Assembly: GCA_026707945.1 (NCBI GenBank) | Contig: JAPOVV010000025.1 | Location: 50,564-114,563, forward strand | Reading direction: 5' to 3' | Length of the DNA: 64,000 nucleotides | Source of the DNA: Gammaproteobacteria bacterium | GTDB lineage: Bacteria; Pseudomonadota; Gammaproteobacteria; Pseudomonadales; Azotimanducaceae | Shown here: one piece after another, positions 1 to 64,000 of the stretch | Layout of the letters: each line of letters opens with the position of its first letter | How positions within the stretch are numbered: position 1 is the stretch's first letter | Notes under the pieces: model-generated | Databases searched by the model: none | Seen by the model: only the letters and a program-made list of their open reading frames with translations | What the model was told of the DNA's origin: nothing | Program-made: the position numbers and the translations under genes

Positions 1-1
1 C

Positions 2-2173
2 GAGCTCGCTCATGAGGGTGGATTACCTTCCTACCCCCATCCACGCAGGCTAAGTCATTTTTGGACGATGCCAAGCGCAAGCATGGGACTGTCTACCCCT
101 AGCGGCATATATCAAGCGCGATTTATCAAGTATCTAGAGTCTCGCGGTCTTAAACGCAAAGACAATGGCAAAGTCTGGGTTTTTATCGGCGACGGCGAAT
201 CAGATGAACCCGAAGTTCTCGGCACCGTCAATATTGCGTCGCGCGAACATCTCGACAACCTTGTCCTGGTGATCAACTGCAATTTGCAGCGCCTTGATGG
301 TCCCGTACGAGGAAACGGCAAGATCATTCAAGAGCTAGAACGCCGTTTTCGGGGTGCGGATTGGCATGTCTTGAAGGTCATCTGGGGCGGCGGCTGGGAC
401 GCTCTACTCCAGCGTGATGTCGAGGGAATATTGCAGCAACGCATGGAGCAAGCCGTAGATGGTGACTATCAGATGTACACCGTCTCACCGGGCGATGTGG
501 TGCGAGAACATTGGGTCGAGAACACCCCACAGCTCATCGACTTGATGAAGACGTTGAGCGATGAAGAGATCACGACGATCAAGCGCGGCGGCCACGATCA
601 CCGCAAGATTTATGCGGCTTATGACCAAGCACGGCAAGTTGAAGGTAAGCCTTGCGTGATTCTGGTCAAAACCGTGAAGGGTGACGGGTTGGGTCCTGAT
701 GCGGCTGGGCACAACACAGTTCACCAAAAGAAGTTCCTTTCCCCAGACGAGCGAGCGGATTTAGCGAAGCGATTTGAGATTCCGTTAAGCGACGAGGACA
801 TACAAGCGGCGGCGTTCTATAAGCCTGCAGATGACAGTGAGGAGATTAAGTACCTCAAAAACAGACGAGAGCAACTAAGCGGCTATGTACCTGCCCGCCA
901 AGTGAATTGCCGTACGCTAGCCCCACCGTCATTGGATTTCTTTAGCGATATGCTCGAAGGATCAAATGGTCGCGCAGTGTCCACGACGATGAGCGTTGTA
1001 CGAATGCTGCAGCGCTTATTACGTCATAACGATCTCGGCAAGTACATCGTCCCAATCGTGCCTGATGAGGCGCGCACATTTGGAATGGATGGCTTATTTC
1101 CACAAGCGGGAATCTATGCCCCTGAAGGGCAGCATTACCGACCCGTTGATTTTGGGACGATCGCGCCGTATCGCGAGAAGGAAGACGGTCAGATCCTGCA
1201 AGAAGGAATCTGCGAAACCGGAGCTATGGCTTCGTTTTTAGCTGCCGGAACCGCCTACGCTAATCACGCACTACCGATGATTCCGTTCTACATCTTCTAT
1301 TCGATGTTCGGTTTCCAGCGGGTAGGCGACATGATTTGGGCCTGTGGCGACATGATGTGTCGTGGTTTCCTTTTAGGAGGTACTTCAGGTCGCACGACGC
1401 TAAATGGCGAGGGAGTACAACATCAAGACGGCCACTCTCATGTCATGGCTTCCACGGTACCGAACTTAATCAGCTATGACCCGGCTTTCGCTTACGAGAT
1501 CGCAGTGATCGTTCGTGAAGGTATCCGGCGGATGTATCAAGAAAACGAGTCAATCTTCTACTACATTACAGTGACGAACCAAAACTACCCGATGCCCACT
1601 ATTCCGCATGGGGTTGAGGAAGACATCATCCGGGGCATGTATGCGTATCGATATACAGAGAACGCCGACATCCACCTGCTCGGAAGTGGCGCGATCATGA
1701 TGGAAGTGTTGGACGCGGCCGAGCAACTTGAGGAACTTGGCAAGCGCGTCACAGTCTGGAGCGTTACGAGTTACGTCGAACTGTCACGCCAGGGAATCGA
1801 TGCAGAACGCGAGCGAATGCTCGCGGTTGATGACACCGCCGTTCGTCCTTTTGTAGAAGAAATATTTGAAAAGGAAGAAGGCAGTGTCATTGCGGCGACC
1901 GACTATCAAAAAAGTCTCCCGTTATCGATTGCGCGGTGGATAGAAAACGATTTCGTCGCATTAGGAACCGATGGATTCGGCCTGTCTGAATCGCGTGAAG
2001 CGCTTCGCGAGTATTTCGAAGTCTCCTCGTCGTGGATCGTATTCGCAGCCCTGTCCTCCCTTGCAAGGTGCAATCGCGAGACTGTGACAGTCGCACACGA
2101 CTACGCCAAAAGTAAGAGCCTCGACCTAACCAAACTGCCTCCAGCTAATGCGGGCGTGAACATGCCCAACTAG
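2..2173 (+). CDS. aceE: Pyruvate dehydrogenase E1 component (homodimeric AceE type), 5'-truncated by the window edge
   Basis: The frame of track ORF 68..2173 stays open back to nt 2 (ELAHEGGLPSYPHPRRLSHFWT-MPSASMGL...). It is colinear with E. coli AceE from the SSYPHP..FW.FPT.SMGLGP region to the C-terminus. Shared motifs include GDGE.DEPE, NCNLQRLDGPV.GNGKII and GGTSGRTTLNGEG.QH.DGHSH. Confidence 0.93.
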   Translation, partial: ELAHEGGLPSYPHPRRLSHFWTMPSASMGLSTPSGIYQARFIKYLESRGLKRKDNGKVWVFIGDGESDEPEVLGTVNIASREHLDNLVLVINCNLQRLDGPVRGNGKIIQELERRFRGADWHVLKVIWGGGWDALLQRDVEGILQQRMEQAVDGDYQMYTVSPGDVVREHWVENTPQLIDLMKTLSDEEITTIKRGGHDHRKIYAAYDQARQVEGKPCVILVKTVKGDGLGPDAAGHNTVHQKKFLSPDERADLAKRFEIPLSDEDIQAAAFYKPADDSEEIKYLKNRREQLSGYVPARQVNCRTLAPPSLDFFSDMLEGSNGRAVSTTMSVVRMLQRLLRHNDLGKYIVPIVPDEARTFGMDGLFPQAGIYAPEGQHYRPVDFGTIAPYREKEDGQILQEGICETGAMASFLAAGTAYANHALPMIPFYIFYSMFGFQRVGDMIWACGDMMCRGFLLGGTSGRTTLNGEGVQHQDGHSHVMASTVPNLISYDPAFAYEIAVIVREGIRRMYQENESIFYYITVTNQNYPMPTIPHGVEEDIIRGMYAYRYTENADIHLLGSGAIMMEVLDAAEQLEELGKRVTVWSVTSYVELSRQGIDAERERMLAVDDTAVRPFVEEIFEKEEGSVIAATDYQKSLPLSIARWIENDFVALGTDGFGLSESREALREYFEVSSSWIVFAALSSLARCNRETVTVAHDYAKSKSLDLTKLPPANAGVNMPN

Positions 2174-2175
2174 CG

Positions 2176-3501
2176 GTGGGTCTTTTCAGCCGCGTATTTG
2201 GTTCCGTCCAGCTTACGCCTGCGGCCCGTCGCAGCCTGAATCGAGAACAGATAACCGAACTTACGGTTCCTGTCGCGTTGGCGATGCTCGAAGGCGGATT
2301 TATTGGGGTGATTGCGGACAAAATCTACAACGTCCCGCCGTCGGTCATCGCGCTACTTACCGCCGCCCCCATGTTCGGCAATCTGTCGAGCTATCTCTGG
2401 AATGGCATTGCAAGCGCACGTTCGAAAGTGCCGATCGTCGTGTTGTTACAAACCCTCACGATGGTGTGTTTGCTTTTAGTTGCGTTCTCCCCACCCACTA
2501 CTACCGGCATCGTTTTTCTCTGTGCGGGTGTAGTACTCGCCCGCGTCTTTACCGCTGGTACGATCACCATCCGTAGCGTCGTATGGAGCCTTAATTACGT
2601 CCGAGAGGTGCGTGCGCGTACGACGGGGCGTCTTCAACTGATCACCAGCCTTGTCATGGTGATCACAACGATGGTAGGCGCGCCCATCCTGGATGGGAAC
2701 CCCACCAGTTTTCGAATCATGTACGTCGTCGCCACCATGATAGCGATGCTGGGCATTTTCTCGTTTTCGCGGATTGAAGTAATTGGCGAAATGCGCCATC
2801 GAGTCGCAGAGCGACGCGTTCGTCGGGTCGTTTCACGGGCATCGCGCGTCCCACTTGCGAGTTTTTGGCGGATCCTGCGAAGTGACCGTCATTTTGCTCG
2901 TTATGAGTTCTATCAGTTCCTAGGCGGCGTGTCCAACATGATGCTCGAAGCACCTCTCATCTACCTCGTGTCGCGCGAAATGAACGCGAGTTACACCGTC
3001 AGCATTGCGCTGAGCGTAATCATTCCACATGCCATCGGCACGATCACGTTACCGATGTGGGCTCGCTACCTCGATAAGGTGCACGTTGCCGAGTTCCGCT
3101 CGCGGATGAGCGTTTTCTGGGTGGTTTCGCAACTGATCATGTGGGTAGGCGCAATGTTGCATGGGCTCTGGTTGTTAGCAGTTGGGCGAGTCACCATGGG
3201 ATTTGCCCGCAGCGCTGGTACGTTGGCTTGGCAGCTTGGTCACAACGACTTCGCCAACGAACGAGATCTAGTTACTTACATGGGCATTCACGTTACCTTG
3301 ACAGGCTTGCGCGGCGCGTTCGCGCCGTTCATGGGGATCGCGCTCTATGTCGGATGGTCGGTGAGCTGGTTACCCGACTTTGCCGGAATCGGTTCACATG
3401 TGTTTCTGGTAGCCGCTGTCATCAGCGTTTGGTCCTGGCTCGGCTTTCGGTCACTCACACGAGACATAAATCCTGAGGACCATCAACAAGCGATCTCCTA
3501 A
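2176..3501 (+). CDS. Polytopic membrane transporter, MFS-like
   Basis: 441-aa ORF with hydrophobic helices spread along its whole length (about 12). The GTG start lies 2 nt after the aceE stop. I recognised no family-specific motif beyond the topology. Confidence 0.55.
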   Translation: MGLFSRVFGSVQLTPAARRSLNREQITELTVPVALAMLEGGFIGVIADKIYNVPPSVIALLTAAPMFGNLSSYLWNGIASARSKVPIVVLLQTLTMVCLLLVAFSPPTTTGIVFLCAGVVLARVFTAGTITIRSVVWSLNYVREVRARTTGRLQLITSLVMVITTMVGAPILDGNPTSFRIMYVVATMIAMLGIFSFSRIEVIGEMRHRVAERRVRRVVSRASRVPLASFWRILRSDRHFARYEFYQFLGGVSNMMLEAPLIYLVSREMNASYTVSIALSVIIPHAIGTITLPMWARYLDKVHVAEFRSRMSVFWVVSQLIMWVGAMLHGLWLLAVGRVTMGFARSAGTLAWQLGHNDFANERDLVTYMGIHVTLTGLRGAFAPFMGIALYVGWSVSWLPDFAGIGSHVFLVAAVISVWSWLGFRSLTRDINPEDHQQAIS

Positions 3502-3591
3502 TATGAGGTTATGTCCAGGCGCGCCAATCGCTTTTGTTCAGTTCCTGAGCAATAAACTTTCTGCCACAAAAACGTCGTGTAGAGGTCTACG

Positions 3592-4896
3592 TTGACACGT
3601 CGCGAGCGCGGTATTCATGAGTTGTTCGGGAGCGACCCTGAGCGTGCTGATTGGGAAACTTGGCATCGCGTTTCCAATCACAAATCTCGGCGCGGTTTTC
3701 TTTATGGTTTAGGCGCGATGGCGAGTGCGCTGGGCGCACAAATTGCGTTTTCGGAGTTCATGCCGCGAGGTTTGATCCCAGCGGTTTACGCGAATACAAA
3801 TGAACCGTTCGTAATCGAAGGTAAAGATGGTCTGATTTTGCTAAATGATCGCCCATTGAACGCCGAGACGGCACCACACCTGTTGAACGACGACGTCACG
3901 CCGACGAACAGACTGTTCATTCGAAATAACGGTATCCCTCCCGACGCAGCGGACGCGTCGAGCTGGACACTGAGTATTAGCGGCGAATCGGCTAGCACGC
4001 CTCGACAATACACGTTGCCCGAACTGAAGCAGAAATTTGAGCACATCTCTCGGCAAGTGACGCTTGAGTGTGGCGGCAACGGTCGAGCTGAATTTGATCC
4101 GCCTGTTAGCGGCAATCAATGGACGCTTGGCGCCGTCGGATGTCCAGTTTGGAATGGCATGCATTTGCGAGACCTTCTGTTGGACATCGGCATAGAAGAC
4201 AATGCCGTCTTCGTCGCATATCACGGCAAAGATCGACACGCGAGTGGTGATCCAACCCGCGAAGCGATTTCGCGTGGTGTAAATGTCTCTACGGCTATGG
4301 ACCCTGATTCAATGTTGGTGTGGGGCATGAATGGAACCGACCTGCATCCAATGAACGGCCACCCGCTAAGGTTGATTTTCGGTGGACAACCCGGTTCTAC
4401 ATCGGGGAAGTGGTTGGTCGGACTATCAATACGCGATCGAATCCACGACGGCGCCAAAATGGCTCCCCCCGCGTACCACATACCTTGTGAACCTGTCGTA
4501 CGAGGTAGTCAGGTTTCCAACAATGACATGTGCATGCTTGATTCGATGCCCGTCAAATCTCTGATTACGAGCCCTGCATCCGGAGTTGTGCATCAATCGA
4601 ACCAGCGACTACCCATACATGGCCATGCTTGGACCAACGCAGATCACGTAAAGTCAGTGCAACTATCTATCGATTACGGCGCAACTTGGTCTCCTGCAGA
4701 ATTGCAGTCGCCGGTGAATCGGTTCGCATGGCAACACTTCGACTATTCACTCACGTTCCCAACGCGCGGTTACTTTGAAGTCTGGGCTCGCGCAATTGAC
4801 TCAAATGGTGAATCGCAACCCATGCTCTTGCCTGGCTGGAACCCTAAGGGCTACGGTAACAACGCTTGTCACCGCATCGCCGTGCATGTGGTCTAG
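3592..4896 (+). CDS. Sulfite-oxidase-family molybdopterin oxidoreductase (SorA-like), Tat-exported
   Basis: TTG start with AGAGG 6 nt upstream. Twin-arginine signal SRRGFLYGLGAMASALGA. Moco-domain Cys motif LECGGNGR. C-terminal Ig-like dimerisation region typical of SorA/SUOX enzymes. Confidence 0.8.
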   Translation: MTRRERGIHELFGSDPERADWETWHRVSNHKSRRGFLYGLGAMASALGAQIAFSEFMPRGLIPAVYANTNEPFVIEGKDGLILLNDRPLNAETAPHLLNDDVTPTNRLFIRNNGIPPDAADASSWTLSISGESASTPRQYTLPELKQKFEHISRQVTLECGGNGRAEFDPPVSGNQWTLGAVGCPVWNGMHLRDLLLDIGIEDNAVFVAYHGKDRHASGDPTREAISRGVNVSTAMDPDSMLVWGMNGTDLHPMNGHPLRLIFGGQPGSTSGKWLVGLSIRDRIHDGAKMAPPAYHIPCEPVVRGSQVSNNDMCMLDSMPVKSLITSPASGVVHQSNQRLPIHGHAWTNADHVKSVQLSIDYGATWSPAELQSPVNRFAWQHFDYSLTFPTRGYFEVWARAIDSNGESQPMLLPGWNPKGYGNNACHRIAVHVV

Positions 4897-5254
4897 AACG
4901 CCTTTCATCGTCTTGATCTGTATCGCGCTAGTCGCGTCAGGTGATCAAGCTGATCAAATCAAATCGATCGACCCTGTACTTATCGAAGATTCGGACGGCA
5001 GTTGGAAGTTGGTCCGAGCGCATTGCACGTCGTGCCACTCCAGTCAGATTCTTAAGAATCTTCGTTTGTCAAGCGCCGCGTGGCAAGACGTCATCAAGCG
5101 CATGCAAGAAGAGGAAGGACTATGGGATCTAGGCGACGACGAAACAAAGATCGTTGTGTACTTGGCGACTTACTTCGGTCCGGCACCTGCTACAAGTCAG
5201 CGTCGCAGTCGACGAGCACCGCTCACTCCAAGTAACCTGTCGCCTCAAAACTAA
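4886..5254 (+). CDS. Monohaem c-type cytochrome, probable electron acceptor of the SorA-like enzyme
   Basis: In-frame ATG 4886 overlaps the upstream stop (4894-4896). Signal-like MWSRTPFIVLICIALVASG. Single CXXCH motif (CTSCH) and a downstream Met (KRMQ). The track start at 4775 lies inside the upstream gene. Confidence 0.7.
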   Translation: MWSRTPFIVLICIALVASGDQADQIKSIDPVLIEDSDGSWKLVRAHCTSCHSSQILKNLRLSSAAWQDVIKRMQEEEGLWDLGDDETKIVVYLATYFGPAPATSQRRSRRAPLTPSNLSPQN

Positions 5255-5286
5255 ATCGGAACATATAACGTGCATCGACGGAGCGG

Positions 5287-6357
5287 TTAGGCACGTACAC
5301 CATCGAATGTCGCATACACGCCTTCTCGAATATCTAGCTGACCTCTGAGTAAAGACCCTTCGACCATCCCGGTCATGATGAAGAAGTTTCCCGCGATCAT
5401 GACCCGGCCAAACACTGCCGAGCCGTCTTTGATGAAGTCTTGTATTGGCATACGCGTTTCATCAAGGTGGACTTCACCTTCGATTGCACTTTCTGATTCA
5501 CGAAATGTCGTAAACCACTCCTGTTCTCCATACATCGTCCGAGCGCGGATATGCCATGTCCCGAAGACATCGCCATCTTCTGCTACCGTAGTAAATGGCG
5601 AGTAGTCGTCCAAAAGAACCCAACACGCCGGTGGCACGATATGCTCGAGCATTGCCGCGTAAATCTCGCCGTGTGGCGTTTGCGTAATCGTTCGCACGAT
5701 CGTACCGTCGTCGTCACAATCTCTAGCTTGCTGAATCAAGCCGCGGAAGCTCTTAACGTACTCTGAAGACGTCTGCATGCGTTCCGCGGTCCCATAAAAA
5801 ATGTCGGATTGAGTGAGCCCTGCCGCTGCGAAGCCTTCGCCTTGATCCGTCAATAGGCCTGGGAATATCTCGTATTGACCGTGCTGGTGGTTCATCCAGT
5901 ATTCGACCATCTCATCGTCGCTGACAATGTGTTCGCCTTGATCCGTTTTCAGTGATCGAACGAGGAGCCCTGCCAAATTACCCGTTTGTCTCCGAACGTT
6001 TTCCGCAATTTGAAAGAACGCGTTTTGGCGTGCACGTAGCTCCGTAGCAGCAAGGACTTCGGTCTGTTTCTCGGAATTGAGATTCGTTTGCTTCAGCGCC
6101 TCTGTGTTGGACGCGAGTTCCCGCTGCTGGATGAATAGCCCAATCACCAACCAGAGAAACGCAAGCGGCGCGAAAAAACCTTCTAAGAAACCGCCAATTG
6201 CATCCGCGCCTTCATCAACGAAAGACATCCATCCGTCAAGGAAAACGATGTACACAATGCCGCCAACCAGCCACACGGTTGTTAGAACAACCCCCAAACC
6301 GAGCAACCAATTACGGTCGGGCAACTTCGTTTTTGAACTGTTTTCTTCGTCGCTCAA
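5287..6357 (-). CDS. Hypothetical membrane protein (2 N-terminal TM helices plus a soluble C-terminal domain)
   Basis: 356-aa ORF. Hydrophobic helices LLGLGVVLTTVWLVGGIVYIVFL and FFAPLAFLWLVIGLFI, then a helical/charged linker and a C-terminal domain of about 230 aa. No family recognised. Confidence 0.55.
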   Translation of the reverse strand: MSDEENSSKTKLPDRNWLLGLGVVLTTVWLVGGIVYIVFLDGWMSFVDEGADAIGGFLEGFFAPLAFLWLVIGLFIQQRELASNTEALKQTNLNSEKQTEVLAATELRARQNAFFQIAENVRRQTGNLAGLLVRSLKTDQGEHIVSDDEMVEYWMNHQHGQYEIFPGLLTDQGEGFAAAGLTQSDIFYGTAERMQTSSEYVKSFRGLIQQARDCDDDGTIVRTITQTPHGEIYAAMLEHIVPPACWVLLDDYSPFTTVAEDGDVFGTWHIRARTMYGEQEWFTTFRESESAIEGEVHLDETRMPIQDFIKDGSAVFGRVMIAGNFFIMTGMVEGSLLRGQLDIREGVYATFDGVRA

Positions 6358-6410
6358 GTCTTCAACTCAACCATATTCACGGCAGTGAGAGCGCACTCAC
6401 ATAGGTCGTA

Positions 6411-7295
6411 CTAGGTTCTTGGTCTCGGCGGCCGTCGTTCCCGAGGTTTCGCACCGGTCATGTCCATGAGCTGATCGATGTGCGGTACTAAGTCCTCGTA
6501 CGTCGCTCCTGCTCCCAAAGAGACCCCCGGATTCACGACGATCTCGCTTCGTGAATAGTTGCCAGCGCTTGCGTGAATCACGCAACCGTTCGGTGCCGCT
6601 TCGCTGCACATAAATAGGACGGCCGGACTGACGAGAGCCGGATGACGATTAGGGTCAGGATCCGAGATGTCTTCGTCTCGGCCCGGTACGGTATTTGTCA
6701 TACGCGTTGCAGCGCCTGGTCCCAAGCAGTTCACATGGACGTTTCGCGGACCGCCTTCTAGAGCGAGTACGTTAGCTAGCCCCAACATGCCCATCTTCGC
6801 TGCACCGTAGTTCGACTGGCCATAGTTACCGAAAATACCGGAACCAGAGCTTGTGAATACGATCCGGCCGTACCGCTGGTCATACATATGAGGCCACGCC
6901 GCGTGCGTTACGTATGCCGTACCCGTCAAGTGCACTTGCATGACCAAATCAAAGTCATCAAGCGTTACCTTCTTAAAGGTCTTGTCACGAAGAATTCCGG
7001 CGTTGTTCACCAAGATATCGATGCGACCGAAGTGAGAGATGGCATCGTCGATGATGCTCTTCGCGCCATCCCGATCGGCGACAGACGCTTTATTCGCAAC
7101 GGCTTCGCCGCCTAGTTCTTCAATCTCAGCGACCACTTGATCGGCCATATCGCCTTGGCCATCACCCGACACGCTACCTCCGAGATCGTTGACAACGACC
7201 TTAGCGCCGCGTTTTGCAAATTCAATGGCATGACAACGACCAATCCCGCCGCCCGCACCAGTAACAACCGCGACTTTGCCTTCAAATTCCGACAT
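6411..7295 (-). CDS. Short-chain dehydrogenase/reductase, MFE-2/3-hydroxyacyl-CoA dehydrogenase-like
   Basis: TGAGGGIG Rossmann motif, NNAG, and catalytic S...YGAAK (Y-x-x-x-K). Confidence 0.88.
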   Translation of the reverse strand: MSEFEGKVAVVTGAGGGIGRCHAIEFAKRGAKVVVNDLGGSVSGDGQGDMADQVVAEIEELGGEAVANKASVADRDGAKSIIDDAISHFGRIDILVNNAGILRDKTFKKVTLDDFDLVMQVHLTGTAYVTHAAWPHMYDQRYGRIVFTSSGSGIFGNYGQSNYGAAKMGMLGLANVLALEGGPRNVHVNCLGPGAATRMTNTVPGRDEDISDPDPNRHPALVSPAVLFMCSEAAPNGCVIHASAGNYSRSEIVVNPGVSLGAGATYEDLVPHIDQLMDMTGAKPRERRPPRPRT

Positions 7296-7406
7296 CCTTA
7301 ACTCCTGATTTGAACTCTTTTATGTTAATCGCACGAGGTGCGCACGAAATCTGCCACATTCTTGAGGCGTATCGTTGCCAGCTAGTCGCTAGAAAAAGAT
7401 TCCACC

Positions 7407-8234
7407 ATGACTAGCATCTTGATTCTGCACCCGGGCGAAATGGGTTCGTCCCTCGGTGCTTGTCTTCGCTGTAATGAACATCAGGTCGGTTGGGTTTCTC
7501 ACTCCCGTTCAGCGGCTACGCGTGAACGAGCGGAAGCGGACGATTTTTACGAATATCCCAGCCTCGATCGTGCGCTACCGATCGTTGATGTCGTTCTATC
7601 CATCTGTCCTCCTGAATACGCAGAGGCGATCGCAAATTCTGTAGTCGCATTGAATTTTCACGGCATCTACATCGATGCGAACGCTACATCTCCCATGACA
7701 GCAGAACGTGTCGCGGCGTTGGTTGGTGAGAACTATGTGGACGGGAGCATCATCGGACCTCCCGCACGACGCGATGGTGCAACGCGCATGTACCTGTCCG
7801 GTTCGAAGGCTTCGTTTGTTCGAGATCTCTTTGACGGTACGTTTGCTGCGCCAACGGATCTCGGTCCCAGTGTGTCTGCAGCATCCGCGCTGAAGATGTG
7901 CTACGCAGCCTACACCAAAGGAACGTCCGCGCTATTGGTCAACATACGTGCTCTTGCCGAGGCTAACGCAGTCACTGACGCCTTGTTAGCCGAATGGGCG
8001 ATATCACAACCTGATTTGCACGCGCGAAGCGAGCGAACGGGACCCTCCGTAAGTCGCAAAGCGTGGCGATTCGCTGCCGAGATGAGGGAGATCTCAAGTA
8101 CGTTCGCTGCAAAAGGACTACCTAGTGGCTTCCATGAAGGCGCCGCACAGATCTACGAGCGCCTTTCCGACTTTAAAGATCAGCCACCTGCAACCACAAT
8201 AGACCTCGTGTCGACATTGTTAAAGCAGGATTGA
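7407..8234 (+). CDS. NAD(P)-binding oxidoreductase, 6PGDH-NAD-binding/DUF1932-like
   Basis: N-terminal Rossmann-like ILILHPGEMGSSLG. C-terminal helical domain (SAASALKMCYAAYTKGTSALL) resembling DUF1932 proteins. Confidence 0.6.
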   Translation: MTSILILHPGEMGSSLGACLRCNEHQVGWVSHSRSAATRERAEADDFYEYPSLDRALPIVDVVLSICPPEYAEAIANSVVALNFHGIYIDANATSPMTAERVAALVGENYVDGSIIGPPARRDGATRMYLSGSKASFVRDLFDGTFAAPTDLGPSVSAASALKMCYAAYTKGTSALLVNIRALAEANAVTDALLAEWAISQPDLHARSERTGPSVSRKAWRFAAEMREISSTFAAKGLPSGFHEGAAQIYERLSDFKDQPPATTIDLVSTLLKQD

Positions 8235-8235
8235 T

Positions 8236-9534
8236 CTATTCATAGACAAGCGCACTTCGAACGGTGCGATGCAGATCTCGAGATAAGGGTACGCCACCTC
8301 CCATGCGTTGGATCATGCCGACCACAATGAGGTCTTCAACTGGGTCGATCCAAAACACGGTCCCTGCAGCGCCGCCCCAGTTGTACTCGCCTTTTGAACG
8401 CTGTGCCGTTGATTCGCCGGTATTCACACCGAATCCCAAGCCAAATCCAAAACTGCGAGCAGCGGGTCCCAACATAGCACCCGGGTCCTGGCCAGTTCTG
8501 GCTTCTGCATCAATCGCTTCATCCAGATGATTGCGCCGCATCTCTTCTACCGTTTCAGATTTAAGGATGCGTACGCCATTGAGTTCCCCTCCGTTAGCCA
8601 CAGCTCTAGCAAACGTCATGTAGTCGTGCGCGGTAGATACGAGACCGCCACCGCCAGAAAAGAACGTTGGGTTTCGATATGAATCAAATGCCCCTTGACC
8701 AGACTGAATGAGATGGTTCATCGACCGACTCCAATTGTGGTTCGGTAGAAACCGTTCAAATTTCTCTTCCGGAACGCCGAAGAACGTGTCTTCCATCCCC
8801 AACGGATCGAAGATGCTCTCTTCTAGATACACGTCAAATGTTTTGCCGCTCAGACGCTCGATCAACAAACCTTGAAGATCGACCGCAATGCTATAGTGCC
8901 ACCGCGTTCCAGGCTCATATCGGAGCGGGATCTCCGCAACTTTCTGCACAAACTCTTCTAAATCCTTGGCTTGCATCGCCTCGCGGGTGAGCTGATCAAC
9001 GGAATGCCCAGTGAACACATATCCAAAACCCGCTGTATGAGTCAGCAAATTTCGAATCGTAATAGGACGTTCAGGGGTCGTTGCGTCGCCTTCGTCATTG
9101 TGAACTTTCAAATTTGCAAGTTCTGGAATGTATTTGTCGAGGCGGTCGTCTAGTTCAAACTTCCCTTGCTCGTGTAGTTGCATCAATGCAACGCCCGTGA
9201 TCGGTTTTGTCATCGAGTAAATTCGAAACAAATCGTCTTCCTTAACCGGTCGCTCGTCTTCGGTGCCTCGATTTCCAACTGCTTTCGTGTAAACGACATC
9301 GTTTCGATATGCAACAGACACTACGACGCCGGCGACACGTCCTTCCTCAACGTATTCCGACATCATTTCATCGACGGCGGACAATGCCTCCTTATCGATA
9401 GCGATACTGGTCTTGCCATGCCAGGTCGGTTCTGCAGAGGTCCCCTCTCCGTTGTCCGCAGGTTGAGCGAAGAAAGTGAAACTCGCGTAGATCAACCCAA
9501 TACACGTGAGCCAACGAATTGCCGTTTTGTTCAT
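8236..9534 (-). CDS. Serine hydrolase, beta-lactamase (class C)/esterase fold, exported
   Basis: N-terminal signal peptide. SxxK active-site motif (YSMTKPITG). Length and layout match the beta-lactamase family. Confidence 0.85.
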   Translation of the reverse strand: MNKTAIRWLTCIGLIYASFTFFAQPADNGEGTSAEPTWHGKTSIAIDKEALSAVDEMMSEYVEEGRVAGVVVSVAYRNDVVYTKAVGNRGTEDERPVKEDDLFRIYSMTKPITGVALMQLHEQGKFELDDRLDKYIPELANLKVHNDEGDATTPERPITIRNLLTHTAGFGYVFTGHSVDQLTREAMQAKDLEEFVQKVAEIPLRYEPGTRWHYSIAVDLQGLLIERLSGKTFDVYLEESIFDPLGMEDTFFGVPEEKFERFLPNHNWSRSMNHLIQSGQGAFDSYRNPTFFSGGGGLVSTAHDYMTFARAVANGGELNGVRILKSETVEEMRRNHLDEAIDAEARTGQDPGAMLGPAARSFGFGLGFGVNTGESTAQRSKGEYNWGGAAGTVFWIDPVEDLIVVGMIQRMGGGVPLSRDLHRTVRSALVYE

Positions 9535-9634
9535 ATCGAATCCACTCGCGATGACAGCTAGAATTGCCGAATTAAACGTATGCCAAGTCGCTACTTTGCT
9601 TAGTAAGTACGAGTGACGGCGTTTCCTGTTTCGG

Positions 9635-10630
9635 ATGAATCAAGTGACTACCTCATTGCGCCACAACTGGCAAAAAGACGAAATTCTCGCCTTGTTCGAG
9701 AGGCCGTTCAATGACTTGATGTTCGAGGCGCATTCCATCCACCGCGAGAACTTTGACCCCAACAAAGTCCAACTTAGCACCTTACTCAGTATCAAGACCG
9801 GTGGCTGTCCAGAGGACTGTAAATATTGTCCCCAGAGCGTACATTTTGATACCGGATTAGACGTCCATGGTCTATTGCCAATCGAGGATGTTGTTCAAGC
9901 CGCACGAAACGCCAAAGCGGATGGCGCTTCGCGATTCTGTATGGGAGCCGCCTGGCGTAGCCCTACGACCCGACAAGTAGAGCAGGTTGCTACACTCATT
10001 CGCGCGGTCAACGACGAAGGACTTGAGACCTGTGTAACGCTAGGTATGTTGAGTGACGACAAGGCTCAATGTCTTGCTGATGCGGGATTGGCGTACTACA
10101 ACCACAATCTCGATACGTCTCCCGAGTATTACGGTGACATCATCACGACCCGTACGTACCAGGATCGCCTCGACACGCTCTCAGCCGTTCGAGAGGCCGG
10201 TATCAACGTATGTTGCGGTGGTATCGTGGGTATGGGTGAGTCTCGAGAAGACCGTGCTGGATTGCTCCAGCAACTCGCTAATCTTCCTCAGCACCCCGAG
10301 TCCGTACCAATCAATATGTTAGTTCGGGTAGAGGGTACGCCGCTCAACGATACAGAATCTATTTCAAGTATTGAATTCGTACGCACAGTTTGCGTTGCAA
10401 GGATTCTCATGCCCCGATCGTTCGTGCGACTATCCGCTGGTAGAACCGATATGAACGACGAAGCACAAGCGCTTTGTTACCTTGCGGGGGCAAATTCGAT
10501 TTTCTGCGGTGAACGATTACTTACCACACCGAATCCCGAAAACGAAGAAGACAAGCTTCTATTCGACCAGCTCGGAATCAAGCCTCTGGATATCGCGAAC
10601 GAGGAAGCACCGTTCCGTGCTGTACTTTGA
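9635..10630 (+). CDS. bioB: Biotin synthase
   Basis: Radical-SAM CxxxCxxC motif (CPEDCKYC). Colinear with BioB throughout. Confidence 0.95.
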
Positions 10631-11066
10631 TGACATCGAAGTCGGGTATCACAGCAGGGTAGGTTCCTACACACTTACCGAATCAGAAGTCGTCGAGTTC
10701 GCCTCTACGTGGGATCCTCAACCCTTCCATATTGATAAAGACGCCGCGTCCGCATCGATTTTCGGCGGGTTAACCGCATCGTCCCTACATCTTTTTGCGA
10801 TCTGCACCCGATTGTTCTTCGATCATGAGGATCGCATTCAGATTCTCGCTATGCTCGGCAAGGAAGCTATCCGCATTCCAAATCCCGCGCGTCCGGGTGA
10901 CGTACTAACCTATACCACGGAGTGCGTCCAGAAAAAACCCTCTTCTTCACGACCCGATCGTGGCGTCATTACGTTAAAGGACACCTTAGCCAATCAACAT
11001 GGCCAAGCCGTCCTGACCCAAGAAGTCGCTTTACTCGTCGCGCGTCGGAACCATCGATCAGTTTAA
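10617..11066 (+). CDS. MaoC-like (R)-hydratase, hot-dog fold
   Basis: In-frame GTG 10617 gives [11 protein letters not shown]...[20 protein letters not shown], a typical MaoC N-terminus. It overlaps the bioB stop by 14 nt. Track ORF residues upstream of this start overlap bioB. Confidence 0.75.
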
Positions 11067-11220
11067 CCACTCGGTTAAACAACATCCCGACTGTAAGACG
11101 AGCGGATCGTCCCCGACCCTGGTAACGAACATACGCTAGCCGAGCACTTCCCTTGATTTAAGGACTTGAGCACATCTCGCTAGTGAGTAATTTCACCTAC
11201 TCTGTCTTACGGATGGCTTT

Positions 11221-11856
11221 TTAAAAGTCGAAACGAAATCCTGCCGTCACACTCGTGACGATATCAGGCTCGGACAAAAAGTAATTTGAAACTTCAATGA
11301 CACCCGACCAGCGCTGAGAGAGTGCGCGACGGTACGCGAGTGCGACCATTGGTTTCACTTCGTTATTTCTTGAGATCGTGTAGCGTGTCTGTCCTAGTCG
11401 ACGCTGATTTTCAATTGATGCTCGGGTAATTCCGAACTTTGCGTCAACGCTATCCGTTACGTTTACGTTGAACTCACGACTCATAACTAATGACAGGAAG
11501 TGACTTCTTACGGAGTTGAACGTGTCTGGAGACTCGTCGTAAGAGAAAAGCTGAAGATGATCGTCTGGACCTATCGCATACTGTAGCGCTAAGGATGTTC
11601 GAGGCGAAACTCGGACACCTATTCCGATTTTTCCAGAAAGCAAAGTATGTTTGAGTTCGTAGAAATCGTTTTGCTCGGGAATGTCATCGAACCCAATAGC
11701 TACGTTATCACTGAAGCGACCATACTCGATCGACAGGAACCAATCTTTGTTCTTTAATAGGTTCAACGTGTTCGAATCTAGCTCTTCCCCTGACACGCCG
11801 CTTGATGTAAAAACTAACCCGACAGCGACCAGCACAATGATCAGATATTCTTTCAT
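11221..11856 (-). CDS. Outer-membrane beta-barrel protein (small OMP family)
   Basis: Internal ATG 11856 yields signal peptide MKEYLIIVLVAVGLVFTSSG. Alternating-polarity strands and a C-terminal AGFRFDF aromatic terminus. Start choice among 11856, 11862 and 11904 is uncertain. Confidence 0.6.
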   Translation of the reverse strand: MKEYLIIVLVAVGLVFTSSGVSGEELDSNTLNLLKNKDWFLSIEYGRFSDNVAIGFDDIPEQNDFYELKHTLLSGKIGIGVRVSPRTSLALQYAIGPDDHLQLFSYDESPDTFNSVRSHFLSLVMSREFNVNVTDSVDAKFGITRASIENQRRLGQTRYTISRNNEVKPMVALAYRRALSQRWSGVIEVSNYFLSEPDIVTSVTAGFRFDF

Positions 11857-12029
11857 TCCCATTAACCCAAAATAATGCAAATTGATCCCATTTGACCCAT
11901 TCAAATCGAAAAAAATTCGTTTTTTCTTCCACGTGGGGACTTTTGTTCGTAATTACTTCATCTCCGTTAGCACAGTTTTGGGTCCAATAACCCTGTGATG
12001 TGCGATCGATGCTCGATTCATCAGAGACG

Positions 12030-12131
12030 TTAAAACTCATCCCAAGGGTTCACGACTTCAATACCAGTATCCTCGAAATCTCTGTCGGTGCGAACCAGTT
12101 CAGATACTACATTGGTATCGAGAATAAACAT
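12030..12131 (-). pseudogene. VapC/FitB-type PIN toxin remnant, 33 codons, in-frame internal deletion
   Basis: I translated this manually. ATG 12131 lies 4 nt after the antitoxin stop. The product is MFILDTNVVSELVRTDRDFEDTGIEVVNPWDEF*. It keeps the PIN N-terminus (LDTNV.SE) and the typical VapC/FitB C-terminus (DFE..GI..VNPW), but the roughly 100-aa core is missing. Confidence 0.6.
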
Positions 12132-12135
12132 CTAC

Positions 12136-12384
12136 TTAGTGGAAAGTGAAAATCGGTGGTTCCTCCAATCGGCGTCGGGGGAGTTCAATCTTGAAAGGTT
12201 CGACGCCTGCGAAGCACTCTCTCGTAAACGCTACTAGGTCGCCGGTGATCGGTTCTTCTTCCGTCACAGCTTCACGCAAGATGGCCAGCGCTTCCTCCTC
12301 TATTGAACGATTATGTTTTGCTGCACGCATCTTTAGACGCGCTTTGCTTTTGTCGTCGAGATTTCGAATCGTAATGCTTGCCAT
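12136..12384 (-). CDS. Ribbon-helix-helix antitoxin (FitA/VapB/Arc-type)
   Basis: 82-aa ORF starting MASITIRNLDDKSKARLKMRAAKHNRSIEEEALAILREAV, which matches the RHH antitoxin consensus. It sits directly upstream of the PIN remnant. Confidence 0.8.
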   Translation of the reverse strand: MASITIRNLDDKSKARLKMRAAKHNRSIEEEALAILREAVTEEEPITGDLVAFTRECFAGVEPFKIELPRRRLEEPPIFTFH

Positions 12385-12601
12385 GGATCTTCTACTCTAT
12401 ACATATTTACATGGTAATTTCTGCACAGTCAATCCTAAACAAACTTCTAAATAAACGCGAAACCAAATTCTTGGCGATCCTTTTGGAGCAATTGCTCTTA
12501 ACGACGAACGTTCTGAACGAAGCCGACGATCTGATGCGAATAGTCTTTGTCCGCATGTTGCTTTGCGACATTGAATAGGCTCATTGCCTCCAGGAATGTC
12601 C

Positions 12602-14071
12602 TCAGAATGGTCGCTGATTGTCTGTATGGGCACACCAGCGCGAGGTTCGCAGAAACGGCAGGAGTTCAGCTAAGGCCGTTTTAGTACCTATCCGCTCAAG
12701 CGCTTCTGCTGCGTAGCCGCTAACGTAGCGATTGGTGTCGTAGAGCGCCGCTCCAAGTGCTGGCACGCTCTTTGCCTTCAGAGTGGTACTCGTACGCGTC
12801 GTCGCACGCATGAGCGACAAAGCCGCATCAAACCTCACTTCGGATGCCGGATCTTTCAAAGCTCCCAACATACCATCTACGCCTAATCCAGTTGGTTGTA
12901 GTAATCCAAGCGCTTCAATGGCAGCTACTCGCACATGGACTTCCTCGTCATGCAATGCCTGTACTAAACCTGAGGTCGCCGATTTGTCTCCTATCTCCCC
13001 CAGCGCAAATGCCGCATGTTTTCGAGCACGGTCGACTCCGTTTTTAAGTGTCGCAAGCAAGCCGTGAACCGCAGGTCGACCGATATGCACCAAAGCATGC
13101 GCAGCGTTTCTTGCAACCGCATCGTCGCGCCACAACGAGCCGTTATCCGAATACCGACGTTTTTCGTTGTAACCATTTGGATTGGATTGCAACGCATCGA
13201 GAAGGGGCGGTACCGCAAATTCGCCGCACTTTGCCAATTCGTACGAAGCTCGAATACCCTGCCACTCATCCGATTTTCCAAGACCGTTGATTGTCGTCGC
13301 CTTAGCGCGATTCTTACCAAAATCAACGCTTGAATCCGACCCGACTAACCAATCCCAAATACTCTCCCATACAGGGGAAAGGTCAGGCTTAACGACTCGT
13401 TTTGGCGCAATCCATACGCCTCGATCCGCAGGCTCCGGCTGACGCAAGCGGGTGAACTCAAACTTGAACATATACCGATTCATTTCAGTCTGGTTCAGCA
13501 TCTTTCGATGCCAAATGTCGTAGTGAATCAGCACCAAGCTACCAGCCTTGCCACTAATCGACGCAGGAATGCAATAGTCCGCAGGTTGCTGATTTAGATG
13601 CTGACTCCCGCTCATGACCGCAGTTGGACCTTTCCTAACCGGCGTACTTTGCGGAAAGTACATGATCATGACCCACCATGGACGGTGGTTTCTAACACGT
13701 CGAACATAACCCCAGTAGCTGTCTTTGTGGAAGCCCTGTTCTGGACTGCCTGGTGGGTTCGAATGCAGCGCTCGATGGGGGTGCATGCTGTATTCCTTCC
13801 CTAACACCGTTTGAAGAGCACCCTTTACGATCGGATCTTCAAAGAGTTCGCCGATTTCGGGTACCAGCGGTAGCAGGTTATTACCAAAGTGACCGTGCGA
13901 TTGACTTATCTGATCAAAGCGCTCAAAAATCAATCGATGGTAGGACGCCGGCAAACTCGACTGAAGTGGGAGAAATCCAGCCGCAATGAACTGACGCAAC
14001 TGCTCATTGGAGAGCGGAACAGGAGTAGTTCGAGCGTTGTGATCGCGCGCTTCGGTTGGATAAAGACGCAT
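12602..14071 (-). CDS. Fe(II)/2-oxoglutarate dioxygenase (PhyH family) fused to C-terminal HEAT-like repeats
   Basis: N-terminal half has HxD (GFHKDSYW) and a distal His (IHYDIWHRK). C-terminal ~200 aa carries repeated PBS-lyase/HEAT-like units (ARNAAHALVHIGRPAV, ARKHAAFALGEIGDKSA, VRVAAIEALGLL, VRFDAALSLMR, SGYAAEALERIGTKTA). The start overlaps the upstream stop (TAATG). Confidence 0.75.
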   Translation of the reverse strand: MRLYPTEARDHNARTTPVPLSNEQLRQFIAAGFLPLQSSLPASYHRLIFERFDQISQSHGHFGNNLLPLVPEIGELFEDPIVKGALQTVLGKEYSMHPHRALHSNPPGSPEQGFHKDSYWGYVRRVRNHRPWWVMIMYFPQSTPVRKGPTAVMSGSQHLNQQPADYCIPASISGKAGSLVLIHYDIWHRKMLNQTEMNRYMFKFEFTRLRQPEPADRGVWIAPKRVVKPDLSPVWESIWDWLVGSDSSVDFGKNRAKATTINGLGKSDEWQGIRASYELAKCGEFAVPPLLDALQSNPNGYNEKRRYSDNGSLWRDDAVARNAAHALVHIGRPAVHGLLATLKNGVDRARKHAAFALGEIGDKSATSGLVQALHDEEVHVRVAAIEALGLLQPTGLGVDGMLGALKDPASEVRFDAALSLMRATTRTSTTLKAKSVPALGAALYDTNRYVSGYAAEALERIGTKTALAELLPFLRTSRWCAHTDNQRPF

Positions 14072-14892
14072 TAGATGTTCGTCGCGAAGGGTATTTGCCC
14101 TTCACACCTTGGTCGTCTACCCCACACCATCAATCCAGGTCGCCCATGCGACTGACCTGCGAATTGCACGTTTTCTGGATTGCGATAGCCAACTCGAACC
14201 AGCCGACGTATCGTCCTCGAGGTGTTGATCCGTGAGCCATGGATCATGTGGATGCTAAATACGACCACATCCCCTCGTTTAGCTGGTACTGGAACTGTGT
14301 CCTCGAGATCCCACTCCCCTGTTGGCAGATGAGGTGTACAAGATCGACCGTCAGGGAATTCGACGACGTGCTCGAGTGGCCCTTCTTTGTGAGAGCCATC
14401 TAAGAAACGGATGCATCCATTAGTGTCGTCTGTGTCGTCTAAATGAATCAAGCAATCTACATATCTGCCATCGTGATGCTTGTAGAAAGCCCAGTCTTGA
14501 TGCATTGGAAATGGATGCCCGGTCGCGGGCGGCTTGGCATGCAGCGTCGTGTGATGCAGTTCGATATTCGGTCCAATCAGATCCGCGATTGCGCCCGCAA
14601 GCTTTGGATGGGTAACGGCATCGCACCACGCTTTTGAATACCTGTGTAAGTCGTGTAACGCGACGAGCTTGGACTGTTTCTCTACAGCTTCGCTCATATA
14701 CACACGTCGCCAACCGCCGCTCCAACCAGGACTGGCGTTCGCCCACGTCTCGATCTGCCAATCAAGCTCCTCCGCCATCGTATCGATTTCCCTATCGGAA
14801 TAAACGGCCGGGATATGAAGAAAACCGTGCTTGCGATAAAAATCGACGTCGCTCAGTGAAAGAACATTCGGTCTATTCACGGTCTGAATCAT
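14071..14892 (-). CDS. Phytanoyl-CoA dioxygenase (PhyH) family Fe(II)/2OG oxygenase
   Basis: HxD motif (PMHQDWAF) and distal His (IHMIHGSRIN). I prefer ATG 14892 (MIQTVNRPNV...) because GGAG lies 7 nt upstream. The track ORF extends to 14952. Confidence 0.8.
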   Translation of the reverse strand: MIQTVNRPNVLSLSDVDFYRKHGFLHIPAVYSDREIDTMAEELDWQIETWANASPGWSGGWRRVYMSEAVEKQSKLVALHDLHRYSKAWCDAVTHPKLAGAIADLIGPNIELHHTTLHAKPPATGHPFPMHQDWAFYKHHDGRYVDCLIHLDDTDDTNGCIRFLDGSHKEGPLEHVVEFPDGRSCTPHLPTGEWDLEDTVPVPAKRGDVVVFSIHMIHGSRINTSRTIRRLVRVGYRNPENVQFAGQSHGRPGLMVWGRRPRCEGQIPFATNI

Positions 14893-14993
14893 GCTGCTAC
14901 TCCGAGACATTAATCGCACGACAACTACATTGGAGATGAATGTAACGCGCAAGGTTTGACATTTTGAAGACGAGCCATTGGGGGTAGTTCGAT

Positions 14994-15989
14994 TTAGTCG
15001 TAACTTGGATCAATCATCCATTCCTCAAGATGGTCGATCACGTGATCCATCGTCTGGTAGCGTAAACCCGGTTCATGTGCGACGCAACTCATACAAATCT
15101 CCGACAAGTGCGCGGAGACTGGTACACCTCCCATACGAGCCGCAGGAGCAGGAATACGGCCGCGTCGCACAAAATCCAATACGCGACTAACCGTGTCACC
15201 CTGCACCATCCTGCGTAGCGTAAGTAGCTCGTACAAAATCGCCCCAAGACTATAGATATCAGATCGATGATCTACATCGTTGTGATTGACTAGCTGCTCT
15301 GGAGACATGTAGGCGGGGGTCGCGTCAAGGGGCGACTGCGCCGTTAACGTAACGGCTTCGTCTTTGGGTACCACGATTCGTGGTTTGTGCATTTCGAATT
15401 TGGGTTCCTCGCCCTTTCCCCAAACTTTTGCCAAGCCCCAATCGAGCAACAGTACTTCGTCAAATGCGCCGATCAGGATGTTCTCTGGCTTGACATCGCG
15501 ATGGACGACACCGTGTTGGTGAGCGTAGTGCAGCGCGTGCCCCACTTGGGATAGCACGTTGATCAGTTTCATCAATGAATGACCGCCTACGTTATGCGAC
15601 CCTGCTTCGGCACACGAATCCAAAATCTCGCGCATGGTCGCGCCATATACCAACTTCATGGTGAAATAAGGGTGCCCGTCCGAACTTCGACCTAACTCAT
15701 ACGTAGGTATCGTGTTAGGGTGCTGCAGCATCGCAGTGACGCGAGCTTCTCGCACGAAACGACGCTGCTGCATAGGATCATCGGCTAGTTCAGACCGCAA
15801 CTCCTTATAGCAGATCGTGCGCATAAGATGAAGATCCTTGCACGAACTTATGATGCACGTTCCGCCTTTTGCGATCGTCTTGAAGTAGGCGTATCGCATC
15901 CGTGAATCGGGATGCTTCGACAAGAGATGATCTGTGTCTTCTAATGTGACCCGTGGATAAGCAGTTTCACGGGTTGGATACCGAGACAT
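14994..15989 (-). CDS. Hanks-type serine/threonine protein kinase, kinase domain only
   Basis: Catalytic loop HRDVKPENILIG. DWG in place of DFG (LLLDWGLAK). SPE motif (AYMSPEQ). Invariant-Lys context ICYKEL. No TM segment or sensor domain. Confidence 0.9.
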   Translation of the reverse strand: MSRYPTRETAYPRVTLEDTDHLLSKHPDSRMRYAYFKTIAKGGTCIISSCKDLHLMRTICYKELRSELADDPMQQRRFVREARVTAMLQHPNTIPTYELGRSSDGHPYFTMKLVYGATMREILDSCAEAGSHNVGGHSLMKLINVLSQVGHALHYAHQHGVVHRDVKPENILIGAFDEVLLLDWGLAKVWGKGEEPKFEMHKPRIVVPKDEAVTLTAQSPLDATPAYMSPEQLVNHNDVDHRSDIYSLGAILYELLTLRRMVQGDTVSRVLDFVRRGRIPAPAARMGGVPVSAHLSEICMSCVAHEPGLRYQTMDHVIDHLEEWMIDPSYD

Positions 15990-16153
15990 TTAAGCTTGTA
16001 CCAGATATTTGGTGCTGAATGCTACACCTGACAAGGAGGACAAATGACGCAGTACTTGCCAAACTAACTTCCATTATCTTCCACGATTTTCCATCGGTTC
16101 TTCACGGTAAGCGTTTCTAAACTTGGGTTTTTGCTTTCGTACTGGCAAGTGGA

Positions 16154-16528
16154 TTGACGGCTGCGATATCACCTTCTACTCTACTACAAGAAGAATTTAG
16201 CGAACGAATACAGCTTTCACGCCGCGCACGGCAAAGACTTGCCCAGTTCGACCGTGTCAGTCTTAGTCAGCATACTGAGATGCGGGTGCGTCAGCGCGGT
16301 ATTTCCGAACTACAGATCGTGATCATGCTCTTGTTTGGAAATTCGTCTCCCGCCGGCGCAGCCGAACGATCATTCGCGCTCGACCAAGCAAGTCGGCAAG
16401 AGCTGCAGCGTGCGCTTGGTAGCCAGTATGCCCGTGTTTGCGACAGACTCGACTATTACCTCATCGTGAATCCGAGTGCGAAATGCGTTGTCACGTGCTG
16501 TCATCGACTAAAGCGTCCACATCGATGA
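16154..16528 (+). CDS. Small protein with a DUF4258-like motif
   Basis: HTEMRVRQRGISELQIVIMLLFG matches the H...R...RGIS core of DUF4258. The TTG start is uncertain and an internal ATG at MRVRQRG is possible. Confidence 0.45.
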   Translation: MTAAISPSTLLQEEFSERIQLSRRARQRLAQFDRVSLSQHTEMRVRQRGISELQIVIMLLFGNSSPAGAAERSFALDQASRQELQRALGSQYARVCDRLDYYLIVNPSAKCVVTCCHRLKRPHR

Positions 16529-16639
16529 GGCGAGTTTCGAACTGAACTAATGTCCTACGAACTACTCTAAACTGACAAATCACATGCCGCTCCTCGAAGT
16601 GGCTTCTAAAATCCGCCTTCTTCTCTTCCAAGGATCAAC

Positions 16640-17677
16640 GTGCGCGTCGCCATCGTCGTTTATATATTGCTAGTCGCGTTGGTCGCATTCAACGTCACAC
16701 AGGTGTTTGAACTCCCTGCCTGGATTGCTGCACCCGTAGTGCTAGTAGTCATCGGCGTCATAGCGATTGCCCATTTTGCAGTGGGCTCGTCAAATGTGCT
16801 CTATATGACACTAAGCACTATCAGCGTGATTAGTTTATTAGTTGTTAGCTTCACCGCATCACTACCCGCGTTCGCTGTAATCGACAACGGGAGCGGCTTG
16901 CAGTGGACAAGTAGCTTGATACCTCTATTCGTTTCGGCTATCGGGCTATACGGGGTTGGACTTTGGCTCAGGGCTGCAAGTGCAAGTCAAGCAGACGCAC
17001 TTGACTGGCTCGCAAACTTTCTAAGTGGACCTGGGCTTCTGCTATCACTTTTGACGGCACTCGTGTTAAGTGCAACGACGTTACTCGCACTTGAGTGGTT
17101 GGGCGAAACATGGTCCAGCTCGCAAGCCATCACTCGCCGCTTTCTAGAGCGCGGCATGATCCCACCCGCGACCGTACTGTTCTTTTATTGGGGCATGCTC
17201 ATTCTCGTTGGAAAATGGTGGAATACACTCTATCTTCGTGCTAGTCTCCAACGATGGCAGATCGGGCAAGAGTCGAACATCATCACGCATATTGATCGCA
17301 TCCGCGTGTTGTCCGACGATTCCGGCAGACTCGATGATCGACTAGAGTTCCTCTGGCGACGCCACGAGGAATCATTCACCGTACCCCGGTACATCGGGTG
17401 GGTTGTTCCAGTACTTGGCTTCATTGGCACGGTGCTCGGAATTTCCCTAGCCGCTGACGGTATTCGTAAGCTGATCGCTTCCGAATCAGGATTGAGTGGA
17501 CTATCCACGGAACTTGGCGCCGCTATTGCGCCGCTTGGCATTGCGTTCGATACTACTCTGATCGCGCTCTCGCTTAGCGTCCTGTTAATGCTGTCTCTAA
17601 CTCTGGTCCAGCGTAGTGAAGAGCGTGCGCTCAACACGCTAGAGCGACAACTGCGCGAAAGCGTTCGTGCCTTCTAA
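16640..17677 (+). CDS. MotA/TolQ/ExbB-family proton-channel protein with an extended N-terminal polytopic domain (about 8 TM)
   Basis: The C-terminal module PVLGFIGTVLGI...LGIAFDTTLIALSLSVLLM aligns with E. coli ExbB PFVGLFGTVWGI...PGIAEALLATAIGLVAAI. Six additional hydrophobic helices precede it. GTG start. Confidence 0.7.
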   Translation: MRVAIVVYILLVALVAFNVTQVFELPAWIAAPVVLVVIGVIAIAHFAVGSSNVLYMTLSTISVISLLVVSFTASLPAFAVIDNGSGLQWTSSLIPLFVSAIGLYGVGLWLRAASASQADALDWLANFLSGPGLLLSLLTALVLSATTLLALEWLGETWSSSQAITRRFLERGMIPPATVLFFYWGMLILVGKWWNTLYLRASLQRWQIGQESNIITHIDRIRVLSDDSGRLDDRLEFLWRRHEESFTVPRYIGWVVPVLGFIGTVLGISLAADGIRKLIASESGLSGLSTELGAAIAPLGIAFDTTLIALSLSVLLMLSLTLVQRSEERALNTLERQLRESVRAF

Positions 17678-18185
17678 GGAACGTCAGCCAGACGACGAAA
17701 GTAACGCGCCCATGATGGCGGTTTTTGGCGGGATGTTTGCGCTCATGCTGGTATTCCTACTTATCGTCAACATCTTTTCGGAATCGGCGGTTCGCGAACG
17801 CCTGCAAGACACTGCCGACGACGGTCTTTATCGAATTCAGAGCGAAACAGGCGGTTTTGGTTACGTCGTAATCGTGTTTCCGAGCACGCTCCGAATTGTT
17901 GAAACGGGCGAGGGAGTTGCGAGGGAGGAGATTTGCACACCGGGCAGTCCCTACCGTAACTATGCCGAACGAGTCTATCTAGATGGCGAGCAGCAACTGT
18001 TGTTCTTTGTCCTCGAAGGCAGCATTCCGATCATGGCAGAAGCTCGAAATTGCCTTGCGGCAATCTGGCCGGATCGCGAGATCAGGATTGGCTGGGTCAT
18101 TGCAGACAACGAGTTCTTGAAATCAGTGATGCTCGATGACATACCTTCGTATATTCGGGACTATACCGAAACTACAACACCATGA
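17667..18185 (+). CDS. Bitopic inner-membrane protein of ExbD/TolR-like size and topology (no membrane Asp)
   Basis: 172 aa: a charged N-terminus, one TM helix (MMAVFGGMFALMLVFLLIVNIF), then an ~130-aa periplasmic domain. Overlaps the upstream gene by 11 nt if GTG 17667 is used; the alternative start is ATG 17712. Confidence 0.55.
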   Translation: MPSKERQPDDESNAPMMAVFGGMFALMLVFLLIVNIFSESAVRERLQDTADDGLYRIQSETGGFGYVVIVFPSTLRIVETGEGVAREEICTPGSPYRNYAERVYLDGEQQLLFFVLEGSIPIMAEARNCLAAIWPDREIRIGWVIADNEFLKSVMLDDIPSYIRDYTETTTP

Positions 18186-19867
18186 TTTCAGCAGCTCGAC
18201 GCATCCCTAATTTCGCTGGTGTCGCGTTAGTCGACATCCTTGCAAACGGCGTCGCCGTATTGATCATCGTTATCGTGTTGAGCATCGCGAGTCGATTTGA
18301 GCAAGAAAAGGAGTACAGCGAACGGATTCAAGAAGTCTCTGCAGTGATGACGCGTGAATTCAGTACCTCATTGGTATTAAATCGACTCGCGGCAGGTCCG
18401 CCGGCAACTCTCCACGATTACGAGAACTCAGCACTCGATCAGGTTTGGGATCCCGCAATCATGCCAGTCTTGGAAATTCATAAGGACGTCGTGCGTGATC
18501 CTTATTCCGGGCGCGTCTGGCACCGATCTGAGCTTCTGCAAGAACCGAACAGCCTCGATGCTTTTCTCAGTGAATTCGATGCGTTTCAGCGCGAGTCAGT
18601 TCGCGGCGATTTTTACGATATCGGTACCTTTTATTTGTTAATGTCGATCCTTAAGGATCATTCGATCTTGATCACTCATTGGCATTTCGTCGGTGCAATG
18701 GGCATAGGTCAGGAAGCGAGCGTGGCTTCTTGTCCCGCAGGCATGAGTGCAAAGGATTGTGTAGGTCTAGGTGTGAGTGACCAGACGTCGACAATCGCTG
18801 ATGTATACGAGTCACTCACAAATGGAAGTGGCAATGGTGAAAACCAAGGTGACGGCGAATGGCCACCAAGTGAGTCCGAGTGGGATGACATCGGACAGGA
18901 AGGTCGCGCCAGTGCCGATTCCTTGCCGCAGGGCGCGCAACTTGGTCCAGGAGGGAGTGGGGATCTCGATGGAGAAAGCTTTCCCGATGTGCGCGCTTCC
19001 CGTAATCGACAGACAGGGCAAGGTCCGGGCGGTGCGGGAAACGTACCTGGATTCTCTATCCGGCTAGCAGACCCTACCGCCGAACTGGCAAGCCTGGGAT
19101 CAATTAATCTCGCGACGATTCAACAAGACCTTAAGGGCTTTTTAATCTCTTTAATGGCCTTTCTGAGTGAAATTCAGCATTTCTATGACAACGACAACCC
19201 GCCTACCGAGCTGCTTCAACAGTTTATTCCCATCCTACAGACTTTTCTGACCCAACCTCCCACACTTGACGACATCCAATTGGAAGTGGTTGAGGATCTC
19301 GCACTATCCCTCGAATTGCTCCACAATCAAGGTTACGTACACGATCAAGCCGAACCGCTGATTACACATCCCATACCTAGATCGGCACATCCCGAGGCGT
19401 TGATTCGTTTAGCCGTTAATCGCACACTAATCGAGGCTGAAATTCAATCGAATAACGTCGTGCTGTTAGATTCCGTTCCGGAGACCGCAAAGCTTCGATT
19501 CAATCTACAAGCCTATCCGGACATATGGCGAGGTATGCAAATTTCTGCAGAACGTAATGCCGTACTGCTTATGTCGCCCATTCAGTCTGAACCTGACGTC
19601 GCGAAATGGCGTGCAATCGCATATCTCTCCCCACATCTAGATGATTTCGTCGTTGGGTTTGTGTTTGGCGCTTATGACGAAGATGGCCATCTCGAAATCG
19701 TCGCGGAACCCAATCAAGGATTCATCGACACGATGCGACTAATGCCACAATGGGACCGAAGTCCTTTTAGCATCCAGACTTGGATGACAATGCTCTATGT
19801 CTTCGCCGGTCTCTCCCTAATTGCGTTGTTGTTCTTCTGGCGTCCAGGGACGCGATTTAGACGATGA
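18182..19867 (+). CDS. Large membrane protein with an ExbD/TolR-like Asp-containing N-terminal anchor and a C-terminal TM helix
   Basis: ATGA overlap with the upstream stop. N-terminal anchor FAGVALVDILANGVAVLIIVIVL (D18) resembles ExbD TPFIDVMLVLLIIFMV. Acidic/Gly-rich low-complexity segment at about nt 18821-19051. C-terminal helix WMTMLYVFAGLSLIALLFFW followed by basic residues. Confidence 0.6.
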   Translation: MISAARRIPNFAGVALVDILANGVAVLIIVIVLSIASRFEQEKEYSERIQEVSAVMTREFSTSLVLNRLAAGPPATLHDYENSALDQVWDPAIMPVLEIHKDVVRDPYSGRVWHRSELLQEPNSLDAFLSEFDAFQRESVRGDFYDIGTFYLLMSILKDHSILITHWHFVGAMGIGQEASVASCPAGMSAKDCVGLGVSDQTSTIADVYESLTNGSGNGENQGDGEWPPSESEWDDIGQEGRASADSLPQGAQLGPGGSGDLDGESFPDVRASRNRQTGQGPGGAGNVPGFSIRLADPTAELASLGSINLATIQQDLKGFLISLMAFLSEIQHFYDNDNPPTELLQQFIPILQTFLTQPPTLDDIQLEVVEDLALSLELLHNQGYVHDQAEPLITHPIPRSAHPEALIRLAVNRTLIEAEIQSNNVVLLDSVPETAKLRFNLQAYPDIWRGMQISAERNAVLLMSPIQSEPDVAKWRAIAYLSPHLDDFVVGFVFGAYDEDGHLEIVAEPNQGFIDTMRLMPQWDRSPFSIQTWMTMLYVFAGLSLIALLFFWRPGTRFRR

Positions 19868-21432
19868 AATGGCACGTTCCACTAGGGATACTGATCGTTC
19901 TTCTCGTCATTGGTTTGACGACGACATTGCTCAATGTCAATCGTGCCGACACCGAAACTCTTATAGTGCAACTCGGAGTGCAACACGCCACCTCGCCGAG
20001 CGCCAAACAGCTCGATCTAGCCGCCGTAACGGCGTATGAGCGCAATCAGTTTAGTAAAGAGCTAAAGCAGCGTCTTAATAAACCACGTCGAACGATTGAT
20101 TTAAGCGCATTCCTCGTGGACACCTGTGAGGTAAGTCAGCTTCAGTGGGAACAATTTGTAGAGTGGACCAGTCGTCAACCCGGCTTCGACGAATCTGAAG
20201 AAAACGACTGGCTGCAATCTTCTTCATCGGGTCATCGCATCGCGGGTCGATTGACTTCACCCGCGAGTGGTATTAATTTCAAAGGCGCAAGCGCTTACTG
20301 TAGTGCTGCGGGCGGTCGTCTGCCGTTTGCCGAGGAGTTCGAGGTGATGGCTAGTGGGGAGTCCTCGAATTTGTACCCATGGGGAGACATTTTCAAACCC
20401 GATGCTTGGCCTTTTAACAGCGCAGAACGCAATTCGTCTCAAGCTTGTGGCTCGCACGAATCTGCTGCAACACCATCGGGCATCCACGACTTGGCTAGTA
20501 ATGTAATGGAGTGGGGGCAAGGTCCAATGTATGCCCTAACTCTCGAATTTCGTCCGAGTATTCATGGCGCTCCAGCAGCACGACGCTCGCATCGTGAGCT
20601 CTATGCCTTGAACGCCGCATGGTTGCAAGCCGAGCCCTCGTTGAAATCACATCATTTGGGATTTCGCTGTGTATACGGTAAGCACCCACTCGTATTGCCG
20701 TGGCGTCGACGTCTACAGGATGTCGAGCAAATACCCGCCGATGCGTATGAAATCGGTCTCCCTGACGAGTCGCGCATACCGTTGTTTCTCGCCAACATGC
20801 CACAGGTACGAGGTATCAAACTTCGTGACCTGATACAAAGCGAAGCGTCAGAAGTTGAGGAACTAACTATTGATCGATGTGAAGTTCGTCGATCCGCATA
20901 CGCAAAGTTTCTTAGCGACCCTCTCGTTCAACTTGGTATGTTTAGCAATGAGAACCAACCATCTGAAATCGACTTTACACCGCTTGACTGGCTTGACCAA
21001 CTTGAGGACGAATCCTTGCCGGTTTATGGCGTGAACTGGTGGGCGGCAGATGCCTATGCACGCTGGTCTGGTGGGCGCCTTCCCACGGTGGAGGAGTGGC
21101 GCCAAATTGCTGCTGGATCATCTGGTTTTACCTATCCGTGGGGAATGTCTTATGAAGACAATGCGGCTCAGACTGGCGACGATGCGTCTTCGCGATTGCG
21201 CGCCTGTGGGTCGACTCAAAACGACACAACTGCGGCAGGCGTGGCTGATCTTGGCGGAAACCTGTCCGAATGGACACGTTCACTCAGCGCCCGGAATTCA
21301 CGTCTATCAATGTGGGTACAGGGGGGTAATTGGTTGTTGCCTGGCAAAGAGACCGCCAAATCACTATTTGGCCGAACTGTACCGCTAACACATCGTTCTA
21401 GTTCTATCGGATTTCGTGTCGTATACGATTGA
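19864..21432 (+). CDS. Signal-anchored protein with two tandem FGE-sulfatase (SUMF1/PvdO/GldK-type) domains
   Basis: ATGA overlap with the upstream stop. TM helix VPLGILIVLLVIGLTTTLL. Domain 1: CEVSQLQWEQFV...AAGGRLPFAEEFE...YPWGD...HDLASNVMEW...LGFRCVY. Domain 2: CEVRRSAYAKFL...WSGGRLPTVEEWR...YPWG...ADLGGNLSEW...IGFRVVYD. Confidence 0.8.
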   Translation: MKWHVPLGILIVLLVIGLTTTLLNVNRADTETLIVQLGVQHATSPSAKQLDLAAVTAYERNQFSKELKQRLNKPRRTIDLSAFLVDTCEVSQLQWEQFVEWTSRQPGFDESEENDWLQSSSSGHRIAGRLTSPASGINFKGASAYCSAAGGRLPFAEEFEVMASGESSNLYPWGDIFKPDAWPFNSAERNSSQACGSHESAATPSGIHDLASNVMEWGQGPMYALTLEFRPSIHGAPAARRSHRELYALNAAWLQAEPSLKSHHLGFRCVYGKHPLVLPWRRRLQDVEQIPADAYEIGLPDESRIPLFLANMPQVRGIKLRDLIQSEASEVEELTIDRCEVRRSAYAKFLSDPLVQLGMFSNENQPSEIDFTPLDWLDQLEDESLPVYGVNWWAADAYARWSGGRLPTVEEWRQIAAGSSGFTYPWGMSYEDNAAQTGDDASSRLRACGSTQNDTTAAGVADLGGNLSEWTRSLSARNSRLSMWVQGGNWLLPGKETAKSLFGRTVPLTHRSSSIGFRVVYD

Positions 21433-21577
21433 AATAAAAAAGGCATGCTCCTCACCCCTACCGACCTGATAGGCAAGTTTTCGCTGTCGACGAACGAAAA
21501 GTTCATTTGGTTCAAAACGTTTCAATCACGATCTACCAACGAACAAACTAGACTTGCGCGTTGTTAGTCGCTAACCT

Positions 21578-22861
21578 TTGCGTCCTAGCGTATTGGCGCT
21601 ACTGAGTGCTGTGAAAACTCGATTAAATCGCTTCGCAGTCTGTATGCGAAGTTGCTCCTTAGCATGGTTCTCTGTAAATCTGTTGTTACTTACAGCAAAC
21701 TACGCGGCATTCGACGAGCCCGAACTCGAAGAGACAAACTCCCTAGATGTTCTGCGCGAACATGTTGAATTGGGAGAATTCCAGTTAGCGGTCGATGAAG
21801 TATCCATTCAAATCAATGAAATACGCAAAGAGAGTGGGAACTTTTCGGCTCGTTTGGCGGAACCTTATATCGTTCTCGGTGATGCGCAATTAGGTCTCGG
21901 CGAAGTGGAAGATGCAGTTGATTCCTTTACGACCGCGCTCAAGGTCACACGAATGAATAAAGGATTGAACTCGACAGACCAAATGTCGTCGCTGTATCGC
22001 ATCGCGGCCGCGCAGGCTGAACTAGGGGAATATCAAAACGCCAATGAAGCTCATGAGCGCGCTTACGCCATCATGCTCAATCAGCTAGGTTCGAAGAACC
22101 CTCAGTTGCTGCCAAGCATGTTGAATCTCATCGACTGGTACGAGTCCAATCGAAGATTTTCCGCAGCCAAAATCTTGTACATTGAAGCAATCCAGATTGC
22201 GAATCGAGCTATCCCAAAAGATGACGTACGACAGGTTGAACTAGCACGCGCCTTCGCTGCGGGAATGCGCAACACGGTTTTCCCGCCAATGGATGGTGAT
22301 AGTAGGTATCGAGGATTCGACGTTGAGGTGCCTGGTTACGAGCCACCACCACCAGGCAAGTCACCACCGAGCTCTTATTCTTTAGGTCAACGGGCTCTAA
22401 TAGACGTCGTTAATTTCGTTGAAACTCATGCGCCAAGTGATCGTGAAACCATCGCGTTGGCGAAACTCAACTTGGCAGACTGGCATCAATTATTTGGGAG
22501 GGAATCCAAAGCAACGAGGATGTACCGCGACATCTGGGTGGAGCTTGATTCTTTACCGGAACTTCGCAAGTCCTTTTTTAGTGAGCCAAAAATTCTCTAT
22601 ATTCGACTACCTGAATTTAGTGCGTCGTCTGACACAACTCAGTTTGGTGTCGTCGAGTTGCTGCTGACGGTTTCTTATCGAGGTGCCGTCACTGGACGAA
22701 TTAGCCAAGTTGTCGAGCCGCCGAACACAGACATCGAATTCCGAACACGTGTAGCGGCGCGTGAAGCGCGTTTTCGTCCTGCTATAAAAGATGGTAGACC
22801 CTTGACGACACGTGATTTTCTCTTAACACACTACTATCCGCTGCCGAAGCGCACACCCTAG
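21578..22861 (+). CDS. TPR-repeat protein with a Pro-rich spacer and a TonB C-terminal-like domain
   Basis: Signal/anchor LAWFSVNLLLLTANYAAF. The TTG 21578 start is uncertain; ATG 21644 gives MRSCSLAWF.... TPR-like helical repeats occupy about aa 60-230. Pro-rich VPGYEPPPPGKSPPSS. C-terminus VVELLLTVSYRGAVTGRISQVV...ARFRPAIKDGRPL resembles TonB_C. Confidence 0.65.
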   Translation: MRPSVLALLSAVKTRLNRFAVCMRSCSLAWFSVNLLLLTANYAAFDEPELEETNSLDVLREHVELGEFQLAVDEVSIQINEIRKESGNFSARLAEPYIVLGDAQLGLGEVEDAVDSFTTALKVTRMNKGLNSTDQMSSLYRIAAAQAELGEYQNANEAHERAYAIMLNQLGSKNPQLLPSMLNLIDWYESNRRFSAAKILYIEAIQIANRAIPKDDVRQVELARAFAAGMRNTVFPPMDGDSRYRGFDVEVPGYEPPPPGKSPPSSYSLGQRALIDVVNFVETHAPSDRETIALAKLNLADWHQLFGRESKATRMYRDIWVELDSLPELRKSFFSEPKILYIRLPEFSASSDTTQFGVVELLLTVSYRGAVTGRISQVVEPPNTDIEFRTRVAAREARFRPAIKDGRPLTTRDFLLTHYYPLPKRTP

Positions 22862-23188
22862 ATAACTGTCTTTTAAGCTAGTTCGCCTAATTTTGAAATT
22901 TTCGAGATTAAATTAACCTAATTTACCAACGCAGTAATTTCGACCGCCACGCTACCACACAAGTAACTTTTATCAACGCGCTGATCATATCAATCTAACA
23001 CAAAGCGTCTCAGACTAATACACACTTCCTACGAGCAAGATTCTTTCCTCTGTGAGCAAAACTATCCTACATATTGAATTTGCAGTGATGAATGCTCATT
23101 TTTTCCTTAATATATACGACATTTGGTGAACGGCCGGAGAACGGATTTATCGTCTCCTCCGTGTCGCATTTATGGGAAGGGGAAATAA

Positions 23189-26100
23189 ATGAACCCACTG
23201 CGAACCTTATGGTTGTGCGTCTTCTCACTAGCATTCGTCGTTAGCGCTCCGTGGGCTCTAGCACAAGACGATGACGGTACTGAAGCAAGTACCGAAGAAG
23301 AGGCTGAGACCGTCGTAGAAACGGCCGAAATCGAAGGGGATGCGACTGCAGAACCAGCCGCAGAACCTATGGAGGAGGTCGTTGTTACTGGTTCCCGTTT
23401 AAAACGGACCACCTTCGAGAGTATCTCGCCGCTTCAAATCGTGAACGCGGAAATTTCACGGGAAGCGGGACTAGTTGATGCCGCAGAGATCATCCAGACC
23501 TCGACGTCTTCTGCCGACGTGCAGATCGATCTTACCTTCTCTGGATTCGTCTTGGACAATGGTCCTGGCGCTTCCACGGCAAACCTTCGTGGCCTGAGTT
23601 CAGACCGAACGCTGATTCTTTTGAATGGTCGACGGATGGCACCAGGTGGCGTCGAAGGCGCGCCTAGCAATCCTGACCTTAATTTGATTCCAGCATCCTT
23701 GGTCGCTCAATATGACTTCTTGCTGGATGGTGCTTCATCCGTCTACGGTTCAGATGCTATTGCCGGGGTCGTCAACGTCATACTTCGTAAGGACTTTAAC
23801 GGGTTCGAAATTCGTGGTTCGACGGACAATACGGATGCATTCGGTCCTTCAAGTTCCGATCTTTCGTTCACGTGGGGACAGAACTTTGGTCGAGGCTTTG
23901 TCGGCGCTGCTGCGACCGTGCGTAGAGACCCTCTCATCCGCTTTGAAGATGCACCTTTCACGCGCGAGTGTGAAAAGCACTATGAGATTGATGAAAACGG
24001 GATGATTCGCACGGACGATGTGTATTACCTCGAAAGATTCGGCGTCGACGCAACGCCGTGTCGCTCCGGAGGTACGACGAATGTTATTTGGGGTCTACCG
24101 CAGGGTATCGGAACACTTTATTGGACGCGTGGCAGAACGAATGGTGGTTGGCCTAACTTCTCCGAATCGCACCTTTTCTTAGGCGGTCGGCTCATTTGGT
24201 GGGATGGCGATGGTGATGGTTTAAACGACGTTGATTTCAAGGAAAACTGGGCGAACGCGACCAACCAATATCGAACGCTATATAACGAATTCAATCAAGA
24301 CAGTTTTATGGCGTACGGTGAATATACGTTTGAAGGCGAAATGAACGTTACGCCGTTCTTCGAGTCGCTTCATGTTAGGCGTACCACTCATTCAGAAACT
24401 ATGGTTCCCCAAGTCTTTCCGAGAGTACATCCCCTCTATCCCTTTAACCCTTGTAACCCGCTAGGTCACGGTGTCGATTGCGGACTGGCTCGTGATGCGC
24501 TCTTGAACAATCCAGCCGTTGTCGCGGCAATTGAGAACGTTTTCGGTTGTACGGTTAATACTGGTGGTACGTGTGACCAAACCAGTGGCCCGATCGGTCC
24601 GGTACCAGTAGGTATCGTCATCCGCGTCGACGGAGACCGCCATATCACCGATACTGAGGTCACTCAATCCCGGTGGGTGGCTGGCGTCAACGCCGATCTT
24701 CCGTTTCTAGATGATGCGTGGGGGCTGAGTAATTGGTCCGGGGAATTTAGCGTGACATATACGAGTACGATCGGGATTTCCACTCTAGGAGGGATACGAG
24801 ACGACCGTTTGAGCCTTGCGATAGGTTCGTATTCGCGGGCTGGGATTCCCTGCTCTGCGGACGGCGTACCTGCTTCAGTCCTTCAACCTGACACGGCACC
24901 AGGTTGCGTGCCGGTCAATGTGTTCGCACCTAGTTTGTGGGATGAGTCACTTAGGGGTGGCAAGTTCGCAACAGAAGCAGAATGGAACTATCTCTATGAC
25001 GTCAGGGAGTTTGATACGCGTGTATCACAGCGGCTCATGAACGTTTACCTTACAGGCGAGACCTTCAATCTTCCCTACGGCCCTGTGGTGGCAGGAATTG
25101 GTTTTGATCATCGTGTTGACACGATTGACTCCATCCCGAATGCGGTCTCTGCAGAAGGGTTGCTATACGGTTATTCTGCTGACCAGGGGGCGATCGGTGA
25201 GAAGACGACTCGAGAAGCTTTCTTAGAGTTCGAGCTCCCTCTATTAGCAAACTTTACATTGGTGGAAGAACTCACCCTCAATATCTCAGGACGATCAACA
25301 ACAGACGAGTACTACGGGACTCATCCGACTTATTCAGCAAAGTTAGGCTATCGTCCTGTAAATTGGATGCTGCTCCGCGCAACGAGAGGTACTTCTTATC
25401 GTTCGCCTAACCTTCGTGATTCGTTCCTGTTGCAACAGACAGGCTTCCTGAACATCTTTGACCCGTGTGTGACACCCGAAGATGCACTTGACGAAGTTAC
25501 TGGCGAGTACATACCTTCAGAAGATCGAAGGGAAGCAATCGTGTTGACCAATTGCGAGTTGAACGGTGTTGACCCAAGAAGCTGGGACAACAACGGATTC
25601 GCCGTATATAACACCGAAGTAGCGGCAGGGGGATCACTAGATCTAGAACCTGAGACTTCGAATTCGTTCTCCGGCGGAATTGTTGTTGAACAACCCTGGA
25701 CTACCGCTTTTGACTTGACGGTGGGGATGAGCTATTACGAGATTGACGTTGATAACACCATCATCGAACCTTCGGCTGGATACATCGTTTCTGATTGCTA
25801 CAACTCACCGACTAGCTCAAGTCCATTTTGCGGCCGCATTCACCGATCAGGCGATCCCGAAGATCCTTCAATCGAGTACATCGACCGAGGCTTTATCAAT
25901 CGTGATAACGACACGGTAAGGGGAGTTGACTACAACATCAACTTCCAAGATACGTTTACGTTGTTCGATCGACCTTTTGAATTTGAGGTAAACTGGATAT
26001 CACACCGACTCATTGAGCGTTCAACCCTCTTTATCAACCCTCTCGGAACGGATGACGAACAAGAGTTCTTCTCCGAATGGGGATTCACGCAATGGCGTCA

Positions 26101-26488
26101 CACGGCTACTTTTTCCCTCGAATTCTCAGACTTTCGGTTCACCTATCGACCTAGGTACATCGGTCAGCAGGATACTGACCCAGAGAGCGTCGACGATTTT
26201 GACGACGGTATCGTCGGTTTCTCCGACACATGCTATGGTCCACCAGATGATGTGCTGTGTCGCGACATCGGAAATGCCGATTCATATCTCAATCACACGA
26301 TCGGGATGCGATACGAGAAATACAACTGGGAAGTCGTACTCAGCGTGCAAAACCTAACCAACGAAGAGCCTCCATTGGTCGATGCTAGTGAGGTCTTCTC
26401 TCGGAGTAATCGACCCCTTGGTGTGGGATACGACCTGCTAGGTAGAACTTTCTTCCTGAGCGCTGGGTTCCGCTTCGGAGGTAGTTAA
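23189..26488 (+). CDS. TonB-dependent outer-membrane receptor (1099 aa)
   Basis: Signal peptide (..SAPWALA-QDD). Acidic ~40-aa extension, then plug start EEVVVTGSRLKRT...ISPLQIV. NLRGL and ILLNGRR motifs. Long beta-barrel ending FFLSAGFRFGGS. GGGGA lies upstream of the ATG. Confidence 0.9.
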   Translation: MNPLRTLWLCVFSLAFVVSAPWALAQDDDGTEASTEEEAETVVETAEIEGDATAEPAAEPMEEVVVTGSRLKRTTFESISPLQIVNAEISREAGLVDAAEIIQTSTSSADVQIDLTFSGFVLDNGPGASTANLRGLSSDRTLILLNGRRMAPGGVEGAPSNPDLNLIPASLVAQYDFLLDGASSVYGSDAIAGVVNVILRKDFNGFEIRGSTDNTDAFGPSSSDLSFTWGQNFGRGFVGAAATVRRDPLIRFEDAPFTRECEKHYEIDENGMIRTDDVYYLERFGVDATPCRSGGTTNVIWGLPQGIGTLYWTRGRTNGGWPNFSESHLFLGGRLIWWDGDGDGLNDVDFKENWANATNQYRTLYNEFNQDSFMAYGEYTFEGEMNVTPFFESLHVRRTTHSETMVPQVFPRVHPLYPFNPCNPLGHGVDCGLARDALLNNPAVVAAIENVFGCTVNTGGTCDQTSGPIGPVPVGIVIRVDGDRHITDTEVTQSRWVAGVNADLPFLDDAWGLSNWSGEFSVTYTSTIGISTLGGIRDDRLSLAIGSYSRAGIPCSADGVPASVLQPDTAPGCVPVNVFAPSLWDESLRGGKFATEAEWNYLYDVREFDTRVSQRLMNVYLTGETFNLPYGPVVAGIGFDHRVDTIDSIPNAVSAEGLLYGYSADQGAIGEKTTREAFLEFELPLLANFTLVEELTLNISGRSTTDEYYGTHPTYSAKLGYRPVNWMLLRATRGTSYRSPNLRDSFLLQQTGFLNIFDPCVTPEDALDEVTGEYIPSEDRREAIVLTNCELNGVDPRSWDNNGFAVYNTEVAAGGSLDLEPETSNSFSGGIVVEQPWTTAFDLTVGMSYYEIDVDNTIIEPSAGYIVSDCYNSPTSSSPFCGRIHRSGDPEDPSIEYIDRGFINRDNDTVRGVDYNINFQDTFTLFDRPFEFEVNWISHRLIERSTLFINPLGTDDEQEFFSEWGFTQWRHTATFSLEFSDFRFTYRPRYIGQQDTDPESVDDFDDGIVGFSDTCYGPPDDVLCRDIGNADSYLNHTIGMRYEKYNWEVVLSVQNLTNEEPPLVDASEVFSRSNRPLGVGYDLLGRTFFLSAGFRFGGS

Positions 26489-26510
26489 ACTCGTCCCTTC
26501 TTAATTGTTC

Positions 26511-26544
26511 ATCGACGCGCCGCATGTCGGCGCGTCGATTTTTT
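26511..26544 (+). terminator. Rho-independent terminator after the TBDR gene
   Basis: Perfect 12-bp stem ATCGACGCGCCG (26511-26522) / CGGCGCGTCGAT (26528-26539) with a 5-nt loop, followed by a T-run to 26544. Confidence 0.8.
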
Positions 26545-26557
26545 AACGGTTAACATC

Positions 26558-28534
26558 ATGTTTGATCCAATCCGTACCGTATTAGCAGTCGTCGCACTCA
26601 CTATGGTGTCGACGGTCATGGCGAAAGATCCTCTTCCAGTCGATGCATGGCTTGAGACGGATGTGATCGCCGCAAGCCTCTCTCATGATGGCACATATCT
26701 TGGTGTGCTTCGCGAAGACAAAGAGCGCGAAGGTCACAGAGTGATCTGGGTGTATACGTTTGACGAGGAAGGCAGTTTAGTACTTCATCGCCGTGTCAAC
26801 TCAACTACGATGCGTATCGGCGCATTCAACTGGTTAAGTGACACCCATTTCATTATGGGACTGCGACAGCAAGTCCGTAATCGAATAGACGGTTTTAATC
26901 AAGGGGTATACCGAGGGAAGAGTCAGATCGTTGATCTGGCCAAGGGTGAATTTGTTCCGCTACCGATTCAAAATGCCGGAATTGAGCATCCATTGCCGAA
27001 CAAACCTACCAAACTCATCGTTTCCGAAGATACCAATGGGAGCCGTAGCGGTAGGCGGACGATCGGTGAAGGCTCATTCTGGCACAGCTACTACGAGTTC
27101 GACCTTTCAACCATGCGCAAAAAGCTGTTGCTACGGGCGAAATTCATGCTGCAGAATGTTCGTTTTGATATCGACGGCAATCCCGAACTAGCAGCCGGTT
27201 TCGATTTAGACTCGTTAGAGTCTGTGTACCAATATCGACCAGACCCCAACGATTCGAATTGGGTCGAGTTCGGACGATCACACATCGAAGATTTCGAGAC
27301 CTTCGCTCCTGTCGGGATCGATCACAACAAACCGCACCACGAATATGTGATCGCGCACAACGGGCAGGACAAACAAGCACTTTGGTCCTATGACAAGCGG
27401 AATCGAAAATTCAGCGAACTCGTGTACGGTCGCAAAGATATAGACGTCCTCGGTACGATCAACCATTCGAATCGGCTTGAGCACTACGGTCAAGTCGCAG
27501 GAGTCGTTACTCTCAAAGATCGAGTGGAGTACGAGTTTTTCCCTGAGCATGAAATGGAAGGGGCTATTCACTCTCAGTTTGCGCAATTGATCGAAAACGA
27601 ATTTACACCGAGAGTGGTAAGCGTTAGTCGTGACGGTCAAACGATGGTAGTGAGGAATAGTGGACCCAAATCCGCGCCGAGTTTCTACCTGTTTCGCAAG
27701 GGCAGATTCAGTTATCTCGGTACGGTTCTACCAAAAATCAACAGTGAACACCTATCTGAAACAACCTATGTCGAATATCCCGCACGCGATGGACTGACGA
27801 TTCCTGGTTATGTGACAACCCCTGTACACGGCGAGCCACCGTTTCCTTTGATAGTAATGCCGCACGGCGGACCCTTCGTGACGGAAGGAGTTGGATTTGA
27901 CCCCTGGGCTCAACTGCTCGCGAATAACGGATTCATGGTCCTCCAGCCCCAATATCGTGGATCACACAACTACGGATTGGATTTCTACAAGACGGCATTC
28001 ATCGAAAAGAGCGAAGCCGGTTACGCGATGCAAGACGACAAAGATGATGGAGCCCTGTATCTGATAGAACAAGGCCTCGTCGATCCTAATCGTATGGCCA
28101 TGTTCGGCTGGTCCTACGGTGGTTATGCCGCGCTGACCGCCTCAATGCGGACCCCTCAAATCTATCAGTGTGCAGTCGCGGGTGCAGCTGTCTCTGACCC
28201 AATCATGCAAGTCAACTATTACCGCTATCGAGTAGACGGCGTGCAAAAAATCGAACAGTTGAATGCATGGACTGGAGCTTTTTCACCGTTCCGGGAAGTC
28301 GCAAAAGTGAACATTCCACTGTTCGTCATCCACGGCGACAATGACCAGCGCGTTCCGGTCGACCATAGCCGCAAGCTGATTAAAAAACTTGAGGATCTTG
28401 ATATCGACCACAAATATCTTGAAATCAAAGGTATTGACCACTTCAGCGATACGATGAAAAAGTCGCACCTAAAACTCTTCTATACGGAATTGATCGATTA
28501 CTTGAAAAACGATTGCGGACCTGACGGGCTCTAG
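26558..28534 (+). CDS. S9-family serine peptidase (prolyl oligopeptidase/dipeptidyl-peptidase type), exported
   Basis: Signal peptide. N-terminal beta-propeller-like region. C-terminal alpha/beta-hydrolase domain with nucleophile motif GWSYGGY and a distal D/H region (IHGDNDQRV...GIDH). Confidence 0.9.
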   Translation: MFDPIRTVLAVVALTMVSTVMAKDPLPVDAWLETDVIAASLSHDGTYLGVLREDKEREGHRVIWVYTFDEEGSLVLHRRVNSTTMRIGAFNWLSDTHFIMGLRQQVRNRIDGFNQGVYRGKSQIVDLAKGEFVPLPIQNAGIEHPLPNKPTKLIVSEDTNGSRSGRRTIGEGSFWHSYYEFDLSTMRKKLLLRAKFMLQNVRFDIDGNPELAAGFDLDSLESVYQYRPDPNDSNWVEFGRSHIEDFETFAPVGIDHNKPHHEYVIAHNGQDKQALWSYDKRNRKFSELVYGRKDIDVLGTINHSNRLEHYGQVAGVVTLKDRVEYEFFPEHEMEGAIHSQFAQLIENEFTPRVVSVSRDGQTMVVRNSGPKSAPSFYLFRKGRFSYLGTVLPKINSEHLSETTYVEYPARDGLTIPGYVTTPVHGEPPFPLIVMPHGGPFVTEGVGFDPWAQLLANNGFMVLQPQYRGSHNYGLDFYKTAFIEKSEAGYAMQDDKDDGALYLIEQGLVDPNRMAMFGWSYGGYAALTASMRTPQIYQCAVAGAAVSDPIMQVNYYRYRVDGVQKIEQLNAWTGAFSPFREVAKVNIPLFVIHGDNDQRVPVDHSRKLIKKLEDLDIDHKYLEIKGIDHFSDTMKKSHLKLFYTELIDYLKNDCGPDGL

Positions 28535-28548
28535 GGCAGATTACCGTT

Positions 28549-28590
28549 AGCGGCATTGGTAAAAATACCAATGCCGCTATTCCTTTTTAG
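28549..28590 (+). terminator. Rho-independent terminator after the S9 peptidase gene
   Basis: Perfect 12-bp stem AGCGGCATTGGT (28549-28560) / ACCAATGCCGCT (28567-28578) with loop AAAAAT, followed by ATTCCTTTTT. Confidence 0.7.
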
Positions 28591-28599
28591 TCTGCCAAT

Positions 28600-29910
28600 A
28601 TGCCCGACGACAACCCTTACAACATACCACGTACCGGCTTTGATACATTAGCGCTGCACGCTGGTCAACAACCAGACCCACAGACGGGCGCTCGTGCAAC
28701 TCCAATTTACCAGTCCGCGTCCTTCGTATTTCCCGATACTGACTTCGCAGCTGGACTGTTCAACATCGAGCGTGCAGGACATGTTTATTCCCGTCTTTCT
28801 AATCCGACAAACGCAGTCCTTGAGGAACGAATTGCCGCTCTAGAAGGTGGTGTGGGAGCAATTGCAACTTCGAGCGGTCAAGCAGCGATGCATTTGGCGA
28901 TCACCACCCTCTGCTCCACCGGGGATCATGTCGTTGCCTCGCGTTCACTTTATGGCGGCACGCACAATCTTCTTGATTACACGCTACCAAGATTCGGCAT
29001 CACGACCACATTCGTCGATCCACGCTCGCCTGACGCCTTTAAAAACGCAATCCAATCAAATACGAAATTACTCTTTGGCGAGATTCTTGGAAATCCGGGC
29101 TTGGAGGTGCTTGATATTCCGTCGATCGCTTCGGTAGCACATAACCAGGGTTTACCACTGCTTGTTGATTCAACCTTTGCTACTCCCTATTTATGCAAGC
29201 CATTTGATCACGGTGCAGATTTGATTGTTCACTCGGCGACGAAATTCCTATCAGGTCACGGGGCGATTATTGGCGGCTTGTTAGTTGATGGTGGTACATT
29301 CGATTGGGAATCCTCCGATCGATTTCCAACGCTTACCGAACCGTACGACGGTTTCCATGACCTTGTCTTTGCCGAGGAGTTCGGTCCACTCGCGTTCTTG
29401 ATGCGTGCGCGGAAAGAGGGCATGCGCGACTTTGGCGCTTGCATGGCACCGACAACTGCGTTTTATGCCTTACAAGGTGTAGAGACGCTGCCCTTACGCA
29501 TGGCGCGTCATGTTGAGAATACTCGTGCGATTGCCGATTTTCTAAGTCAGCATCCGGCTGTTGAAGAAGTCATATATCCTGAAGTTTCATCCCATCCCGA
29601 TCACGCTTTAGCAAAAGAACTGCTTCCGAAAGGAGCCGGGGCTGTGCTTGCTGTAATCGTGCTCGGCGGTCGTGCGGCTGGACAGAAATTCATCGAATCA
29701 CTCTCGCTGATCTCACATCTGGCAAATATTGGCGACGCCAAAACCCTGGTCATCCATCCTGCGTCTACGACGCATCACCGCATGACGTCAGAGGATCTAG
29801 CCAAGGCGGGTATAGATGAAGGTCTTGTCCGCCTATCTATCGGCCTTGAAGCGTCGAGTGACTTAATTGCTGACTTAAATGCAGCGCTGCGCCGTTCGCA
29901 GCGGACCTGA
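28600..29910 (+). CDS. metY: O-acetylhomoserine (thiol)-lyase / OAH sulfhydrylase, PLP-dependent
   Basis: GFDTLALHAGQ...PIYQSASFVF...YSRLSNPTN N-terminus. PLP-Lys motif SATKFLSGHG. Colinear with the MetY/Cys-Met-metabolism PLP family. Confidence 0.88.
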   Translation: MPDDNPYNIPRTGFDTLALHAGQQPDPQTGARATPIYQSASFVFPDTDFAAGLFNIERAGHVYSRLSNPTNAVLEERIAALEGGVGAIATSSGQAAMHLAITTLCSTGDHVVASRSLYGGTHNLLDYTLPRFGITTTFVDPRSPDAFKNAIQSNTKLLFGEILGNPGLEVLDIPSIASVAHNQGLPLLVDSTFATPYLCKPFDHGADLIVHSATKFLSGHGAIIGGLLVDGGTFDWESSDRFPTLTEPYDGFHDLVFAEEFGPLAFLMRARKEGMRDFGACMAPTTAFYALQGVETLPLRMARHVENTRAIADFLSQHPAVEEVIYPEVSSHPDHALAKELLPKGAGAVLAVIVLGGRAAGQKFIESLSLISHLANIGDAKTLVIHPASTTHHRMTSEDLAKAGIDEGLVRLSIGLEASSDLIADLNAALRRSQRT

Positions 29911-29912
29911 CG

Positions 29913-30701
29913 ATGTATCGAGACATCGCCGGAAAGAAGGTGTTTTTCGGTACGGGTTCGGCTTCACACGTTAGGAACCAACCTTCTATCGTTTTTATCC
30001 ACGGCGCAGCAATGGATCACACTGTCTGGACATTGCCTGCGCGCTATTTCGCACGCCATGATTACAACGTCGTAGCGGTTGACTTACCTGGGCATGGTCG
30101 GTCAACCGGTCCAGCACTTGAGAGCGTTGAGGCTATCTCAGACTGGTTAAGTGAAATGCTCGCTAGCGTCGGCGAGCAAGAGCACGTCCTTGTTGGACAC
30201 AGCATGGGCTCGCTTATCGCTTGGGATTGGGCAGCGAAGCATTCAAATCAGTGTAAGAAACTCGTACTTCTCGGCACTTCCATGCCCATGCCAGTAACAG
30301 ACCAACTCTTAGACGCGGCGAAACAAAACGAGGTCGCTTCGTTCGAAATGGCAAACACCTGGAGCCATTCCAGCCGCGGAAAATTAGGTTTCAACCCGAA
30401 TCCCGGGGTATGGATGTTTGGACACGGTCAACGCTTGATGCATCGATCAACCGACGACGTCTTCTATGCAGATTTAGCGGCATGTAATGACGCGAACTTG
30501 GATCCTGCTCAGATCCAATGTCCCGCACTACTCATCCTCGGAGAGTCCGATCAGATGACGCCTTATCGTGCAGGCAGAACAGTCGCGGATCAACTTACAA
30601 ACGCTTCGGTAGTCACGCTTCCAGGAAGTGGCCACTCTATGTTGTCTGAATCTCCGAACGAGGTATTGGACGCGTTGATTCGATTCTTGTCCGTCAACTA
30701 A
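29913..30701 (+). CDS. Alpha/beta-fold hydrolase
   Basis: HG oxyanion motif (VFIHGAAMD), nucleophile elbow GHSMGS, and C-terminal GHSM..E histidine region. Starts 2 nt after the metY stop. Confidence 0.8.
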   Translation: MYRDIAGKKVFFGTGSASHVRNQPSIVFIHGAAMDHTVWTLPARYFARHDYNVVAVDLPGHGRSTGPALESVEAISDWLSEMLASVGEQEHVLVGHSMGSLIAWDWAAKHSNQCKKLVLLGTSMPMPVTDQLLDAAKQNEVASFEMANTWSHSSRGKLGFNPNPGVWMFGHGQRLMHRSTDDVFYADLAACNDANLDPAQIQCPALLILGESDQMTPYRAGRTVADQLTNASVVTLPGSGHSMLSESPNEVLDALIRFLSVN

Positions 30702-30730
30702 TCCAAGTTCAGTCTACAGTCATTTAGCTG

Positions 30731-31603
30731 CTAGCTGCTGAATCCTGTACTAATCTCTTCGGCCAAATAATCGTAGCGGGTGCCGCAGAATTCGCAAGTT
30801 ACTTGGATGCCACCATCTTCGTCTGCCAATTCGAGCAGCTCCTCTGACGAAATCGTCTCCAATGCTTTCGAACACCGATCTCGATCGCACGAACACTCAA
30901 AACGTAGTGCCTTAGGATGATCTAGGCGGATTGAGTCGTTTGGGAACAGATCACGAAGCATTCCTTCGGCGCTTTTTGAGCCGAGCTCACCCGGAAGTAT
31001 TGTTCGGAACAGACTAACAAGTCTCATCCATTCCGCTTCATCATGCGCTAACGTCATGTCGGACGCGAGATCTGCGCTTGGTAAGCGTTGTAAAAAACAA
31101 CCAGTCACCGATTCGTCTTCGGTATTCAGAGCAAAGGTGGTATTGAGTTGCTCGCTATTCTCAAAGTAGTGTTCCATGTTCTGTTCGAGCAGCTCATGAT
31201 CAGTGCTGACTAACCCCTGATATGACTCACCGGTCTTAAACTGCATGGTCAGCGCCATTCGGCTCGTACCAAGCAATTCCTTGAAATTCATGTCGTCGTG
31301 GACTGGCTGCGGCTCGTCTTCGTTTAAACGCACAATCCCACGCAAGGCTTCTTGCGCCTGACATTCGGCGAATGCTGTTTTAATCGGTCCATTCCCAACA
31401 GCATGAAGCGTTACCCCGCCATCGTGCTTGATGTTGTTGGCGATTAGCACAATCATCGCCATCATTTCCCCGAGTAAACGCCTGGCAGCGTCAGGGTATG
31501 GTCGGTCATGGATTGCATCCAACCAAACTCGATTCAACCGAACCCACATACCCCGTACAGGGGCTCGTTCGAAGTGAAATCGACGTAATTCGTCGTTGAG
31601 CAA
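30731..31603 (-). CDS. hslO: Redox-regulated chaperone Hsp33
   Basis: N-terminus FERAPVRGMWVRL. C-terminal zinc centre CxC...CxxC (CSCDRDRC...CEFCGTRY). Confidence 0.9.
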   Translation of the reverse strand: MLNDELRRFHFERAPVRGMWVRLNRVWLDAIHDRPYPDAARRLLGEMMAMIVLIANNIKHDGGVTLHAVGNGPIKTAFAECQAQEALRGIVRLNEDEPQPVHDDMNFKELLGTSRMALTMQFKTGESYQGLVSTDHELLEQNMEHYFENSEQLNTTFALNTEDESVTGCFLQRLPSADLASDMTLAHDEAEWMRLVSLFRTILPGELGSKSAEGMLRDLFPNDSIRLDHPKALRFECSCDRDRCSKALETISSEELLELADEDGGIQVTCEFCGTRYDYLAEEISTGFSS

Positions 31604-31712
31604 GAGCTATTGAAAGATCAATCAACAGCCGTTAGTGTAGCGTATCGGTCCTAGTATGGGTAACTTTTTAACCGTTTGAGTCGTTCTAGTAGACCCCGTG
31701 GATACCCGTAAT

Positions 31713-31753
31713 AAAAAACCGATGCGTCGCATTGAATATCTGCGACGCATCGG
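31713..31753 (-). terminator. Rho-independent terminator of the Hsp20 gene
   Basis: Perfect 13-bp stem (31719-31731 / 31741-31753) with a 9-nt loop. On the minus strand it is followed by TTTTTT (31713-31718). Confidence 0.8.
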
Positions 31754-31818
31754 CGATTGAGGTTATTGCTGAGCGCTTGATCTGATCCATATGTTTAAGC
31801 ACTCGTGAGCAACTGACT

Positions 31819-32253
31819 TTAGGCCATGACCTCGATGCGCTTTGGGAGTACCTCTTCCGGCTTAGCGATTGTGATCGTGAGCACACCGTCCTTGACAGCA
31901 GCGCTGACATGATCACTGGTCGAATGGGATGGTAACCGGACAGCGCGCTGAAACGATCCCGAAACGCGCTCAAAACTTCGGTATGAACCATCTTCGTCAT
32001 CCGAGTTCCGTTCCAGGTTCCGAGAACCGGAAATCCTCAGGTAGCCGTCATCGAGAGTTACTTCGATGTCTTCATTCTTTACACCAGGAACATCCATGTG
32101 AATCACATAGCTTTCTGCGTTTTCCTTGATGTCGAGGGCCGGTCGCCAGCGTACGCTATTCTGTTTGCCCCAAAACGAGTCATTCAACCAATTGTTCATC
32201 TGCTCAGGAAGCCCGTCAAGCGGTCTCCAAGCGTTTAGATGTACGATAGACAT
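31819..32253 (-). CDS. Small heat-shock protein (Hsp20/alpha-crystallin family)
   Basis: Alpha-crystallin domain (PALDIKENAESYVIHMDVPGVKNEDIEV...GVLTITIAKP). I prefer ATG 32253 because AAAGGAAAG lies just upstream. The track ORF runs to 32355. Confidence 0.88.
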   Translation of the reverse strand: MSIVHLNAWRPLDGLPEQMNNWLNDSFWGKQNSVRWRPALDIKENAESYVIHMDVPGVKNEDIEVTLDDGYLRISGSRNLERNSDDEDGSYRSFERVSGSFQRAVRLPSHSTSDHVSAAVKDGVLTITIAKPEEVLPKRIEVMA

Positions 32254-32307
32254 GTTTACTTTCCTTTTTGTCGTTGTCTTAGTGGGATTAACCACCTCAT
32301 ACCCTTT

Positions 32308-32335
32308 AGATAGGGTCGTATTTCCAGTTTTCAAG
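32308..32335 (-). promoter_or_regulatory. Sigma-32 (RpoH)-type heat-shock promoter for the Hsp20 gene
   Basis: The minus strand reads CTTGAAA-13 nt-CCCTATCT, against the consensus CTTGAAA-N13-15-CCCCATNT. It lies about 55 nt upstream of ATG 32253. Confidence 0.65.
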
Positions 32336-32361
32336 CTAATGAACAAAAGATTCATTTGACC

Positions 32362-33627
32362 ATGGTCTACACCTTCTACCGAATGATCTCCTCGCTGTTG
32401 CCGTTTATCGCAACCCTGAATCTACTAAGAAGATCTTTGCGTGAACCCGACTACCGATTGCGCATCAAAGAGCGATTTGGATTTGTTCCCTCAACAATTC
32501 AAAAAGGCTCAATCTGGGTACATGCAGTATCTGCGGGTGAAGTAATTGCCGCGGAAATGCTGGTCAATCAGCTACTTGAGAGTTCTAACACGGTTCACAT
32601 CTTGATGACAACGACCACGCCATCCGGTTCTGCTGAAATCTCTAGGCGATTCGGAAATCGAGTCGATCACTGCTACATGCCATATGACGCAAAGCGCTGT
32701 ATCGAGCGATTTCTAAAACACACACATCCGCGAGCGTTGATCCTCATGGAAACAGAACTGTGGCCAAATTTGCTAAGCATCGCACAACGAAATGGCACCA
32801 ACGTGTGTTTAGTTAATGCGCGTTTAAGCGCACGTTCGGCAAAACGCTACGGCCTAGTGCGTTCATTGACCGCTAGCATGCTAGACAGCATCACCATGAT
32901 CGTTTCGCAGTATGAAGACACTGCAGAACGGTTGCGCAATCTAGGCTATCCAAGTGAACGCATACACGTCTCAGGGAACATCAAGTTCGATCTTGTAGTG
33001 TCTGAAGAAACGCTACGCTCTAGCGCGCGATTGCGAGAGAGATGGAGACTTGAACGTCCTTGTTGGCTCGCAGCGAGTACTCATCCTGGAGAGGATGAAA
33101 TCGTGCTCGATGCCCATCTCCGTGCCCGCGCTCGTATCCCCGATCTATTGACCGTCCTAGCACCACGCCACCCTCGCCGAGCCGACGACATCCAAGCAAT
33201 GGCGGACGCAAGGTCCCTAACCTCTGTAAAGCTCTCCGACCCATCTCAATCGGCCGACGTTTTGCTCGTCGATCAGATGGGAGTACTGCTTGAAATGTGC
33301 GGAATGGTGGACGTCGCGTTCATCGGAGGAAGCTTGCAAGGAACGGGCGGCCACAACCCAGTTGAGCCCGCGGTATTCGGTGTCCCAATGCTCATGGGGC
33401 CGGATCGCATGAATTTCGAAGAAGTTTGCAAGCGGTTTACGGATGCTGGATGTTTGACAACGGTCCAGAACTCAGATGAACTCGCTACAGAGTTACTTGC
33501 TTTACTGAACGATCCAGACGAACGTCAACGGCAGGGGGATGCCGCACGCCAAGTCGTTAACGAGAATCGCGGTTCTGCGCAGCAACAATTCAGTTTCGTG
33601 CGCGACTGGTTGAGTGCTACTAGTTAG
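32362..33627 (+). CDS. waaA: 3-deoxy-D-manno-octulosonic acid (Kdo) transferase
   Basis: IWVHAVSAGEV motif and overall colinearity with KdtA/WaaA. ATG 32362 preferred; the TTG at 32356 is also possible. Confidence 0.88.
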   Translation: MVYTFYRMISSLLPFIATLNLLRRSLREPDYRLRIKERFGFVPSTIQKGSIWVHAVSAGEVIAAEMLVNQLLESSNTVHILMTTTTPSGSAEISRRFGNRVDHCYMPYDAKRCIERFLKHTHPRALILMETELWPNLLSIAQRNGTNVCLVNARLSARSAKRYGLVRSLTASMLDSITMIVSQYEDTAERLRNLGYPSERIHVSGNIKFDLVVSEETLRSSARLRERWRLERPCWLAASTHPGEDEIVLDAHLRARARIPDLLTVLAPRHPRRADDIQAMADARSLTSVKLSDPSQSADVLLVDQMGVLLEMCGMVDVAFIGGSLQGTGGHNPVEPAVFGVPMLMGPDRMNFEEVCKRFTDAGCLTTVQNSDELATELLALLNDPDERQRQGDAARQVVNENRGSAQQQFSFVRDWLSATS

Positions 33628-34990
33628 AGGGTTTCCCGCTTGCGCTCGTAATCTTTGTAACCGTGTCGGTCGCGTCGATGTATTGATTGAGCTGTTGAAG
33701 ATCTTCTGCCGATAACGATCCGACGGTTTGCTTCAATCGCAAGCCGTTCAATACGTATGTATAGCGGGAGGTCGCATACGCTAGAACGTTCGAATAGAGA
33801 CGCTGTTGCGCTTGCAGAACTTCTACGATATTACGTGTCCCTACCTCGTACCCAGTTTGGGTCGCTTCCAAAGCTGCTTGGCTCGATTGAATCGATTTGT
33901 AACGAGCGCTCACCCGATCTACGTCTCGTTGCACCAGACGGAATAGATTCCGTGTATCACGTGCAACCGTAAGCTGCGACTGAATGTAGAGTTGCTTCGC
34001 GCGTTCCTGCTGCCAAGCTGACGATCGCGCTTGTGAGAGATTACGACCACCGTTAAACAAAGGCATACTCGCACTTAGACTCACACTCGTAGTCGTCGAC
34101 TGATCTGTGAAGACCGACAAAGGATCCTCACGATAACTCTGTGAGCCCGATATGCGTACCGTTGGTAACAAATAACTCATAGACGCTTGTCTCGACTTCT
34201 TGGCGGCATCCCAGTTCGCTTTTGCAGCTTGGATTTGCGGATTACCCGCCATCGCAGCTCGCACCCACTCCTCTTCATCGATCGGTTGCGGATTCTCGAT
34301 TGGCAGTTCGTCCGTCAACTTACCTAATTCACTGTAATCCACACCTGTGACGGTACGTAATGATTCAAAGAAGATACCATGGTTGCTCCTTGCAGAAAGC
34401 GTCTCAACGACAGCTAAGTCGTAGCTAGCAGTCGCATCGAGCACGTCGGTTATCGCTACCAAACCGACATCGAAACGTTGCTGTACCTGCTCAAGCTGGC
34501 GTTGCACAGCTTCTTCGGCTGCTACGCTTGACTCTAAACTATCTTGAGCTTGCAGAACATCGAGGTAAGCCTGCGCGACGCGAAGCACCAATGTTTGTTC
34601 TGTTGCTATAAGCTCCCAATCGGCAGCTTTGATCTGATCACGAACCGCAAAGAACTGGAATATTGCCTGCGCATTAAAAAGTGCTTGGTTGATGCTGACA
34701 CTCCAACCAGCGTTCTGAGATTTACCTTCCTGAATGAAGATTGGTACTTCTTCATCTTCTGATCCGCGCTTTCTTTCGAAATCGCTTTCACCCCGATTCA
34801 TACTCGCACTTACCGAAGGCAGTAGAAGACTTATGCCCGACCAGAGATTCTCCCCGGAGACTTTGTTCGCAGCGATCGCACCTGCAAGAACTGGATCGTT
34901 CTCTAATGCGTCTCTATACGCTTGTTCCAAGTCGACGGCAAACGCACTACACCCTAAGATCGTTAAGAGACAAGCTAATGACCTTTTCAT
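33620..34990 (-). CDS. tolC: TolC-family outer-membrane efflux/type I secretion duct
   Basis: Signal peptide from ATG 34990 (MKRSLACLLTILGCSAFA). Mature N-terminus VDLEQAYRDAL. Two tandem OEP repeats. Converges on waaA with an 8-nt overlap. Confidence 0.85.
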   Translation of the reverse strand: MKRSLACLLTILGCSAFAVDLEQAYRDALENDPVLAGAIAANKVSGENLWSGISLLLPSVSASMNRGESDFERKRGSEDEEVPIFIQEGKSQNAGWSVSINQALFNAQAIFQFFAVRDQIKAADWELIATEQTLVLRVAQAYLDVLQAQDSLESSVAAEEAVQRQLEQVQQRFDVGLVAITDVLDATASYDLAVVETLSARSNHGIFFESLRTVTGVDYSELGKLTDELPIENPQPIDEEEWVRAAMAGNPQIQAAKANWDAAKKSRQASMSYLLPTVRISGSQSYREDPLSVFTDQSTTTSVSLSASMPLFNGGRNLSQARSSAWQQERAKQLYIQSQLTVARDTRNLFRLVQRDVDRVSARYKSIQSSQAALEATQTGYEVGTRNIVEVLQAQQRLYSNVLAYATSRYTYVLNGLRLKQTVGSLSAEDLQQLNQYIDATDTVTKITSASGKPSN

Positions 34991-35144
34991 GAAAAGAGCG
35001 ACTCCAAATTCGTTGCGGATTGAGTCCAAGACCATCGTGGGTGGATCTAAAAAGACGTAACTATCCCTAGTTACACGAAAATCGACGTCTCAACAGTCGC
35101 AGGAAATCGTTAAAATTCCGAGCCCTTTTCGCGCCCACACCAAC

Positions 35145-35414
35145 ATGGCACGGATTACTGTCGAAGACTGCCTTGAACACGTTGAAAACCGGTTTCAGCT
35201 GGTTACACTGGCAGCCGAGCGCGCCCATCAATTCTATCTTTATAACGCTAGGCCACAAGTAGATCCCGAGAATGACAAGCCGACGGTGATCGCACTGCGC
35301 GAAATAGCCTCAGGGATGACCGTAGGCGGCATTTTGGATGATCTCGCCGAGACGGATACCGAGAGCGAGGCTGATATAGATTCTCCGGATGGCAACGAAT
35401 CGACCGACGAGTAG
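35145..35414 (+). CDS. rpoZ: DNA-directed RNA polymerase subunit omega
   Basis: [29 protein letters not shown] matches the canonical RpoZ N-terminus. Confidence 0.95.
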
Positions 35415-37590
35415 TTCGTACTTTGTCGGTGTTCTTGCCGAACAAGCCCGTTCGGATACACAAGCCGCCCCGTTTGAGCTCTCGGACCTAATCTCCAAAC
35501 TGCGGTACCTTACGCCGCAACAAATTGCCGAAGTCCGTGAAGCATGTAAGTACGCTGAACGCGCGCACGAAGGGCAAACACGAAAGACTGGTCACTCCTA
35601 CATAACCCATCCTCTCGCGGTCGCTGGCATCCTCGCCGAGCTGGAAGCCGACCACGAAACTGTTATGGCAGGCGTCCTTCACGATGTCATTGAAGACTGT
35701 AACGTCACGAAAGAGACGCTCGAGACACGATTCGGCATAAAGGTCGCGAATATTGTTGATGGTGTGACTAAGTTGGCGGAGTTTTCGTCTACTCAAGAGT
35801 TTCACGCAACGAATATTCAGAGTATCGCGCTTGCGACCGTTAAGGATCCTCGTGTGATCGTGGTCAAACTTGCCGACCGACTCCACAACATGCGTACGCT
35901 CGCCGTCGTCGATAAGGACAAGCGGCTTGCCATTGCCACTGAAACACTTGAAATTTATGCCCCGATCGCACAACGCCTCGGTATCTATGTCATCAAGAAC
36001 GAACTTGAAGACCTTGCATTCGCAGCGAAAAACTCATTTCGTTCAGATCACATCACTTATGCGGTAGAGAGATTCGAAAAAGCTAACGAAGACAACATCC
36101 GCGTCGTTCAGAGCCGCATTCAAGCCCATTTCAATGAGATTGGCTTGGATGCTTCGATTAACTACCACTCGCCTCATCTTTATGCGATCTATCACAAGAT
36201 GAAGCACGGACCGATGACGTTTGACGAAGCGATGACATTCCTGAATTTCCGTGTGCTCACGCACAGCACGGAAGACTGTTATCGAGCGCTCGGCGCAGTC
36301 CACCAGGTCTTCAAACCAAATACACGAGGATTTCACGACTATATCGCCGCTCGGAAACACAACGGATACCAGTCCCTTCACACGCAGGTGATTGGTCCTC
36401 GTGGCAAACTGACGAAGATTCAAATTCGCACGCTTCAGATGGAGGAGTTCGCGAACCGCGGCATCACAACCATCCATCCCAACGCGATGGACACAAGTGT
36501 TGAGGGTTTGAACGAAGCGCTAATGAAGTCGTTCGCCGACACCATCGAAGACATTCAAGACCATGCCGACAATGCGATCGACTTTGTCGCAAAATTCAAA
36601 CACGATCTAGTACGCGATCGCATCTTGGTGTACACGCCAGATGGTGATGTCATCCATCTGCCAATTGGCGCAACAGTCATAGATTTCGCATACGCGATTA
36701 GTACGACGCTAGGCGCTCAATGCACTGGCAGTTTTGTCGACAATCAGCCAGCTCCGCTGTCCACCCTGCTCGAAACTGGACAAACGGTCGACGTGCAGAC
36801 CGAAAACAGCTCGATGCCAAGTCCAGCTTGGCTTGACTACGCTGTTACGCCGCGCGCACGAAATGCCATCAAAAGGCAACTCGACCGCAGCAGTCACTCA
36901 CTCGCGCTGAAGACCGGACAGCGCTTGCTTGACGCCGCGCTAGCACAAGCAGGAATAACGCTTGAAGACCTCGACTTCCGAAGCCATCGAAAGGTCTACA
37001 AGGATTTAAATGTCAAGCATCGCAACGAATTGCTACTGGCCGTAGGTCGCGGTCAGTTACAACCTCGATTTGCTGCAATGAAACTACTCTCGTCCGTTAA
37101 AGACGAGACCCCGAGTATTTACCTCGAAGATGGTCATTCAACGGTCAATATTGTTAATCAAAAACTAAACGCCACATTTGCGAATTGCTGTGGACCTGTC
37201 CCCGGAGACCAGATCGTCGGGCATGGAACCAGCCAGAAAGGCTTCGTTGTACATCGTCGTGCGTGTGCGACAGCGAAAAGTGACAAAAAGGCCGATCGTG
37301 TGCCTCTAACGTGGGGCGACACCAACAATGAGGAATTCTCGACCGGGTTGATGATCTGGGTGACGGGCGAAAAAGATTCGATCTACAAACTCGCAAGTGC
37401 GCTGAGGCTCGCAGATGCGAGTTTGATGCGCCTCGACACGCCCCCGGAACAAGGGATCACCAACGCCGTTCGCGTCGAGATCAAAGTCCGTAACTCCGAC
37501 CATCTAAAACGCGTTTCAAGCAATCTAAGGCGTTCACACTTTGTTGCGAAAGTGCAGCGCGTCGGCGACCGCGCCGAAACTGAGGAGTAG
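35389..37590 (+). CDS. spoT: RelA/SpoT-homologue, SpoT-type (HD hydrolase intact; synthetase motifs substituted)
   Basis: HD domain ([31 protein letters not shown]). Synthetase-like domain, TGS domain ([25 protein letters not shown]) and ACT-like C-terminus. Gapless alignment to E. coli SpoT. The start at 35389 overlaps rpoZ by 26 nt and is somewhat uncertain. Confidence 0.9.
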
Positions 37591-37593
37591 ACC

Positions 37594-37977
37594 ATGCAGT
37601 CTTACGCCATCGACTCGAAGCATGCGCCAGAGCCGATTGGACCTTACTCACATATGGTTCGCGTCGGCGATATGCTATACCTCTCTGGTCAGATTGCACT
37701 TAATCCTGACACGATGGAACTCAATGCCGCCAGCACTGAGACGGAAGTAAGGCAAGTTTTTAAGAACATCGAAGCGGTCTTAAAGGCAGGAGGCGCCGAC
37801 CTCAACAACATCGTCAAACTTACCGTCTTTATCACGGACCTAGATCGTTTCAACAGTGTGAACGTTGTCATGAGCGAACTGTTGTCGCCTCCGTATCCCG
37901 CCCGTTCTACTGTCCAAGTGGCGGCATTACCTCGAAATGCGACTGTCGAAGTCGAGGCCATCGCCGTCGCAAAATAA
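37594..37977 (+). CDS. ridA: RidA/YjgF-family reactive enamine/imine deaminase
   Basis: APEPIGPYSH...GQI...FKN..AVL.A.G..L..IVK.TVF..D...F..VN and PARSTVQVAALP match the RidA family signature. Confidence 0.9.
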   Translation: MQSYAIDSKHAPEPIGPYSHMVRVGDMLYLSGQIALNPDTMELNAASTETEVRQVFKNIEAVLKAGGADLNNIVKLTVFITDLDRFNSVNVVMSELLSPPYPARSTVQVAALPRNATVEVEAIAVAK

Positions 37978-37986
37978 CGCGAATCT

Positions 37987-39987
37987 GTGCCGTCCAATTT
38001 AGTCACGTCGATCTCCGGCGTTGGACCGCAAGCCGCCGAACGTCTTCATCACCTTAACATCAGGACGGTCGCGGACCTTCTCCTCCATATGCCGCGCGAC
38101 TATCAAGATCGCACGCGACGAACTTTCCTAAGAGATCTCAGCGACGAAGAGTGCGTTGTTCAAGGCACCATCGTTGAGGTCGCAGAGTCTTACAAGAATC
38201 AACGTGGTATGCAGGTGTTCTTTGAGGACGAAACCGGTCGGGGAACCTTGCGTCTACTGCACTACGGTTCCTATCAACGGAACTTATTTCGAATTGGTTC
38301 GTGGCTGTACGTTTACGGCAAGCCTGCATATGGCAAGACGTTTATTCACCCTCAATATCGAGTGTTTCATGAGGACCCAGGCGAACCAGCTTCCGAGTTT
38401 CGACCTGTTTACCCGGCGACGGCGAGTATCAGTAGCGCCAGACTCGGCGCGTGGATTGTCCAGGCGATACCCGAAACGGCGTTTTTTCCGAAGTTCAAGT
38501 ATGACGAACTGACATTAGAGGAAGCGGTTCGAGAGGTCCATCAACCTACCCCAACCAGCTATCCCGATTCAATGCACGGGGCATTCCGACGCGTAGTCTT
38601 CGACGAAATGCTCGCGTTTACACTCGTCCAACGCCGTCAACGTCAGCATAAGAACCATGAAACCGACCCTTTACCTTCTATCGCGGGACTGGAACAAAAG
38701 TTGCTTCACGATCTGGGGTTTGCACTGACCTCCGCACAAGAGCGCGTTGCCGGGGAAGTTCTAGACGATCTTTCGAAACCCATTGCTATGCGACGTTTGA
38801 TCCAGGGAGACGTGGGCTCTGGTAAGACCGTCGTGGCGGCTCTTGCCGCTATTCGAGCTGCGGAGAACGAGACCCAAACCGCGATCATGGCACCTACCGA
38901 ATTGCTCGCCGAGCAACACTTCCAGGTATTTACCGAATGGCTCACGCCACTTGGAATCGAAGTTGGCTTACTCACCAGTCGCATGGCAACACGACAGCGC
39001 CGAAGCCAACAAGACGCAATCACAAACGGTCATGCCCAGGTGGTCGTCGGAACTCACGCGTTATTTCAGGAAAAGACGATCTTCAAGCGTCTAGCCTTGT
39101 CAATCATTGATGAGCAACATCGGTTCGGTGTGCATCAACGTATGCAAATGACTGGGAAGGGTGAGAATGCTCATCAGCTCGTGCTTACTGCTACGCCTAT
39201 ACCGAGAACCCTCGCACTGACTATGTTTGGTGATCTGGCGGTCTCGACTATTGACGAGCTACCCCCGGGTCGAACCCCGATCAGAACAACTATCCATGCC
39301 AACGAACGCCGGGAAGATGTCGTTGAAGCAGTCGAGCAGCAACTTAGAAACGGGCAGCAGGTTTACTGGGTATGCGTCGCGATCGACGAGAACGAAGAAA
39401 CCACTCTATCCGCAAGCACGACGACATTCGAACAACTCAAGGAACGATTCACCAATATTGGCGTCGGACACGTCAATGGCCGCATGAGGGTCGATGAAAA
39501 GAATCAAGTCATGACTGCTTTTCGCGAAGGGGAAATTAGACTGTTAGTTGCTACAACTGTGATTGAAGTCGGCATAGACGTCGCAAACGCCACCGTTATG
39601 GTGATTGAGAACGCCGAACGACTAGGCTTGGCGCAGTTGCATCAGTTGCGCGGTCGGGTTGGACGCGGCGGTGAACAAAGTTACTGCCTTCTACTCTATC
39701 AAACTCCTCTTACCGGATCCTCAAGAGAACGACTTGAGGCGATGCGACGTTCGACCGATGGGTTCGAGCTCGCTGAGGTTGACCTAAAGACAAGAGGCAT
39801 GGGACAGATGTTCGGCAATCGCCAATCGGGCGTTGATCCGTTCCGAGTTGCCAGTCTTTCGTCTTTCGTCGAGCGTTACGAGGAATTAGGTTCGGTCTCG
39901 GAAAACCTGTTAAGAGACCATCCATCACTCGCAGATGAAATCATCGCAACCTGGACCCCAGAAGGGCAGGGATATGCGGCAACTTAG
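37987..39987 (+). CDS. recG: ATP-dependent DNA helicase RecG
   Basis: Wedge-domain N-terminus. Walker A GDVGSGKT. DEQH box (IIDEQHRFG). Motif VI QLHQLRGRVGRG. GTG start. Confidence 0.93.
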   Translation: MPSNLVTSISGVGPQAAERLHHLNIRTVADLLLHMPRDYQDRTRRTFLRDLSDEECVVQGTIVEVAESYKNQRGMQVFFEDETGRGTLRLLHYGSYQRNLFRIGSWLYVYGKPAYGKTFIHPQYRVFHEDPGEPASEFRPVYPATASISSARLGAWIVQAIPETAFFPKFKYDELTLEEAVREVHQPTPTSYPDSMHGAFRRVVFDEMLAFTLVQRRQRQHKNHETDPLPSIAGLEQKLLHDLGFALTSAQERVAGEVLDDLSKPIAMRRLIQGDVGSGKTVVAALAAIRAAENETQTAIMAPTELLAEQHFQVFTEWLTPLGIEVGLLTSRMATRQRRSQQDAITNGHAQVVVGTHALFQEKTIFKRLALSIIDEQHRFGVHQRMQMTGKGENAHQLVLTATPIPRTLALTMFGDLAVSTIDELPPGRTPIRTTIHANERREDVVEAVEQQLRNGQQVYWVCVAIDENEETTLSASTTTFEQLKERFTNIGVGHVNGRMRVDEKNQVMTAFREGEIRLLVATTVIEVGIDVANATVMVIENAERLGLAQLHQLRGRVGRGGEQSYCLLLYQTPLTGSSRERLEAMRRSTDGFELAEVDLKTRGMGQMFGNRQSGVDPFRVASLSSFVERYEELGSVSENLLRDHPSLADEIIATWTPEGQGYAAT

Positions 39988-39992
39988 TTTGC

Positions 39993-40160
39993 CTAACCAA
40001 TCTCGATCATTTCGAAATCTTCTTTACCGACCCCGCACTCTGGGCACATAAAATCCTCTGGCACGTCCTCCCAGAGAGTTCCAGGCGGGACATCTTCCTC
40101 CTCGCAACCTTCCGCTTCATCGTAGATGTAGCCACAGACAATGCACTGCCACTTGCGCAT
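39993..40160 (-). CDS. Rubredoxin (55 aa; absent from the ORF track)
   Basis: Manual translation of the minus strand gives MRKWQCIVCGYIYDEAEGCEEEDVPPGTLWEDVPEDFMCPECGVGKEDFEMIEIG*. It has both CxxCG / CPxCG iron-binding knuckles. Confidence 0.88.
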   Translation of the reverse strand: MRKWQCIVCGYIYDEAEGCEEEDVPPGTLWEDVPEDFMCPECGVGKEDFEMIEIG

Positions 40161-40217
40161 GGAGATAAGAAGGGTAAAAACTTAAGTGGGTAATCTTATT
40201 TTGGTGTTAAGTCGGTC

Positions 40218-41081
40218 TTGATCGACAAGCTCGTTGCTATTCTGCAACTGACGAGACTCGACCTTCCTGTCGGTTCCTTACTGCTGATGTGGCCCACTAT
40301 AACGGCTCTTTGGATTGTAAGTGAAGGGATTCCCCCGTACGACCTGCTCCTGCTCTTTATCGTGGGTACCGTGCTTATGCGTTCGGCAGGTTGCGTCATC
40401 AATGACATCGCCGATCGAAATTTCGACGCCCATGTCAAACGAACGTTTAAGCGCCCACTCGCTGAAGGACGTCTATCAGTCTGGATGGCATTGATCGTTT
40501 TTGCAGTACTCGCTGCACTTGCGCTACTGGTCGTACTACAACTAAACGTCAAGACGCAGCTGCTAGCCATCGTGGGTTTCGGGATCGCCGTCCTTTACCC
40601 CTTCATGAAACGAGTTACGATGTTGCCACAACTAGTGCTTGGACTCGCGTTCTCGTGGGGGATTCCATTGGCTTCAACTGCAGCGCTCGATTCTTGGGAT
40701 TTCCATCCCGCGCTTTATCTGCTTTTTGTAGCTAATTTCTGCTGGATAGTGGCGTACGACACAATCTACGCCATGGTTGATCGCGACGACGACATCAAGC
40801 TCAACTTAGGTTCAACCGCAATATTGGCTGGTAGTCAGGTCGTCACTGTGGTTGCCGTACTCATGCTCATGACGACTGGGCTTTGGCTGTTAATGGGGAT
40901 CGTTCTGGATCTCACGTTGAGCTTTTACATCGCGTTGCTGATCATCATCGGATTGTTTGGGTATCAATGGCGCGAGCTGCGGACACCGGACAATCGGAAA
41001 GGTTGGTTTGTCGCGTTCAAAAGCAATATTTGGGTAGGCACAGCCCTCATGATCGGTACCGCTTTGGGATTGGCGTCTTGA
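40218..41081 (+). CDS. ubiA: 4-hydroxybenzoate polyprenyltransferase
   Basis: NDxxDxxxD motif (NDIADRNFDAHV) and a second Asp-rich motif (YAMVDRDDD). About 9 TM helices. Non-ATG start. Confidence 0.9.
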   Translation: MIDKLVAILQLTRLDLPVGSLLLMWPTITALWIVSEGIPPYDLLLLFIVGTVLMRSAGCVINDIADRNFDAHVKRTFKRPLAEGRLSVWMALIVFAVLAALALLVVLQLNVKTQLLAIVGFGIAVLYPFMKRVTMLPQLVLGLAFSWGIPLASTAALDSWDFHPALYLLFVANFCWIVAYDTIYAMVDRDDDIKLNLGSTAILAGSQVVTVVAVLMLMTTGLWLLMGIVLDLTLSFYIALLIIIGLFGYQWRELRTPDNRKGWFVAFKSNIWVGTALMIGTALGLAS

Positions 41082-41584
41082 TTCATCATATCGTGCGGTT
41101 CATAGAGCGAATCAACGGATTGTTGGGTAGATCTGTTGCGATACTCGTGCTCTTCATGGCCATACTCACGCTCGTTATCGTCGTGTTGCGGTACGTCTTT
41201 GATATTGGCTCGATCGCTCTTCAGGAATCCGTCCTTTACATGCATGCCACCCTCATCATGCTTGGCTTGGCGTATGCCCTGCAAACGGACAGTCACGTCC
41301 GTGTCGACATCGTCTATACGCGATTGCGACCTAAATTCAAACGCCTGATCAATCTGTGTGGACATGCGCTTTTTCTGATCCCTTTCGCGATTCTCTTGAT
41401 CATATATAGCTGGGATTACGTCCTTGCATCGTGGCGCGTACAAGAAAGTTCACCCGAAGTCGGTGGCATTCCGGGTATTTACTTACTCAAGTCGCTTATT
41501 CCTCTATCTGCGACGTTATTGATACTGCAGTCACTGTGCGAAATTACTCGGCTGCTACTCGAACCACGACAAGCCATTGATTGA
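41078..41584 (+). CDS. TRAP transporter small permease (DctQ-type)
   Basis: In-frame TTG 41078 overlaps the ubiA stop (TTGA). 168 aa with 4 TM helices. The portion of track ORF 40883.. upstream of 41078 overlaps ubiA in another frame. Confidence 0.78.
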   Translation: MIHHIVRFIERINGLLGRSVAILVLFMAILTLVIVVLRYVFDIGSIALQESVLYMHATLIMLGLAYALQTDSHVRVDIVYTRLRPKFKRLINLCGHALFLIPFAILLIIYSWDYVLASWRVQESSPEVGGIPGIYLLKSLIPLSATLLILQSLCEITRLLLEPRQAID

Positions 41585-42938
41585 GTGGCTGCCACTGCTA
41601 ATGTTCGCAGTGGTATTCCTGATGATCCTTTCCGGTTACGCCGTCGCACCGACGCTCGCCGGAGTCGCGCTCATCTTCGCGCTCGTTGGCGCTGCGACCG
41701 GAGTTTTCCAGCTAGCGGATCTCGGTTTCATGCCTATCCGCATCTTTGGGGTCATGAGCAATACAGTGCTCATTGCCTTACCCCTGTTCATCCTGATGGG
41801 CGTGACTCTCGAACGCACCAATATCGCCAACAAGCTATTGCAGTCCCTTTCCATCTTGATGGCACGAACGCCCGGTGGACTGGCGATTGCGGTGGTACTG
41901 GTAGGGGCGCTAATGGCCGCTAGTACGGGTATTGTTGGTGCGACGGTAGTGACGCTGGGATTACTCGCACTGCCCGTCATGCTGAAACAAAACTATCGAC
42001 CAAGTTTCGCAACTGGAACAATCGCAGCCACTGGCACCCTCGGTCAGATCATCCCACCTTCAATCGCACTCGTGCTCCTCGGTGATGTCCTGTCAAATGC
42101 ATATCAACAAGCGCAACTGTCGATCGGCGTCTTCAACCCTAAGACCGTATCCGTGGAAGATCTATTCATTGGGTCGTTGCTACCAGGATTGGTACTAGTA
42201 GCGCTCTACGCAAGCTACATCTTCGTTCGCAGTCAGATTGATAAGACGGCAGCGCCTCCCGCCGTTCGAAGCGAAGAAGAGCTGAAACTCGGTGAATTGC
42301 TGACCAGTTTGGTGCCACCGATACTGTTAATCGTTGTAGTGCTCGGTTCCATTTTGGCGGGTTATGCGACGCCGACGGAAGCCGCCGGTGTTGGTGCGTG
42401 TGGGGCGCTGCTCATGGCTCTATTGCAACGAGCGTTGTCCATCGAAACATTGAAGGAGATATGCAGGTCGACTCTAACGACGACCGCGATGGTGTTCTTC
42501 ATCCTGATCGGTGCGTCCGTGTTTTCGTTGGTGTTTCGAGGCTACGGCGGCGATGAGTTAGTATCGGGATGGTTTGCCCACATTGAACACGCTCCGCTGC
42601 TCGCAGTAGGCATCGTCATGCTGGTCATTTTTCTGCTTGGATTCGTGTTGGACTTCGTCGAAATCACCTACATTGTTGTACCGATCGTTGGACCTGTGTT
42701 ACTTGCCATGGGTATCGATCCAGTATGGTTGGGAGTCTTGATCGCGATCAACTTACAGACCTCGTTTTTAACGCCACCATTTGGGTTTGCATTGTTTTAT
42801 CTGCGCGGCGTCACCCCTCCGACGGTCGAAACCGTCGCGATCTACAAAGGCGTAGCACCATTCATCGTGCTTCAACTTATCTTGATCGGTGTTCTCGTGC
42901 TGTTCCCAACCCTCGCCACGTGGTTGCCATCACTTTAA
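41577..42938 (+). CDS. TRAP transporter large permease (DctM-type)
   Basis: 453 aa, about 12 TM helices, typical DctM composition (GVMSNTVLIALPLFILMG, FLTPPFGFALFYL). Overlaps the small-permease stop. Confidence 0.9.
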   Translation: MIEWLPLLMFAVVFLMILSGYAVAPTLAGVALIFALVGAATGVFQLADLGFMPIRIFGVMSNTVLIALPLFILMGVTLERTNIANKLLQSLSILMARTPGGLAIAVVLVGALMAASTGIVGATVVTLGLLALPVMLKQNYRPSFATGTIAATGTLGQIIPPSIALVLLGDVLSNAYQQAQLSIGVFNPKTVSVEDLFIGSLLPGLVLVALYASYIFVRSQIDKTAAPPAVRSEEELKLGELLTSLVPPILLIVVVLGSILAGYATPTEAAGVGACGALLMALLQRALSIETLKEICRSTLTTTAMVFFILIGASVFSLVFRGYGGDELVSGWFAHIEHAPLLAVGIVMLVIFLLGFVLDFVEITYIVVPIVGPVLLAMGIDPVWLGVLIAINLQTSFLTPPFGFALFYLRGVTPPTVETVAIYKGVAPFIVLQLILIGVLVLFPTLATWLPSL

Positions 42939-42943
42939 CTCAA

Positions 42944-43993
42944 CTAGATTTCGAGACCTCGCGGCACACGTAGCGATTCGATCGTCTGGACTTCCTTCAA
43001 AATCTCACCGTATCGCTCGCGCTCATCTGCGGTGCGCTGAGGCATAGAAAATCCAGTAATAGAAGCGTATTCCCGGTTTTCTCGCAGGAAATCCGGATAA
43101 CCCTCGTACGTACATGTCTGCGCGAGTTTTAGGATGTCATCGGGTTGTACCGTCTCACGCATTTCCTCCCATTTCCCGTTCAGCGACAACGCATGCAACT
43201 TCAGACCTAGTTCTTCCAGCCCATGAATCGCCAAAACCTTGTGATAGGTTCGCGTAGATCCATAGAACGACAACGGACGACGCATCGCTTCAATACTTTG
43301 CTCGATCTCACTGTCGTTCTCACCCATAATCAGGTAGCCGCTTGAATTAATCTCAATGTCGTCCCAAGTTCGGTTGGACTTTACCAAACCGGCGCGTACG
43401 GAAGGCAGTAATACTTCTCTCATGTAGCGATCCGACATGATGCCGCCGTGAGGCATGATCACGTCCGCGACTTCACCAGCTACTCGCGCCATAACCGGAC
43501 CAACCATCGCAAGACCGATCTTGGGTAGTCCGCAATCCAACGGACCCGGATTGAAATTGGGCGTCATTAACGTGTAGATATAGTGCTTGCCGAGGAACTC
43601 GGGTTGCGTACCGTTTTGCCAGGAATCCCAAACAGCCCGCATCATTTGGATGTACTCGCGCATTCGTGGCCCTGGAGGCGACCAAGTACCACCGAACCGA
43701 CGAACGTTATGACCCTTGACTTGGCTGCCTAGTCCGATCGTGAAGCGTCCATTCGACAGTTGCTGAATATCCCAGCTTTGCATTGCTAACACGAACGGAC
43801 TCCGCGGAAACGCAATCGTGACTGAAGTTTGGATACCGATCTTTTCTGTCGCCGCGGCAGCTAATGTCATCGTGACGATCGAATCGTGCGACAGTTCACC
43901 GCAGCCAATGATGTCGTAGCCCGCCGCCTCAGCTCTTTTTGCCTGCTCACCGACGGAACCCGGCCAACCACCAACCCCACTCGTTACTTTCAT
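42944..43993 (-). CDS. Luciferase-like (LLM-class) flavin/F420-dependent oxidoreductase
   Basis: TIM-barrel LLM signature regions (FTIGLGSQVKGHNVRRFGG, MREYIQMMRAVW). Length matches the LLM class. Confidence 0.8.
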   Translation of the reverse strand: MKVTSGVGGWPGSVGEQAKRAEAAGYDIIGCGELSHDSIVTMTLAAAATEKIGIQTSVTIAFPRSPFVLAMQSWDIQQLSNGRFTIGLGSQVKGHNVRRFGGTWSPPGPRMREYIQMMRAVWDSWQNGTQPEFLGKHYIYTLMTPNFNPGPLDCGLPKIGLAMVGPVMARVAGEVADVIMPHGGIMSDRYMREVLLPSVRAGLVKSNRTWDDIEINSSGYLIMGENDSEIEQSIEAMRRPLSFYGSTRTYHKVLAIHGLEELGLKLHALSLNGKWEEMRETVQPDDILKLAQTCTYEGYPDFLRENREYASITGFSMPQRTADERERYGEILKEVQTIESLRVPRGLEI

Positions 43994-44120
43994 CGTTCGT
44001 TCCAGTTTCCAGATACCACTTATTCAACACCGTATCGACATGACACGCGCGTGCGATTCTATCTAGCTCAAATCTATGGACTTAATTAGCGAATGAGCGC
44101 GGCACTAACGACTCTATCGA

Positions 44121-44807
44121 TCATTCAATACTTATTTGGATTTCGGTAATGTGCTGGTTCGTTTGAAAGTCGTACCTGTGGTAAAGCTCGCGATACATGC
44201 GCTCGTCATACACACACCCCTTTTCTCGTGCACGATCCTCCCATCGGATCTTCTCCCATCCGCTCCCTTCTTGATGCGGAAAAGGACCGACATACACCAG
44301 ACTGGCGAACTTCATTGCTTCGTATGTCTTAATCTGAAGCCAATCCGGTAGGGGTTTGTCGCTCCCCTGATCGCGTATCGCGATCCCTACATCGAAAATC
44401 ATCTCACCCTGCGCTTTTTCCACCCAGTTGTAGACGTAAATCTCTTCTGGCGGATCATCTTGAAGACTTATGTCGTTATTTCTGAAAAATTCCCATAAGC
44501 GTTGCGTATCCATATAAGGGCGCATCTCTGCGCCAAGTGAAATCGGGGTATTGCTTGACTGGACGAGAGCCGTTAATTTGCCGTACTGTTTCAGCCCAGC
44601 GTCATAGATCTTGTAGGTTGGTCCCGATTCGAGGACTGGGAGCTCATCTTCTTCAACCGACTGGATAACTTTTGAGGCGCTTAGGGTTTGATTTGGTTCC
44701 AGCATGGGTTCTGGGCACGCCGCATTTACGCCTAAGCCGTTCAGTGACAAGGCAATCAATACGACCGTGAAGACGGTGCCTCGGAATATCAGTACAGTTT
44801 CGTTCAA
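44121..44807 (-). CDS. Hypothetical exported protein (C-terminal half weakly GyrI-like/effector-binding)
   Basis: Signal-like N-terminus (VFTVVLIALSLNGLGVNA). The segment FASLVYVGPFPH...W..I resembles GyrI-like domains only weakly. Confidence 0.45.
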   Translation of the reverse strand: MNETVLIFRGTVFTVVLIALSLNGLGVNAACPEPMLEPNQTLSASKVIQSVEEDELPVLESGPTYKIYDAGLKQYGKLTALVQSSNTPISLGAEMRPYMDTQRLWEFFRNNDISLQDDPPEEIYVYNWVEKAQGEMIFDVGIAIRDQGSDKPLPDWLQIKTYEAMKFASLVYVGPFPHQEGSGWEKIRWEDRAREKGCVYDERMYRELYHRYDFQTNQHITEIQISIE

Positions 44808-45039
44808 TTGTTCGCCAACACGATCGTTGGATAGGAGGTCTCAAGGTATTAGAACCGATCAACGGCGGAAACCAAACCGCCGACAGTAATTACGATTGAC
44901 GCTTTGAAGAGTGATGGATTTCGTGTTTTTACGCGACTTCGTGCGTCTATCAATCCGTATAAACTCTCGGGAAGTCGCATGGTCAGGTGTAAGGCTCGTA
45001 CCAAGCGTGCTCGACAGCCCTCTTCACAACAGAGACACT

Positions 45040-46143
45040 ATGGTTCGAACCAGACTCTCTCTGATTTTCGTAGCACTTTTACTCAGTCAAGGTAAAGCAG
45101 CCAAGTTGGATGAAGATTTGCTTACGGAGCTTCTCACGCCGATTCAAATCGAACAGGAAATGCCTGGTCTTCGTGCGGCGGTTCTGTATTCCGACGGAGC
45201 TCTCATTCAGTCTGCAGTTGGACTCGCCGATGTGGAAAACAACATTCCTTTGGATCACGACATCGGCATGCCGGGAGGTAGTACGGGAAAGAGCTTCGCC
45301 GCAACACTCGTCATGCTCCTCGCTGAAGATGGAACTTTGACGCTCGATGATTTAGCATCGGACTGGGTTAGCGACGAAAGTTGGTTCAAAGACCTCCCAA
45401 ATCACGAAGACATTCGTGTCCACCATCTCCTCTCACATAGTTCAGGCTTAAGCGACTATCCAAGTACAACGCGCTATATGGTGCTCTCAATATGGCGTGC
45501 GCTTCGACACGGAGGAATACGGTTCACACGCGATGAGTTGATCGAAATGGCGGCGAATAAGAAGCCACTATTTCCCGTCGGCGAGGGATTTGCTTACTCT
45601 GATTCAGGATACCTTGTTCTAGGCAAGGTTATTGAAGCGGCTACTGGACGAGATTACTACGAACTAATTCAGGATCGCGTTCTAAAGCCTCAGAATCTAC
45701 ATCAAGTTCGGCCGCAAAACGTGTCTGCTCTACCTAATATTGCGCCTGGCTACACCCGTGGCGCTCGGAATCTTCGTAAAGACGGAACCATGAAGGTTGA
45801 CCCTATTTCAGAGTGGACTGGGGGCGGTCTAGTAACTAATCCCACCATGTTGGTTCGGTTCTTCAGTGCTCTAGCGGGAGGCGCGATCGTAAAACCGGAA
45901 ACGTTCGAATCAATGAAGAATTCTGGATGGCAAGACCCAACTTCCCCTGATTGGCACTACGGATTCGGGCTATTCGTGACCCACCATGGCAACGTGGTCG
46001 AGCACGGAGGACTCTGGATGGGGTATCGCTCTCATGTACGACACTATTTAGACGATCAATTAACAATCGCCGTCCAAACCAACCGTGACGGCTCTATTAA
46101 TCTCGAAGCAATTGTCGATCAGATCGCAAAACGAGCGCAATAA
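45040..46143 (+). CDS. Serine hydrolase, beta-lactamase fold, exported
   Basis: ATG 45040 gives signal peptide MVRTRLSLIFVALLLSQG. SxxK motif (GGSTGKSF). YSDSGY (YxN-like) region. The track ORF begins at 44911. Confidence 0.8.
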   Translation: MVRTRLSLIFVALLLSQGKAAKLDEDLLTELLTPIQIEQEMPGLRAAVLYSDGALIQSAVGLADVENNIPLDHDIGMPGGSTGKSFAATLVMLLAEDGTLTLDDLASDWVSDESWFKDLPNHEDIRVHHLLSHSSGLSDYPSTTRYMVLSIWRALRHGGIRFTRDELIEMAANKKPLFPVGEGFAYSDSGYLVLGKVIEAATGRDYYELIQDRVLKPQNLHQVRPQNVSALPNIAPGYTRGARNLRKDGTMKVDPISEWTGGGLVTNPTMLVRFFSALAGGAIVKPETFESMKNSGWQDPTSPDWHYGFGLFVTHHGNVVEHGGLWMGYRSHVRHYLDDQLTIAVQTNRDGSINLEAIVDQIAKRAQ

Positions 46144-46213
46144 GCTACTTCCAACTTAAACACCATCATCTAATGTGCTAAGCGTGCAGTTTGAAAGAAT
46201 CCTGCTTTATCCA

Positions 46214-47113
46214 CTAAGTACGGAAAAGCCACCTTAAGGACTCCGCAAAGATTGCGCCACCGTGGCGCAAGCTATGACCTCCTTCACCAAACTCAAAGCG
46301 ATAGTCATATCCGGCGTAGTCAAGCGCGGCTGCTACATCTTGGTTCGCAATCGGCCAATTTCCTGGCACGATATTTGCGTCGCGACTGCCGCTTTGTAAA
46401 AAGACTCGAACGGGTTTCCGTGGCGTTCGTCGAATCATGGATGGATAGTTGTGACCGCCGCGCAGGTTTACAAACGAACCACAATGACTTAATACGCGAC
46501 CAAAGCTCGTCGGTGAATGCCAAGCCGCGGTAAATGCACAAATTCCCCCGCTCGAAATTCCGCAAATCAGTCTTTTTGAAGGATCACTTGCTAGCGTTTT
46601 GCCAGTGGTGGATTCGACCAAGGGTACGATCTCGTTATCGATAAACGTCACATGCCGATCCGAAACGGTGTCATATTCGATACTGCGTTGCGCTGGTTCG
46701 CTCTCCGAAATACCCGCAGTAACGAACACGGCAATGAGTGGAGGTAATTCGTCATTCGCGCTCATCGAGTCTAACACGCGCGTCGCTCGTACCGCACCCT
46801 CACGCCATAGATAAAAATCGCCATCATTGAAATACACAAATAGAGGCGGCTCCGTCGAATCCGCAACACCTGCGGACTCGTATATCGAAATCGTCCGAGT
46901 CGTATCTGGATAGATCTTTGATTCAGCCCAATCGCGGATACGAGTGAACTCGCCAACCGGGATTTGGCTGCCCGGATAAGCTTCGGCGCATGGGTTGTAC
47001 TGACTATCCTCCGGCACGACGGTCGACTTTGCGATCTCGTCGGAAGAGCGTCCGTTGACCTCACGCGGTGGCGGTTCATGCAAACCATACCGCTTATAGG
47101 TGTCAAAATCCAT
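46214..47113 (-). CDS. Esterase of the 'putative esterase'/enterochelin-esterase-like alpha/beta family
   Basis: Nucleophile elbow GISSGG. C-terminal GGH (EGGHSLRHG). Size about 300 aa. Confidence 0.72.
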   Translation of the reverse strand: MDFDTYKRYGLHEPPPREVNGRSSDEIAKSTVVPEDSQYNPCAEAYPGSQIPVGEFTRIRDWAESKIYPDTTRTISIYESAGVADSTEPPLFVYFNDGDFYLWREGAVRATRVLDSMSANDELPPLIAVFVTAGISESEPAQRSIEYDTVSDRHVTFIDNEIVPLVESTTGKTLASDPSKRLICGISSGGICAFTAAWHSPTSFGRVLSHCGSFVNLRGGHNYPSMIRRTPRKPVRVFLQSGSRDANIVPGNWPIANQDVAAALDYAGYDYRFEFGEGGHSLRHGGAIFAESLRWLFRT

Positions 47114-47148
47114 CTTAGTTTCCTAAATCACCGAGCGCTCGCGCAGCG

Positions 47149-50100
47149 CTACGGTCTGAATTGCAGCTCTCTGGAATGTAACTGATCAGGGAGCGAGACT
47201 AATCGGTACGCCAACTTGACCCATTCACATACATAGCGACGGGTATCGCGCGGGTCAATCATTTCCTCTATTTGGAACTTGGATAACGGTCCTAGAGGAC
47301 CGCGCGCACTCTCAATCCGTGCGTTTAACTCAGCACGTAGTGCTTCGGGGTCCTCAGCTTCGGCTAGCTGACGCCTGTACGCTGCCTCAATGCCCCCTTC
47401 GGGTGGAATACCTCCAGTATCGGCTGCTGGCCATGCGACTCGCATCGAAGGGGCCGAACGCGGTGTCGCGTAGTTGTTACCCGCCACGCCAAAACTGCGT
47501 CGCATGACGACGGTGAAAATCGGTATGCGCACTTGTGAAAATGCCACCATCCATTCGCCGCCCGCTCGAATCGTTCCGGCAATCTCGTGCTCTAAGCCAA
47601 CAGCAAACCCAGGGTTATCGACGAGATTCAATACGGGTAGATGGAATAGATCGCACAAGTCCAAGTGACGCGTCAGTTTGCGGCAGCCATCTGCGGTTAA
47701 AGCACCGCCGTTCACGTGTTGGCTATCGGACGCAATGACCCCCACCGGATGGCCGGCAAATCGTGCCAAGCCCGTTACTTGATCAGTTCCCCACAAGCCA
47801 CCAATCTCAAAGAAGGAATCCTTGTCAACGATCAAATCAATCGTGTGACGAACATCGAACGTCGTTGTACGCTTCCGCGGGATGATTGAAAACAACTCAT
47901 CCTCTCGACGGTCATCCGGGTCAGCACACGACACGATCGGCGGCGCTTCATAGACACTTGAAGGTAGATAAGACAAGAACCTTCGCACCGTCGCGGCGGC
48001 GTCTTCTTCAGTTTCAGCCAGGTTATCTACCGACCCGTTCTTGCAGTGGACGCGCCAATCTCCCAGTTCTTCTTTGGTAATGTCGTAGCCCATCGCGTGT
48101 TTGACCACCGGCGGACCAGCGACGAAGAGCTGCGCGATATCTCTTACCATCACCGAGAAGTGACCAAGCACCGCTTTCGCCGCACCGATACCCACGACAC
48201 TACCAAGGAGCATATTGACGACTGGTACGGTAGCTAACTGCTGGGTATACATAGCGCTACCTAAGTGTCCTGGCAAGAACGAACCGCCGCCACCCGCTAC
48301 GCGAGGTCTGCCAGACTTGATAGCTCCTGTACTCTCCTTTGCTGAACTCTCGCCTTCCTGCTTTTGCTGAGGTACCATCGCAGCGACGCTTCCGCCGCCG
48401 GACGATCCATCAAGCAAACGCACCGAGGGCACACGCATCTCGATCGAAAGTCGATCGAGATGGGAACTCTTTGCGCCAATGGCCCCGTCAGCATGTCCAC
48501 CACGTGACGTGAAATCATCCGCGCAAACAATAGCTGTTCGTTGTTCAATTGCGCCCCATCCGCCGACATGATTTGCGGGCGTGAACGCAACGATATTGCC
48601 TTCGTCATCATAGGAGGCGAAGCCAGTGACAGAACCCACTTCGTGAAACGAATCCGCATCAAGTAAGAGCTCAATGCGTTCTCGGCATGTCAGCTTGTTG
48701 CGGTCCCGTTGCCGAACGACACCAGGATCTTCCGATCCGATGGCAAGGCGTTCCTTCGCCAACGCCTGCAGGGTGGCAACTTGATCCAACGTTGATTGCC
48801 AATCACTCGACTCGGGACGGGCTTCTGAATCAGCAGATTTCGTGACATCAAGTGGCGTCAGTGCCGCCACGGTTTCATTTGCCTTTAGAAGATCGCCTGC
48901 ATTCAACGCCTGAATTGCATTGACGCGACCCGATTTCGGAGCCGATATGACCGTTTCCATCTTCATCGCGTTGACCACAATGATTGGGTCACCAGCATTG
49001 ACTAGGTCACCTTCGGTAATTGACCACTCTACCAGCGTGCTTTCCAACGGGACGGTGATCGCCATATCCCCATCAGGGATGCGTAACGGCGACCGAAGGG
49101 GAGCATCAGATTGAACCGTTTCTTTTAGCCCAGTTGACTCTTGCGCCGATGATGTATTGGACTGTTCAAGGAATCCAACGAAACCGTTATCACGTCGACC
49201 ATCCGCTTGGATCAATTCCGGCTGCTCGTGCAGAAGCGTGGTCCGCGCATCGCCGTTTTCGACGAGTGCGTTATGACAGATTGCCGTAAGCGAATCCAGG
49301 TTCGTACTAATACCACTAATCTGGAACTCCCCCAATGCTTGCCTCATACGAGCAAGCGTGGCTTTGAAATCCCGATTCGTAGTAACAACGACCTTCGCTA
49401 GCAACGGATCGAACTGCGCACTAACTTCATACCCGTTGTAACCGTAACTGTCAACGCGGACCCCAGGTCCCGTCGGCTCCCTATATCCCGTGATCGTGCC
49501 AGCGGCGGTCGCGGTAACACGAGCCTGAATGCTGAAGCCTTTGGTCGCTTGAACGGACGCTTGATCTTTAATTCCGATTGAAGTCAGCGATTCGCCGGCT
49601 GCAATCCGGAATTGCGCTTCTACGAGGTCGATTCCCGTGATTTGCTCCGTAATGGTGTGCTCGACTTGAATACGCGGATTGCATTCGATAAAGAAGCATT
49701 CGCCTTTTTCAACATCAACTAGAAACTCGACCGTGCCAGCGTTCGCGTATCCCGCTTCCCTACAGAGCTTCGTTGCGTGATTCAATATCGTTTCGCGCAA
49801 CGTTGGTTCCAAGTTCGGTGCGGGAGCAAACTCCATCACTTTCTGATGACGCAACTGAATGGAACAATCGCGTTCAAACAAGTGAACGACTTCACCATGG
49901 GTATCCGCAAGGATTTGCACTTCAATATGACGCGGATTGGTGATCAGTTTTTCAATGAAGATCGAGCCATCACCGAATGCTGATTCCGCTTCACCGCTGC
50001 ATCTGTCGAACTCCTGGCGCAGATGATCTTCTGACTCGACGACCCGCATACCTCTACCGCCGCCGCCAGCTGCCGCTTTCAGCATCACCGGATAACCCAC

Positions 50101-50559
50101 ATCCGAAGCAAACTTGGCCGCATCGTCTTCACGGTCCGTTGCACGATCGCTGCCTGGTACGACCGGAATACCTAACTTCGCTGCCAAGTCTCGGGAAGCA
50201 ACTTTGTCCCCGAACGTTTGCAGTACATTTGCAGATGGACCGACAAACGTGATTCCTTCATTGGACATCCGCTCGGCAAATCTTGCATGTTCCGCCAGAA
50301 ACCCGTAACCGGGATGAACGCAATCGCAAGCTGATTTCTTGGCCACACTGATGAGCTGTTCAACATCCAAGTATCCAGCGACGGAGGATGCTCCAACAGG
50401 CGTTGTCAAGACTTGGCTGTGAGTAGTGAACTGGGTGTGAAGCGACGCCCGGTCTGCGTGAGGGTATACCGCAACGCTTTCTATACCAAGACTCTGTGCG
50501 GCGCGTGCGATACGGATGGCGATTTCGCCTCGATTGGCGATTAGAACGCGGTTGAACAT
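47149..50559 (-). CDS. Single-chain biotin-dependent acyl-CoA carboxylase (BC-BCCP-CT fusion, LCC-like)
   Basis: The first ~450 aa form a biotin carboxylase (MFNRVLIANRGEIAIRIARAA, KAAAGGGGRGMRVV). Biotinyl motif VVNAMKMET (Lys codon 48961-48963). C-terminal ~530 aa form an acyl-CoA carboxyltransferase beta-subunit-like domain (TCRERIELLLDADSFHEVG, DFTSRGG). Confidence 0.85.
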   Translation of the reverse strand: MFNRVLIANRGEIAIRIARAAQSLGIESVAVYPHADRASLHTQFTTHSQVLTTPVGASSVAGYLDVEQLISVAKKSACDCVHPGYGFLAEHARFAERMSNEGITFVGPSANVLQTFGDKVASRDLAAKLGIPVVPGSDRATDREDDAAKFASDVGYPVMLKAAAGGGGRGMRVVESEDHLRQEFDRCSGEAESAFGDGSIFIEKLITNPRHIEVQILADTHGEVVHLFERDCSIQLRHQKVMEFAPAPNLEPTLRETILNHATKLCREAGYANAGTVEFLVDVEKGECFFIECNPRIQVEHTITEQITGIDLVEAQFRIAAGESLTSIGIKDQASVQATKGFSIQARVTATAAGTITGYREPTGPGVRVDSYGYNGYEVSAQFDPLLAKVVVTTNRDFKATLARMRQALGEFQISGISTNLDSLTAICHNALVENGDARTTLLHEQPELIQADGRRDNGFVGFLEQSNTSSAQESTGLKETVQSDAPLRSPLRIPDGDMAITVPLESTLVEWSITEGDLVNAGDPIIVVNAMKMETVISAPKSGRVNAIQALNAGDLLKANETVAALTPLDVTKSADSEARPESSDWQSTLDQVATLQALAKERLAIGSEDPGVVRQRDRNKLTCRERIELLLDADSFHEVGSVTGFASYDDEGNIVAFTPANHVGGWGAIEQRTAIVCADDFTSRGGHADGAIGAKSSHLDRLSIEMRVPSVRLLDGSSGGGSVAAMVPQQKQEGESSAKESTGAIKSGRPRVAGGGGSFLPGHLGSAMYTQQLATVPVVNMLLGSVVGIGAAKAVLGHFSVMVRDIAQLFVAGPPVVKHAMGYDITKEELGDWRVHCKNGSVDNLAETEEDAAATVRRFLSYLPSSVYEAPPIVSCADPDDRREDELFSIIPRKRTTTFDVRHTIDLIVDKDSFFEIGGLWGTDQVTGLARFAGHPVGVIASDSQHVNGGALTADGCRKLTRHLDLCDLFHLPVLNLVDNPGFAVGLEHEIAGTIRAGGEWMVAFSQVRIPIFTVVMRRSFGVAGNNYATPRSAPSMRVAWPAADTGGIPPEGGIEAAYRRQLAEAEDPEALRAELNARIESARGPLGPLSKFQIEEMIDPRDTRRYVCEWVKLAYRLVSLPDQLHSRELQFRP

Positions 50560-50597
50560 GGTTTGATCAGATGTTATTAGGGTGAACTGGCAAGCGG

Positions 50598-51713
50598 CTA
50601 AGAGCCGTCATTTCCTTCTCTAATTTCAAAATAGCTTTCCTCTGCGATCGCATGCCACTGACTCACAGTCCCTTGGAAATCCTTGTACGAAGCAACGACA
50701 CGTGCTGACAGTTCGTCCTCATTGGCAAGTTCGTCAAACACTTCATTGGCGTACATTCGAAATGCCGATACCACGTCGTCAGGCAACTTGCGTAATTGGA
50801 CGCCATGTTCCTCCATCATGGTGTTCAAACTCGCCATGTTACGCGCGGTGTACTCATCCAGGGTGCTTTGATTAGAAGCGCGAGCGGCGACTTCCACGAT
50901 TTTCTGCAGGTCTTCCGGTAACGATTCGTATGCCGATTTGTTGACCATCAGCTCAAGTACTGCGTTCGGCTCTTGCCAACCAGGATAGTAGTAGTACGTC
51001 GCAATGTCATGTAGACCGAATGCTAGGTCGTTGTAAGGACCTACCCACTCAGTTGCATCAATGACGCCCGTCTGTAGAGAAGTAAATAGTTCGTTTCCTG
51101 GCAGTTGCACTGCCACACCTCCGGCTCGTTGGAATACATCTCCGCCTAATCCTGGGATGCGCATCTTTAAGCCTTGAATGTCCGCTAGACTGTTAATTTC
51201 CTTGTTGAACCAACCCGCCATTTGAACGCCGGAATTTCCAGCCGGGAACGGAATCAAATTGAATGGCGCATAGACCTCGCGCCATAGTTCTAAGCCACCA
51301 CCGTAGTGGAGCCAACTGTTGGTTTCTTGCGCGGTCATGCCGAACGGCACAGTGCCGAATACGGCAAGGATCGGTGCCTTGCCTCGCCAGTAATACGCCG
51401 CACTATGACCCATCTCGGCCGTACCGCTAGAGACGGCGTCGAACACTTGAAAGGCCGGAACATACTCGCCTGCACCGAACACCTTGATGGTCAAGCGGTT
51501 GTTGGACATCTCCGCGATGTTCTGGGCGAGTCGCTCCGCAGAAGTCGCAAGACCCGGCAGGTTTTTAGGCCAAGACATGACGAGCTTCCACTCGAATGTC
51601 TGCGCACTTGTCTGACTGGAGTTCGAGTCGTCGGCAGGAGGGGATTGCTCAGTCTCTGCACACGCGGCAAGAAGTGCCGTGAGAATGAAGCCAAACAGTA
51701 GTTTTCTGTGCAC
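50598..51713 (-). CDS. TRAP transporter substrate-binding protein (DctP superfamily), possible lipoprotein
   Basis: 371 aa. N-terminus MHRKLLFGFILTALLAAC with the lipobox-like LAAC. Mature part resembles TRAP solute receptors (WKLVMSWPKNLPG..., GHSAAYYW). Confidence 0.82.
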   Translation of the reverse strand: MHRKLLFGFILTALLAACAETEQSPPADDSNSSQTSAQTFEWKLVMSWPKNLPGLATSAERLAQNIAEMSNNRLTIKVFGAGEYVPAFQVFDAVSSGTAEMGHSAAYYWRGKAPILAVFGTVPFGMTAQETNSWLHYGGGLELWREVYAPFNLIPFPAGNSGVQMAGWFNKEINSLADIQGLKMRIPGLGGDVFQRAGGVAVQLPGNELFTSLQTGVIDATEWVGPYNDLAFGLHDIATYYYYPGWQEPNAVLELMVNKSAYESLPEDLQKIVEVAARASNQSTLDEYTARNMASLNTMMEEHGVQLRKLPDDVVSAFRMYANEVFDELANEDELSARVVASYKDFQGTVSQWHAIAEESYFEIREGNDGS

Positions 51714-51794
51714 GCTATCGCCTAAGCAGGATGCGAGAAGCGTTTCATTATCAACGTGCGATTCGGTTATGTCGATGGAATCGCGACGGATTTC

Positions 51795-52835
51795 TTACTC
51801 AGTTCGCGAACATAAACCATGCTTGGCCGCATAACGCATTGATGCCGACACATCGTACACATGTGGACCGTCTCGGTTGATTTCGACATTAACCCGTTCC
51901 CCCGCTTCAATTCGATGAAGTCGGTCGCCATCGATGGCAATCAGTCCCGTGGATTTCAACTCGCAACTATGCCCGAGCGGCAATCTACTAGTCTTAGAAA
52001 TGTGCACGTCACTGAAGTAACCAGGAGAAACCGGTACCTGTCGGCTATACCCTTCGCCAAACTTAACGTATAGACCACAATCGTCGTCGGCTCCAACAGG
52101 ATCCACCAGACCTCCGATGGGCGACATGCCAATGGCGTCCGGTTCAGCCCGCGTTAACACCATTTCACGCAATTTCAATGGGTCAAAAGGGCGATAGTTT
52201 CCGACAAAATCGTTTTCTATGCGAACTACGTCAATCAGTCCGATATCTTGCACGCGGGAGTCAATTGTCAGTCGAGCCACTTTGACGCGACGAGTCAACC
52301 GTTCTTGAGGAAGAAGCCCCTTCGCGCCCATCGCCGCGACCTCACCCGCAATGGTAGCTTCAACGGTAAGTGGAAAGACATTGTTAGTACCAGTAGACAA
52401 CGGAACGAGAAAGATATTGGGCGCGGTCTTCACGATGATTCTGTGCGTTCCATCTCCGCCCAACGCCACTACGTGGTCCACGCCATGTTCACAGAACGCG
52501 CTAATTGCTCGCGCCGTATCTGACATGTCATGCGTCAGTTCGATATCAAGAACGGTTACTTTGGCGCTAAGTGACATCCACTCTAAAGCACGTTCAGCAA
52601 TCCGAAATGGTTCGCGGACGATCAAGATCTCGTCGACGCCCATGGCGTCCGCACCAGCGGCAATTCGGGCGACACAATCCATCTTCGATTCATGGGTGAC
52701 CGTCGAAGCACGCGCCGCTAAACGTCGCACATCCCTTCCCGCCATCGGATTAACGCAAATGGCGATTCGGGCAATTCCTGAATGTTTCAATGATTGCGTT
52801 CGCTTATCTCGCGGTGTCGATACGTCGTGCGCCAT
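51795..52835 (-). CDS. ATP-NAD kinase-fold protein (AcoX-like)
   Basis: GGDGT motif (VVALGGDGTHRIIV). About 346 aa, the size of AcoX-type NAD-kinase-family proteins. Confidence 0.68.
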   Translation of the reverse strand: MAHDVSTPRDKRTQSLKHSGIARIAICVNPMAGRDVRRLAARASTVTHESKMDCVARIAAGADAMGVDEILIVREPFRIAERALEWMSLSAKVTVLDIELTHDMSDTARAISAFCEHGVDHVVALGGDGTHRIIVKTAPNIFLVPLSTGTNNVFPLTVEATIAGEVAAMGAKGLLPQERLTRRVKVARLTIDSRVQDIGLIDVVRIENDFVGNYRPFDPLKLREMVLTRAEPDAIGMSPIGGLVDPVGADDDCGLYVKFGEGYSRQVPVSPGYFSDVHISKTSRLPLGHSCELKSTGLIAIDGDRLHRIEAGERVNVEINRDGPHVYDVSASMRYAAKHGLCSRTE

Positions 52836-52913
52836 CCCACGTTTTCGATTACGGACCTCTACTCAAACTAAACAGGATTTATGTTCGCGTTAAGTAGAAA
52901 GGATCCTAGATCG

Positions 52914-54947
52914 TTAAAGACCTCGTGCGTATCGCCTGAAGCGACGCCGATCAAGGATGCGACGAGGACGCTCGTAGTTCAGAAATTCCGATGGAATTTC
53001 CTTGACAAAGCGCGACACTCTCGACGTATCGACACGATCACTGAATCCTTGGTCCCGAGTTGCATAGGTTAGGTGCAGCTCCTCCATTGCACGTGTAAAC
53101 CCAACATACGCGAGGCGCCGTTCTTCATAGAGCTTTATTGGGTCGTCGAGATTCAAATGATGTGGGAAGCGTCCTTCCATCATCCCGACGATAAACACTA
53201 AGGGGAATTCAAGCCCTTTAGCCGCATGCAATGTCATAAGGCTCACCGCGGGTCCCAATTCCTCTTCGACGTCCCCTGCATCAAGACTTACGGAATCAAG
53301 AAACGACTGCAACACCGTTTTCTCGCCTTCACTTAGTTCCTCCTGGAGGAACTTCGCCTCGAATATCCCGCAGCTGCGAATGAACTCCTGAAGGTTTTCA
53401 CGGCGAGTCTCTCGTAGCTGCTCGTTACGTTCTGACTCCATGTGGTAGTCCATCAAGCCGGATTCGTAAACGCAGGTATCTGCGATCTCTAGGAGATGTT
53501 TTCCTTTACACCGAGATGCCACACGATCGATTTCGTCGAGGAATTCAGTCAATCGCGAGACTAGTCTGTCAGGGAATACCCCTTGCTCGATGCCCTCCAG
53601 CGACGCTCGCCACAGACTCAGGTCGTGTCGAATCGCATAGTCTCGAATCCGTTCTTGCGAAGCGGTTCCGATGCCACGTGGTTTGATGTTTATCACGCGA
53701 TCAAACGCGACGTCTGCTTCTCGATTGTTCGCGAGCTGCATGTAGCCGATGGCGTCTCGCACCTCGGTACGCTCATAGAAACGAGCGCCTCCCCTAATCG
53801 TGTAGGCGATTGCTTCAGCCTGTAAAGCAGTCTCTAGTGCTCGTGATTGGAAATGACTTCGATACAGGACCGCTACGTCTTCATACGTACGAGTACTGTC
53901 CTCACGCAGCCAATCCTGCAAGCGATCGACAACATAGTTCGCTTCATCCTCGCCATAGTGGCACGAGAATACATGAATCGGCTCACCATCCGCCGCGTTT
54001 GTCCACAGCGTCTTGCCTAACCGGTCATCGTTGTTCTCGATGACTTTGTTCGCTGCGTTCAGGATATTCGCGGTCGAGCGATAGTTCTGCTCCAAGCGCA
54101 CGACGTTCGTGTTAGGGAAGTCTTGCGAAAAGTTGCGGATGTTCTGCACCACTGCGCCGCGCCAACCATAAATAGATTGATCATCGTCACCAACAACCAT
54201 GACATGCGCGTCCTTACCCGTTAACAGTCGAATCCAGTGGTATTGAATGACGTTCGTATCCTGGAATTCGTCTACCAACAGGGCACCGAAGCGATCGTGG
54301 TAGTCCTTGAGCAAGTCGTCATGTTCCAAGAGCATTTCATGGCAACGCAACAGGATCTCCCCGAAGTCGACTAGTCCGTTTCTTTGACAAAACTCGTCAT
54401 AGATTCGGTAGAAGTCAATTCGTCGACGCATATCTGGGCTTCTGCCAAGCTGTAGATGCTCCGGTCGCTTCCCTTCATCCTTGACGCGGCTGATCCAATT
54501 CGCAAGTTCTGTCGGCGAATTCTGCTTGGGATCCATGTGATGCGTCTTCATGAGTTCACGAATAACTCTTCGCTGATCATCGGATGGCAGAATCTGAAAA
54601 TCTCGAGGAAGCCGCGCTAAGTCGTAATCCCGGCGCAACATGCGATTCGCGAGACCATGAAACGTCCCGATCCAAAGATGTCGCGTCTCGATACCCAGCA
54701 ATTCAGCAACGCGTCCGGCCATCACGCGAGCCGCCTTATTCGTGAAGGTGACCGCCATCAGTTCATAGGGACTGTAACCGTAGTGCTGAATTAGGTATGC
54801 CAACCGGTGAACTAGCACTCGTGTTTTGCCGGACCCAGCGCCAGCAATAACCAGCTGATTCCCTGGTTCAGCCGTTACCGCAGCCAGCTGCCGTTCGTTC
54901 AATCCCTTAGTAAGCGATGAATCATCGTGAGTATCTGTTATCGACAT
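52914..54947 (-). CDS. uvrD: UvrD/Rep-family SF1 DNA helicase (UvrD-like)
   Basis: LNERQLAAV...LVIAGAGSGKTRVLVHRLAYL...MAVTFTNKAA closely parallels the E. coli UvrD N-terminus. DEFQDTN motif present. 677 aa. Confidence 0.85.
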   Translation of the reverse strand: MSITDTHDDSSLTKGLNERQLAAVTAEPGNQLVIAGAGSGKTRVLVHRLAYLIQHYGYSPYELMAVTFTNKAARVMAGRVAELLGIETRHLWIGTFHGLANRMLRRDYDLARLPRDFQILPSDDQRRVIRELMKTHHMDPKQNSPTELANWISRVKDEGKRPEHLQLGRSPDMRRRIDFYRIYDEFCQRNGLVDFGEILLRCHEMLLEHDDLLKDYHDRFGALLVDEFQDTNVIQYHWIRLLTGKDAHVMVVGDDDQSIYGWRGAVVQNIRNFSQDFPNTNVVRLEQNYRSTANILNAANKVIENNDDRLGKTLWTNAADGEPIHVFSCHYGEDEANYVVDRLQDWLREDSTRTYEDVAVLYRSHFQSRALETALQAEAIAYTIRGGARFYERTEVRDAIGYMQLANNREADVAFDRVINIKPRGIGTASQERIRDYAIRHDLSLWRASLEGIEQGVFPDRLVSRLTEFLDEIDRVASRCKGKHLLEIADTCVYESGLMDYHMESERNEQLRETRRENLQEFIRSCGIFEAKFLQEELSEGEKTVLQSFLDSVSLDAGDVEEELGPAVSLMTLHAAKGLEFPLVFIVGMMEGRFPHHLNLDDPIKLYEERRLAYVGFTRAMEELHLTYATRDQGFSDRVDTSRVSRFVKEIPSEFLNYERPRRILDRRRFRRYARGL

Positions 54948-55069
54948 GCCGCTCTGGTCTGGCCTAATCGACCTCTATTTGGATAAAAATAAGTTCGAGT
55001 CCTTCTAACTAGTCGAAATTTCGCGTTCTTTTGACCGACACTAAATATATATCAGTGAGATAAGAACGC

Positions 55070-56905
55070 CTATTCCACCGTAACCGATTTCGCAAGATTG
55101 CGTGGTTGATCAACATCCGTGCCTTTCTGAACCGCAACGTGATATGCAAGCAATTGCAGAGGTACGACATACACGATAGGCGCTAATAGCGGATCAACTC
55201 TAGGTACTTCGATAACCTTCATGTTGTCGCTCGTACGAAACCCCGCTTCCGCATCGGCAAAGACATAGAGCATGCCGCCACGTGCTTTGACCTCCTCCAC
55301 GTTTGACTGCACTTTCTCGAGCAATTCGTTACTGGGAGCCACTGCGACAACGGGCATATCTGCGTCAACTAGCGCCAACGGGCCGTGTTTTAACTCACCA
55401 GTCGGGTAACCTTCTGCGTGAATATACGAGATTTCCTTTAGTTTTAGTGCGCCTTCGCATGCAATGGGGTATTGTGGACCTCGACCCAAAAAGAGCGCAT
55501 GGTGCTTGTGCATGAACTCTTCCGACAGCCGACGCAGTTGGTGATCTAATCCCAATGTGCGGTAGATCACGCGATCCAACATATGGAGCTCTCGAACAAT
55601 TTCAGCTTCGCGCTCCTCAGGAATCCCATTTCTACGGGCTAACAAAACCGCTAGCAACAGTAAATCTGTCAACATGGCGGTAAACGCCTTCGTTGATGCA
55701 ACGCTCACCTCGGCGCCAGCGTTCATCATGATGGGCAGGTCACTTTCGCGTGTAAGGGTGCTGTTGAGCACATTCGAAATGACCACCGTGTGCTTGAAAC
55801 CACGCTCCTTGGCCTCGCGCAACGCAGCAATCGTATCTGCTGTTTCCCCCGACTGTGATAACGACACAAACAAGCTGTTCGGTGCCACAACCAAATTTCG
55901 ATAGCGAAATTCGGATGCAATTTCGGCGTTACAAGGTATCTGCGCAATGTCTTCAATCCAATACTTCGCAACGCACGCTGCGTAGTAGCTCGTACCGCAG
56001 CCAACGATCGTAACGGACTTGGTGTCATCCAGCATCGATCGCGCCCGAATTCCGAATGCGTCTTCGAGAATACGATCACTCCCGATCCGACCTTCGAGCG
56101 TGTTGCGTATGACGCGAGGTTGTTCGTGGATTTCTTTCGCCATGAAATGCCGGTACGTGCCTTTTTCCATCGCATCGGCGTGAGCGCGAACAGTTTCCGG
56201 CTCGCGTTCGACCGGTTCGTCATTCACATCCAGAATCATCAACGAGTCCGACGAAATCCGCACGATGTCGCCTTCCTGCAGGAAGATGAATCGATCCGTT
56301 ACGGGTCGTAACGCAACGACATCCGACGCGACAAAGTGCTCGCCGAGTCCTAACCCAACGACCAGTGGACAGCCGCCACGAACCGCGACAATTTCGTTTG
56401 GCGCGTCATTAGCGATCGCTGCGATGGCGTACGCACCTTCGAGACGGCGGCGTGTAGACACCATTGCGGTCGTTAAATCGCCCGACTCCCGATAGTGGTG
56501 GTGGAGTAGATGGGCGATGGTTTCCGAGTCCGTATCGGATTCGAACTCGTAACCCAGCGCATCGAGTTCTTCACGTAACGTTTCGTAGTTCTCGATGATC
56601 CCATTGTGTACAACGCAAATCGCGCCTTTGGACATGTGAGGATGAGCATTCGCCTCACTCGGTTCGCCGTGAGTCGCCCACCGTGTATGAGCAATACCTG
56701 TACGACCTGATACGGGCTGACCAGCTAGTGCTTCTTGAAGGTCGTTTACCTTACCGACACGACGCACGCGTTCGATGTCACACTGATTCGTAACTTGAAC
56801 GGCCACACCCGCCGAGTCATAGCCGCGGTATTCGAGCCGTCGCAATCCCTCCATCAAGATAGCTAGGACTTCGCGCTGAGTGGTAGCGCCGACAATGCCA
56901 CACAT
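55070..56905 (-). CDS. glmS: Glutamine--fructose-6-phosphate aminotransferase
   Basis: Begins MCGIVG (Cys2 nucleophile). Two SIS domains. C-terminal ...LAKSVTVE. Confidence 0.96.
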   Translation of the reverse strand: MCGIVGATTQREVLAILMEGLRRLEYRGYDSAGVAVQVTNQCDIERVRRVGKVNDLQEALAGQPVSGRTGIAHTRWATHGEPSEANAHPHMSKGAICVVHNGIIENYETLREELDALGYEFESDTDSETIAHLLHHHYRESGDLTTAMVSTRRRLEGAYAIAAIANDAPNEIVAVRGGCPLVVGLGLGEHFVASDVVALRPVTDRFIFLQEGDIVRISSDSLMILDVNDEPVEREPETVRAHADAMEKGTYRHFMAKEIHEQPRVIRNTLEGRIGSDRILEDAFGIRARSMLDDTKSVTIVGCGTSYYAACVAKYWIEDIAQIPCNAEIASEFRYRNLVVAPNSLFVSLSQSGETADTIAALREAKERGFKHTVVISNVLNSTLTRESDLPIMMNAGAEVSVASTKAFTAMLTDLLLLAVLLARRNGIPEEREAEIVRELHMLDRVIYRTLGLDHQLRRLSEEFMHKHHALFLGRGPQYPIACEGALKLKEISYIHAEGYPTGELKHGPLALVDADMPVVAVAPSNELLEKVQSNVEEVKARGGMLYVFADAEAGFRTSDNMKVIEVPRVDPLLAPIVYVVPLQLLAYHVAVQKGTDVDQPRNLAKSVTVE

Positions 56906-56911
56906 CGTCGG

Positions 56912-58273
56912 TTAGCGCCTTCTGAATCGGGTTCCCCCGCCTTTGACCGTACGCTGATCCGCGCGTTCAATCACCAGCTCGTCCGTGCTCACGTTCCGGC
57001 TAATCGACGAACCGGCTGCGACGGCCGCGCCGGCTTCGATCGTAAGTGGCGCAATGAGCGAGCTATTAGAGCCGATAAAGACATTGTCACCAATGATGGT
57101 CCGGTGTTTGTTTCTGCCATCGTAATTACATGTAATCGCACCCGCACCAATGTTTGTGTCGGCGCCGATCTCCGCATCGCCAAGGTAGGCTAAATGGGCA
57201 GCTTTCACACCACTGGCTAGTTGCGAGTTCTTAATTTCCACGAAATTGCCGATACCTACGTTGTCGTCCAGCGTAGTTCCAGGTCGGATGCGTGCGAAAG
57301 GTCCTATCGAACAATCCCGACCGACCGTTGCATCTTCAATGACTGTATTCTCTTTGACTATCGTGTTAGAGGCGATCTGTACATTTCGCAAAATGCAGTT
57401 GGAGCCGATCTGGACGTTGTCTCCTAGTTCAACGTCCCCTTCCAAGAGAACATTGATATCCATTGAACAATCTAATCCGGTTGTCACAGTTCCACGGCAA
57501 TCGAATCGACTAGGATCGGCAATGCTCACACCGCGTTTCATTAGATCTTCAGCTTGCCACCGCTGAAAAATACGTTCAACCTTGGCGAGTTGCACACGGT
57601 CATTGACACCAAGAACTTCCCTATAGTCAAGAGCTTTAACGGCATTGATTGCCACGCCGTCGGACACAGCTTCCGCGATTAAATCTGTGAGATAAATCTC
57701 GCCTTGTGCGTTGTTCGCGATCAGACGTGGAAGTTGCTCTCTTAATACTCCGACTGACGTACTCAGGATTCCGCTATTTATCTCGTCGATATCGCACTGT
57801 TCAGGAGCAATATCTGCTTGCTCGACAATAGATTCAACTTGACCCGCCGTGTTCCGGACAATGCGACCTAAGCCGAAAGGATCGGGGACAACCGCAGTTA
57901 TCAATCCCACACCATCCTGGCCTGCTGCAACACACCGCTTAACCGTAGAAGGCTTAACTAGCGGACAGTCACCATATACGACAAGCGCTTGCGCTTCTGC
58001 ATCCAAGTCGGGCAATGCTTGAAGCACTGCATGACCGGTGCCCAACTGTTCCGATTGACGAACCCAATTGACGTCAAATTCATCGAAAACGGACTGAAAA
58101 TCATCGCCGTTTTCACCCACTACTACGTGTGCCCGAGCAGGCGTAAGGGCATTAACCGTTTCCAATACGCGAGTAAGCATCGGCTTACCCCCGACCGTAT
58201 GAAGGACTTTTGGAGTTCGCGACTTCATACGGGTACCTTGACCCGCTGCAAGCACGATGACTTCTAATCGCAT
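56912..58273 (-). CDS. glmU: Bifunctional UDP-N-acetylglucosamine pyrophosphorylase / GlcN-1-P acetyltransferase
   Basis: LAAGQGTRMKS nucleotide-binding motif. C-terminal left-handed beta-helix hexapeptide repeats. Sits directly upstream of glmS. Confidence 0.95.
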   Translation of the reverse strand: MRLEVIVLAAGQGTRMKSRTPKVLHTVGGKPMLTRVLETVNALTPARAHVVVGENGDDFQSVFDEFDVNWVRQSEQLGTGHAVLQALPDLDAEAQALVVYGDCPLVKPSTVKRCVAAGQDGVGLITAVVPDPFGLGRIVRNTAGQVESIVEQADIAPEQCDIDEINSGILSTSVGVLREQLPRLIANNAQGEIYLTDLIAEAVSDGVAINAVKALDYREVLGVNDRVQLAKVERIFQRWQAEDLMKRGVSIADPSRFDCRGTVTTGLDCSMDINVLLEGDVELGDNVQIGSNCILRNVQIASNTIVKENTVIEDATVGRDCSIGPFARIRPGTTLDDNVGIGNFVEIKNSQLASGVKAAHLAYLGDAEIGADTNIGAGAITCNYDGRNKHRTIIGDNVFIGSNSSLIAPLTIEAGAAVAAGSSISRNVSTDELVIERADQRTVKGGGTRFRRR

Positions 58274-58342
58274 GAGTTCGGTAGTTTAGTCCTACGACTT
58301 TTTTTCGACTGTTTCAACGTGTTTCGAGTGAAGTTAGACCCG

Positions 58343-58972
58343 CTAAGTCGGGATTGGTATCCCACTCGTCGTCGCTACCGGTACTTCGTACCCGCGTTGT
58401 ACAGGCGCTCTTCCCGCAATGTTGATATACCAGCGCTTTAACGAAGGGTAGTTTTCCCACGAGATTTCATGCCATTCCCACCTCGAGATCCAAGGCCACG
58501 TTGCCATGTCCGCTATTGAGTAGTCACCTGCGAGAAATTCGCTTTCCTGCAGTCTCTTATCGAGTACACCATACAACCGATGTCCTTCGCTTCTATATCG
58601 ATCTTCAGCGTACGGTGCAACACCTTGATTAAAACGCAAGAAATGATGCACCTGACCGAGCATTGGACCAACACCCCCCATTTGTAGCATGAGCCACTCA
58701 AGTGTGACGTACGAATCTTGTCCGAGGAATTTACCCGTCTTATGGGCTAGGTACCATAAGATAGCTCCGGATTCCATCATTGAACGTCCCGTCTCTCGAT
58801 CTACGATCGCAGGAATTTTGTTATTGGGACTGATCTTTAAGAAATCTGATGCAAACTGCTCATCTTTACCGATATTTATGGGAATTACGCTATAGTCCAG
58901 TTCCATTTCCTCAAGAGCTATAGACGCTTTCCGACCGTTTGGTGTTCCCCATGTATATAAATCTATCATCAC
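58343..58972 (-). CDS. yfcG: Glutathione S-transferase, YfcG-like (Nu class)
   Basis: MIDLYTWGTPNGRKASIALEEMELDY...ISPNNKIPAIVD is near-colinear with the E. coli YfcG N-terminus. Confidence 0.82.
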   Translation of the reverse strand: MMIDLYTWGTPNGRKASIALEEMELDYSVIPINIGKDEQFASDFLKISPNNKIPAIVDRETGRSMMESGAILWYLAHKTGKFLGQDSYVTLEWLMLQMGGVGPMLGQVHHFLRFNQGVAPYAEDRYRSEGHRLYGVLDKRLQESEFLAGDYSIADMATWPWISRWEWHEISWENYPSLKRWYINIAGRAPVQRGYEVPVATTSGIPIPT

Positions 58973-59174
58973 GTAAACCGAATCAACATTTGTGAGGCTT
59001 ATTTTATTCTTACAGCTTAGATACGAATCCTCTTACTTGATTTTAAAACAATCCAAACTACGAACGTTTTAGGAGCACGACAAAACTAGATAAGTACTAA
59101 ATGTTTCTGTATACATTGGGAAATGCTTTTCTAATTTCACTGAAAGCCAATAGATAAGTTACTTCCCAATTAAA

Positions 59175-60365
59175 TCACTCCTGAAGCAACTCAGGAACAA
59201 TCGAACTAAGCATTCCTGCAACGTTTGTAGATCTTAATACTCCCTTTCGGTCTATAGCGAAAACCGTCGGTATACTCTTTACTGCCCATCGATCCGCGAG
59301 GTTTTTGTCCACGCAAATAGGCCATTCCATACCGTGTGTCTCTGCGCATGTGAGAACGTGTTTCTCCAGTTCCACTAGGTCCAGGTTAGGCTTCTTCGAA
59401 CGGATATATTGCTTTCCGTACTTGACCAATTCTGGCTCGTCACAAGAGACTCCTAATATTCTTAACCCACTTTCGTGATACTGTCGAATCAGACGCTTGA
59501 ACTGCGGGACCTGATTCAAGCAAGGCTGACACCATGTCGCCCAGAAGTCGATTAACACAACATTACCAAGATAGTCGCTAATAGCTACCTGCTTCCCCGA
59601 AACTAGATCCGTGAATGACAATGCAAACTTCATTTCTACTGATTCGAGTTTCCGCTTTATAAAGTTTATTCTCGTATTTTGGGGGAACAGATTTTTGGTT
59701 CTCAACAGGAATCGTAGTTGCTCCTTCACATTAACATACGACAACGCCTCCACGGCGTCAAGTAGACCTTCTTCAGCCAAGTTTAGATCAATCTGCCAAT
59801 AGTCTGGATATAGCTCACTTTTTAGAGGCGCTTCAATTAAATTACGATACTCCAGAAAGCGCTTAACCGAAGAAAATAACCGATTTGCGCTGCTCAGTAG
59901 TTCCTCCGGCAACCGCTCGCTCGGTTCAAAGTCTAAGACCTCATTTCTCAGTTCTTCGATTATGGTATGGTGAGCCCACTCTGCAATCACTAAGTGCGAA
60001 GACTCTGCTAGAAGTTTCTCAATCGTCAATTTCTTCCGACGTGATATCAATTCCCTCGCTTCGATCCAGGATTCTCTCTCGGCTGGATCCCTTAGGTTGT
60101 AACTTCGATATTGACCAGTTACTTCCATAGGCTGGTCACGAAAGTTGTCATTGACGGAAAGAAATAAATGAGGCTGCATCTCCATCAACATCCAATATTC
60201 GTGAATACAAGCTAACGCCGCTTCGTGCGCGGGATGTGTGTCGGATAAGGTTTTAGTCAATACAGCCCTCCGCCGAATCCAAAGTTCATTCTCTTTTGGA
60301 TCGCTGCTTGGAGGTATTGGGTCGAGGGGAATCGTGGTCGTGAATTGACTAATTTCGGCTAACAA
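59175..60365 (-). CDS. Two-domain protein: unknown ~250-aa helical N-terminal domain plus a C-terminal TlpA/redoxin-like thioredoxin fold
   Basis: CxxC motif in FWATWCQPC with a thioredoxin-fold context (VVLIDFWATWC...GVSCDE...IPTVFAID). No obvious signal peptide. TTG start. AT-rich gene. Confidence 0.68.
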   Translation of the reverse strand: MLAEISQFTTTIPLDPIPPSSDPKENELWIRRRAVLTKTLSDTHPAHEAALACIHEYWMLMEMQPHLFLSVNDNFRDQPMEVTGQYRSYNLRDPAERESWIEARELISRRKKLTIEKLLAESSHLVIAEWAHHTIIEELRNEVLDFEPSERLPEELLSSANRLFSSVKRFLEYRNLIEAPLKSELYPDYWQIDLNLAEEGLLDAVEALSYVNVKEQLRFLLRTKNLFPQNTRINFIKRKLESVEMKFALSFTDLVSGKQVAISDYLGNVVLIDFWATWCQPCLNQVPQFKRLIRQYHESGLRILGVSCDEPELVKYGKQYIRSKKPNLDLVELEKHVLTCAETHGMEWPICVDKNLADRWAVKSIPTVFAIDRKGVLRSTNVAGMLSSIVPELLQE

Positions 60366-60717
60366 TTCCCCTGCTGAAGGTTGGTCTCGTCGATTCTTAA
60401 TGTCTGATTCGTCGATTGGAACTTAGAACCTCAAATTCATTTAGTCCAATTTTAGTTTTTACGAAGCCGCTCGAGCCAAATAGATTTCTCTGACTGTACT
60501 ATTTAGTTTGTAAAACCTTCGACGCCACTGATTTTAAAATCAACAAATAGTTCTTCCTGAGTCCAATTTTGCTCAAGCGTCACAATGTCGGATAGATCTT
60601 GAAGTGACGCTATTCGAATCCTCCCCATCGTGCAAAATATCCTATGTCGTCTAATCCACGAACGTAGTTAATGTTCGTTACAAGTAGAGATTGCATTTGG
60701 CACGAATAAATAGACGA

Positions 60718-62655
60718 ATGTGGATTGTTCTCTCCTCTAGTGCGATCATGTTCGTTTTATCAGCGGAAGGGGGAAACGGGTGGTCACATTACGGTGGTTC
60801 GCTAAAAGGGGATCGTTACGTCTCGCGTTCGTCGATTACGGCAAAAAATGCTAAACATCTCGTCAATGCTTGGATCTACAGAACGGGCGATGTTTCTGAC
60901 GGTTATGGATTTGAAGGGAATCCTTCAAACTTCAAGGCTACCCCGATATTTATCCAAGGCAAACTGATTTTCTCGACTGGTTTCAATCGAGTAATTGCGT
61001 TAAACCCCGCCACAGGAAAGGAACTCTGGGCATTTGATCCAAATGTAGATTTCTCCAAATCCTATAGCGAGATGTTTACTTCTCGAGGCGTTGCCGTTTG
61101 GGTCGATTCGAACGAGGATTCAGTTGAGTGCCGCGTGCGTGTGTTCGCCGGAACACTCGATGCTCGATTGATAGCCCTAGATGCCTTCACCGGCGAGTTC
61201 TGTCCAAGCTTTGGTAAGGAAGGACAAATTGACCTGTCAGTCGGAATACGACGTTATAGGAAGTGGGACTACTCTCTAACGTCACCACCAACCGTCGTCG
61301 GTGATCTAGTCATCGTTGGTTCCGCAATCGGCGATAACGGCGCAGCGCATCTCGAACCTGGATTGATCCGAGCATTCAACGTTCGAAACGGATCGCTCGC
61401 TTGGCTATGGGACCCGATTCCCCGTGCTGAGAGGCATCCTGGCAGTACTTCATGGACGAACGTTCTTCAAAATCACACGGGTGGCGCAAACGTGTGGAGT
61501 GTGATGTCCGCCGATACAGAGCGCGACCTGATTTTTCTCCCGACCACTTCGCCGTCGCCTGATTTCTATGGCGGTGTACGTTTAGGAGACAACGCATTCG
61601 CAAATTCGGTTGTCGCGCTACAAGCGTCAACCGGGAGGTTCGTCTGGGGCTATCAAACCATCCATCATGATTTGTGGGACTACGATCTCGCGTCCCAACC
61701 CCTTTTGTTTGAACATGTCGCATCGGATGGAACGGAACGTCCCGCAGTTGCGCAGGCTTCAAAAACGGGTTTTGTTTTCGTACTTGACCGTGAGACCGGG
61801 GAACCGTTACACCCAGTGGAAGAAAGAATCGTCCCACAAACCGATGTTCCTGGCGAACAGACCTCGAAGACACAGCCATTTCCAAAGTTGAGACTCCACA
61901 CTACTGACGCTCAACCTTTACCAATTTGGGACTTCACGCCAGAGCACCTTAAAGGCTGTGAAAGGTTGCTCGAAGGCATCCGATACGAAGGGATATTCAC
62001 ACCACCGAGTCTTGAAGGCACGCTTCTTTTTCCAGGCAATCCAGGCGGCACGAATTGGGGTTCGATAGCATATGACGAAGTTAAACGAATTGGCTATCTG
62101 ATCGTCAATCGGTTGCCGACGGTAGTGAAGTTGATCCCGCGCAGAGAATTTACTCAAGCGGATCGCATAGGAACTCTGAACGGTGCGCGTGCACAACACA
62201 CGGAGCAAGACGGTACACCATATGGAATGGCGAGATTCGATCTATTTTTTGACGATCTTCCTTGTCTTCAAGGTCCGTGGACAACACTCGTCGCGGTCGA
62301 TCTCGAACGAGGCGAAGTGAAGTGGGAAAGTGCTATCGGTTCGATTACTTGGCGAGATGTTGGAACGGAAGCCGAGCAATGGGGCTTCTATGTGTTTGGA
62401 GGTCCTATGGTCACGCAGGGCGGCGTGGTGTTTTTCGCTACACCAAATGATAAAAAACTCTATGCATTCGACGGAACCGACGGGACTGAATTGTGGGCTC
62501 GCGATCTTCCAGCAGGCGCGCATGCGACTCCCATGGGATACCGATTCGGTGACGCGGACTACGTTGTAATAGCCGCGGGAGGCGAGCTAGCCGACGGAAG
62601 CGGTCGCGGCGATTACGTCATTGCGTTTCGCTTAGCTATCGATGCCGAGCATTGA
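60718..62655 (+). CDS. PQQ-dependent dehydrogenase (quinoprotein glucose/quinate dehydrogenase family), periplasmic form
   Basis: GWSHYGG..KGDRY...AW.YRTGD N-terminal signature. DLWDYD motif. 8-bladed propeller length. ATG 60718 gives signal-like MWIVLSSSAIMFVLSA; the track start is TTG 60691. Confidence 0.85.
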   Translation: MWIVLSSSAIMFVLSAEGGNGWSHYGGSLKGDRYVSRSSITAKNAKHLVNAWIYRTGDVSDGYGFEGNPSNFKATPIFIQGKLIFSTGFNRVIALNPATGKELWAFDPNVDFSKSYSEMFTSRGVAVWVDSNEDSVECRVRVFAGTLDARLIALDAFTGEFCPSFGKEGQIDLSVGIRRYRKWDYSLTSPPTVVGDLVIVGSAIGDNGAAHLEPGLIRAFNVRNGSLAWLWDPIPRAERHPGSTSWTNVLQNHTGGANVWSVMSADTERDLIFLPTTSPSPDFYGGVRLGDNAFANSVVALQASTGRFVWGYQTIHHDLWDYDLASQPLLFEHVASDGTERPAVAQASKTGFVFVLDRETGEPLHPVEERIVPQTDVPGEQTSKTQPFPKLRLHTTDAQPLPIWDFTPEHLKGCERLLEGIRYEGIFTPPSLEGTLLFPGNPGGTNWGSIAYDEVKRIGYLIVNRLPTVVKLIPRREFTQADRIGTLNGARAQHTEQDGTPYGMARFDLFFDDLPCLQGPWTTLVAVDLERGEVKWESAIGSITWRDVGTEAEQWGFYVFGGPMVTQGGVVFFATPNDKKLYAFDGTDGTELWARDLPAGAHATPMGYRFGDADYVVIAAGGELADGSGRGDYVIAFRLAIDAEH

Positions 62656-62854
62656 AGCTACATTAAAACGATCTGCTTTCACCTACTCTCGTGCCGCACT
62701 CGGAAATACTCGAGGGAAGGACCACGATTTCTTTACATCTTTAGGCTCCACGCTTCTTCTAGGATAACACGACGATTAGCCTGTCGCACTGATGTAGCTA
62801 TACGGCAGTCGTTACCATATAGCGAGAAACGACAAGACGCTAATACGCATTTAA

Positions 62855-63034
62855 GTGCGTAAAGACCAAAACATCCGGGAGCTCGGCTTGAACGCGAACG
62901 ACTGTGTCACGAAAGGAGCAGTGATTGAGTTGCTTCAAGAGCACCCAAAACTAGTGCGGCGTCCTATCATCGTAGAGAAAGGTAAGGCGTGCATCGCGCG
63001 TACTTCTGAGAAAATCGACGAACTCGCAGGATAA
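62855..63034 (+). pseudogene. 3' remnant of an arsC-family (glutaredoxin-type arsenate reductase/Spx-fold) gene
   Basis: Manual translation gives VRKDQNIRELGLNANDCVTKGAVIELLQEHPKLVRRPIIVEKGKACIARTSEKIDELAG*. It aligns with the E. coli ArsC C-terminal half (LLRKNVEPYEQLGL...FMLQHPILINRPIVV...RLCRPSE). The upstream frame is closed by stops at 62852, 62795 and 62777. No catalytic-Cys N-terminus was found. Confidence 0.55.
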
Positions 63035-63069
63035 AGCGAGCACTGCTACGTTAGGAGAAGGCGACCCAA

Positions 63070-64000
63070 ATGGCAAGAATTGAATTTGAGGTTATTCGTA
63101 ACTGGGAAAAACTACCCGAGGGGTGGAGTTTCGTAGAAGTCGCAGGCGTAGCAACCGATTCAAAAGATCGTGTATATGCGTTCAATCGCGGCGAACATCC
63201 CATGATCGTCTTCGATTCAGACGGGAATTTCCTTGATGCGTGGGGTGAAGGTATGTTTACCAACCCCCATGGCTTGTATATCGGCCCGGATGACACGATC
63301 TTTGCGGCAGACAACTTTGACCATACCGTCCGAATCTTCAACACAGATGGCCATCTAAAACAAACTCTGGGCGAGAAGAACAAGGCGAGCGATACTGGCT
63401 TCATTCCTGGTAAGTCGCCTGTTCAATACGGTGGCGGACCTTTCAACAGAGTGACCAATGTCGCTTTAGACAAGATGGGGGACCTGTTTGTCGCAGATGG
63501 ATACGGTAATGCACGTGTGCACAAATTCTCAAATTCCGGTGAGTACCTGTTTTCCTGGGGCGAGCCCGGCACTGGACCCGGTGAATTCAATCTGCCGCAC
63601 GCCATCGCTATCGACGCAGATGATCGAATCTACGTCGCCGACCGGGAGAATTCACGCATTCAAGTTTTCGACCACCATGGCGGGCACTTGGAAACGTGGG
63701 ATCACGTGACCCGACCCGATGACTTATTCATCGACAAAAGTGGCATCCTTCATGTCGCTGAGCTTGGCGAAATCGCAGGTAAACCTCCCAATACAGAGAT
63801 ACTGCCACACACGCCACACGCAAGTGTCTGCATCATGGAACTTGACGGCAGCCTAATCCATCGCTTTGGCGAAAGTGACCCAGTGCAACCTGGCAATTTT
63901 TTCGCGCCGCACGGCATATGGGCCGACTCTAAAGGCGATCTCTACGTTGCGGAAGTGGTGTACAGTGGCGGTGCGAATCGTGGGCTTGTACCACTTGATT
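63070..64000 (+). CDS. NHL-repeat six-bladed beta-propeller protein (peptidyl-hydroxyglycine lyase-like), 3'-truncated by the window edge
   Basis: ATG 63070 with AGGAGA at 63053-63058. Open to nt 64000 (310 codons). Repeated NHL-like units (PHGLYIGPDDTIFAADNFDHTVRIF, VALDKMGDLFVADGYGNARVHKF, PHAIAIDADDRIYVADRENSRIQVF, PHGIWADSKGDLYVAE). Not in the ORF track because it has no stop inside the window. Confidence 0.75.
   Translation, partial: MARIEFEVIRNWEKLPEGWSFVEVAGVATDSKDRVYAFNRGEHPMIVFDSDGNFLDAWGEGMFTNPHGLYIGPDDTIFAADNFDHTVRIFNTDGHLKQTLGEKNKASDTGFIPGKSPVQYGGGPFNRVTNVALDKMGDLFVADGYGNARVHKFSNSGEYLFSWGEPGTGPGEFNLPHAIAIDADDRIYVADRENSRIQVFDHHGGHLETWDHVTRPDDLFIDKSGILHVAELGEIAGKPPNTEILPHTPHASVCIMELDGSLIHRFGESDPVQPGNFFAPHGIWADSKGDLYVAEVVYSGGANRGLVPLD

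Follow-up and report, generated by a model that had tools for sequence, protein, structure and literature searches.

A conserved four-gene cassette of sponge-associated bacteria that may encode a new ion-driven envelope machine

What kind of complex is encoded by four overlapping genes that join a channel-type membrane protein to a protein with two FGE-sulfatase domains? The genes lie in a 64,000-nucleotide stretch of gammaproteobacterial DNA (the window), for which a sequence-only reading had proposed an undescribed motor driven by the proton motive force. The literature search yielded no publication on this cassette, which agrees with its being called undescribed. The best explanation at present, to which about an even chance is given, is that the cassette encodes a new stator-like, proton-driven inner-membrane complex built around an ion channel.

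The ORF scan recovered the four genes, g1 to g4, all on the + strand (as are the features below unless noted), at 16640-17677, 17667-18185, 18182-19867, and 19864-21432. The overlaps between successive genes are 11, 4, and 4 nt, just as had been read from the DNA: the g1 stop codon TAA (17675-17677) lies beyond the g2 GTG at 17667, and ATGA overlaps link g2 to g3 (18182-18185) and g3 to g4 (19864-19867). An AAGGA ribosome-binding site is present 7 nt 5' of the g1 GTG. The GTG start of g2 is supported by residues A14 and P15, which are encoded 5' of the first ATG and are invariant in 47 homologues; the interval from GTG to this ATG contains no other start codon. The comparison of gene neighbourhoods that had been called for found the order g1-g2-g3-g4 intact in 83 of 83 related loci (81 in the first set plus two very divergent ones), with median junctions across the family, computed with the longest ORFs, of -11, -4, and -4 nt. 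The only gene clusters common to all 81-83 loci are g1 to g4 themselves, and the flanks are unrelated.

The channel gene, g1 (345 aa, 16640-17677), is a true but divergent member of the MotA/TolQ/ExbB family, which is what it had been taken for. Its match to PF01618 scores 25.7 bits (gathering cut-off, 22.9), and 43 of 47 relatives match the same model. In hhalign, its alignment to a profile of nine ExbB/TolQ sequences has a probability of 72.7% (P 3.2e-5) and spans both channel helices. Hydropathy gives eight hydrophobic segments, in line with the eight helices counted earlier, that is, five extra N-terminal TM helices followed by the canonical three. The MotA_ExbB core (residues 234-335, 17339-17644), delimited by the Pfam match boundaries, includes a TM7-TM8 hairpin equivalent to TM2-TM3 of ExbB, with 44% identity to ExbB TM2 over 25 columns. 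g1 contains the motifs PVLGFIGTVLGI and LGIAFDTTLIALSLS; the columns invariant in 47 sequences are G260-G267, G300-L307, T264, D304, T305, and T306; these include the GxxGTVxG motif with its channel Thr and an acidic residue, D304, which adjoins the position of ExbB E176. That g1 is a remote member follows from its family profile, which retrieved no ExbB, TolQ, or MotA chain from the PDB sequences at E<=1.

ExbB-ExbD of the Ton system and TolQ-TolR of the Tol-Pal system are 5:2 proton-driven motors. The cassette resembles them in that g1 has both channel helices and the GxxGTVxG motif, in that a small bitopic partner is encoded directly after the channel gene in overlapping genes, and in that one partner helix, that of g3, has one invariant Asp close to the cytoplasmic end. 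It differs from them in the eight TM helices of g1 (rather than three) and its short cytoplasmic region, and in having two unlike partners, g2 and g3, with the Asp in just one.

The Asp-bearing partner, g3 (561 aa, 18182-19867), has two TM helices according to the ORF, hydropathy, the AF2 model, and the alignment. Its N-terminal TM helix, defined by invariant columns (residues 12-35, 18215-18286), contains the invariant residues D18 (codon 18233-18235) and N22; D18 does not vary in 60 aligned sequences. A strict motif is matched by 211 family members, all of which have the Asp, and the variant motifs of the remaining members with an intact N-terminus all retain it. The periplasmic N-domain that follows (residues about 75-170, 18404-18691; AF2, tblastn identities) is modelled with a pLDDT of ~85, in the order strand-strand-strand-helix-strand-helix-strand, and is 55-60% identical across phyla by tblastn.

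The second partner, g2 (172 aa, 17667-18185; ORF, alignment, AF2 model), has a TM region at residues about 14-43, lacking an Asp, and a periplasmic alpha/beta domain at 64-145 in the AF2 model, in which the same order of strands and helices follows the TM helix as in g3. Of the four proteins, it shows the strongest conservation (mean column identity, 61%; 55-68% across phyla). The order of secondary structure in its periplasmic domain recalls TolR, and in Foldseek the g2 model matched TolR (5by4) at rank 2 with the highest probability, 0.72, although weakly (E 0.068).

Both partners had been described as ExbD-like, a description that holds only by architecture, since g2 and g3 differ from ExbD and TolR in having no detectable sequence homology to them. 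Pfam assigned PF01618 to g1 and PF03781 to g4 as expected, but no ExbD match at E<=10, nor any to MotB or TolR, among 47 relatives of g2 or 14 relatives of g3; g2 has no Pfam family, and g3 no Pfam or NCBIfam model. In hhalign against a profile of 15 ExbD/TolR sequences, neither g2 (P=0.028) nor g3 (P=0.14) was separable from the negative controls (0.09-0.55). A PDB profile search likewise gave g2 and g3 no significant similarity to ExbD, TolR, or MotB, and a comparison of the g3 model with the PDB no structural match. Two points of the proposal stand: g2 is a further bitopic protein, its helix lacking the Asp, and g3 has an invariant membrane Asp, which hhalign sets opposite ExbD D25 in an alignment that is not significant. 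Searching 1.84 billion representatives with the g3 profile revealed a closed family of 161 proteins, with no link to other families detected among the 150 that score E<=1e-10.

Nor is g3 strictly bitopic, as it had been called. Beyond the N-domain, a low-complexity linker rich in Gly, Pro, and Ser (residues about 197-288, 18770-19045), recognised by its pLDDT of <50 and by large insertions in relatives, varies in length between lineages. It leads to a C-domain (residues about 290-510, 19049-19711) that is confidently modelled by AF2 (pLDDT ~90) as a helical bundle plus a beta-sandwich, for which Foldseek found nothing better than E 0.5 in the PDB. A second TM helix (residues 531-552, 19772-19837), supported by hydropathy, AF2, and the conserved residues W534 and Y539, is followed by the basic tail WRPGTRFRR, and both ends of g3 are predicted to be cytoplasmic. 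Its length, its novel C-domain, and this second helix set g3 apart from ExbD and TolR. The return of the C-terminus to the inner membrane is unlike any known stator B-subunit. It also argues against a simple force transmitter that spans the periplasm. The most conserved parts of g2 and g3 are the TM helices and the membrane-proximal domains (identity across phyla is 47-60% for g3 residues 1-190 and only about 27-31% for its C-domain), a pattern that one would expect of a machine packed tightly within the membrane.

The last gene, g4 (522 aa, 19864-21432; PF03781, PDB match, 75-sequence alignment), encodes an inner-membrane-anchored tandem FGE-sulfatase protein, and here the anchor and the two domains read earlier were both recovered. 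The N-terminal anchor is of the uncleaved type (residues 5-23, 19876-19932), and the protein has two stretches matching PF03781 (E 1.2e-48), corresponding to FGE-sulfatase-fold domains at about residues 69-270 and 325-521 that end in GFRC and GFR. The best PDB match is SUMF2/pFGE (5.6e-12); SUMF2 is a non-catalytic FGE paralogue. In g4, the catalytic Cys pair of FGE has been lost: the alignment of 75 family members contains no CxxxxC motif, and the only conserved Cys residues are 88, 146, 195, and 269, plus 339 and 448. g4 shares the fold without this pair with SUMF2/pFGE, PvdO, and PorK/GldK/GldJ, and differs from all of these in being a tandem protein on an inner-membrane anchor, encoded at the end of a stator-like operon. 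An FGE-fold protein as an obligatory fourth component is also foreign to Ton and Tol-Pal.

An FGE-fold protein encoded with a motor subunit and a long bitopic periplasmic protein brings to mind the type IX secretion and gliding machinery, with g1 as GldL, g3 as GldM, and g4 as GldK. GldL-GldM/PorL-PorM with GldK/PorK also combine an ion-driven inner-membrane motor, a long periplasmic bitopic protein, and a non-catalytic FGE-fold protein, and the GldK model does match 40 residues of g4. This match scores 30 bits, however, where the cut-off is 350; g4 lacks a lipobox Cys and, unlike the lipoprotein GldK/PorK, is a tandem-domain protein anchored in the inner membrane; g1 to g3 have no sequence relationship to the Gld/Por motor and no match to GldL, GldM, GldN, or PorP/SprA; g3 re-enters the inner membrane; and the neighbourhood has no conserved GldN/PorN, outer-membrane translocon, or ring partner. 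The GldK/PorK analogy drawn from the sequence is correspondingly weak, and an analogue of this machinery is extremely improbable.

Another possibility is that there is no motor: g1, as a channel or scaffold, would keep g4 at the membrane, and the complex would sense or process a ligand in the periplasm, such as sulfated glycans or peptides from the host, with possible signalling through a Ser/Thr kinase in one clade. FGE-sulfatase domains fused to kinases do act as ligand-binding or sensor modules, and the Ser/Thr kinase ToxD (7spq) is among the PDB matches of g4. Moreover, all four proteins are inner-membrane-anchored, no outer-membrane partner is conserved beside the cassette in the loci compared, and a divergently oriented Ser/Thr protein kinase gene (14994-15989, - strand; Pkinase 3.4e-33) is conserved in 25 loci. 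This gene is not core, though, and is missing outside the Pseudomonadales clade, and a strictly invariant buried Asp together with MotA/ExbB channel motifs marks a proton-coupled stator rather than a passive scaffold, which makes a complex of this kind unlikely.

A Ton-like role is suggested by the genes that follow. g5 (21578-22861; TPR_12 5e-14), found in 16 loci, encodes a TPR protein whose N-terminus resembles a signal peptide; g6 (23189-26488; Plug and TonB_dep_Rec domains) encodes a 1099-aa TonB-dependent receptor in 23 loci, every one in the Pseudomonadales clade, in most cases after g4, from which g5 or other genes separate it. Neither is core. In a specialised energiser, g1 to g3 would replace ExbB/ExbD and power the receptor g6, with g5 as the coupler and g4 as a periplasmic substrate-binding accessory. 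In Pseudomonadales/Azotimanducaceae loci, these genes accompany the cassette even where g3 identity falls to 41-45%, 18 loci have an S9 peptidase after it, and g5 matches both the N-terminal part of the receptor MxcH and, weakly and at its C-terminus, TonB_C. The TonB_C match (E 0.03) is nevertheless below the cut-off, hhalign of g5 against TonB is not significant, and g5 looks secreted and has no TonB-type helix anchor; beyond this clade, no receptor or TonB-like gene lies beside the cassette, and no known Ton system assigns a role to the universally conserved g3 and g4. Such an energiser is therefore distinctly unlikely. The earlier statement that the unit has no TonB holds for the core, which also lacks TolA, TolB, and Pal, and needs qualifying for the one clade in which the TPR protein and the receptor follow.

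In a collection of 185,579 species, the cassette is almost confined to sponge-associated MAGs, of Gammaproteobacteria, Alphaproteobacteria, Nitrospirales, Myxococcota, and Spirochaetales. The original term "proteobacterial" is too narrow because MAGs of the last three groups also carry it, and the pattern suggests horizontal spread. Such a patchy distribution would fit a defence role, in which, as in Zorya, a MotAB-like complex senses envelope damage as part of an anti-phage or conflict system. ZorA-ZorB is likewise a MotAB-like complex outside motility; g1 has weak matches to ZorA models (16-20 bits, channel helices only), and the best PDB sequence match of the g2 TM region (E 0.22) is chain F of 8qyd, labelled "Membrane protein" by the tool, which we take to be ZorB in the Zorya ZorAB complex. 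In one divergent locus, trypsin, Trypco2, AAA, and S8 peptidase genes follow the cassette. On the other hand, g1 has a C-terminal tail of ~20 residues instead of the long cytoplasmic tail of ZorA, the peptidoglycan-binding ZorB domain and the ZorC/D/E effector genes are absent, with no matches to ZorB, ZorC, ZorD, or ZorE, and the conserved genes include no nuclease or other effector. In the window, the cassette is surrounded by housekeeping genes and not by a defence island, and the search for it on plasmids gave no hits. A system of the Zorya kind is very unlikely. Profile searches and the conserved core agree with the original exclusion of the canonical Ton, Tol-Pal, Mot, and Zorya systems, and the cassette is not a T9SS either.

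For a stator with two different partners, a close parallel is AglR-AglQ-AglS, a TolQR-like gliding motor of Myxococcus and Bdellovibrio in which one MotA/TolQ-like subunit is likewise encoded with two different small bitopic partners, in its case TolR-like subunits. AglQ and AglS are recognisable TolR homologues, both with the Asp, whereas g2 and g3 are unrecognisable as TolR/ExbD, the Asp is in g3 only, and Glt-type partners are absent. The Agl motor is a precedent for a heteromeric axle. AglRS has been grouped with the non-flagellar homologues (PMC12505986).

In the stator-like complex favoured here, g1 would most likely form the pentameric ring typical of the MotA/TolQ/ExbB family, and the almost invariant N-terminal helices of g3, with D18, and of g2, with no acidic residue, would lie in or against this ring at a putative stoichiometry of 5:2 (or 5:1:1). 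If D18 is the proton acceptor, proton flow through it would make the g2/g3 "axle" move with respect to g1. This movement may be passed to the periplasm by the small alpha/beta domain in each of g2 and g3, by the flexible linker and novel C-domain of g3, and by g4, which would contact g3 and have a binding or scaffolding role rather than an enzymatic one. Since each of the four proteins has an inner-membrane anchor, the complex probably acts in the periplasm or at the inner face of the envelope. The distribution suggests that the cassette serves life inside sponges, for which it may provide a new ion-driven envelope machine.

Four open reading frames on the + strand overlap end to start, at exactly the coordinates proposed by the sequence-only reading, and form the cassette: g1 (16640-17677, 345 aa), g2 (17667-18185, 172 aa, with a GTG start), g3 (18182-19867, 561 aa) and g4 (19864-21432, 522 aa). 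An AAGGA ribosome-binding site lies ahead of g1; the TAA of g1 (17675-17677) and the GTG of g2 (17667) define an overlap of 11 nt, and the g2/g3 and g3/g4 junctions are ATGA overlaps. That g2 truly begins at this GTG follows from the residues A14 and P15, which are invariant in 47 homologues and precede the first ATG, with no other start codon intervening. Hydropathy analysis found eight hydrophobic segments in g1 and a single one each in g2 and g4; g3 has two, at residues 14-32 and 534-552.

For g3, g1 and g2, homology searches recovered 271, 753 and 157 relatives, respectively, nearly all of them from uncultured bacteria and either unnamed or termed 'hypothetical protein'. Two ENA contigs and a 185,579-species genome collection supplied 81 loci, and these retain the order g1-g2-g3-g4 wherever the contig extends far enough. 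Two among the most divergent members (E 1e-27 to 1e-44 in the g3 profile search) share it as a MotA-like gene, a ~170-aa gene, g3 and an FGE-sulfatase gene, so the order first read from the window is conserved. The family-wide median junctions are -11, -4 and -4 nt when the longest ORFs are taken, and all-against-all clustering of the ORFs of the cassette loci gave g1-g4 as the only universal families, with no universal neighbour beyond them. Some metagenomic gene calls fuse g3 with g4 (P0364, P0449 and P0487) or g2 with g3 (P0379 and P0468). Such proteins may be genuine fusions, and would then point to a physical interaction, or they may equally be frameshift artefacts at the 4-nt overlaps; they were set aside as interaction evidence because single-base assembly errors at these overlaps would produce them.

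The presence of a MotA/TolQ/ExbB module in g1, claimed from the window, was borne out by several comparisons. g1 matches PF01618 (MotA_ExbB) with 25.7 bits, above the gathering cut-off of 22.9, over residues 234-335, which contain the two C-terminal channel helices, and 43 of 47 g1 relatives match the same model (best E 3.6e-7). Alignment by hhalign to an ExbB/TolQ profile, made from nine annotated proteins of plasmid records, gave a probability of 72.7% and P 3.2e-5 over 80 columns across both channel helices. The g1 helix IGWVVPVLGFIGTVLGI aligns to IGAISPFVGLFGTVWGI of ExbB, and identity to TM2 of E. coli ExbB is 44% over 25 columns, the ExbB sequence being here an approximate query. Residues G260-G267, including T264, and G300-L307, including D304, T305 and T306, are invariant in the family; a GxxGTVxG helix with a channel-lining Thr and a polar/acidic last TM helix are thus present, D304 and T305/T306 being offset by 1-3 residues from E176 and T181 of ExbB. 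A search of PDB sequences with the g1 family profile found no ExbB, TolQ or MotA chain at E<=1. Judged by Pfam and hhalign, g1 is a remote member of the MotA/TolQ/ExbB family. It has five additional N-terminal helices, a cytoplasmic loop of only ~57 residues and a C-terminus that extends ~20 residues beyond the last TM helix. A Zorya-like defence system was considered in this connection and rejected: ZorA models do match, with 12-20 bits and over the channel helices only, the other genes match nothing, there is neither a long ZorA tail nor an effector, and such a role is very improbable.

The small bitopic protein g2 is the best conserved of the four, with a mean column identity of 61% and 55-68% identity to the protein of the window across phyla. 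Its single TM helix, with invariant P15, A18, F20, G21, G22 and F24, is followed by an alpha/beta domain (64-145). The helix had been described as lacking the Asp of ExbD, and indeed it contains no acidic residue, the invariant Ala18 standing at the ExbD Asp position. The Foldseek match of g2 with the top probability was E. coli TolR (5by4, rank 2, probability 0.72, E 0.068, target-normalised TM-score 0.48), a resemblance between a model and a fold that is suggestive and not significant. MotB_plug was touched by only two of the 47 g2 relatives (E 0.028).

Neither g2 nor g3 belongs to a family modelled in Pfam, NCBIfam or PADLOC. In the AF2 model of g3 (mean pLDDT 72.6), a long helix beginning at residue 12 forms a TM segment with a periplasmic extension. 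An alpha/beta domain comes next (~residues 96-169), then a Gly/Pro/Ser linker (197-288), disordered and far longer in some lineages, then a C-domain (290-510) consisting of a helical bundle and a beta-sandwich (pLDDT ~90), and lastly a TM helix (531-552) with a basic tail. The protein had been taken to be bitopic, which missed this second, C-terminal helix; with two TM helices, both ends are therefore predicted to be cytoplasmic and ~500 residues periplasmic. A Foldseek comparison of the model with the PDB returned nothing better than E 0.5 and no match to TolR or ExbD. The N-terminal helix is near-invariant (G13, L16, D18, I19, L20, A21, N22 and G23), and the membrane-embedded Asp, D18, proved to be conserved in every N-terminally intact member, that is, in 211 of 211 members with the strict motif and in every variant motif of the others (LADILAN, LSDILAN, LIDIFAN and LVDVTSN, for example). 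A g3 profile search of 1.84 billion representatives yielded 161 proteins at E<=0.001, 150 of them at E<=1e-10, and no link to ExbD was seen among the 150 strongest. By this search, the g3 family looks small and closed.

Membership of g2 and g3 in the ExbD/TolR/MotB group was rejected, since Pfam, PDB profile, jackhmmer and hhalign comparisons and the 1.84-billion search were all non-significant. PF02472 was matched at E<=10 by none of 47 g2 relatives and none of 14 g3 relatives, jackhmmer from E. coli ExbD (its sequence verified against 6tyi) found nothing in the cassette loci, and a PDB profile search gave no significant link of either protein to ExbD, TolR or MotB. With an ExbD/TolR profile of 15 sequences built from plasmid loci (an earlier one had 3 sequences), hhalign gave P 0.028 for g2 and P 0.14 for the N-terminal part of g3, two negative controls giving 0.09 and 0.55. 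When g2 and the N-domain of g3 were compared with each other by hhalign, no similarity emerged. The alignments to ExbD, while not significant, are colinear, with D18 of g3 opposite D25 of ExbD and A18 of g2 opposite the same Asp, and this possible correspondence is a lead, not a test. A single N-terminal TM helix with a conserved Asp near the cytoplasmic side is found in g3 and not in g2, and in the AF2 models the order of strands and helices in the alpha/beta domains of both proteins is compatible with the TolR/ExbD fold. The predicted architecture is shared: an N-in helix, which in g3 carries one buried Asp, and then a small alpha/beta domain with matching strand-helix order. Because there is no significant sequence match, the earlier term 'ExbD-like' holds for architecture only, including the D18 helix of g3, and fails for sequence. 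The accompanying statement that an OmpA-like peptidoglycan-binding domain is lacking was confirmed by Pfam search, which gave no OmpA-family match in g2 or g3, and a stator B-subunit (MotB, PomB or ZorB) was rejected for lack of this domain.

The fourth protein, g4, carries PF03781 in two stretches (E 1.2e-48) and has a long hydrophobic anchor at its N-terminus, in agreement with its description as a signal-anchored protein with two FGE-sulfatase domains. No lipobox Cys occurs in the g4 N-termini of any lineage, and the protein is therefore an inner-membrane-anchored periplasmic one. Its closest solved relative is SUMF2/pFGE (5.6e-12), the non-catalytic paralogue; other PDB relatives are FGE and EgtB. 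In active FGE, a CxxxxC catalytic Cys pair precedes the C-terminal GFRC motif. In 75 g4 members, Cys are conserved at 88, 146, 195 and 269, plus 339 and 448, and CxxxxC is absent before the ends of both domains; g4 shares the fold of catalytic FGE/SUMF1 but not the catalytic Cys pair. An analogy with GldK/PorK had been drawn, and a T9SS-like system (GldKLMN/PorKLMN) was considered. The GldK model TIGR03525 does match, but with 30 bits against a cut-off of 350 and over 40 residues only, g1-g3 have no match to GldL, GldM or GldN, and GldK, PorK and GldJ are lipoproteins, whereas g4, lacking the lipobox Cys, is held in the inner membrane. The analogy is weak, and a T9SS-like system, which fails on all the defining features tested, was rejected and deserves hardly any weight.

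Two loci show further arrangements around g4. In the very divergent L082 (4715-11715), a thioredoxin domain lies between the two FGE domains of g4. A second FGE-sulfatase gene lies after this g4, as do trypsin, Trypco2, AAA and S8 peptidase genes. In L002 (11626-13274), an ankyrin-repeat gene and another FGE-sulfatase gene are directly 3' of g4.

Other neighbours recur in the Pseudomonadales/Azotimanducaceae clade only: an upstream Ser/Thr kinase (25 loci), a TonB-dependent receptor (23), a TPR protein (16) and an S9 peptidase (18). In the window, 21578-28534 (+) encodes a TPR protein, g5, with a weak TonB_C-like end, a TonB-dependent receptor that is unusually large (1099 aa) and an S9 prolyl-oligopeptidase-family protein; this block, conserved solely in the window's clade, may be a peptide-uptake module. 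Within that clade, it is attractive to see the cassette as a Ton-like energiser for the downstream receptor. g5 has a signal-peptide-like N-terminus, and its TonB_C match (E 0.03) is below the cut-off; hhalign of g5 against TonB was not significant. There is no TonB in the conserved cassette core. The energiser explanation fails outside the window's clade, g5 is not demonstrably TonB, and the explanation is decidedly unlikely. Tol-Pal was also rejected, as TolA, TolB, Pal and YbgC/CpoB were found neither in the window nor among the conserved neighbours. The cassette thus lies, as the sequence-only reading had it, outside Tol-Pal, Mot and Zorya, the defining features of which are absent.

Divergent from the cassette are three genes on the - strand (12602-15989), encoding the Ser/Thr kinase (14994-15989), a PhyH dioxygenase (14071-14952) and a PhyH-like/HEAT-repeat protein (12602-14071). 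The kinase strongly matches the PADLOC PD-T4-6 kinase models (196 bits), which may reflect merely a generic kinase fold. The gap separating the kinase gene from g1 contains a 124-aa ORF (16154-16528, +) that matches DUF4258 weakly (E 0.067), and an 82-aa ORF (12136-12384, -) starting with MASITIRNLDDKSKARLK... resembles, by eye, a ribbon-helix-helix antitoxin; these two ORFs may be toxin-antitoxin remnants. The remaining window is ordinary chromosome, with aceE-like, spoT, recG, ubiA, glmS, glmU, UvrD-type helicase, Kdo transferase and similar genes. At 58001-60000, G+C is 0.451 versus ~0.51 elsewhere and the GC skew is strongly negative (-0.135); a 209-aa ORF (58343-58972, -) and the gene of a thioredoxin/AhpC-like protein (59175-60365, -) lie in this low-G+C region. 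In a single case, the GCA_900118405.1 locus (L083, 5386-6947), the cassette is followed by genes for an APH-family kinase and an NTP_transferase, a pair which we take to resemble AmgK/MurU of peptidoglycan sugar recycling.

The best-supported reading, to which we give about an even chance, is that of a stator-type, proton-driven inner-membrane complex. It is based on the family membership of g1, on the absolutely conserved buried Asp together with the channel motifs, and on a conservation gradient that is highest in the membrane-embedded or membrane-proximal parts and lowest in the linker and C-domain of g3. Beside these observations, a sensor or scaffold that is not a motor seems unlikely. 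Such a proton-driven complex would have g1 arranged as a ring around, or touching, the helices of g3 and g2; protons would be accepted by D18, and the driven module would consist of the periplasmic parts of g2, g3 and g4. A heteromeric g2/g3 axle is plausible because both helices are extremely conserved and the domain order is similar, and AglQ/AglS provide a loose precedent. Since g3 runs back into the inner membrane, where g4 too has its anchor, the output is more likely periplasmic than outer-membrane. Stoichiometry, proton flow, the g3-g4 contact and the physiological role are features that we infer.

A genome scan seeded by the invariant g3 helix motifs found 79 loci, 78 of them in MAGs. 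The named carriers are Ca. Azotimanducaceae, other Pseudomonadales, Ca. Spongiihabitans, Ca. Poriferihabitaceae, Ca. Porisulfidus and Arenicellales; further carriers are three Nitrospirales, one Myxococcota, one Spirochaetales, one 'Deltaproteobacteria' and Thioalkalivibrio sp. HK1, and the Alphaproteobacteria carrier is represented by two contigs of one MAG. The bin series COS, RHO, STY, CLI and SB06xx are presumably sponge metagenome bins, and HK1 presumably a sponge-derived genome. With sponge or other origin judged from record titles, loci L003-L081 come almost all from sponge-associated MAGs of several unrelated lineages, Gammaproteobacteria included; a few divergent members come from elsewhere (a coral MAG, Guaymas sediment and a sea cave). 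Spongiihabitans and Porisulfidus are described as known sponge symbionts, and the chromosome-level MAG records derive from sponge genome projects (PMC12988363; PMC12859430). Many other members of the Azotimanducaceae (HTCC2089) live free in seawater (PMC12625764).

Taxonomic labels are mixed in a neighbour-joining tree of g1+g2+g4 (calculated without support values), in which Nitrospirales, Myxococcota and Alphaproteobacteria are nested among Arenicellales and the Azotimanducaceae fall into two distant clades. This suggests that the cassette spread horizontally within sponge microbiomes. Mis-binning is an unlikely cause of the cross-phylum pattern, as the assembly consists of a single chromosome in several of the carriers concerned. 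No match to the cassette was found among 72,556 plasmids. A more far-reaching and tentative reading, possible but doubtful as a whole, is that of an unrecognised class of ion-driven envelope machine, in which a g1 pentamer with a single-Asp axle of g2 and g3 would drive the g3 C-domain and g4, and which would have spread horizontally for a function in sponge life such as the handling of host matrix polymers or envelope remodelling for persistence.

The four cassette proteins are currently annotated as 'hypothetical' or generically, and the literature that was searched, including a recent phylogenetic survey of MotAB relatives, describes no stator gene linked to FGE-sulfatase genes. We class the cassette as one for a MotA/ExbB-type complex with novel partners; what had been observed in the window is confirmed, and its interpretation is partly supported. 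Each known motor of the 5:2 type (Mot, Ton, Tol, Agl, GldLM and Zorya) opened a field, and a further family, with unrecognisable partner subunits, a possible single-Asp heteromeric axle and an obligatory FGE-fold periplasmic component, would widen the design space of such motors. Moreover, its near-confinement to sponge-associated bacteria of at least five major lineages makes the cassette a concrete candidate determinant of symbiosis, open to testing, in a system with few known molecular mechanisms.

Follow-up and report, generated by a model that had tools for sequence, protein, structure and literature searches.

A putative hydrolase-only SpoT with a retained pseudo-synthetase domain in a genus of Candidatus Azotimanducaceae

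The spoT gene of an uncultured marine gammaproteobacterium from Candidatus Azotimanducaceae (Pseudomonadales) very probably codes for a monofunctional SpoT[Hs], in which a regulatory pseudo-synthetase domain has been retained, synthesis of the alarmone has been left to RelA, and the loss of the synthetase goes back to a single event in the genus. The states of the active-site residues suggest that synthetase activity is absent and that the hydrolase is active; the pseudo-domain would act in regulation. Below, we present the evidence from gene context, residue conservation, phylogeny, selection and predicted structure, and weigh the competing explanations against it.

Results and Discussion

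Gene neighborhood and domain architecture

The window, i.e., the whole stretch of 64,000 nucleotides that was analyzed, comes from a metagenome-assembled genome (MAG) of 117 contigs and 96% completeness. It bears spoT as a real gene with an uninterrupted ORF for a 733-residue long RSH, in the classic order rpoZ-spoT-ridA-recG (Table 1), with the 3' end of rpoZ and the start of spoT overlapping by 26 nt. The product combines the Pfam domains HD_4, RelA_SpoT, TGS, RelA_AH_RIS and ACT_4, an architecture which, along with a TIGR00691 score above the family cut-off, identifies it as a long RSH. The residues C600, C601, P603, P605, G606, D607, H622 and C626 of its zinc-finger (ZFD/RIS) motif are invariant in our SpoT alignment. 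Several features specifically mark the protein as a SpoT: intact HD motifs; a better score with the SpoT model NF008303 (549 bits) than with the RelA model NF008124 (302 bits); the adjoining rpoZ; the presence of a RelA paralog in the same genome; and a position in our phylogenetic tree nested among the SpoTs of the family. In BLASTP searches it shows 36% identity over 689 residues to E. coli K-12 SpoT, and the alignment runs without gaps from query residue 158 to about 517, just as the initial annotation had described for the region of interest.

Table 1. Features of the spoT locus, in window coordinates
Feature	Position	Strand	Basis
rpoZ, RNA polymerase omega, 89 aa	35145..35414	+	PF01192 match at contig C117:85729-85878 (window 35166-35315); ORF listing
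spoT: HD, pseudo-SYNTH, TGS, AH/RIS (zinc finger), ACT/RRM	35389..37590	+	TIGR00691 576.3 bits (cut-off 499.2)
HD hydrolase domain, residues 52-199	35542..35985	+	Pfam HD_4, E = 8e-46
Degenerate G-loop YHSPH (canonical GREKH); R241 -> His260, K243 -> Pro262	36163..36177	+	Alignments
Putative pseudo-synthetase (RelA_SpoT) domain, residues 263-360	36175..36468	+	PF04607 87.5-89.6 bits
Thr283 codon replacing Mg2+-binding catalytic Asp (RelSeq D264 / EcSpoT D259)	36235..36237	+	Alignments
G314-F315-H316 replacing R-x-K of RxKD (RelSeq R295, K297)	36328..36336	+	Lineage-invariant
Kept acceptor-nucleotide motif K323-H-N-G-Y327-Q-S-L-H331 (RelSeq K304, N306, Y308, H312)	36355..36381	+	Alignments
Lys343 codon replacing catalytic Glu of EIQIRT (RelSeq E323 / EcSpoT E319)	36415..36417	+	Alignments
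Asn356 codon, naturally variable non-diagnostic site	36454..36456	+	Aligns with EcSpoT E332
TGS domain, residues 413-469	36625..36795	+	Pfam PF02824, E = 2e-16
Zinc-finger (ZFD/RIS) motif CCGPVPGD...H...C, residues 600-626	37186..37266	+	PF19296 match
ACT/RRM domain, residues 647-724	37327..37560	+	Pfam PF13291
ridA, Rid-family deaminase, downstream of spoT	37594..37977	+	TIGR00004 156 bits
recG-like helicase, downstream	37987..39987	+	Synteny with E. coli spoT-trmH-recG; helicase motifs read by eye

The same profiles also set this SpoT apart. Its score with NF008303, the equivalog model of the bifunctional SpoT[HS], lies below the cut-off of 947 bits, and its RelA_SpoT domain scores about 88 bits with PF04607 versus 137.7 bits for the RelA of its own genome. 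The top scores in the order are 147.9-155.3 bits among the matches listed, i.e., the best 150 from a screen of 201 genomes.

An intact hydrolase site and a dismantled synthetase site

The hydrolase motifs HD (H98, D99), ED (E102, D103) and DRLHN (D163, R164, L165, H166, N167) had been read as conserved at the outset, and all are indeed present, with every one of these residues save L165 invariant in 105 aligned SpoTs. The window protein has, in other words, kept the HD catalytic residues typical of a SpoT[Hs], and a complete HD domain of this kind should degrade (p)ppGpp.

The synthetase site was mapped by alignment to RelSeq (1vj7), to other solved Rel, RelA and SpoT structures, and to E. coli SpoT. 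The equivalents of RelSeq R241, K243, D264, R295, K297 and E323 were found to be H, P, T, G, H and K, respectively. In RelSeq, D264 and E323 hold Mg2+ and activate the 3'-OH, and R241 and K243 hold the phosphates of ATP. Given the replacement of this acidic pair, the basic residues of the G-loop and the R-x-K of RxKD, the RelA_SpoT domain would have kept its fold and lost pyrophosphate transfer.

Three of the four active-site changes listed in the initial annotation are recovered unaltered by the formal alignment, namely that of the GR.K turn to YHSPH, that of the catalytic Asp of IMDIYAFR to Thr at the very codon reported, and that of GRVKD to RGFHD. As for the fourth, the catalytic Glu has been replaced as claimed, but the residue had been misassigned: the equivalent of E323 is Lys343 and not Asn356. 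Here, we take Y308 of RelSeq, presumably numbered thus in Hogg 2004, as the anchor for counting E323 into the EIQIRT motif. Lys343 lies in the context TKIQIRT, in which Q345 (the equivalent of RelSeq Q325) is kept, and it aligns with E319 of E. coli SpoT within VEVQIRT, a residue at which the E319Q change eliminates synthesis and leaves the hydrolase intact (PMC6085430). Asn356 falls at a position that varies in the 95 other SpoTs (D in 62, N in 29, S in 2 and E in 2) and is thus uninformative with regard to activity. Asp and Glu are hence both missing from the catalytic positions (Thr283 and Lys343), i.e., the residues for Mg2+ binding and 3'-OH activation have been lost, as befits a SpoT[Hs].

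These changes go beyond chance: R241, K243, D264, K297 and E323 are each invariant in 95/95 other gammaproteobacterial SpoTs, and all five positions are replaced in 10/10 sequence clusters of the lineage. Where the bifunctional SpoT[HS] has these five residues, the window protein has H, P, T, H and K. The replacing residues G314, H316 and K343 are in turn invariant across the 10 clusters, whose sequences share 73-97% identity with the window protein. With the HD site intact, and both acidic residues and the ATP-phosphate-binding G-loop gone, the sequence favors the earlier proposal of a hydrolase-only enzyme.

The dismantling is nevertheless selective, as the equivalents of R269 (adenine-stacking), K251, D298, K304, N306, Y308, H312, Q325 and R327 are kept. 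Since the domain is less degenerate than that of the Acinetobacter baumannii SpoT (SpoTAb) and retains many substrate residues, it may be able to bind substrate and to catalyze some residual or modified reaction. Such a protein might still be a bifunctional SpoT, working as a weak synthetase by means of non-canonical catalytic residues; the retained fold and substrate residues (all of the above but D298), the strong purifying selection on the domain described below, and the fact that even E. coli SpoT is a weak synthetase (PMC6085430) are consistent with this. However, the acidic pair has become Thr and Lys, the latter a charge reversal, R241 and K243, which bind the phosphates, are missing, the replaced residues are those found without exception in the 95 other SpoTs, and the single change E319Q already abolishes synthesis by E. 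coli SpoT (PMC6085430). We therefore regard a surviving weak synthetase as very unlikely.

Other synthetases in the genome

The initial annotation had placed (p)ppGpp synthesis with an enzyme encoded elsewhere, and the genome does code for a RelA on another contig (C37), whose motifs GRAKNIYGIY, DVLAIRV, EFDDY and EVQIRT constitute an intact synthetase site. The window protein thus has beside it a RelA[hS] whose synthetase site is competent, as is characteristic of SpoT[Hs], and alarmone synthesis would fall to this RelA. In each of five sister genomes, one of them assembled into a single contig and another into two, the RelA_SpoT domain gives exactly two matches, with RelA scoring 135-140 bits and SpoT 82-89 bits. 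A third, small RelA_SpoT-domain gene is present on a short contig of the source genome, which means that RelA may not be the sole synthetase in the source strain. As a separate observation, the RelA of the lineage has shed its ribosome-contacting zinc-finger domain.

Distribution and origin of the loss

Of the 24 species sampled from this GTDB genus, 23 share the loss of synthetase residues and are without R241, K243, R295 and E323. At the position of D264, 14 species of the genus retain Asp, and elsewhere one of five other residues (T, A, N, G or K) has taken its place; this is the pattern expected of decay once the function is already gone, and it further argues against any selection for catalysis at this position by a weak synthetase. 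Sister subclades of the genus carry replacements of their own, such as V/L, T/P, A/S/E and Q325 to L, and Asp is retained at D264 in some of them, e.g., in the YVETE and YLKPE types. Outside the genus, R241, K243, D264, K297 and E323 are kept in 38/39 other genera of the family, as well as in 6 other families and E. coli; at R295, one of the 38 genera has S and two of the 6 other families have Q.

In the tree, which contains no Moraxellaceae sequence, the genus is monophyletic and lies within the family, and a stem of 1.15 substitutions/site leads to the window subclade. We propose that the loss occurred once, near the base of this genus, and did so independently of Moraxellaceae, given its nesting within the family among genera with canonical SpoTs and the differing pattern of substitutions. 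A joint tree would risk long-branch attraction, since the SpoTs of Moraxellaceae do not cluster with those of other Gammaproteobacteria (Atkinson 2011, PMC3153485). Common descent with the Moraxellaceae SpoT[Hs] is not what we find for the window protein, with its position in another family of Pseudomonadales and its different substitution set. From the sequences, it appears to represent a second and independent instance of the SpoT[Hs] specialization known from the family of Acinetobacter, in which, as the initial annotation had noted, monofunctional SpoT[Hs] is on record (PMC3153485, PMC9974481).

Two other possibilities were considered and set aside. One family in our set (f43) was rejected as a representative of Moraxellaceae, as its SpoTs are canonical (~490 bits); its genomes present the opposite situation, with a single PF04607 match and no RelA in 5/5. 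Further, SpoT is not clearly exceptional in its divergence relative to its neighbors: identity between the window subclade and other members of the genus is only 45-52% for RecG (N-terminal 370 residues) and 50-62% for RidA. The 42% identity of SpoT within one genus is thus in part a reflection of a deep or fast-evolving lineage.

Selection and predicted fold

Strong purifying selection acts on the pseudo-synthetase domain: its dN/dS is 0.009-0.011 (e.g., 4 non-synonymous versus 60 synonymous differences), which is as low as that of the HD domain, and values across all the domains of spoT range from 0.006 to 0.03. These estimates pertain to the closest pairs, as distant pairs are saturated at synonymous sites and their dS is undefined. 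This evidence bears upon the prosaic explanation that the substitutions are artefacts of a decaying pseudogene, of mis-assembly or of sequencing error, which might be suspected of a MAG as fragmented as the source genome. However, the reading frame is open throughout, the same residues recur in independent assemblies, including the closed chromosomes OZ244815.1 and OZ220466.1, and in the 10 protein clusters, and the dN/dS of every domain excludes a pseudogene; the chance of an artefact is practically negligible.

A long stem branch followed by strong constraint, together with the invariance of G314, H316 and K343 in the 10 clusters, could instead mean that the former synthetase domain gained a new function, i.e., a new catalytic activity or substrate, as opposed to a simple loss that left a non-catalytic module. 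We find this highly improbable: a new acidic or metal-binding constellation is not apparent in the sequence, the different replacements in the sister subclades imply the lack of a common new active site, and the pseudo-SYNTH of SpoTAb, a known monofunctional SpoT, is non-catalytic and regulatory (PMC9974481).

An AlphaFold2 model of the protein (pLDDT ~80) superimposes in its N-terminal half on the S. aureus Rel NTD with a TM-score of 0.93 and an rmsd of 1.9 A; the predicted N-terminal half retains the fold of the solved Rel catalytic fragments. The best full-length match by E-value in Foldseek is the A. baumannii SpoT 7QPR, although the compact tau-state of 7QPR is absent from the model (global TM 0.39-0.42). 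By analogy with that protein, in which the pseudo-domain was shown to act in this way, and by analogy only given this disparity, we propose that the dead domain is kept as a non-catalytic module, which probably packs on the HD, Core and C-terminal domains and tunes the hydrolase.

The retention of K304, N306, Y308, H312, Q325 and R269, combined with the fixation of G314, H316 and K343, raises a more elaborate version of this scenario, which we offer tentatively and think on the whole rather unlikely. Here, the convergent SpoT[Hs] would have a dead domain that keeps a working guanine pocket, senses GDP, GTP or (p)ppGpp, and thereby gates the hydrolase; coupled with the loss of the zinc finger from RelA in this lineage, this would amount to a broad rewiring of the stringent response. 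As part of the same tentative version, the genus might represent a natural series of intermediates, with the G-loop and the Glu lost first and the Asp last, on several occasions.

Implications

A full division of labor, in which RelA makes and SpoT destroys the alarmone, has so far been described only for Moraxellaceae, where it serves as a model of how conformational constraint tunes long RSH proteins. If it also arose independently outside that family, this outcome would be shown to be repeatable. Moreover, a less degraded pseudo-synthetase with an acceptor pocket, along with graded intermediates within the genus, would help separate catalytic from allosteric residues. Among the long RSHs of these uncultured marine bacteria, only RelA would make (p)ppGpp. 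Public databases commonly attach the name 'bifunctional GTP diphosphokinase / pyrophosphohydrolase' to SpoTs, including several of the others compared here, whereas the 10 clusters of this lineage carry no source name at all; if applied to the latter, 'bifunctional' would probably be wrong for the synthetase half.

Comparison with known systems

The closest parallel is the SpoT[Hs] of Moraxellaceae, typified by SpoTAb (PDB 7QPR/7QPS; Atkinson 2011, Tamman 2022). Both have an intact HD domain, a SYNTH domain that is dead (putatively so in the window protein) but retained, the full tail of TGS, helical, ZFD and RRM domains, and a synthetase-only RelA alongside; both have lost the Asp equivalent to D264, and SpoTAb is experimentally SYNTH-inactive (PMC9974481). 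However, SpoTAb and the window protein share only 27% identity, as against 36-42% between the latter and canonical SpoTs, and the routes of degeneration differ. The window protein has lost E323 (to Lys), whereas SpoTAb has lost Q325 instead, and the adenine-stacking Arg, the guanine-stacking Tyr and Q325, all wanting in SpoTAb, are kept in the window protein. Likewise, the equivalents of K304, N306, Y308 and H312, within a guanine-acceptor motif K-x-NGYQSLHT, are present in the window protein, unlike in SpoTAb, where they are changed and the pseudo-SYNTH does not bind GDP by ITC (PMC9974481).

With the bifunctional SpoT[HS] of E. coli and most Gammaproteobacteria (NF008303), the window protein shares its architecture, the rpoZ-spoT...recG neighborhood and identical HD motifs, but all six synthetase residues, from R241 to E323, are replaced. 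The engineered E. coli spoT E319Q alters the same catalytic Glu, with the synthetase lost and the hydrolase kept (PMC6085430); it is a single change, whereas the window protein displays a natural charge reversal from Glu to Lys and at least five other active-site changes. Finally, RelA[hS] presents the mirror image: following the duplication of Rel, a long RSH had one of its catalytic domains inactivated and kept it as a regulatory module, with the hydrolase dead and the synthetase alive in RelA, and the reverse probably being the case in the SpoT described here.

Degeneration of the synthetase site in SpoT

The spoT gene is an uninterrupted frame of 733 codons in the classic neighborhood, the order being rpoZ-spoT-ridA-recG-like as against gmk-rpoZ-spoT-trmH-recG in E. 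coli. Its product belongs to the RelA/SpoT family (576 bits with NCBIfam TIGR00691, cut-off 499) and scores higher with the SpoT equivalog model (549 bits) than with that for RelA (302 bits), the SpoT score being far under its model's cut-off of 947. With PF04607 (RelA_SpoT) it scores 87.5-89.6 bits, against 137.7 for the RelA of the same genome and 147.9-155.3 for the best matches listed in the order. An N-terminal extension of ~30 residues ([23 protein letters not shown]...), predicted with low confidence to be helical, precedes the HD domain and is kept in the window lineage; matches begin at residues 4-9 in many genera of the family, and at about residue 20 or later in its remaining genera, other families and E. 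coli. The TolC-like frame divergent from rpoZ-spoT was assigned from reading the sequence.

Features of the spoT locus, synthetase-site residues (RelSeq numbering) and related loci; plain positions are those of the window
Feature	Position	Strand	SpoT residues	Remarks	State in 10 lineage clusters
TolC-like outer-membrane channel	33620-35035	-		471 aa
rpoZ	35145-35414			overlaps spoT start by 26 nt
spoT	35389-37590	+
N-terminal extension	35389-35500		1-38
HD_4			52-199	Pfam, E = 8e-46
RelA_SpoT			263-360	Pfam, 89.6 bits
R241	within 36163-36177		His260	GREKH to YHSPH	H, R, Y or L (variable)
K243	within 36163-36177		Pro262	GREKH to YHSPH	P in 9, Q in 1
D264 (EcSpoT D259)	36235-36237		Thr283	in IMDIYAFR	T in 8, A in 2
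R295	36328-36330		Gly314	R-x-K-D to RGFHD	G in 10
K297	36334-36336		His316	R-x-K-D to RGFHD	H in 10
E323 (EcSpoT E319)	36415-36417		Lys343	EIQIRT to TKIQIRT	K in 10
TGS			413-469	Pfam
RelA_AH_RIS, ACT_4			C-terminal	Pfam
ridA	37594-37977			3' of spoT
recG-like helicase	37987-39987			after ridA
relA	L001:685-2712			same genome, contig C37
small RSH	L003:1267-1941			same genome, short contig C20; runs off its end
DGQHR/DndB-like	L003:59-1276			contig C20
spoT copies of G020	G020:C7:17139-19292; 109710-111863	+; -		same genus; L028

The protein is 36% identical to E. coli K-12 SpoT across 689 residues (BLASTP). As the initial annotation had held, the alignment runs without a gap here (query residues 158 to ~517), and the region is therefore aligned unambiguously; alignments made with HMMER against known structures (M. 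tuberculosis, B. subtilis and S. aureus Rel, A. baumannii SpoT and RelSeq 1vj7) concur. Three of the four synthetase-site changes that it had tabulated stand, coordinates included: BLASTP and structure alignments place YHSPH at the GREKH ATP-binding turn, Thr at the catalytic Asp and RGFHD at the RVKD motif. The fourth was set on the wrong residue: the catalytic Glu is indeed lost, with a reversal of charge to Lys343, and not at Asn356 (codon 36454-36456). Counting from RelSeq Y308 in what we take to be the numbering of Hogg 2004, E323 falls in EIQIRT, the same spot as E. coli SpoT E319. The latter is the Glu of VEVQIRT in the numbering of the E. coli protein, and E319Q is the classical synthetase-dead allele of E. 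coli spoT (PMC6085430). Asn356 aligns with E332 of E. coli SpoT (in MAEMG), a position holding D in 62, N in 29, S in 2 and E in 2 of 95 other SpoTs; judged from this alignment it is a variable surface site, giving evidence neither way and unfit as a marker of synthetase activity. Asn or Asp occupies it in most Pseudomonadales SpoTs sampled (MANNGIAAHW).

Among 95 other gammaproteobacterial SpoTs, 36-41% identical to that of the window, the equivalents of R241, K243, D264, K297 and E323 are each invariant (95/95), and that of R295 is present in 92. In the window lineage, whose 10 clusters share 73-97% identity with the window protein, every one of the six is scored as replaced, the R241 column being listed as variable. 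The hydrolase motifs are conserved, as first read from the sequence: H98, D99, E102, D103, D163, R164, H166 and N167 are invariant in the 105-sequence SpoT alignment.

Distribution and origin of the loss

The related records are uncultured marine metagenome-assembled genomes labeled Pseudomonadales, Gammaproteobacteria or 'Candidatus Azotimanducaceae'; our impression is that several bin names resemble those of sponge metagenomes. We tabulated nine synthetase-site positions in 70 SpoTs. The core five (R241, K243, D264, K297, E323) are kept in E. coli, in six further families of the order and, within the family, in 38 of the 39 remaining genera, the single exception having R for K243 and D for E323, both conservative; among these canonical SpoTs, two of the further families have Q at R295 and one genus has S. 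Within the window's GTDB genus, R241, K243, R295 and E323 are absent from 23 of 24 species, 21 of them having K and 2 having N at the E323 position. Asp persists at D264 in 14 species; five different replacements occur elsewhere (T and A in the window subclade; N, G and K each in one species outside it), while Q325 is Q in the window subclade and L in the other two subclades. This is the pattern expected had a single loss of synthesis occurred close to the base of the genus, with the other catalytic residues then decaying independently.

In a maximum-likelihood tree of SpoTs, built without Moraxellaceae sequences, these 23 members form one clade (SH-aLRT 93) nested within the SpoTs of the family. 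The stem to the window subclade measures 1.15 substitutions per site; terminal branches have a median of 0.21. The neighboring genes have also diverged between the subclade and the rest of the genus (RecG 45-52% and RidA 50-62% identity), and the divergence of SpoT is thus in part lineage-wide. The SpoT of the 24th member, G020, lies outside the genus clade and keeps D264 and E323. This genome has two spoT copies, inverted on one contig with identical match scores, which could stem from a duplication in inverted orientation, or else from mis-assembly or mis-binning (the contamination is 4%).

Selection and predicted fold

Nei-Gojobori dN/dS, estimated between closely related members that already approach synonymous saturation (dS 1.2-1.8), is 0.009-0.011 in the synthetase domain (residues 216-365; 4 non-synonymous versus 60 synonymous, and 7 versus 66), 0.006-0.023 in the HD domain and 0.026-0.032 in the C-terminal half. 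Near-unchanged stretches over the ten clusters include [14 protein letters not shown] and [10 protein letters not shown]. The putatively synthetase-dead domain is not decaying at present and is under purifying selection for something.

An AlphaFold2 model (105 sequences) has a mean pLDDT of 79.8, with 10-residue block means of 62-94 across residues 251-360. Its N-terminal half superimposes on the S. aureus Rel NTD (7OIW) with a TM of 0.93 and an rmsd of 1.9 A; the predicted fold of this catalytic half matches solved Rel catalytic fragments. Ranked by E-value, A. baumannii SpoT (7QPR) heads the full-length structural matches, but the global TM is just ~0.4, and the modeled domain arrangement is therefore uninformative.

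Other synthetases in the genome and its relatives

If SpoT is confined to hydrolysis, synthesis would depend on other enzymes, as the initial annotation pointed out. Three genes with a RelA_SpoT domain occur in the window's genome (117 contigs, 96% complete): spoT, a relA and one small RelA/SpoT homologue (RSH). RelA (675 aa) combines a degenerate HD domain with an intact synthetase site (GRAKNIYGIY, DVLAIRV, EFDDY, EVQIRT). Five sister genomes, including one-contig and two-contig assemblies, have exactly two matches each (RelA 135-140 bits, SpoT 82-89 bits); hence RelA is their only other RelA_SpoT-domain match. The small RSH, without a match in these five in the same search, is therefore a strain-specific accessory gene. 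It scores 62.9 bits, has canonical-looking D, RxKD and EVQIRT motifs and sits immediately 3' of a DGQHR/DndB-like gene; possibly it is a defense-island or toxin-type small alarmone synthetase.

The same RelA, its synthetase site intact, is without the whole zinc-finger/RIS domain: a gap of 68 residues relative to E. coli RelA spans the CCQPIPGD...H...C motif, with a 19-residue gap just upstream. The motif is likewise missing from nine RelA homologues of seven genera of the family, in which RelA frames fall into groups of about 650-700 and about 740-760 aa. Because the zinc-finger domain touches the ribosome in solved RelA-ribosome complexes, activation of a RelA devoid of it may differ.

At E <= 1e-80, no RelA match was found in twelve genomes from nine genera of the family (G042, G050, G051, G056, G060, G063, G068, G082, G089, G097, G102, G104), where RelA may be absent or very divergent. 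The set includes both closed genomes of the genus sister to the window's in the SpoT tree; one of the nine genera also has a genome with a match. Five small genomes of another family of the order, f43 (G210, G254, G294, G328, G358; 1.8-2.6 Mb; 96-99% complete), have a single long, canonical SpoT-like RSH (L169-L173), and RelA was not found in them; here the RelA/SpoT pair is simplified in the reverse direction.

Proposed function and comparison with known systems

D264 and E323/Q325 serve in Mg2+ binding and in activating the 3'-OH of the acceptor, with the phosphates of ATP held by R241 and K243 (PMC9974481). RSH enzymology and the E319Q phenotype (PMC6085430) suggest that a domain without D264, E323, R241 and K243 would carry out no pyrophosphate transfer, leaving SpoT a hydrolase only. 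The pseudo-synthetase domain would then most likely be retained as a structural or allosteric partner of the HD, Core and C-terminal domains, by analogy with A. baumannii SpoT (SpoTAb). What has been observed is the identity of the residues, how well they are conserved and how they are spread over the tree, together with the purifying selection, the fold predicted for the N-terminal catalytic half and a RelA encoded elsewhere in the genome. We hold it highly probable that this is a hydrolase-only SpoT with a conserved pseudo-synthetase domain, and the original proposal to that effect is supported in silico.

The precedent named there, from Acinetobacter, is borne out by Atkinson et al. 2011 (PMC3153485) and Tamman et al. 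2022 (PMC9974481), who describe such SpoT[Hs] forms, hydrolase-active and synthetase-dead, in Moraxellaceae only. In SpoTAb the adenine-stacking Arg, the guanine-stacking Tyr and Q325 are gone as well, and GDP is not bound (PMC9974481). In contrast, the window SpoT keeps the equivalents of R269, K304, N306, Y308, H312 and Q325, and its pseudo-synthetase domain may hence still bind a guanine nucleotide. Further, the window clade is placed in another family and, in the tree without Moraxellaceae, sits amid canonical SpoTs; it carries another set of substitutions, and the window protein is only 27% identical to SpoTAb as against 36-42% to canonical SpoTs. Accordingly, we read it as a probable independent, convergent origin of SpoT[Hs].

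Follow-up and report, generated by a model that had tools for sequence, protein, structure and literature searches.

The gene at positions 47149..50559 on the reverse strand of the window (the whole stretch of 64,000 nucleotides analysed here, from a Gammaproteobacteria bacterium) is, judged by its sequence, a real and intact gene for an all-in-one biotin-dependent acyl-CoA carboxylase of 1136 aa. [quoted passage not shown] To our knowledge, bacterial acyl-CoA carboxylases of a single chain are at present taken for LCC, an enzyme represented by one crystal structure and few assays. Our literature searches retrieved no description of this second single-chain family, and its members, almost all of them from uncultured organisms, appear to be unstudied.

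An intact single-chain gene and its domains

The open reading frame runs from an ATG to a TAG with zero internal stops, as seen in the ORF listing and its translation, and its GC content (0.52-0.55) is similar to that of the flanks. As the earlier note had claimed, a biotin carboxylase (BC), a biotinyl (BCCP) domain and a CT all lie in this single uninterrupted frame, where Pfam located the three of them. The idea that such a long frame is an artefact, in which a frameshift or misassembly joins separate alpha and beta genes, can draw on a few shorter family entries, such as the CT-only P0201 (536 aa), and on G026, which has the gene in two frames. Nonetheless, co-linear orthologues of full length are spread over many phyla, some of them in complete genomes of a single contig, and 78 of the 80 loci kept from the genomes of other species encode a co-linear protein spanning at least query residues 4-1129. 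P0201, which has an unrelated gene on the opposite strand beside it, appears to be what is left of a truncated gene; its interpretation as a genuine two-gene (split) form was rejected. The CT part was translated for 22 loci, none of which has an internal stop. Database homologues number more than 7900, and of the 120 best listed nearly all have a length of about 1125-1185 aa. These comparisons lend no support to the separate genes raised in the earlier note, and we consider an artefact extremely improbable. A promoter and terminator scan at the locus gave no signal exceeding chance.

The BC (ATP-grasp) domain spans aa 1-444 (49228..50559, reverse strand; Pfam PF00289, PF02786 and PF02785), close to the limit of about aa 450 proposed previously, with Biotin_carb_N at aa 1-113, CPSase_L_D2 at aa 118-326 (E 1e-75) and Biotin_carb_C at aa 350-444. 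It scores 412 bits against the BC of Staphylococcus aureus pyruvate carboxylase (PC) and 391 bits against that of the D. radiodurans single-chain carboxylase (5h80). The motifs GDK, MLKAAAGGGGRG, RHIEVQ, HQK, VEFL, ECNPRIQVEH and QARV are intact, and the equivalents of K116, K159, H209, K238, E276, E288/N290/R292 and R338, in E. coli BC numbering, are present in the PC alignment and within the family. A poorly conserved linker without Pfam match follows (aa 445-500, 49060..49227, reverse strand), with a mean identity of 23% to ten family members of other lineages; at only about 55 aa, it separates BC from BCCP in a chain in which Pfam detected no BT domain. The biotinyl domain itself (Biotin_lipoyl, PF00364, E 2e-13) occupies aa 501-566 (48862..49059, reverse strand). 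Its AMKM motif begins at residue 531, and the biotin-attachment lysine computed from the sequence, K533 in NAMKME, is encoded by an AAG codon at 48961..48963 (reverse strand), exactly where it had been placed before. AMKME is invariant across the family members compared, and the catalytic motifs of BC are kept, as is the AMKM lysine, in the query and the ten members of other lineages, to which the query shows mean identities of 59% in BC, 41% in BCCP, 80% in CT and 81% in a CT insert discussed below.

The CT domain, composed of two crotonase-fold halves, extends over aa 617-1118 (47206..48711, reverse strand), and its match to PF01039 (Carboxyl_trans, E 7e-84) spans profile positions 2-479 of 493, pointing to a full two-half domain. 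No specific NCBIfam model matched the 1136-aa protein, whose only matches, to mmdA and PC/AccC models, all lie far below the cut-offs. The mmdA match (265 bits against a cut-off of 999) is the sole one for the CT and, together with the presence of 12S transcarboxylase among the Foldseek matches, it might suggest that this domain acts as a decarboxylase or transcarboxylase (MmdA-, GcdA- or 12S-like) instead of serving an ATP-dependent carboxylase. Yet the chain also carries, in cis, a complete BC with all ATP-grasp and carboxylation motifs, about 59% conserved across phyla, for which a decarboxylase would have no use. There are also no membrane Na+-pump subunits adjacent to the gene, and we give this possibility very little credence.

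Divergence from LCC

The description of the protein as LCC-like in the earlier note holds for its architecture and in part for its BC, but not for its CT. We take the single-chain LCC family to include MapLCC (the enzyme of Mycobacterium avium subsp. paratuberculosis), PaLCC and the D. radiodurans carboxylase. MapLCC is reportedly, after Tran et al. 2015, a homo-hexamer with swapped domains and a lower Km on long-chain acyl-CoA. Like MapLCC (4rcn) and the D. radiodurans enzyme (5h80 for BC, 5fif for CT), the query is one chain of about 1100 aa in BC-BCCP-CT order, lacks a BT domain and has its BC in the same clade; 4rcn is also the top PDB match of the whole chain (466 bits). The MapLCC structure goes back to a 2015 Nature paper, as cited in PMC6491548 and PMC4673880, and the former ascribes to LCC enzymes a homo-hexameric assembly with swapped domains and a lower Km for long-chain acyl-CoA; the LCC CT clade corresponds to its group III. 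In our BC tree the single-chain BCs sampled form one clade (99/97), together with one 494-aa frame, and the query's family (100/99) branches as the sister of the LCC-type group (100/98), not from within it. This sister relation rests on limited sampling, since only one pyruvate carboxylase and a small number of other reference BCs entered the tree.

The shared order, the missing BT domain, the common BC clade and the whole-chain match to 4rcn are what speaks for an LCC-family enzyme acting on long-chain acyl-CoA, but the CT tells otherwise. Against the PDB, it scores 233 bits to 1x0u, 230 to 7w5u, 222 to 1vrg and about 220 to PccB, and only 138 to 4rcn. An AlphaFold2 model built with the family alignment, of mediocre quality (mean pLDDT 67), finds its best Foldseek matches in the PCC-beta structures 8pn7 and 6ybp (TM 0.71), with 4rcn absent from the top 50. 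The nearest solved CT structures are thus PCC and acyl-CoA carboxylase betas (220-233 bits, fold TM 0.71), and the query shares the two-half crotonase CT of S. coelicolor PccB (1xnv/3mfm), M. extorquens PCC (6ybp), T. maritima 1vrg and S. tokodaii 1x0u. It differs from them in being only about 25-30% identical, in its fusion to BC-BCCP and in its 50-aa insert. In the CT tree the family forms a clade (100/100) within a larger one (100/100) in which most CTs are stand-alone, LCC CTs make up a separate 100/100 clade that also lies next to stand-alone CTs, and the PCC-beta references fall in a clade of their own. For a grouping chosen after viewing a quick tree, the AU test rejects a joint clade of the query's family and LCC CTs (delta lnL 96, p-AU 2.65e-52). 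Of the PCC/MCC-beta-like CT that the earlier note had drawn at about aa 600-1136, the likeness to PCC-beta stands, within the narrower Pfam limits, and the likeness to MCC-beta is not borne out by PDB scores and CT tree.

The genome itself provides a further comparison, since it carries four LCC-type paralogues besides the 1136-aa carboxylase. These represent the poorly understood proteobacterial LCC homologues, among which the query had been counted, better than the query does: the CT of the one paralogue tested reaches 633 bits to 4rcn, and the four chains end in ...K(K/R)RxxIDTW, as opposed to ...LQFRP in the query. The closest relatives of the query CT are instead stand-alone CTs of about 515-527 aa and the fused P0251 (1106 aa) and P0259 (1091 aa), which are 41-47% identical to it and fall in the same 100/100 clade. 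The query and these relatives share the motifs LLDxxGGS and (Y/F)GV(A/G), and a terminal P is common to most of them (...RP in four). BC-BCCP is missing in cis from the majority, none has the long conserved insert, and the BC domains of P0251 and P0259 group with LCC-type BCs, not with the query's family. Three of these uncharacterised stand-alone CTs are encoded in the query's own genome (C9:133855-135414, C47:50214-51764 and C47:152838-154394).

The insert, of about 50 aa, is specific to the family and absent from MapLCC. It lies in the N-terminal half of the CT (aa 722-773, 48241..48396, reverse strand), interrupts the alignment with PDB CTs and follows the pattern GGSVAAMVPQQK.EGES.AKES.GAIK.GRPRV.GGGGSFLPGHLGS. 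It occupies the place of the short SGGARIQEG-type segment of PCC-beta, beside the N-domain glycine motif, and is 81% identical among the ten members of other lineages. The AlphaFold2 model tells nothing about it, as pLDDT there is below 50. Taken with the four LCC-type genes already present, the separate CT clades and the CT scores, this conserved insert makes membership in the LCC family very unlikely.

Distribution, gene neighbourhood and candidate substrates

The family comprises thousands of sequences of about 65% identity across phyla, with members in Gamma-, Alpha- and "delta"-proteobacteria, Acidobacteriota, Binatia, Chloroflexota, Actinomycetota and Poribacteria. At least about 545 species genomes carry it. 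Its 80 best genomic loci all come from uncultured MAGs, many of them sponge-derived; the bacteria that carry the family live in the sea, in sponges and in soil, and almost all of them are uncultured. It was not found in 10 of the 28 other genomes of the genus, nor in 24 genomes sampled from the order's other families.

The gene is flanked on its own strand by three genes whose association with it is local to the lineage. Upstream, 38 nt from the carboxylase start, lies a gene for a TRAP solute-binding protein of the DctP family (50598..51713, reverse strand; PF03480, E 1e-56), a neighbourhood conserved only in the closest relatives (loci L012 and L015-L018). Also upstream is a gene for a protein with NAD-kinase/DAG-kinase fold (51795..52835, reverse strand; weak matches to PF01513 and PF00781), and downstream, 35 nt past the stop codon, lies a putative esterase gene (46214..47113, reverse strand; PF00756), each conserved only in close relatives. 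All-versus-all clustering of the ORFs at the 80 loci revealed lineage-local synteny only, with no partner common to several phyla, and an analysis of close same-strand neighbours, in which many of the ORFs called in high-GC loci are spurious, likewise yielded no partner across phyla. In seeded tblastn searches, genes for family-III CoA-transferase (8 of the 80 loci), enoyl-CoA hydratase (11), SDR (11) and PhyH (7) were encountered near family members in several phyla. This presence of CoA-ester enzymes near a minority of loci is suggestive, though it is not a defining pattern, and the heterogeneity of the neighbourhoods leaves the CoA-transferase link confined to 8 of the 80 loci. The TRAP binding protein encoded directly upstream is of an organic-acid type, and we count it as context for the reading proposed below.

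A more prosaic role would be that of a single-chain housekeeping enzyme for short-chain substrates, a propionyl- or acetyl-CoA carboxylase making methylmalonyl- or malonyl-CoA. In both PDB and Foldseek comparisons the CT matches PCC-beta and ACC-beta best. The gene usually stands alone among unrelated genes and the conservation of its CT is very strong, both of which would fit an enzyme whose substrate is a common metabolite. Moreover, the genome shows no obvious stand-alone pair of PCC alpha and beta, and its sole alpha subunit adjoins an MCC/GCC-like beta. One objection is that searches for methylmalonyl-CoA mutase (PF01642) came up empty both in this genome and in 28 others of its genus (18 of them with the family), a result that argues against a classical PCC role. 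The genome also encodes a separate 1634-aa fusion of ACC type, and the patchy occurrence of the family within genus and order likewise speaks against housekeeping. Finally, the insert lies by the active-site motif, and the alignment reveals changes at the oxyanion and specificity positions of PccB (G183 to I, G419 to V and D422 to N). The PccB-type specificity residue D422 is thus not kept in the 1136-aa carboxylase, and changes at these PccB-equivalent positions mean that the acceptor could be unusual. On balance, a housekeeping role appears improbable, if less so than an LCC function.

We therefore favour, as the probable reading, a functional single-chain biotin-dependent acyl-CoA carboxylase of a separate family, with a CT from a non-LCC clade, that is not an enzyme of the propionyl-CoA/mutase route; like the assignments above, this is a prediction from sequence comparison. 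The N-terminal ATP-grasp BC would use MgATP and bicarbonate to form carboxylated biotin on K533 of the BCCP, the central BCCP would then swing over to the C-terminal crotonase-fold CT, and the CT would move the carboxyl group onto the alpha-carbon of an acyl-CoA, a target suggested by a CT that is of PCC/ACC type and not of MCC/GCC type. Oligomerisation would probably proceed via the CT domain, since PCC-beta-type CTs form hexamers. In evolutionary terms, the BC module would represent a sister lineage of the LCC-type BC, and the CT would derive from a different clade, otherwise made up mostly of stand-alone carboxyltransferases of about 520 aa. Our best guess for the substrate is an acyl-CoA of short or medium length, perhaps functionalised, that derives from an imported organic acid; propionyl-CoA destined for a methylmalonyl-CoA mutase pathway is presumably not what the enzyme acts on.

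Implications for single-chain carboxylases

A bolder and decidedly tentative proposal is that the family constitutes a new type of carboxylase, in which the insert of the highly conserved CT acts as a substrate lid and the acyl-CoA or other thioester is novel to carboxylases; single-chain carboxylases in general would then stem from one BC-BCCP lineage that repeatedly recombined with different stand-alone CTs. If true, organic-acid breakdown in these abundant but uncultured bacteria of sea, sponges and soil would include a hitherto unrecognised step of CO2 incorporation. More generally, the existence of at least one further large family with the same architecture but a different CT means that function is not transferable from LCC to single-chain carboxylases at large. 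The mosaic of one BC lineage with several CT clades would offer a clear example of a multienzyme shaped by domain recombination, and knowing the substrate would supply a missing piece in the picture of how sponge symbionts and marine heterotrophs metabolise carbon.

An intact single-chain carboxylase and its family

The query carboxylase, at window positions 47149..50559 (-), occupies one ATG-to-TAG frame of 1136 codons, along which Pfam places Biotin_carb_N (residues 1-113), ATP-grasp (CPSase_L_D2, 118-326), Biotin_carb_C (350-444), Biotin_lipoyl (501-566) and Carboxyl_trans (617-1118). The earlier proposal that biotin carboxylase (BC), biotinyl carrier (BCCP) and carboxyltransferase (CT) are fused in one ORF is thus borne out, and the biotinyl lysine lies where it had been located, as K533 in NAMKME (AAG, 48961-48963). 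None of the motifs that the BC needs to bind ATP and carboxylate biotin is disrupted, and ten family members from other lineages show little or no variation in them. A frameshift or assembly artefact, raised as a possible source of the fusion, is dismissed by 78 of 80 loci from other species, where a co-linear protein spans query residues 4-1129 or more. The databases contain more than 7900 homologues, and nearly all of the best 120 measure about 1125-1185 aa; the GC content of the gene is that of its flanks. We are confident, from the sequence, that this is a real gene for a biotin-dependent acyl-CoA carboxylase.

Even between phyla, the orthologues that make up the query family share about 65% identity with the query. 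They occur in Pseudomonadales ("Ca. Azotimanducaceae"), Alpha- and "delta"-proteobacteria, Caulobacterales, Poribacteria, Acidobacteriota (Holophagales, Thermoanaerobaculia, "Ca. Multivorans"), Binatia, Chloroflexota/Dehalococcoidia and Acidimicrobiia/Actinomycetes. All of the best 80 loci come from MAGs, and sponges, seawater, soil or groundwater are the source of many of these; database names of the members are generic, and NCBIfam holds no model specific to the family. Closer to the query, 18 of 28 further genomes of its genus have an orthologue, as do 5 of 8 from other genera of its taxonomic family; a sample of 24 from different families of the same order has none.

Mean identity to ten members from other lineages is 59% in BC, 41% in BCCP, 23-29% in the linkers and 80% in CT. 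It reaches 81% in an insert (aa 722-773) placed where PCC-beta carries a short SGGARIQEG-type segment. Since the loop at this site, variable in other CTs, is long and conserved in the query family, we infer that it is functional; it may be a lid close to the active site. At the positions of PccB G183, G419 and D422 the query has I, V and N. An AlphaFold2 model of the CT (mean pLDDT 67, pTM 0.73; insert below 50) has as its top Foldseek matches the PCC-beta structures 8pn7 and 6ybp (TM 0.71), and 4rcn is absent from its top 50.

Mosaic relationship to the long-chain acyl-CoA carboxylases

The earlier note had called the enzyme LCC-like (LCC, long-chain acyl-CoA carboxylase), a description that stands for layout and probably for BC ancestry but not for the CT, which PDB scores and the CT tree place outside the LCC type. 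In a whole-chain PDB search the top match is indeed MapLCC (4rcn, 466 bits), because 4rcn alone offers all three domains. The CT alone scores 233 bits against 1x0u, 230 against 7w5u, 222 against 1vrg and 220 against PccB, and only 138 against 4rcn. The BC alone scores 412 bits against S. aureus pyruvate carboxylase and 391 against the D. radiodurans enzyme (5h80), and 4rcn falls short of E 1e-100.

The CT tree (57 rows, IQ-TREE LG+C20, UFBoot/SH-aLRT, rooted on MCC-beta-like CTs) unites the PCC-beta/ACC-beta references (100/95) and sets MapLCC and four paralogues from the query genome in a 100/100 LCC clade on a long stem, sister to a stand-alone 512-aa CT (100/99). The query family forms a 100/100 clade nested in a 100/100 clade of 33 rows, mostly stand-alone CTs of 515-527 aa, which also holds three other fused proteins, P0251 (1106 aa), P0259 (1091 aa) and P0263. 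Phylogenetic placement, proposed earlier as a check, thus sets the query CT outside the LCC clade, and forcing the two together, a grouping chosen after a quick tree, cost 96 lnL units and was rejected (p-AU 2.65e-52). The reading of the query as an LCC orthologue is rejected on the domain-wise CT scores and the separate CT clades. The single-chain enzymes that have been characterised (MapLCC and those of P. aeruginosa and D. radiodurans) share one CT group, and the query CT falls outside it; group III of PMC6491548 puts mycobacterial and Pseudomonas CTs together.

Three stand-alone CTs of the genome, of about 517 aa, belong to the 33-row clade (contigs C9:133855-135414, C47:50214-51764 and C47:152838-154394). 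They have no adjacent BC or BCCP gene, and neighbouring ORFs look, by eye only, PhyH-like or enoyl-CoA-hydratase-like.

The genome (3.8 Mb, 117 contigs) carries five single-chain BC-BCCP-CT genes including the query. Full-length identity between the query and the other four is 33-34%, and these four have a CFAGN motif in common. The three whose BC domains were tested fall inside the LCC-type group, and the two best PDB matches of one paralogue CT are 4rcn (633 bits) and 5fif (564 bits, D. radiodurans CT). The four paralogues are the organism's true LCC-type genes. Two LCC-type genes stand in tandem on the same contig beyond the window (C117:123801-130524; the window ends at C117:114563). Over the BC domain (the first ~1350 nt) the two are 100% identical in DNA, and the remainder is unrelated; the upstream copy has ELLELEH where AMKM is expected, without the biotinyl lysine. 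Several relatives have the pair as well, a pattern that suggests gene conversion still in progress and a paralogue whose carrier domain is dead.

In the BC tree (33 rows) all single-chain BCs form one clade (99/97), including a 494-aa frame from a relative judged from its BC only, with S. aureus pyruvate carboxylase as sister (96/93). The query family (100/99) is sister to a group (100/98) of MapLCC, the LCC-type paralogues, P0251 and P0259; the last two thus join an LCC-type BC to a CT of the query family's larger clade. All these enzymes appear to draw their BC(-BCCP) module from one lineage, which is joined to CTs of two or more clearly distinct clades. Together with the mixed P0251 and P0259, this points to a mosaic history of module recombination or of repeated fusion and fission; the reference sampling of the BC tree is modest. 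The query carboxylase has an LCC-like layout and, apparently, BC ancestry, but belongs to a distinct family.

Genomic setting and predicted role

Genes for an NAD-kinase-fold protein, a DctP-type TRAP binding protein, the carboxylase and an esterase form, in that order, a tight same-strand row (window 46214-52835, -), with gaps of 81 nt, 38 nt (DctP-type protein to carboxylase) and 35 nt (carboxylase to esterase). The row is kept only in the closest relatives, whose carboxylases are 71-96% identical. The permease genes that match, DctQ/DctM, are on the opposite strand at a distance of about 7.7 kb (window 41-43 kb). Across phyla the carboxylase loci have no conserved partner gene. A family-III CoA-transferase is near the carboxylase in 8 of 80 loci, directly adjacent in one Chloroflexota and one Actinomycetes locus, and PhyH-family dioxygenases, enoyl-CoA hydratases and SDRs also recur near some members. 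In the Chloroflexota MAG (L089) an 809-aa ORF abuts the carboxylase gene upstream, and a match to family-III CoA-transferase lies within 50 nt; in the Actinomycetes MAG (L086) such a match is 117 nt away.

Family-III CoA-transferase (PF02515) matches number 29 in the genome. Searches of the genome and of 28 genus relatives, some of these complete, turned up no methylmalonyl-CoA mutase (PF01642), which makes a classical PCC role unlikely. The query is probably not the housekeeping ACC either, since a separate 1634-aa ACC-type fusion (C36:166101-171005, -, outside the window) combines AccA-like and AccD-like CT parts, BC and a weak C-terminal biotinyl domain (AFKV). Searches of the genome picked up no ordinary AccC ORF of about 450 aa, and single-chain ACCs are mentioned for Shewanella and other gammaproteobacteria (PMC12362589). 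The query carboxylase is predicted to be an ATP-dependent alpha-carboxylase whose acyl-CoA substrate would be made from an organic acid taken up by the cell. Literature searches found no paper describing its family, and what is new here is that the CT of a single-chain carboxylase of this kind is not LCC-type.
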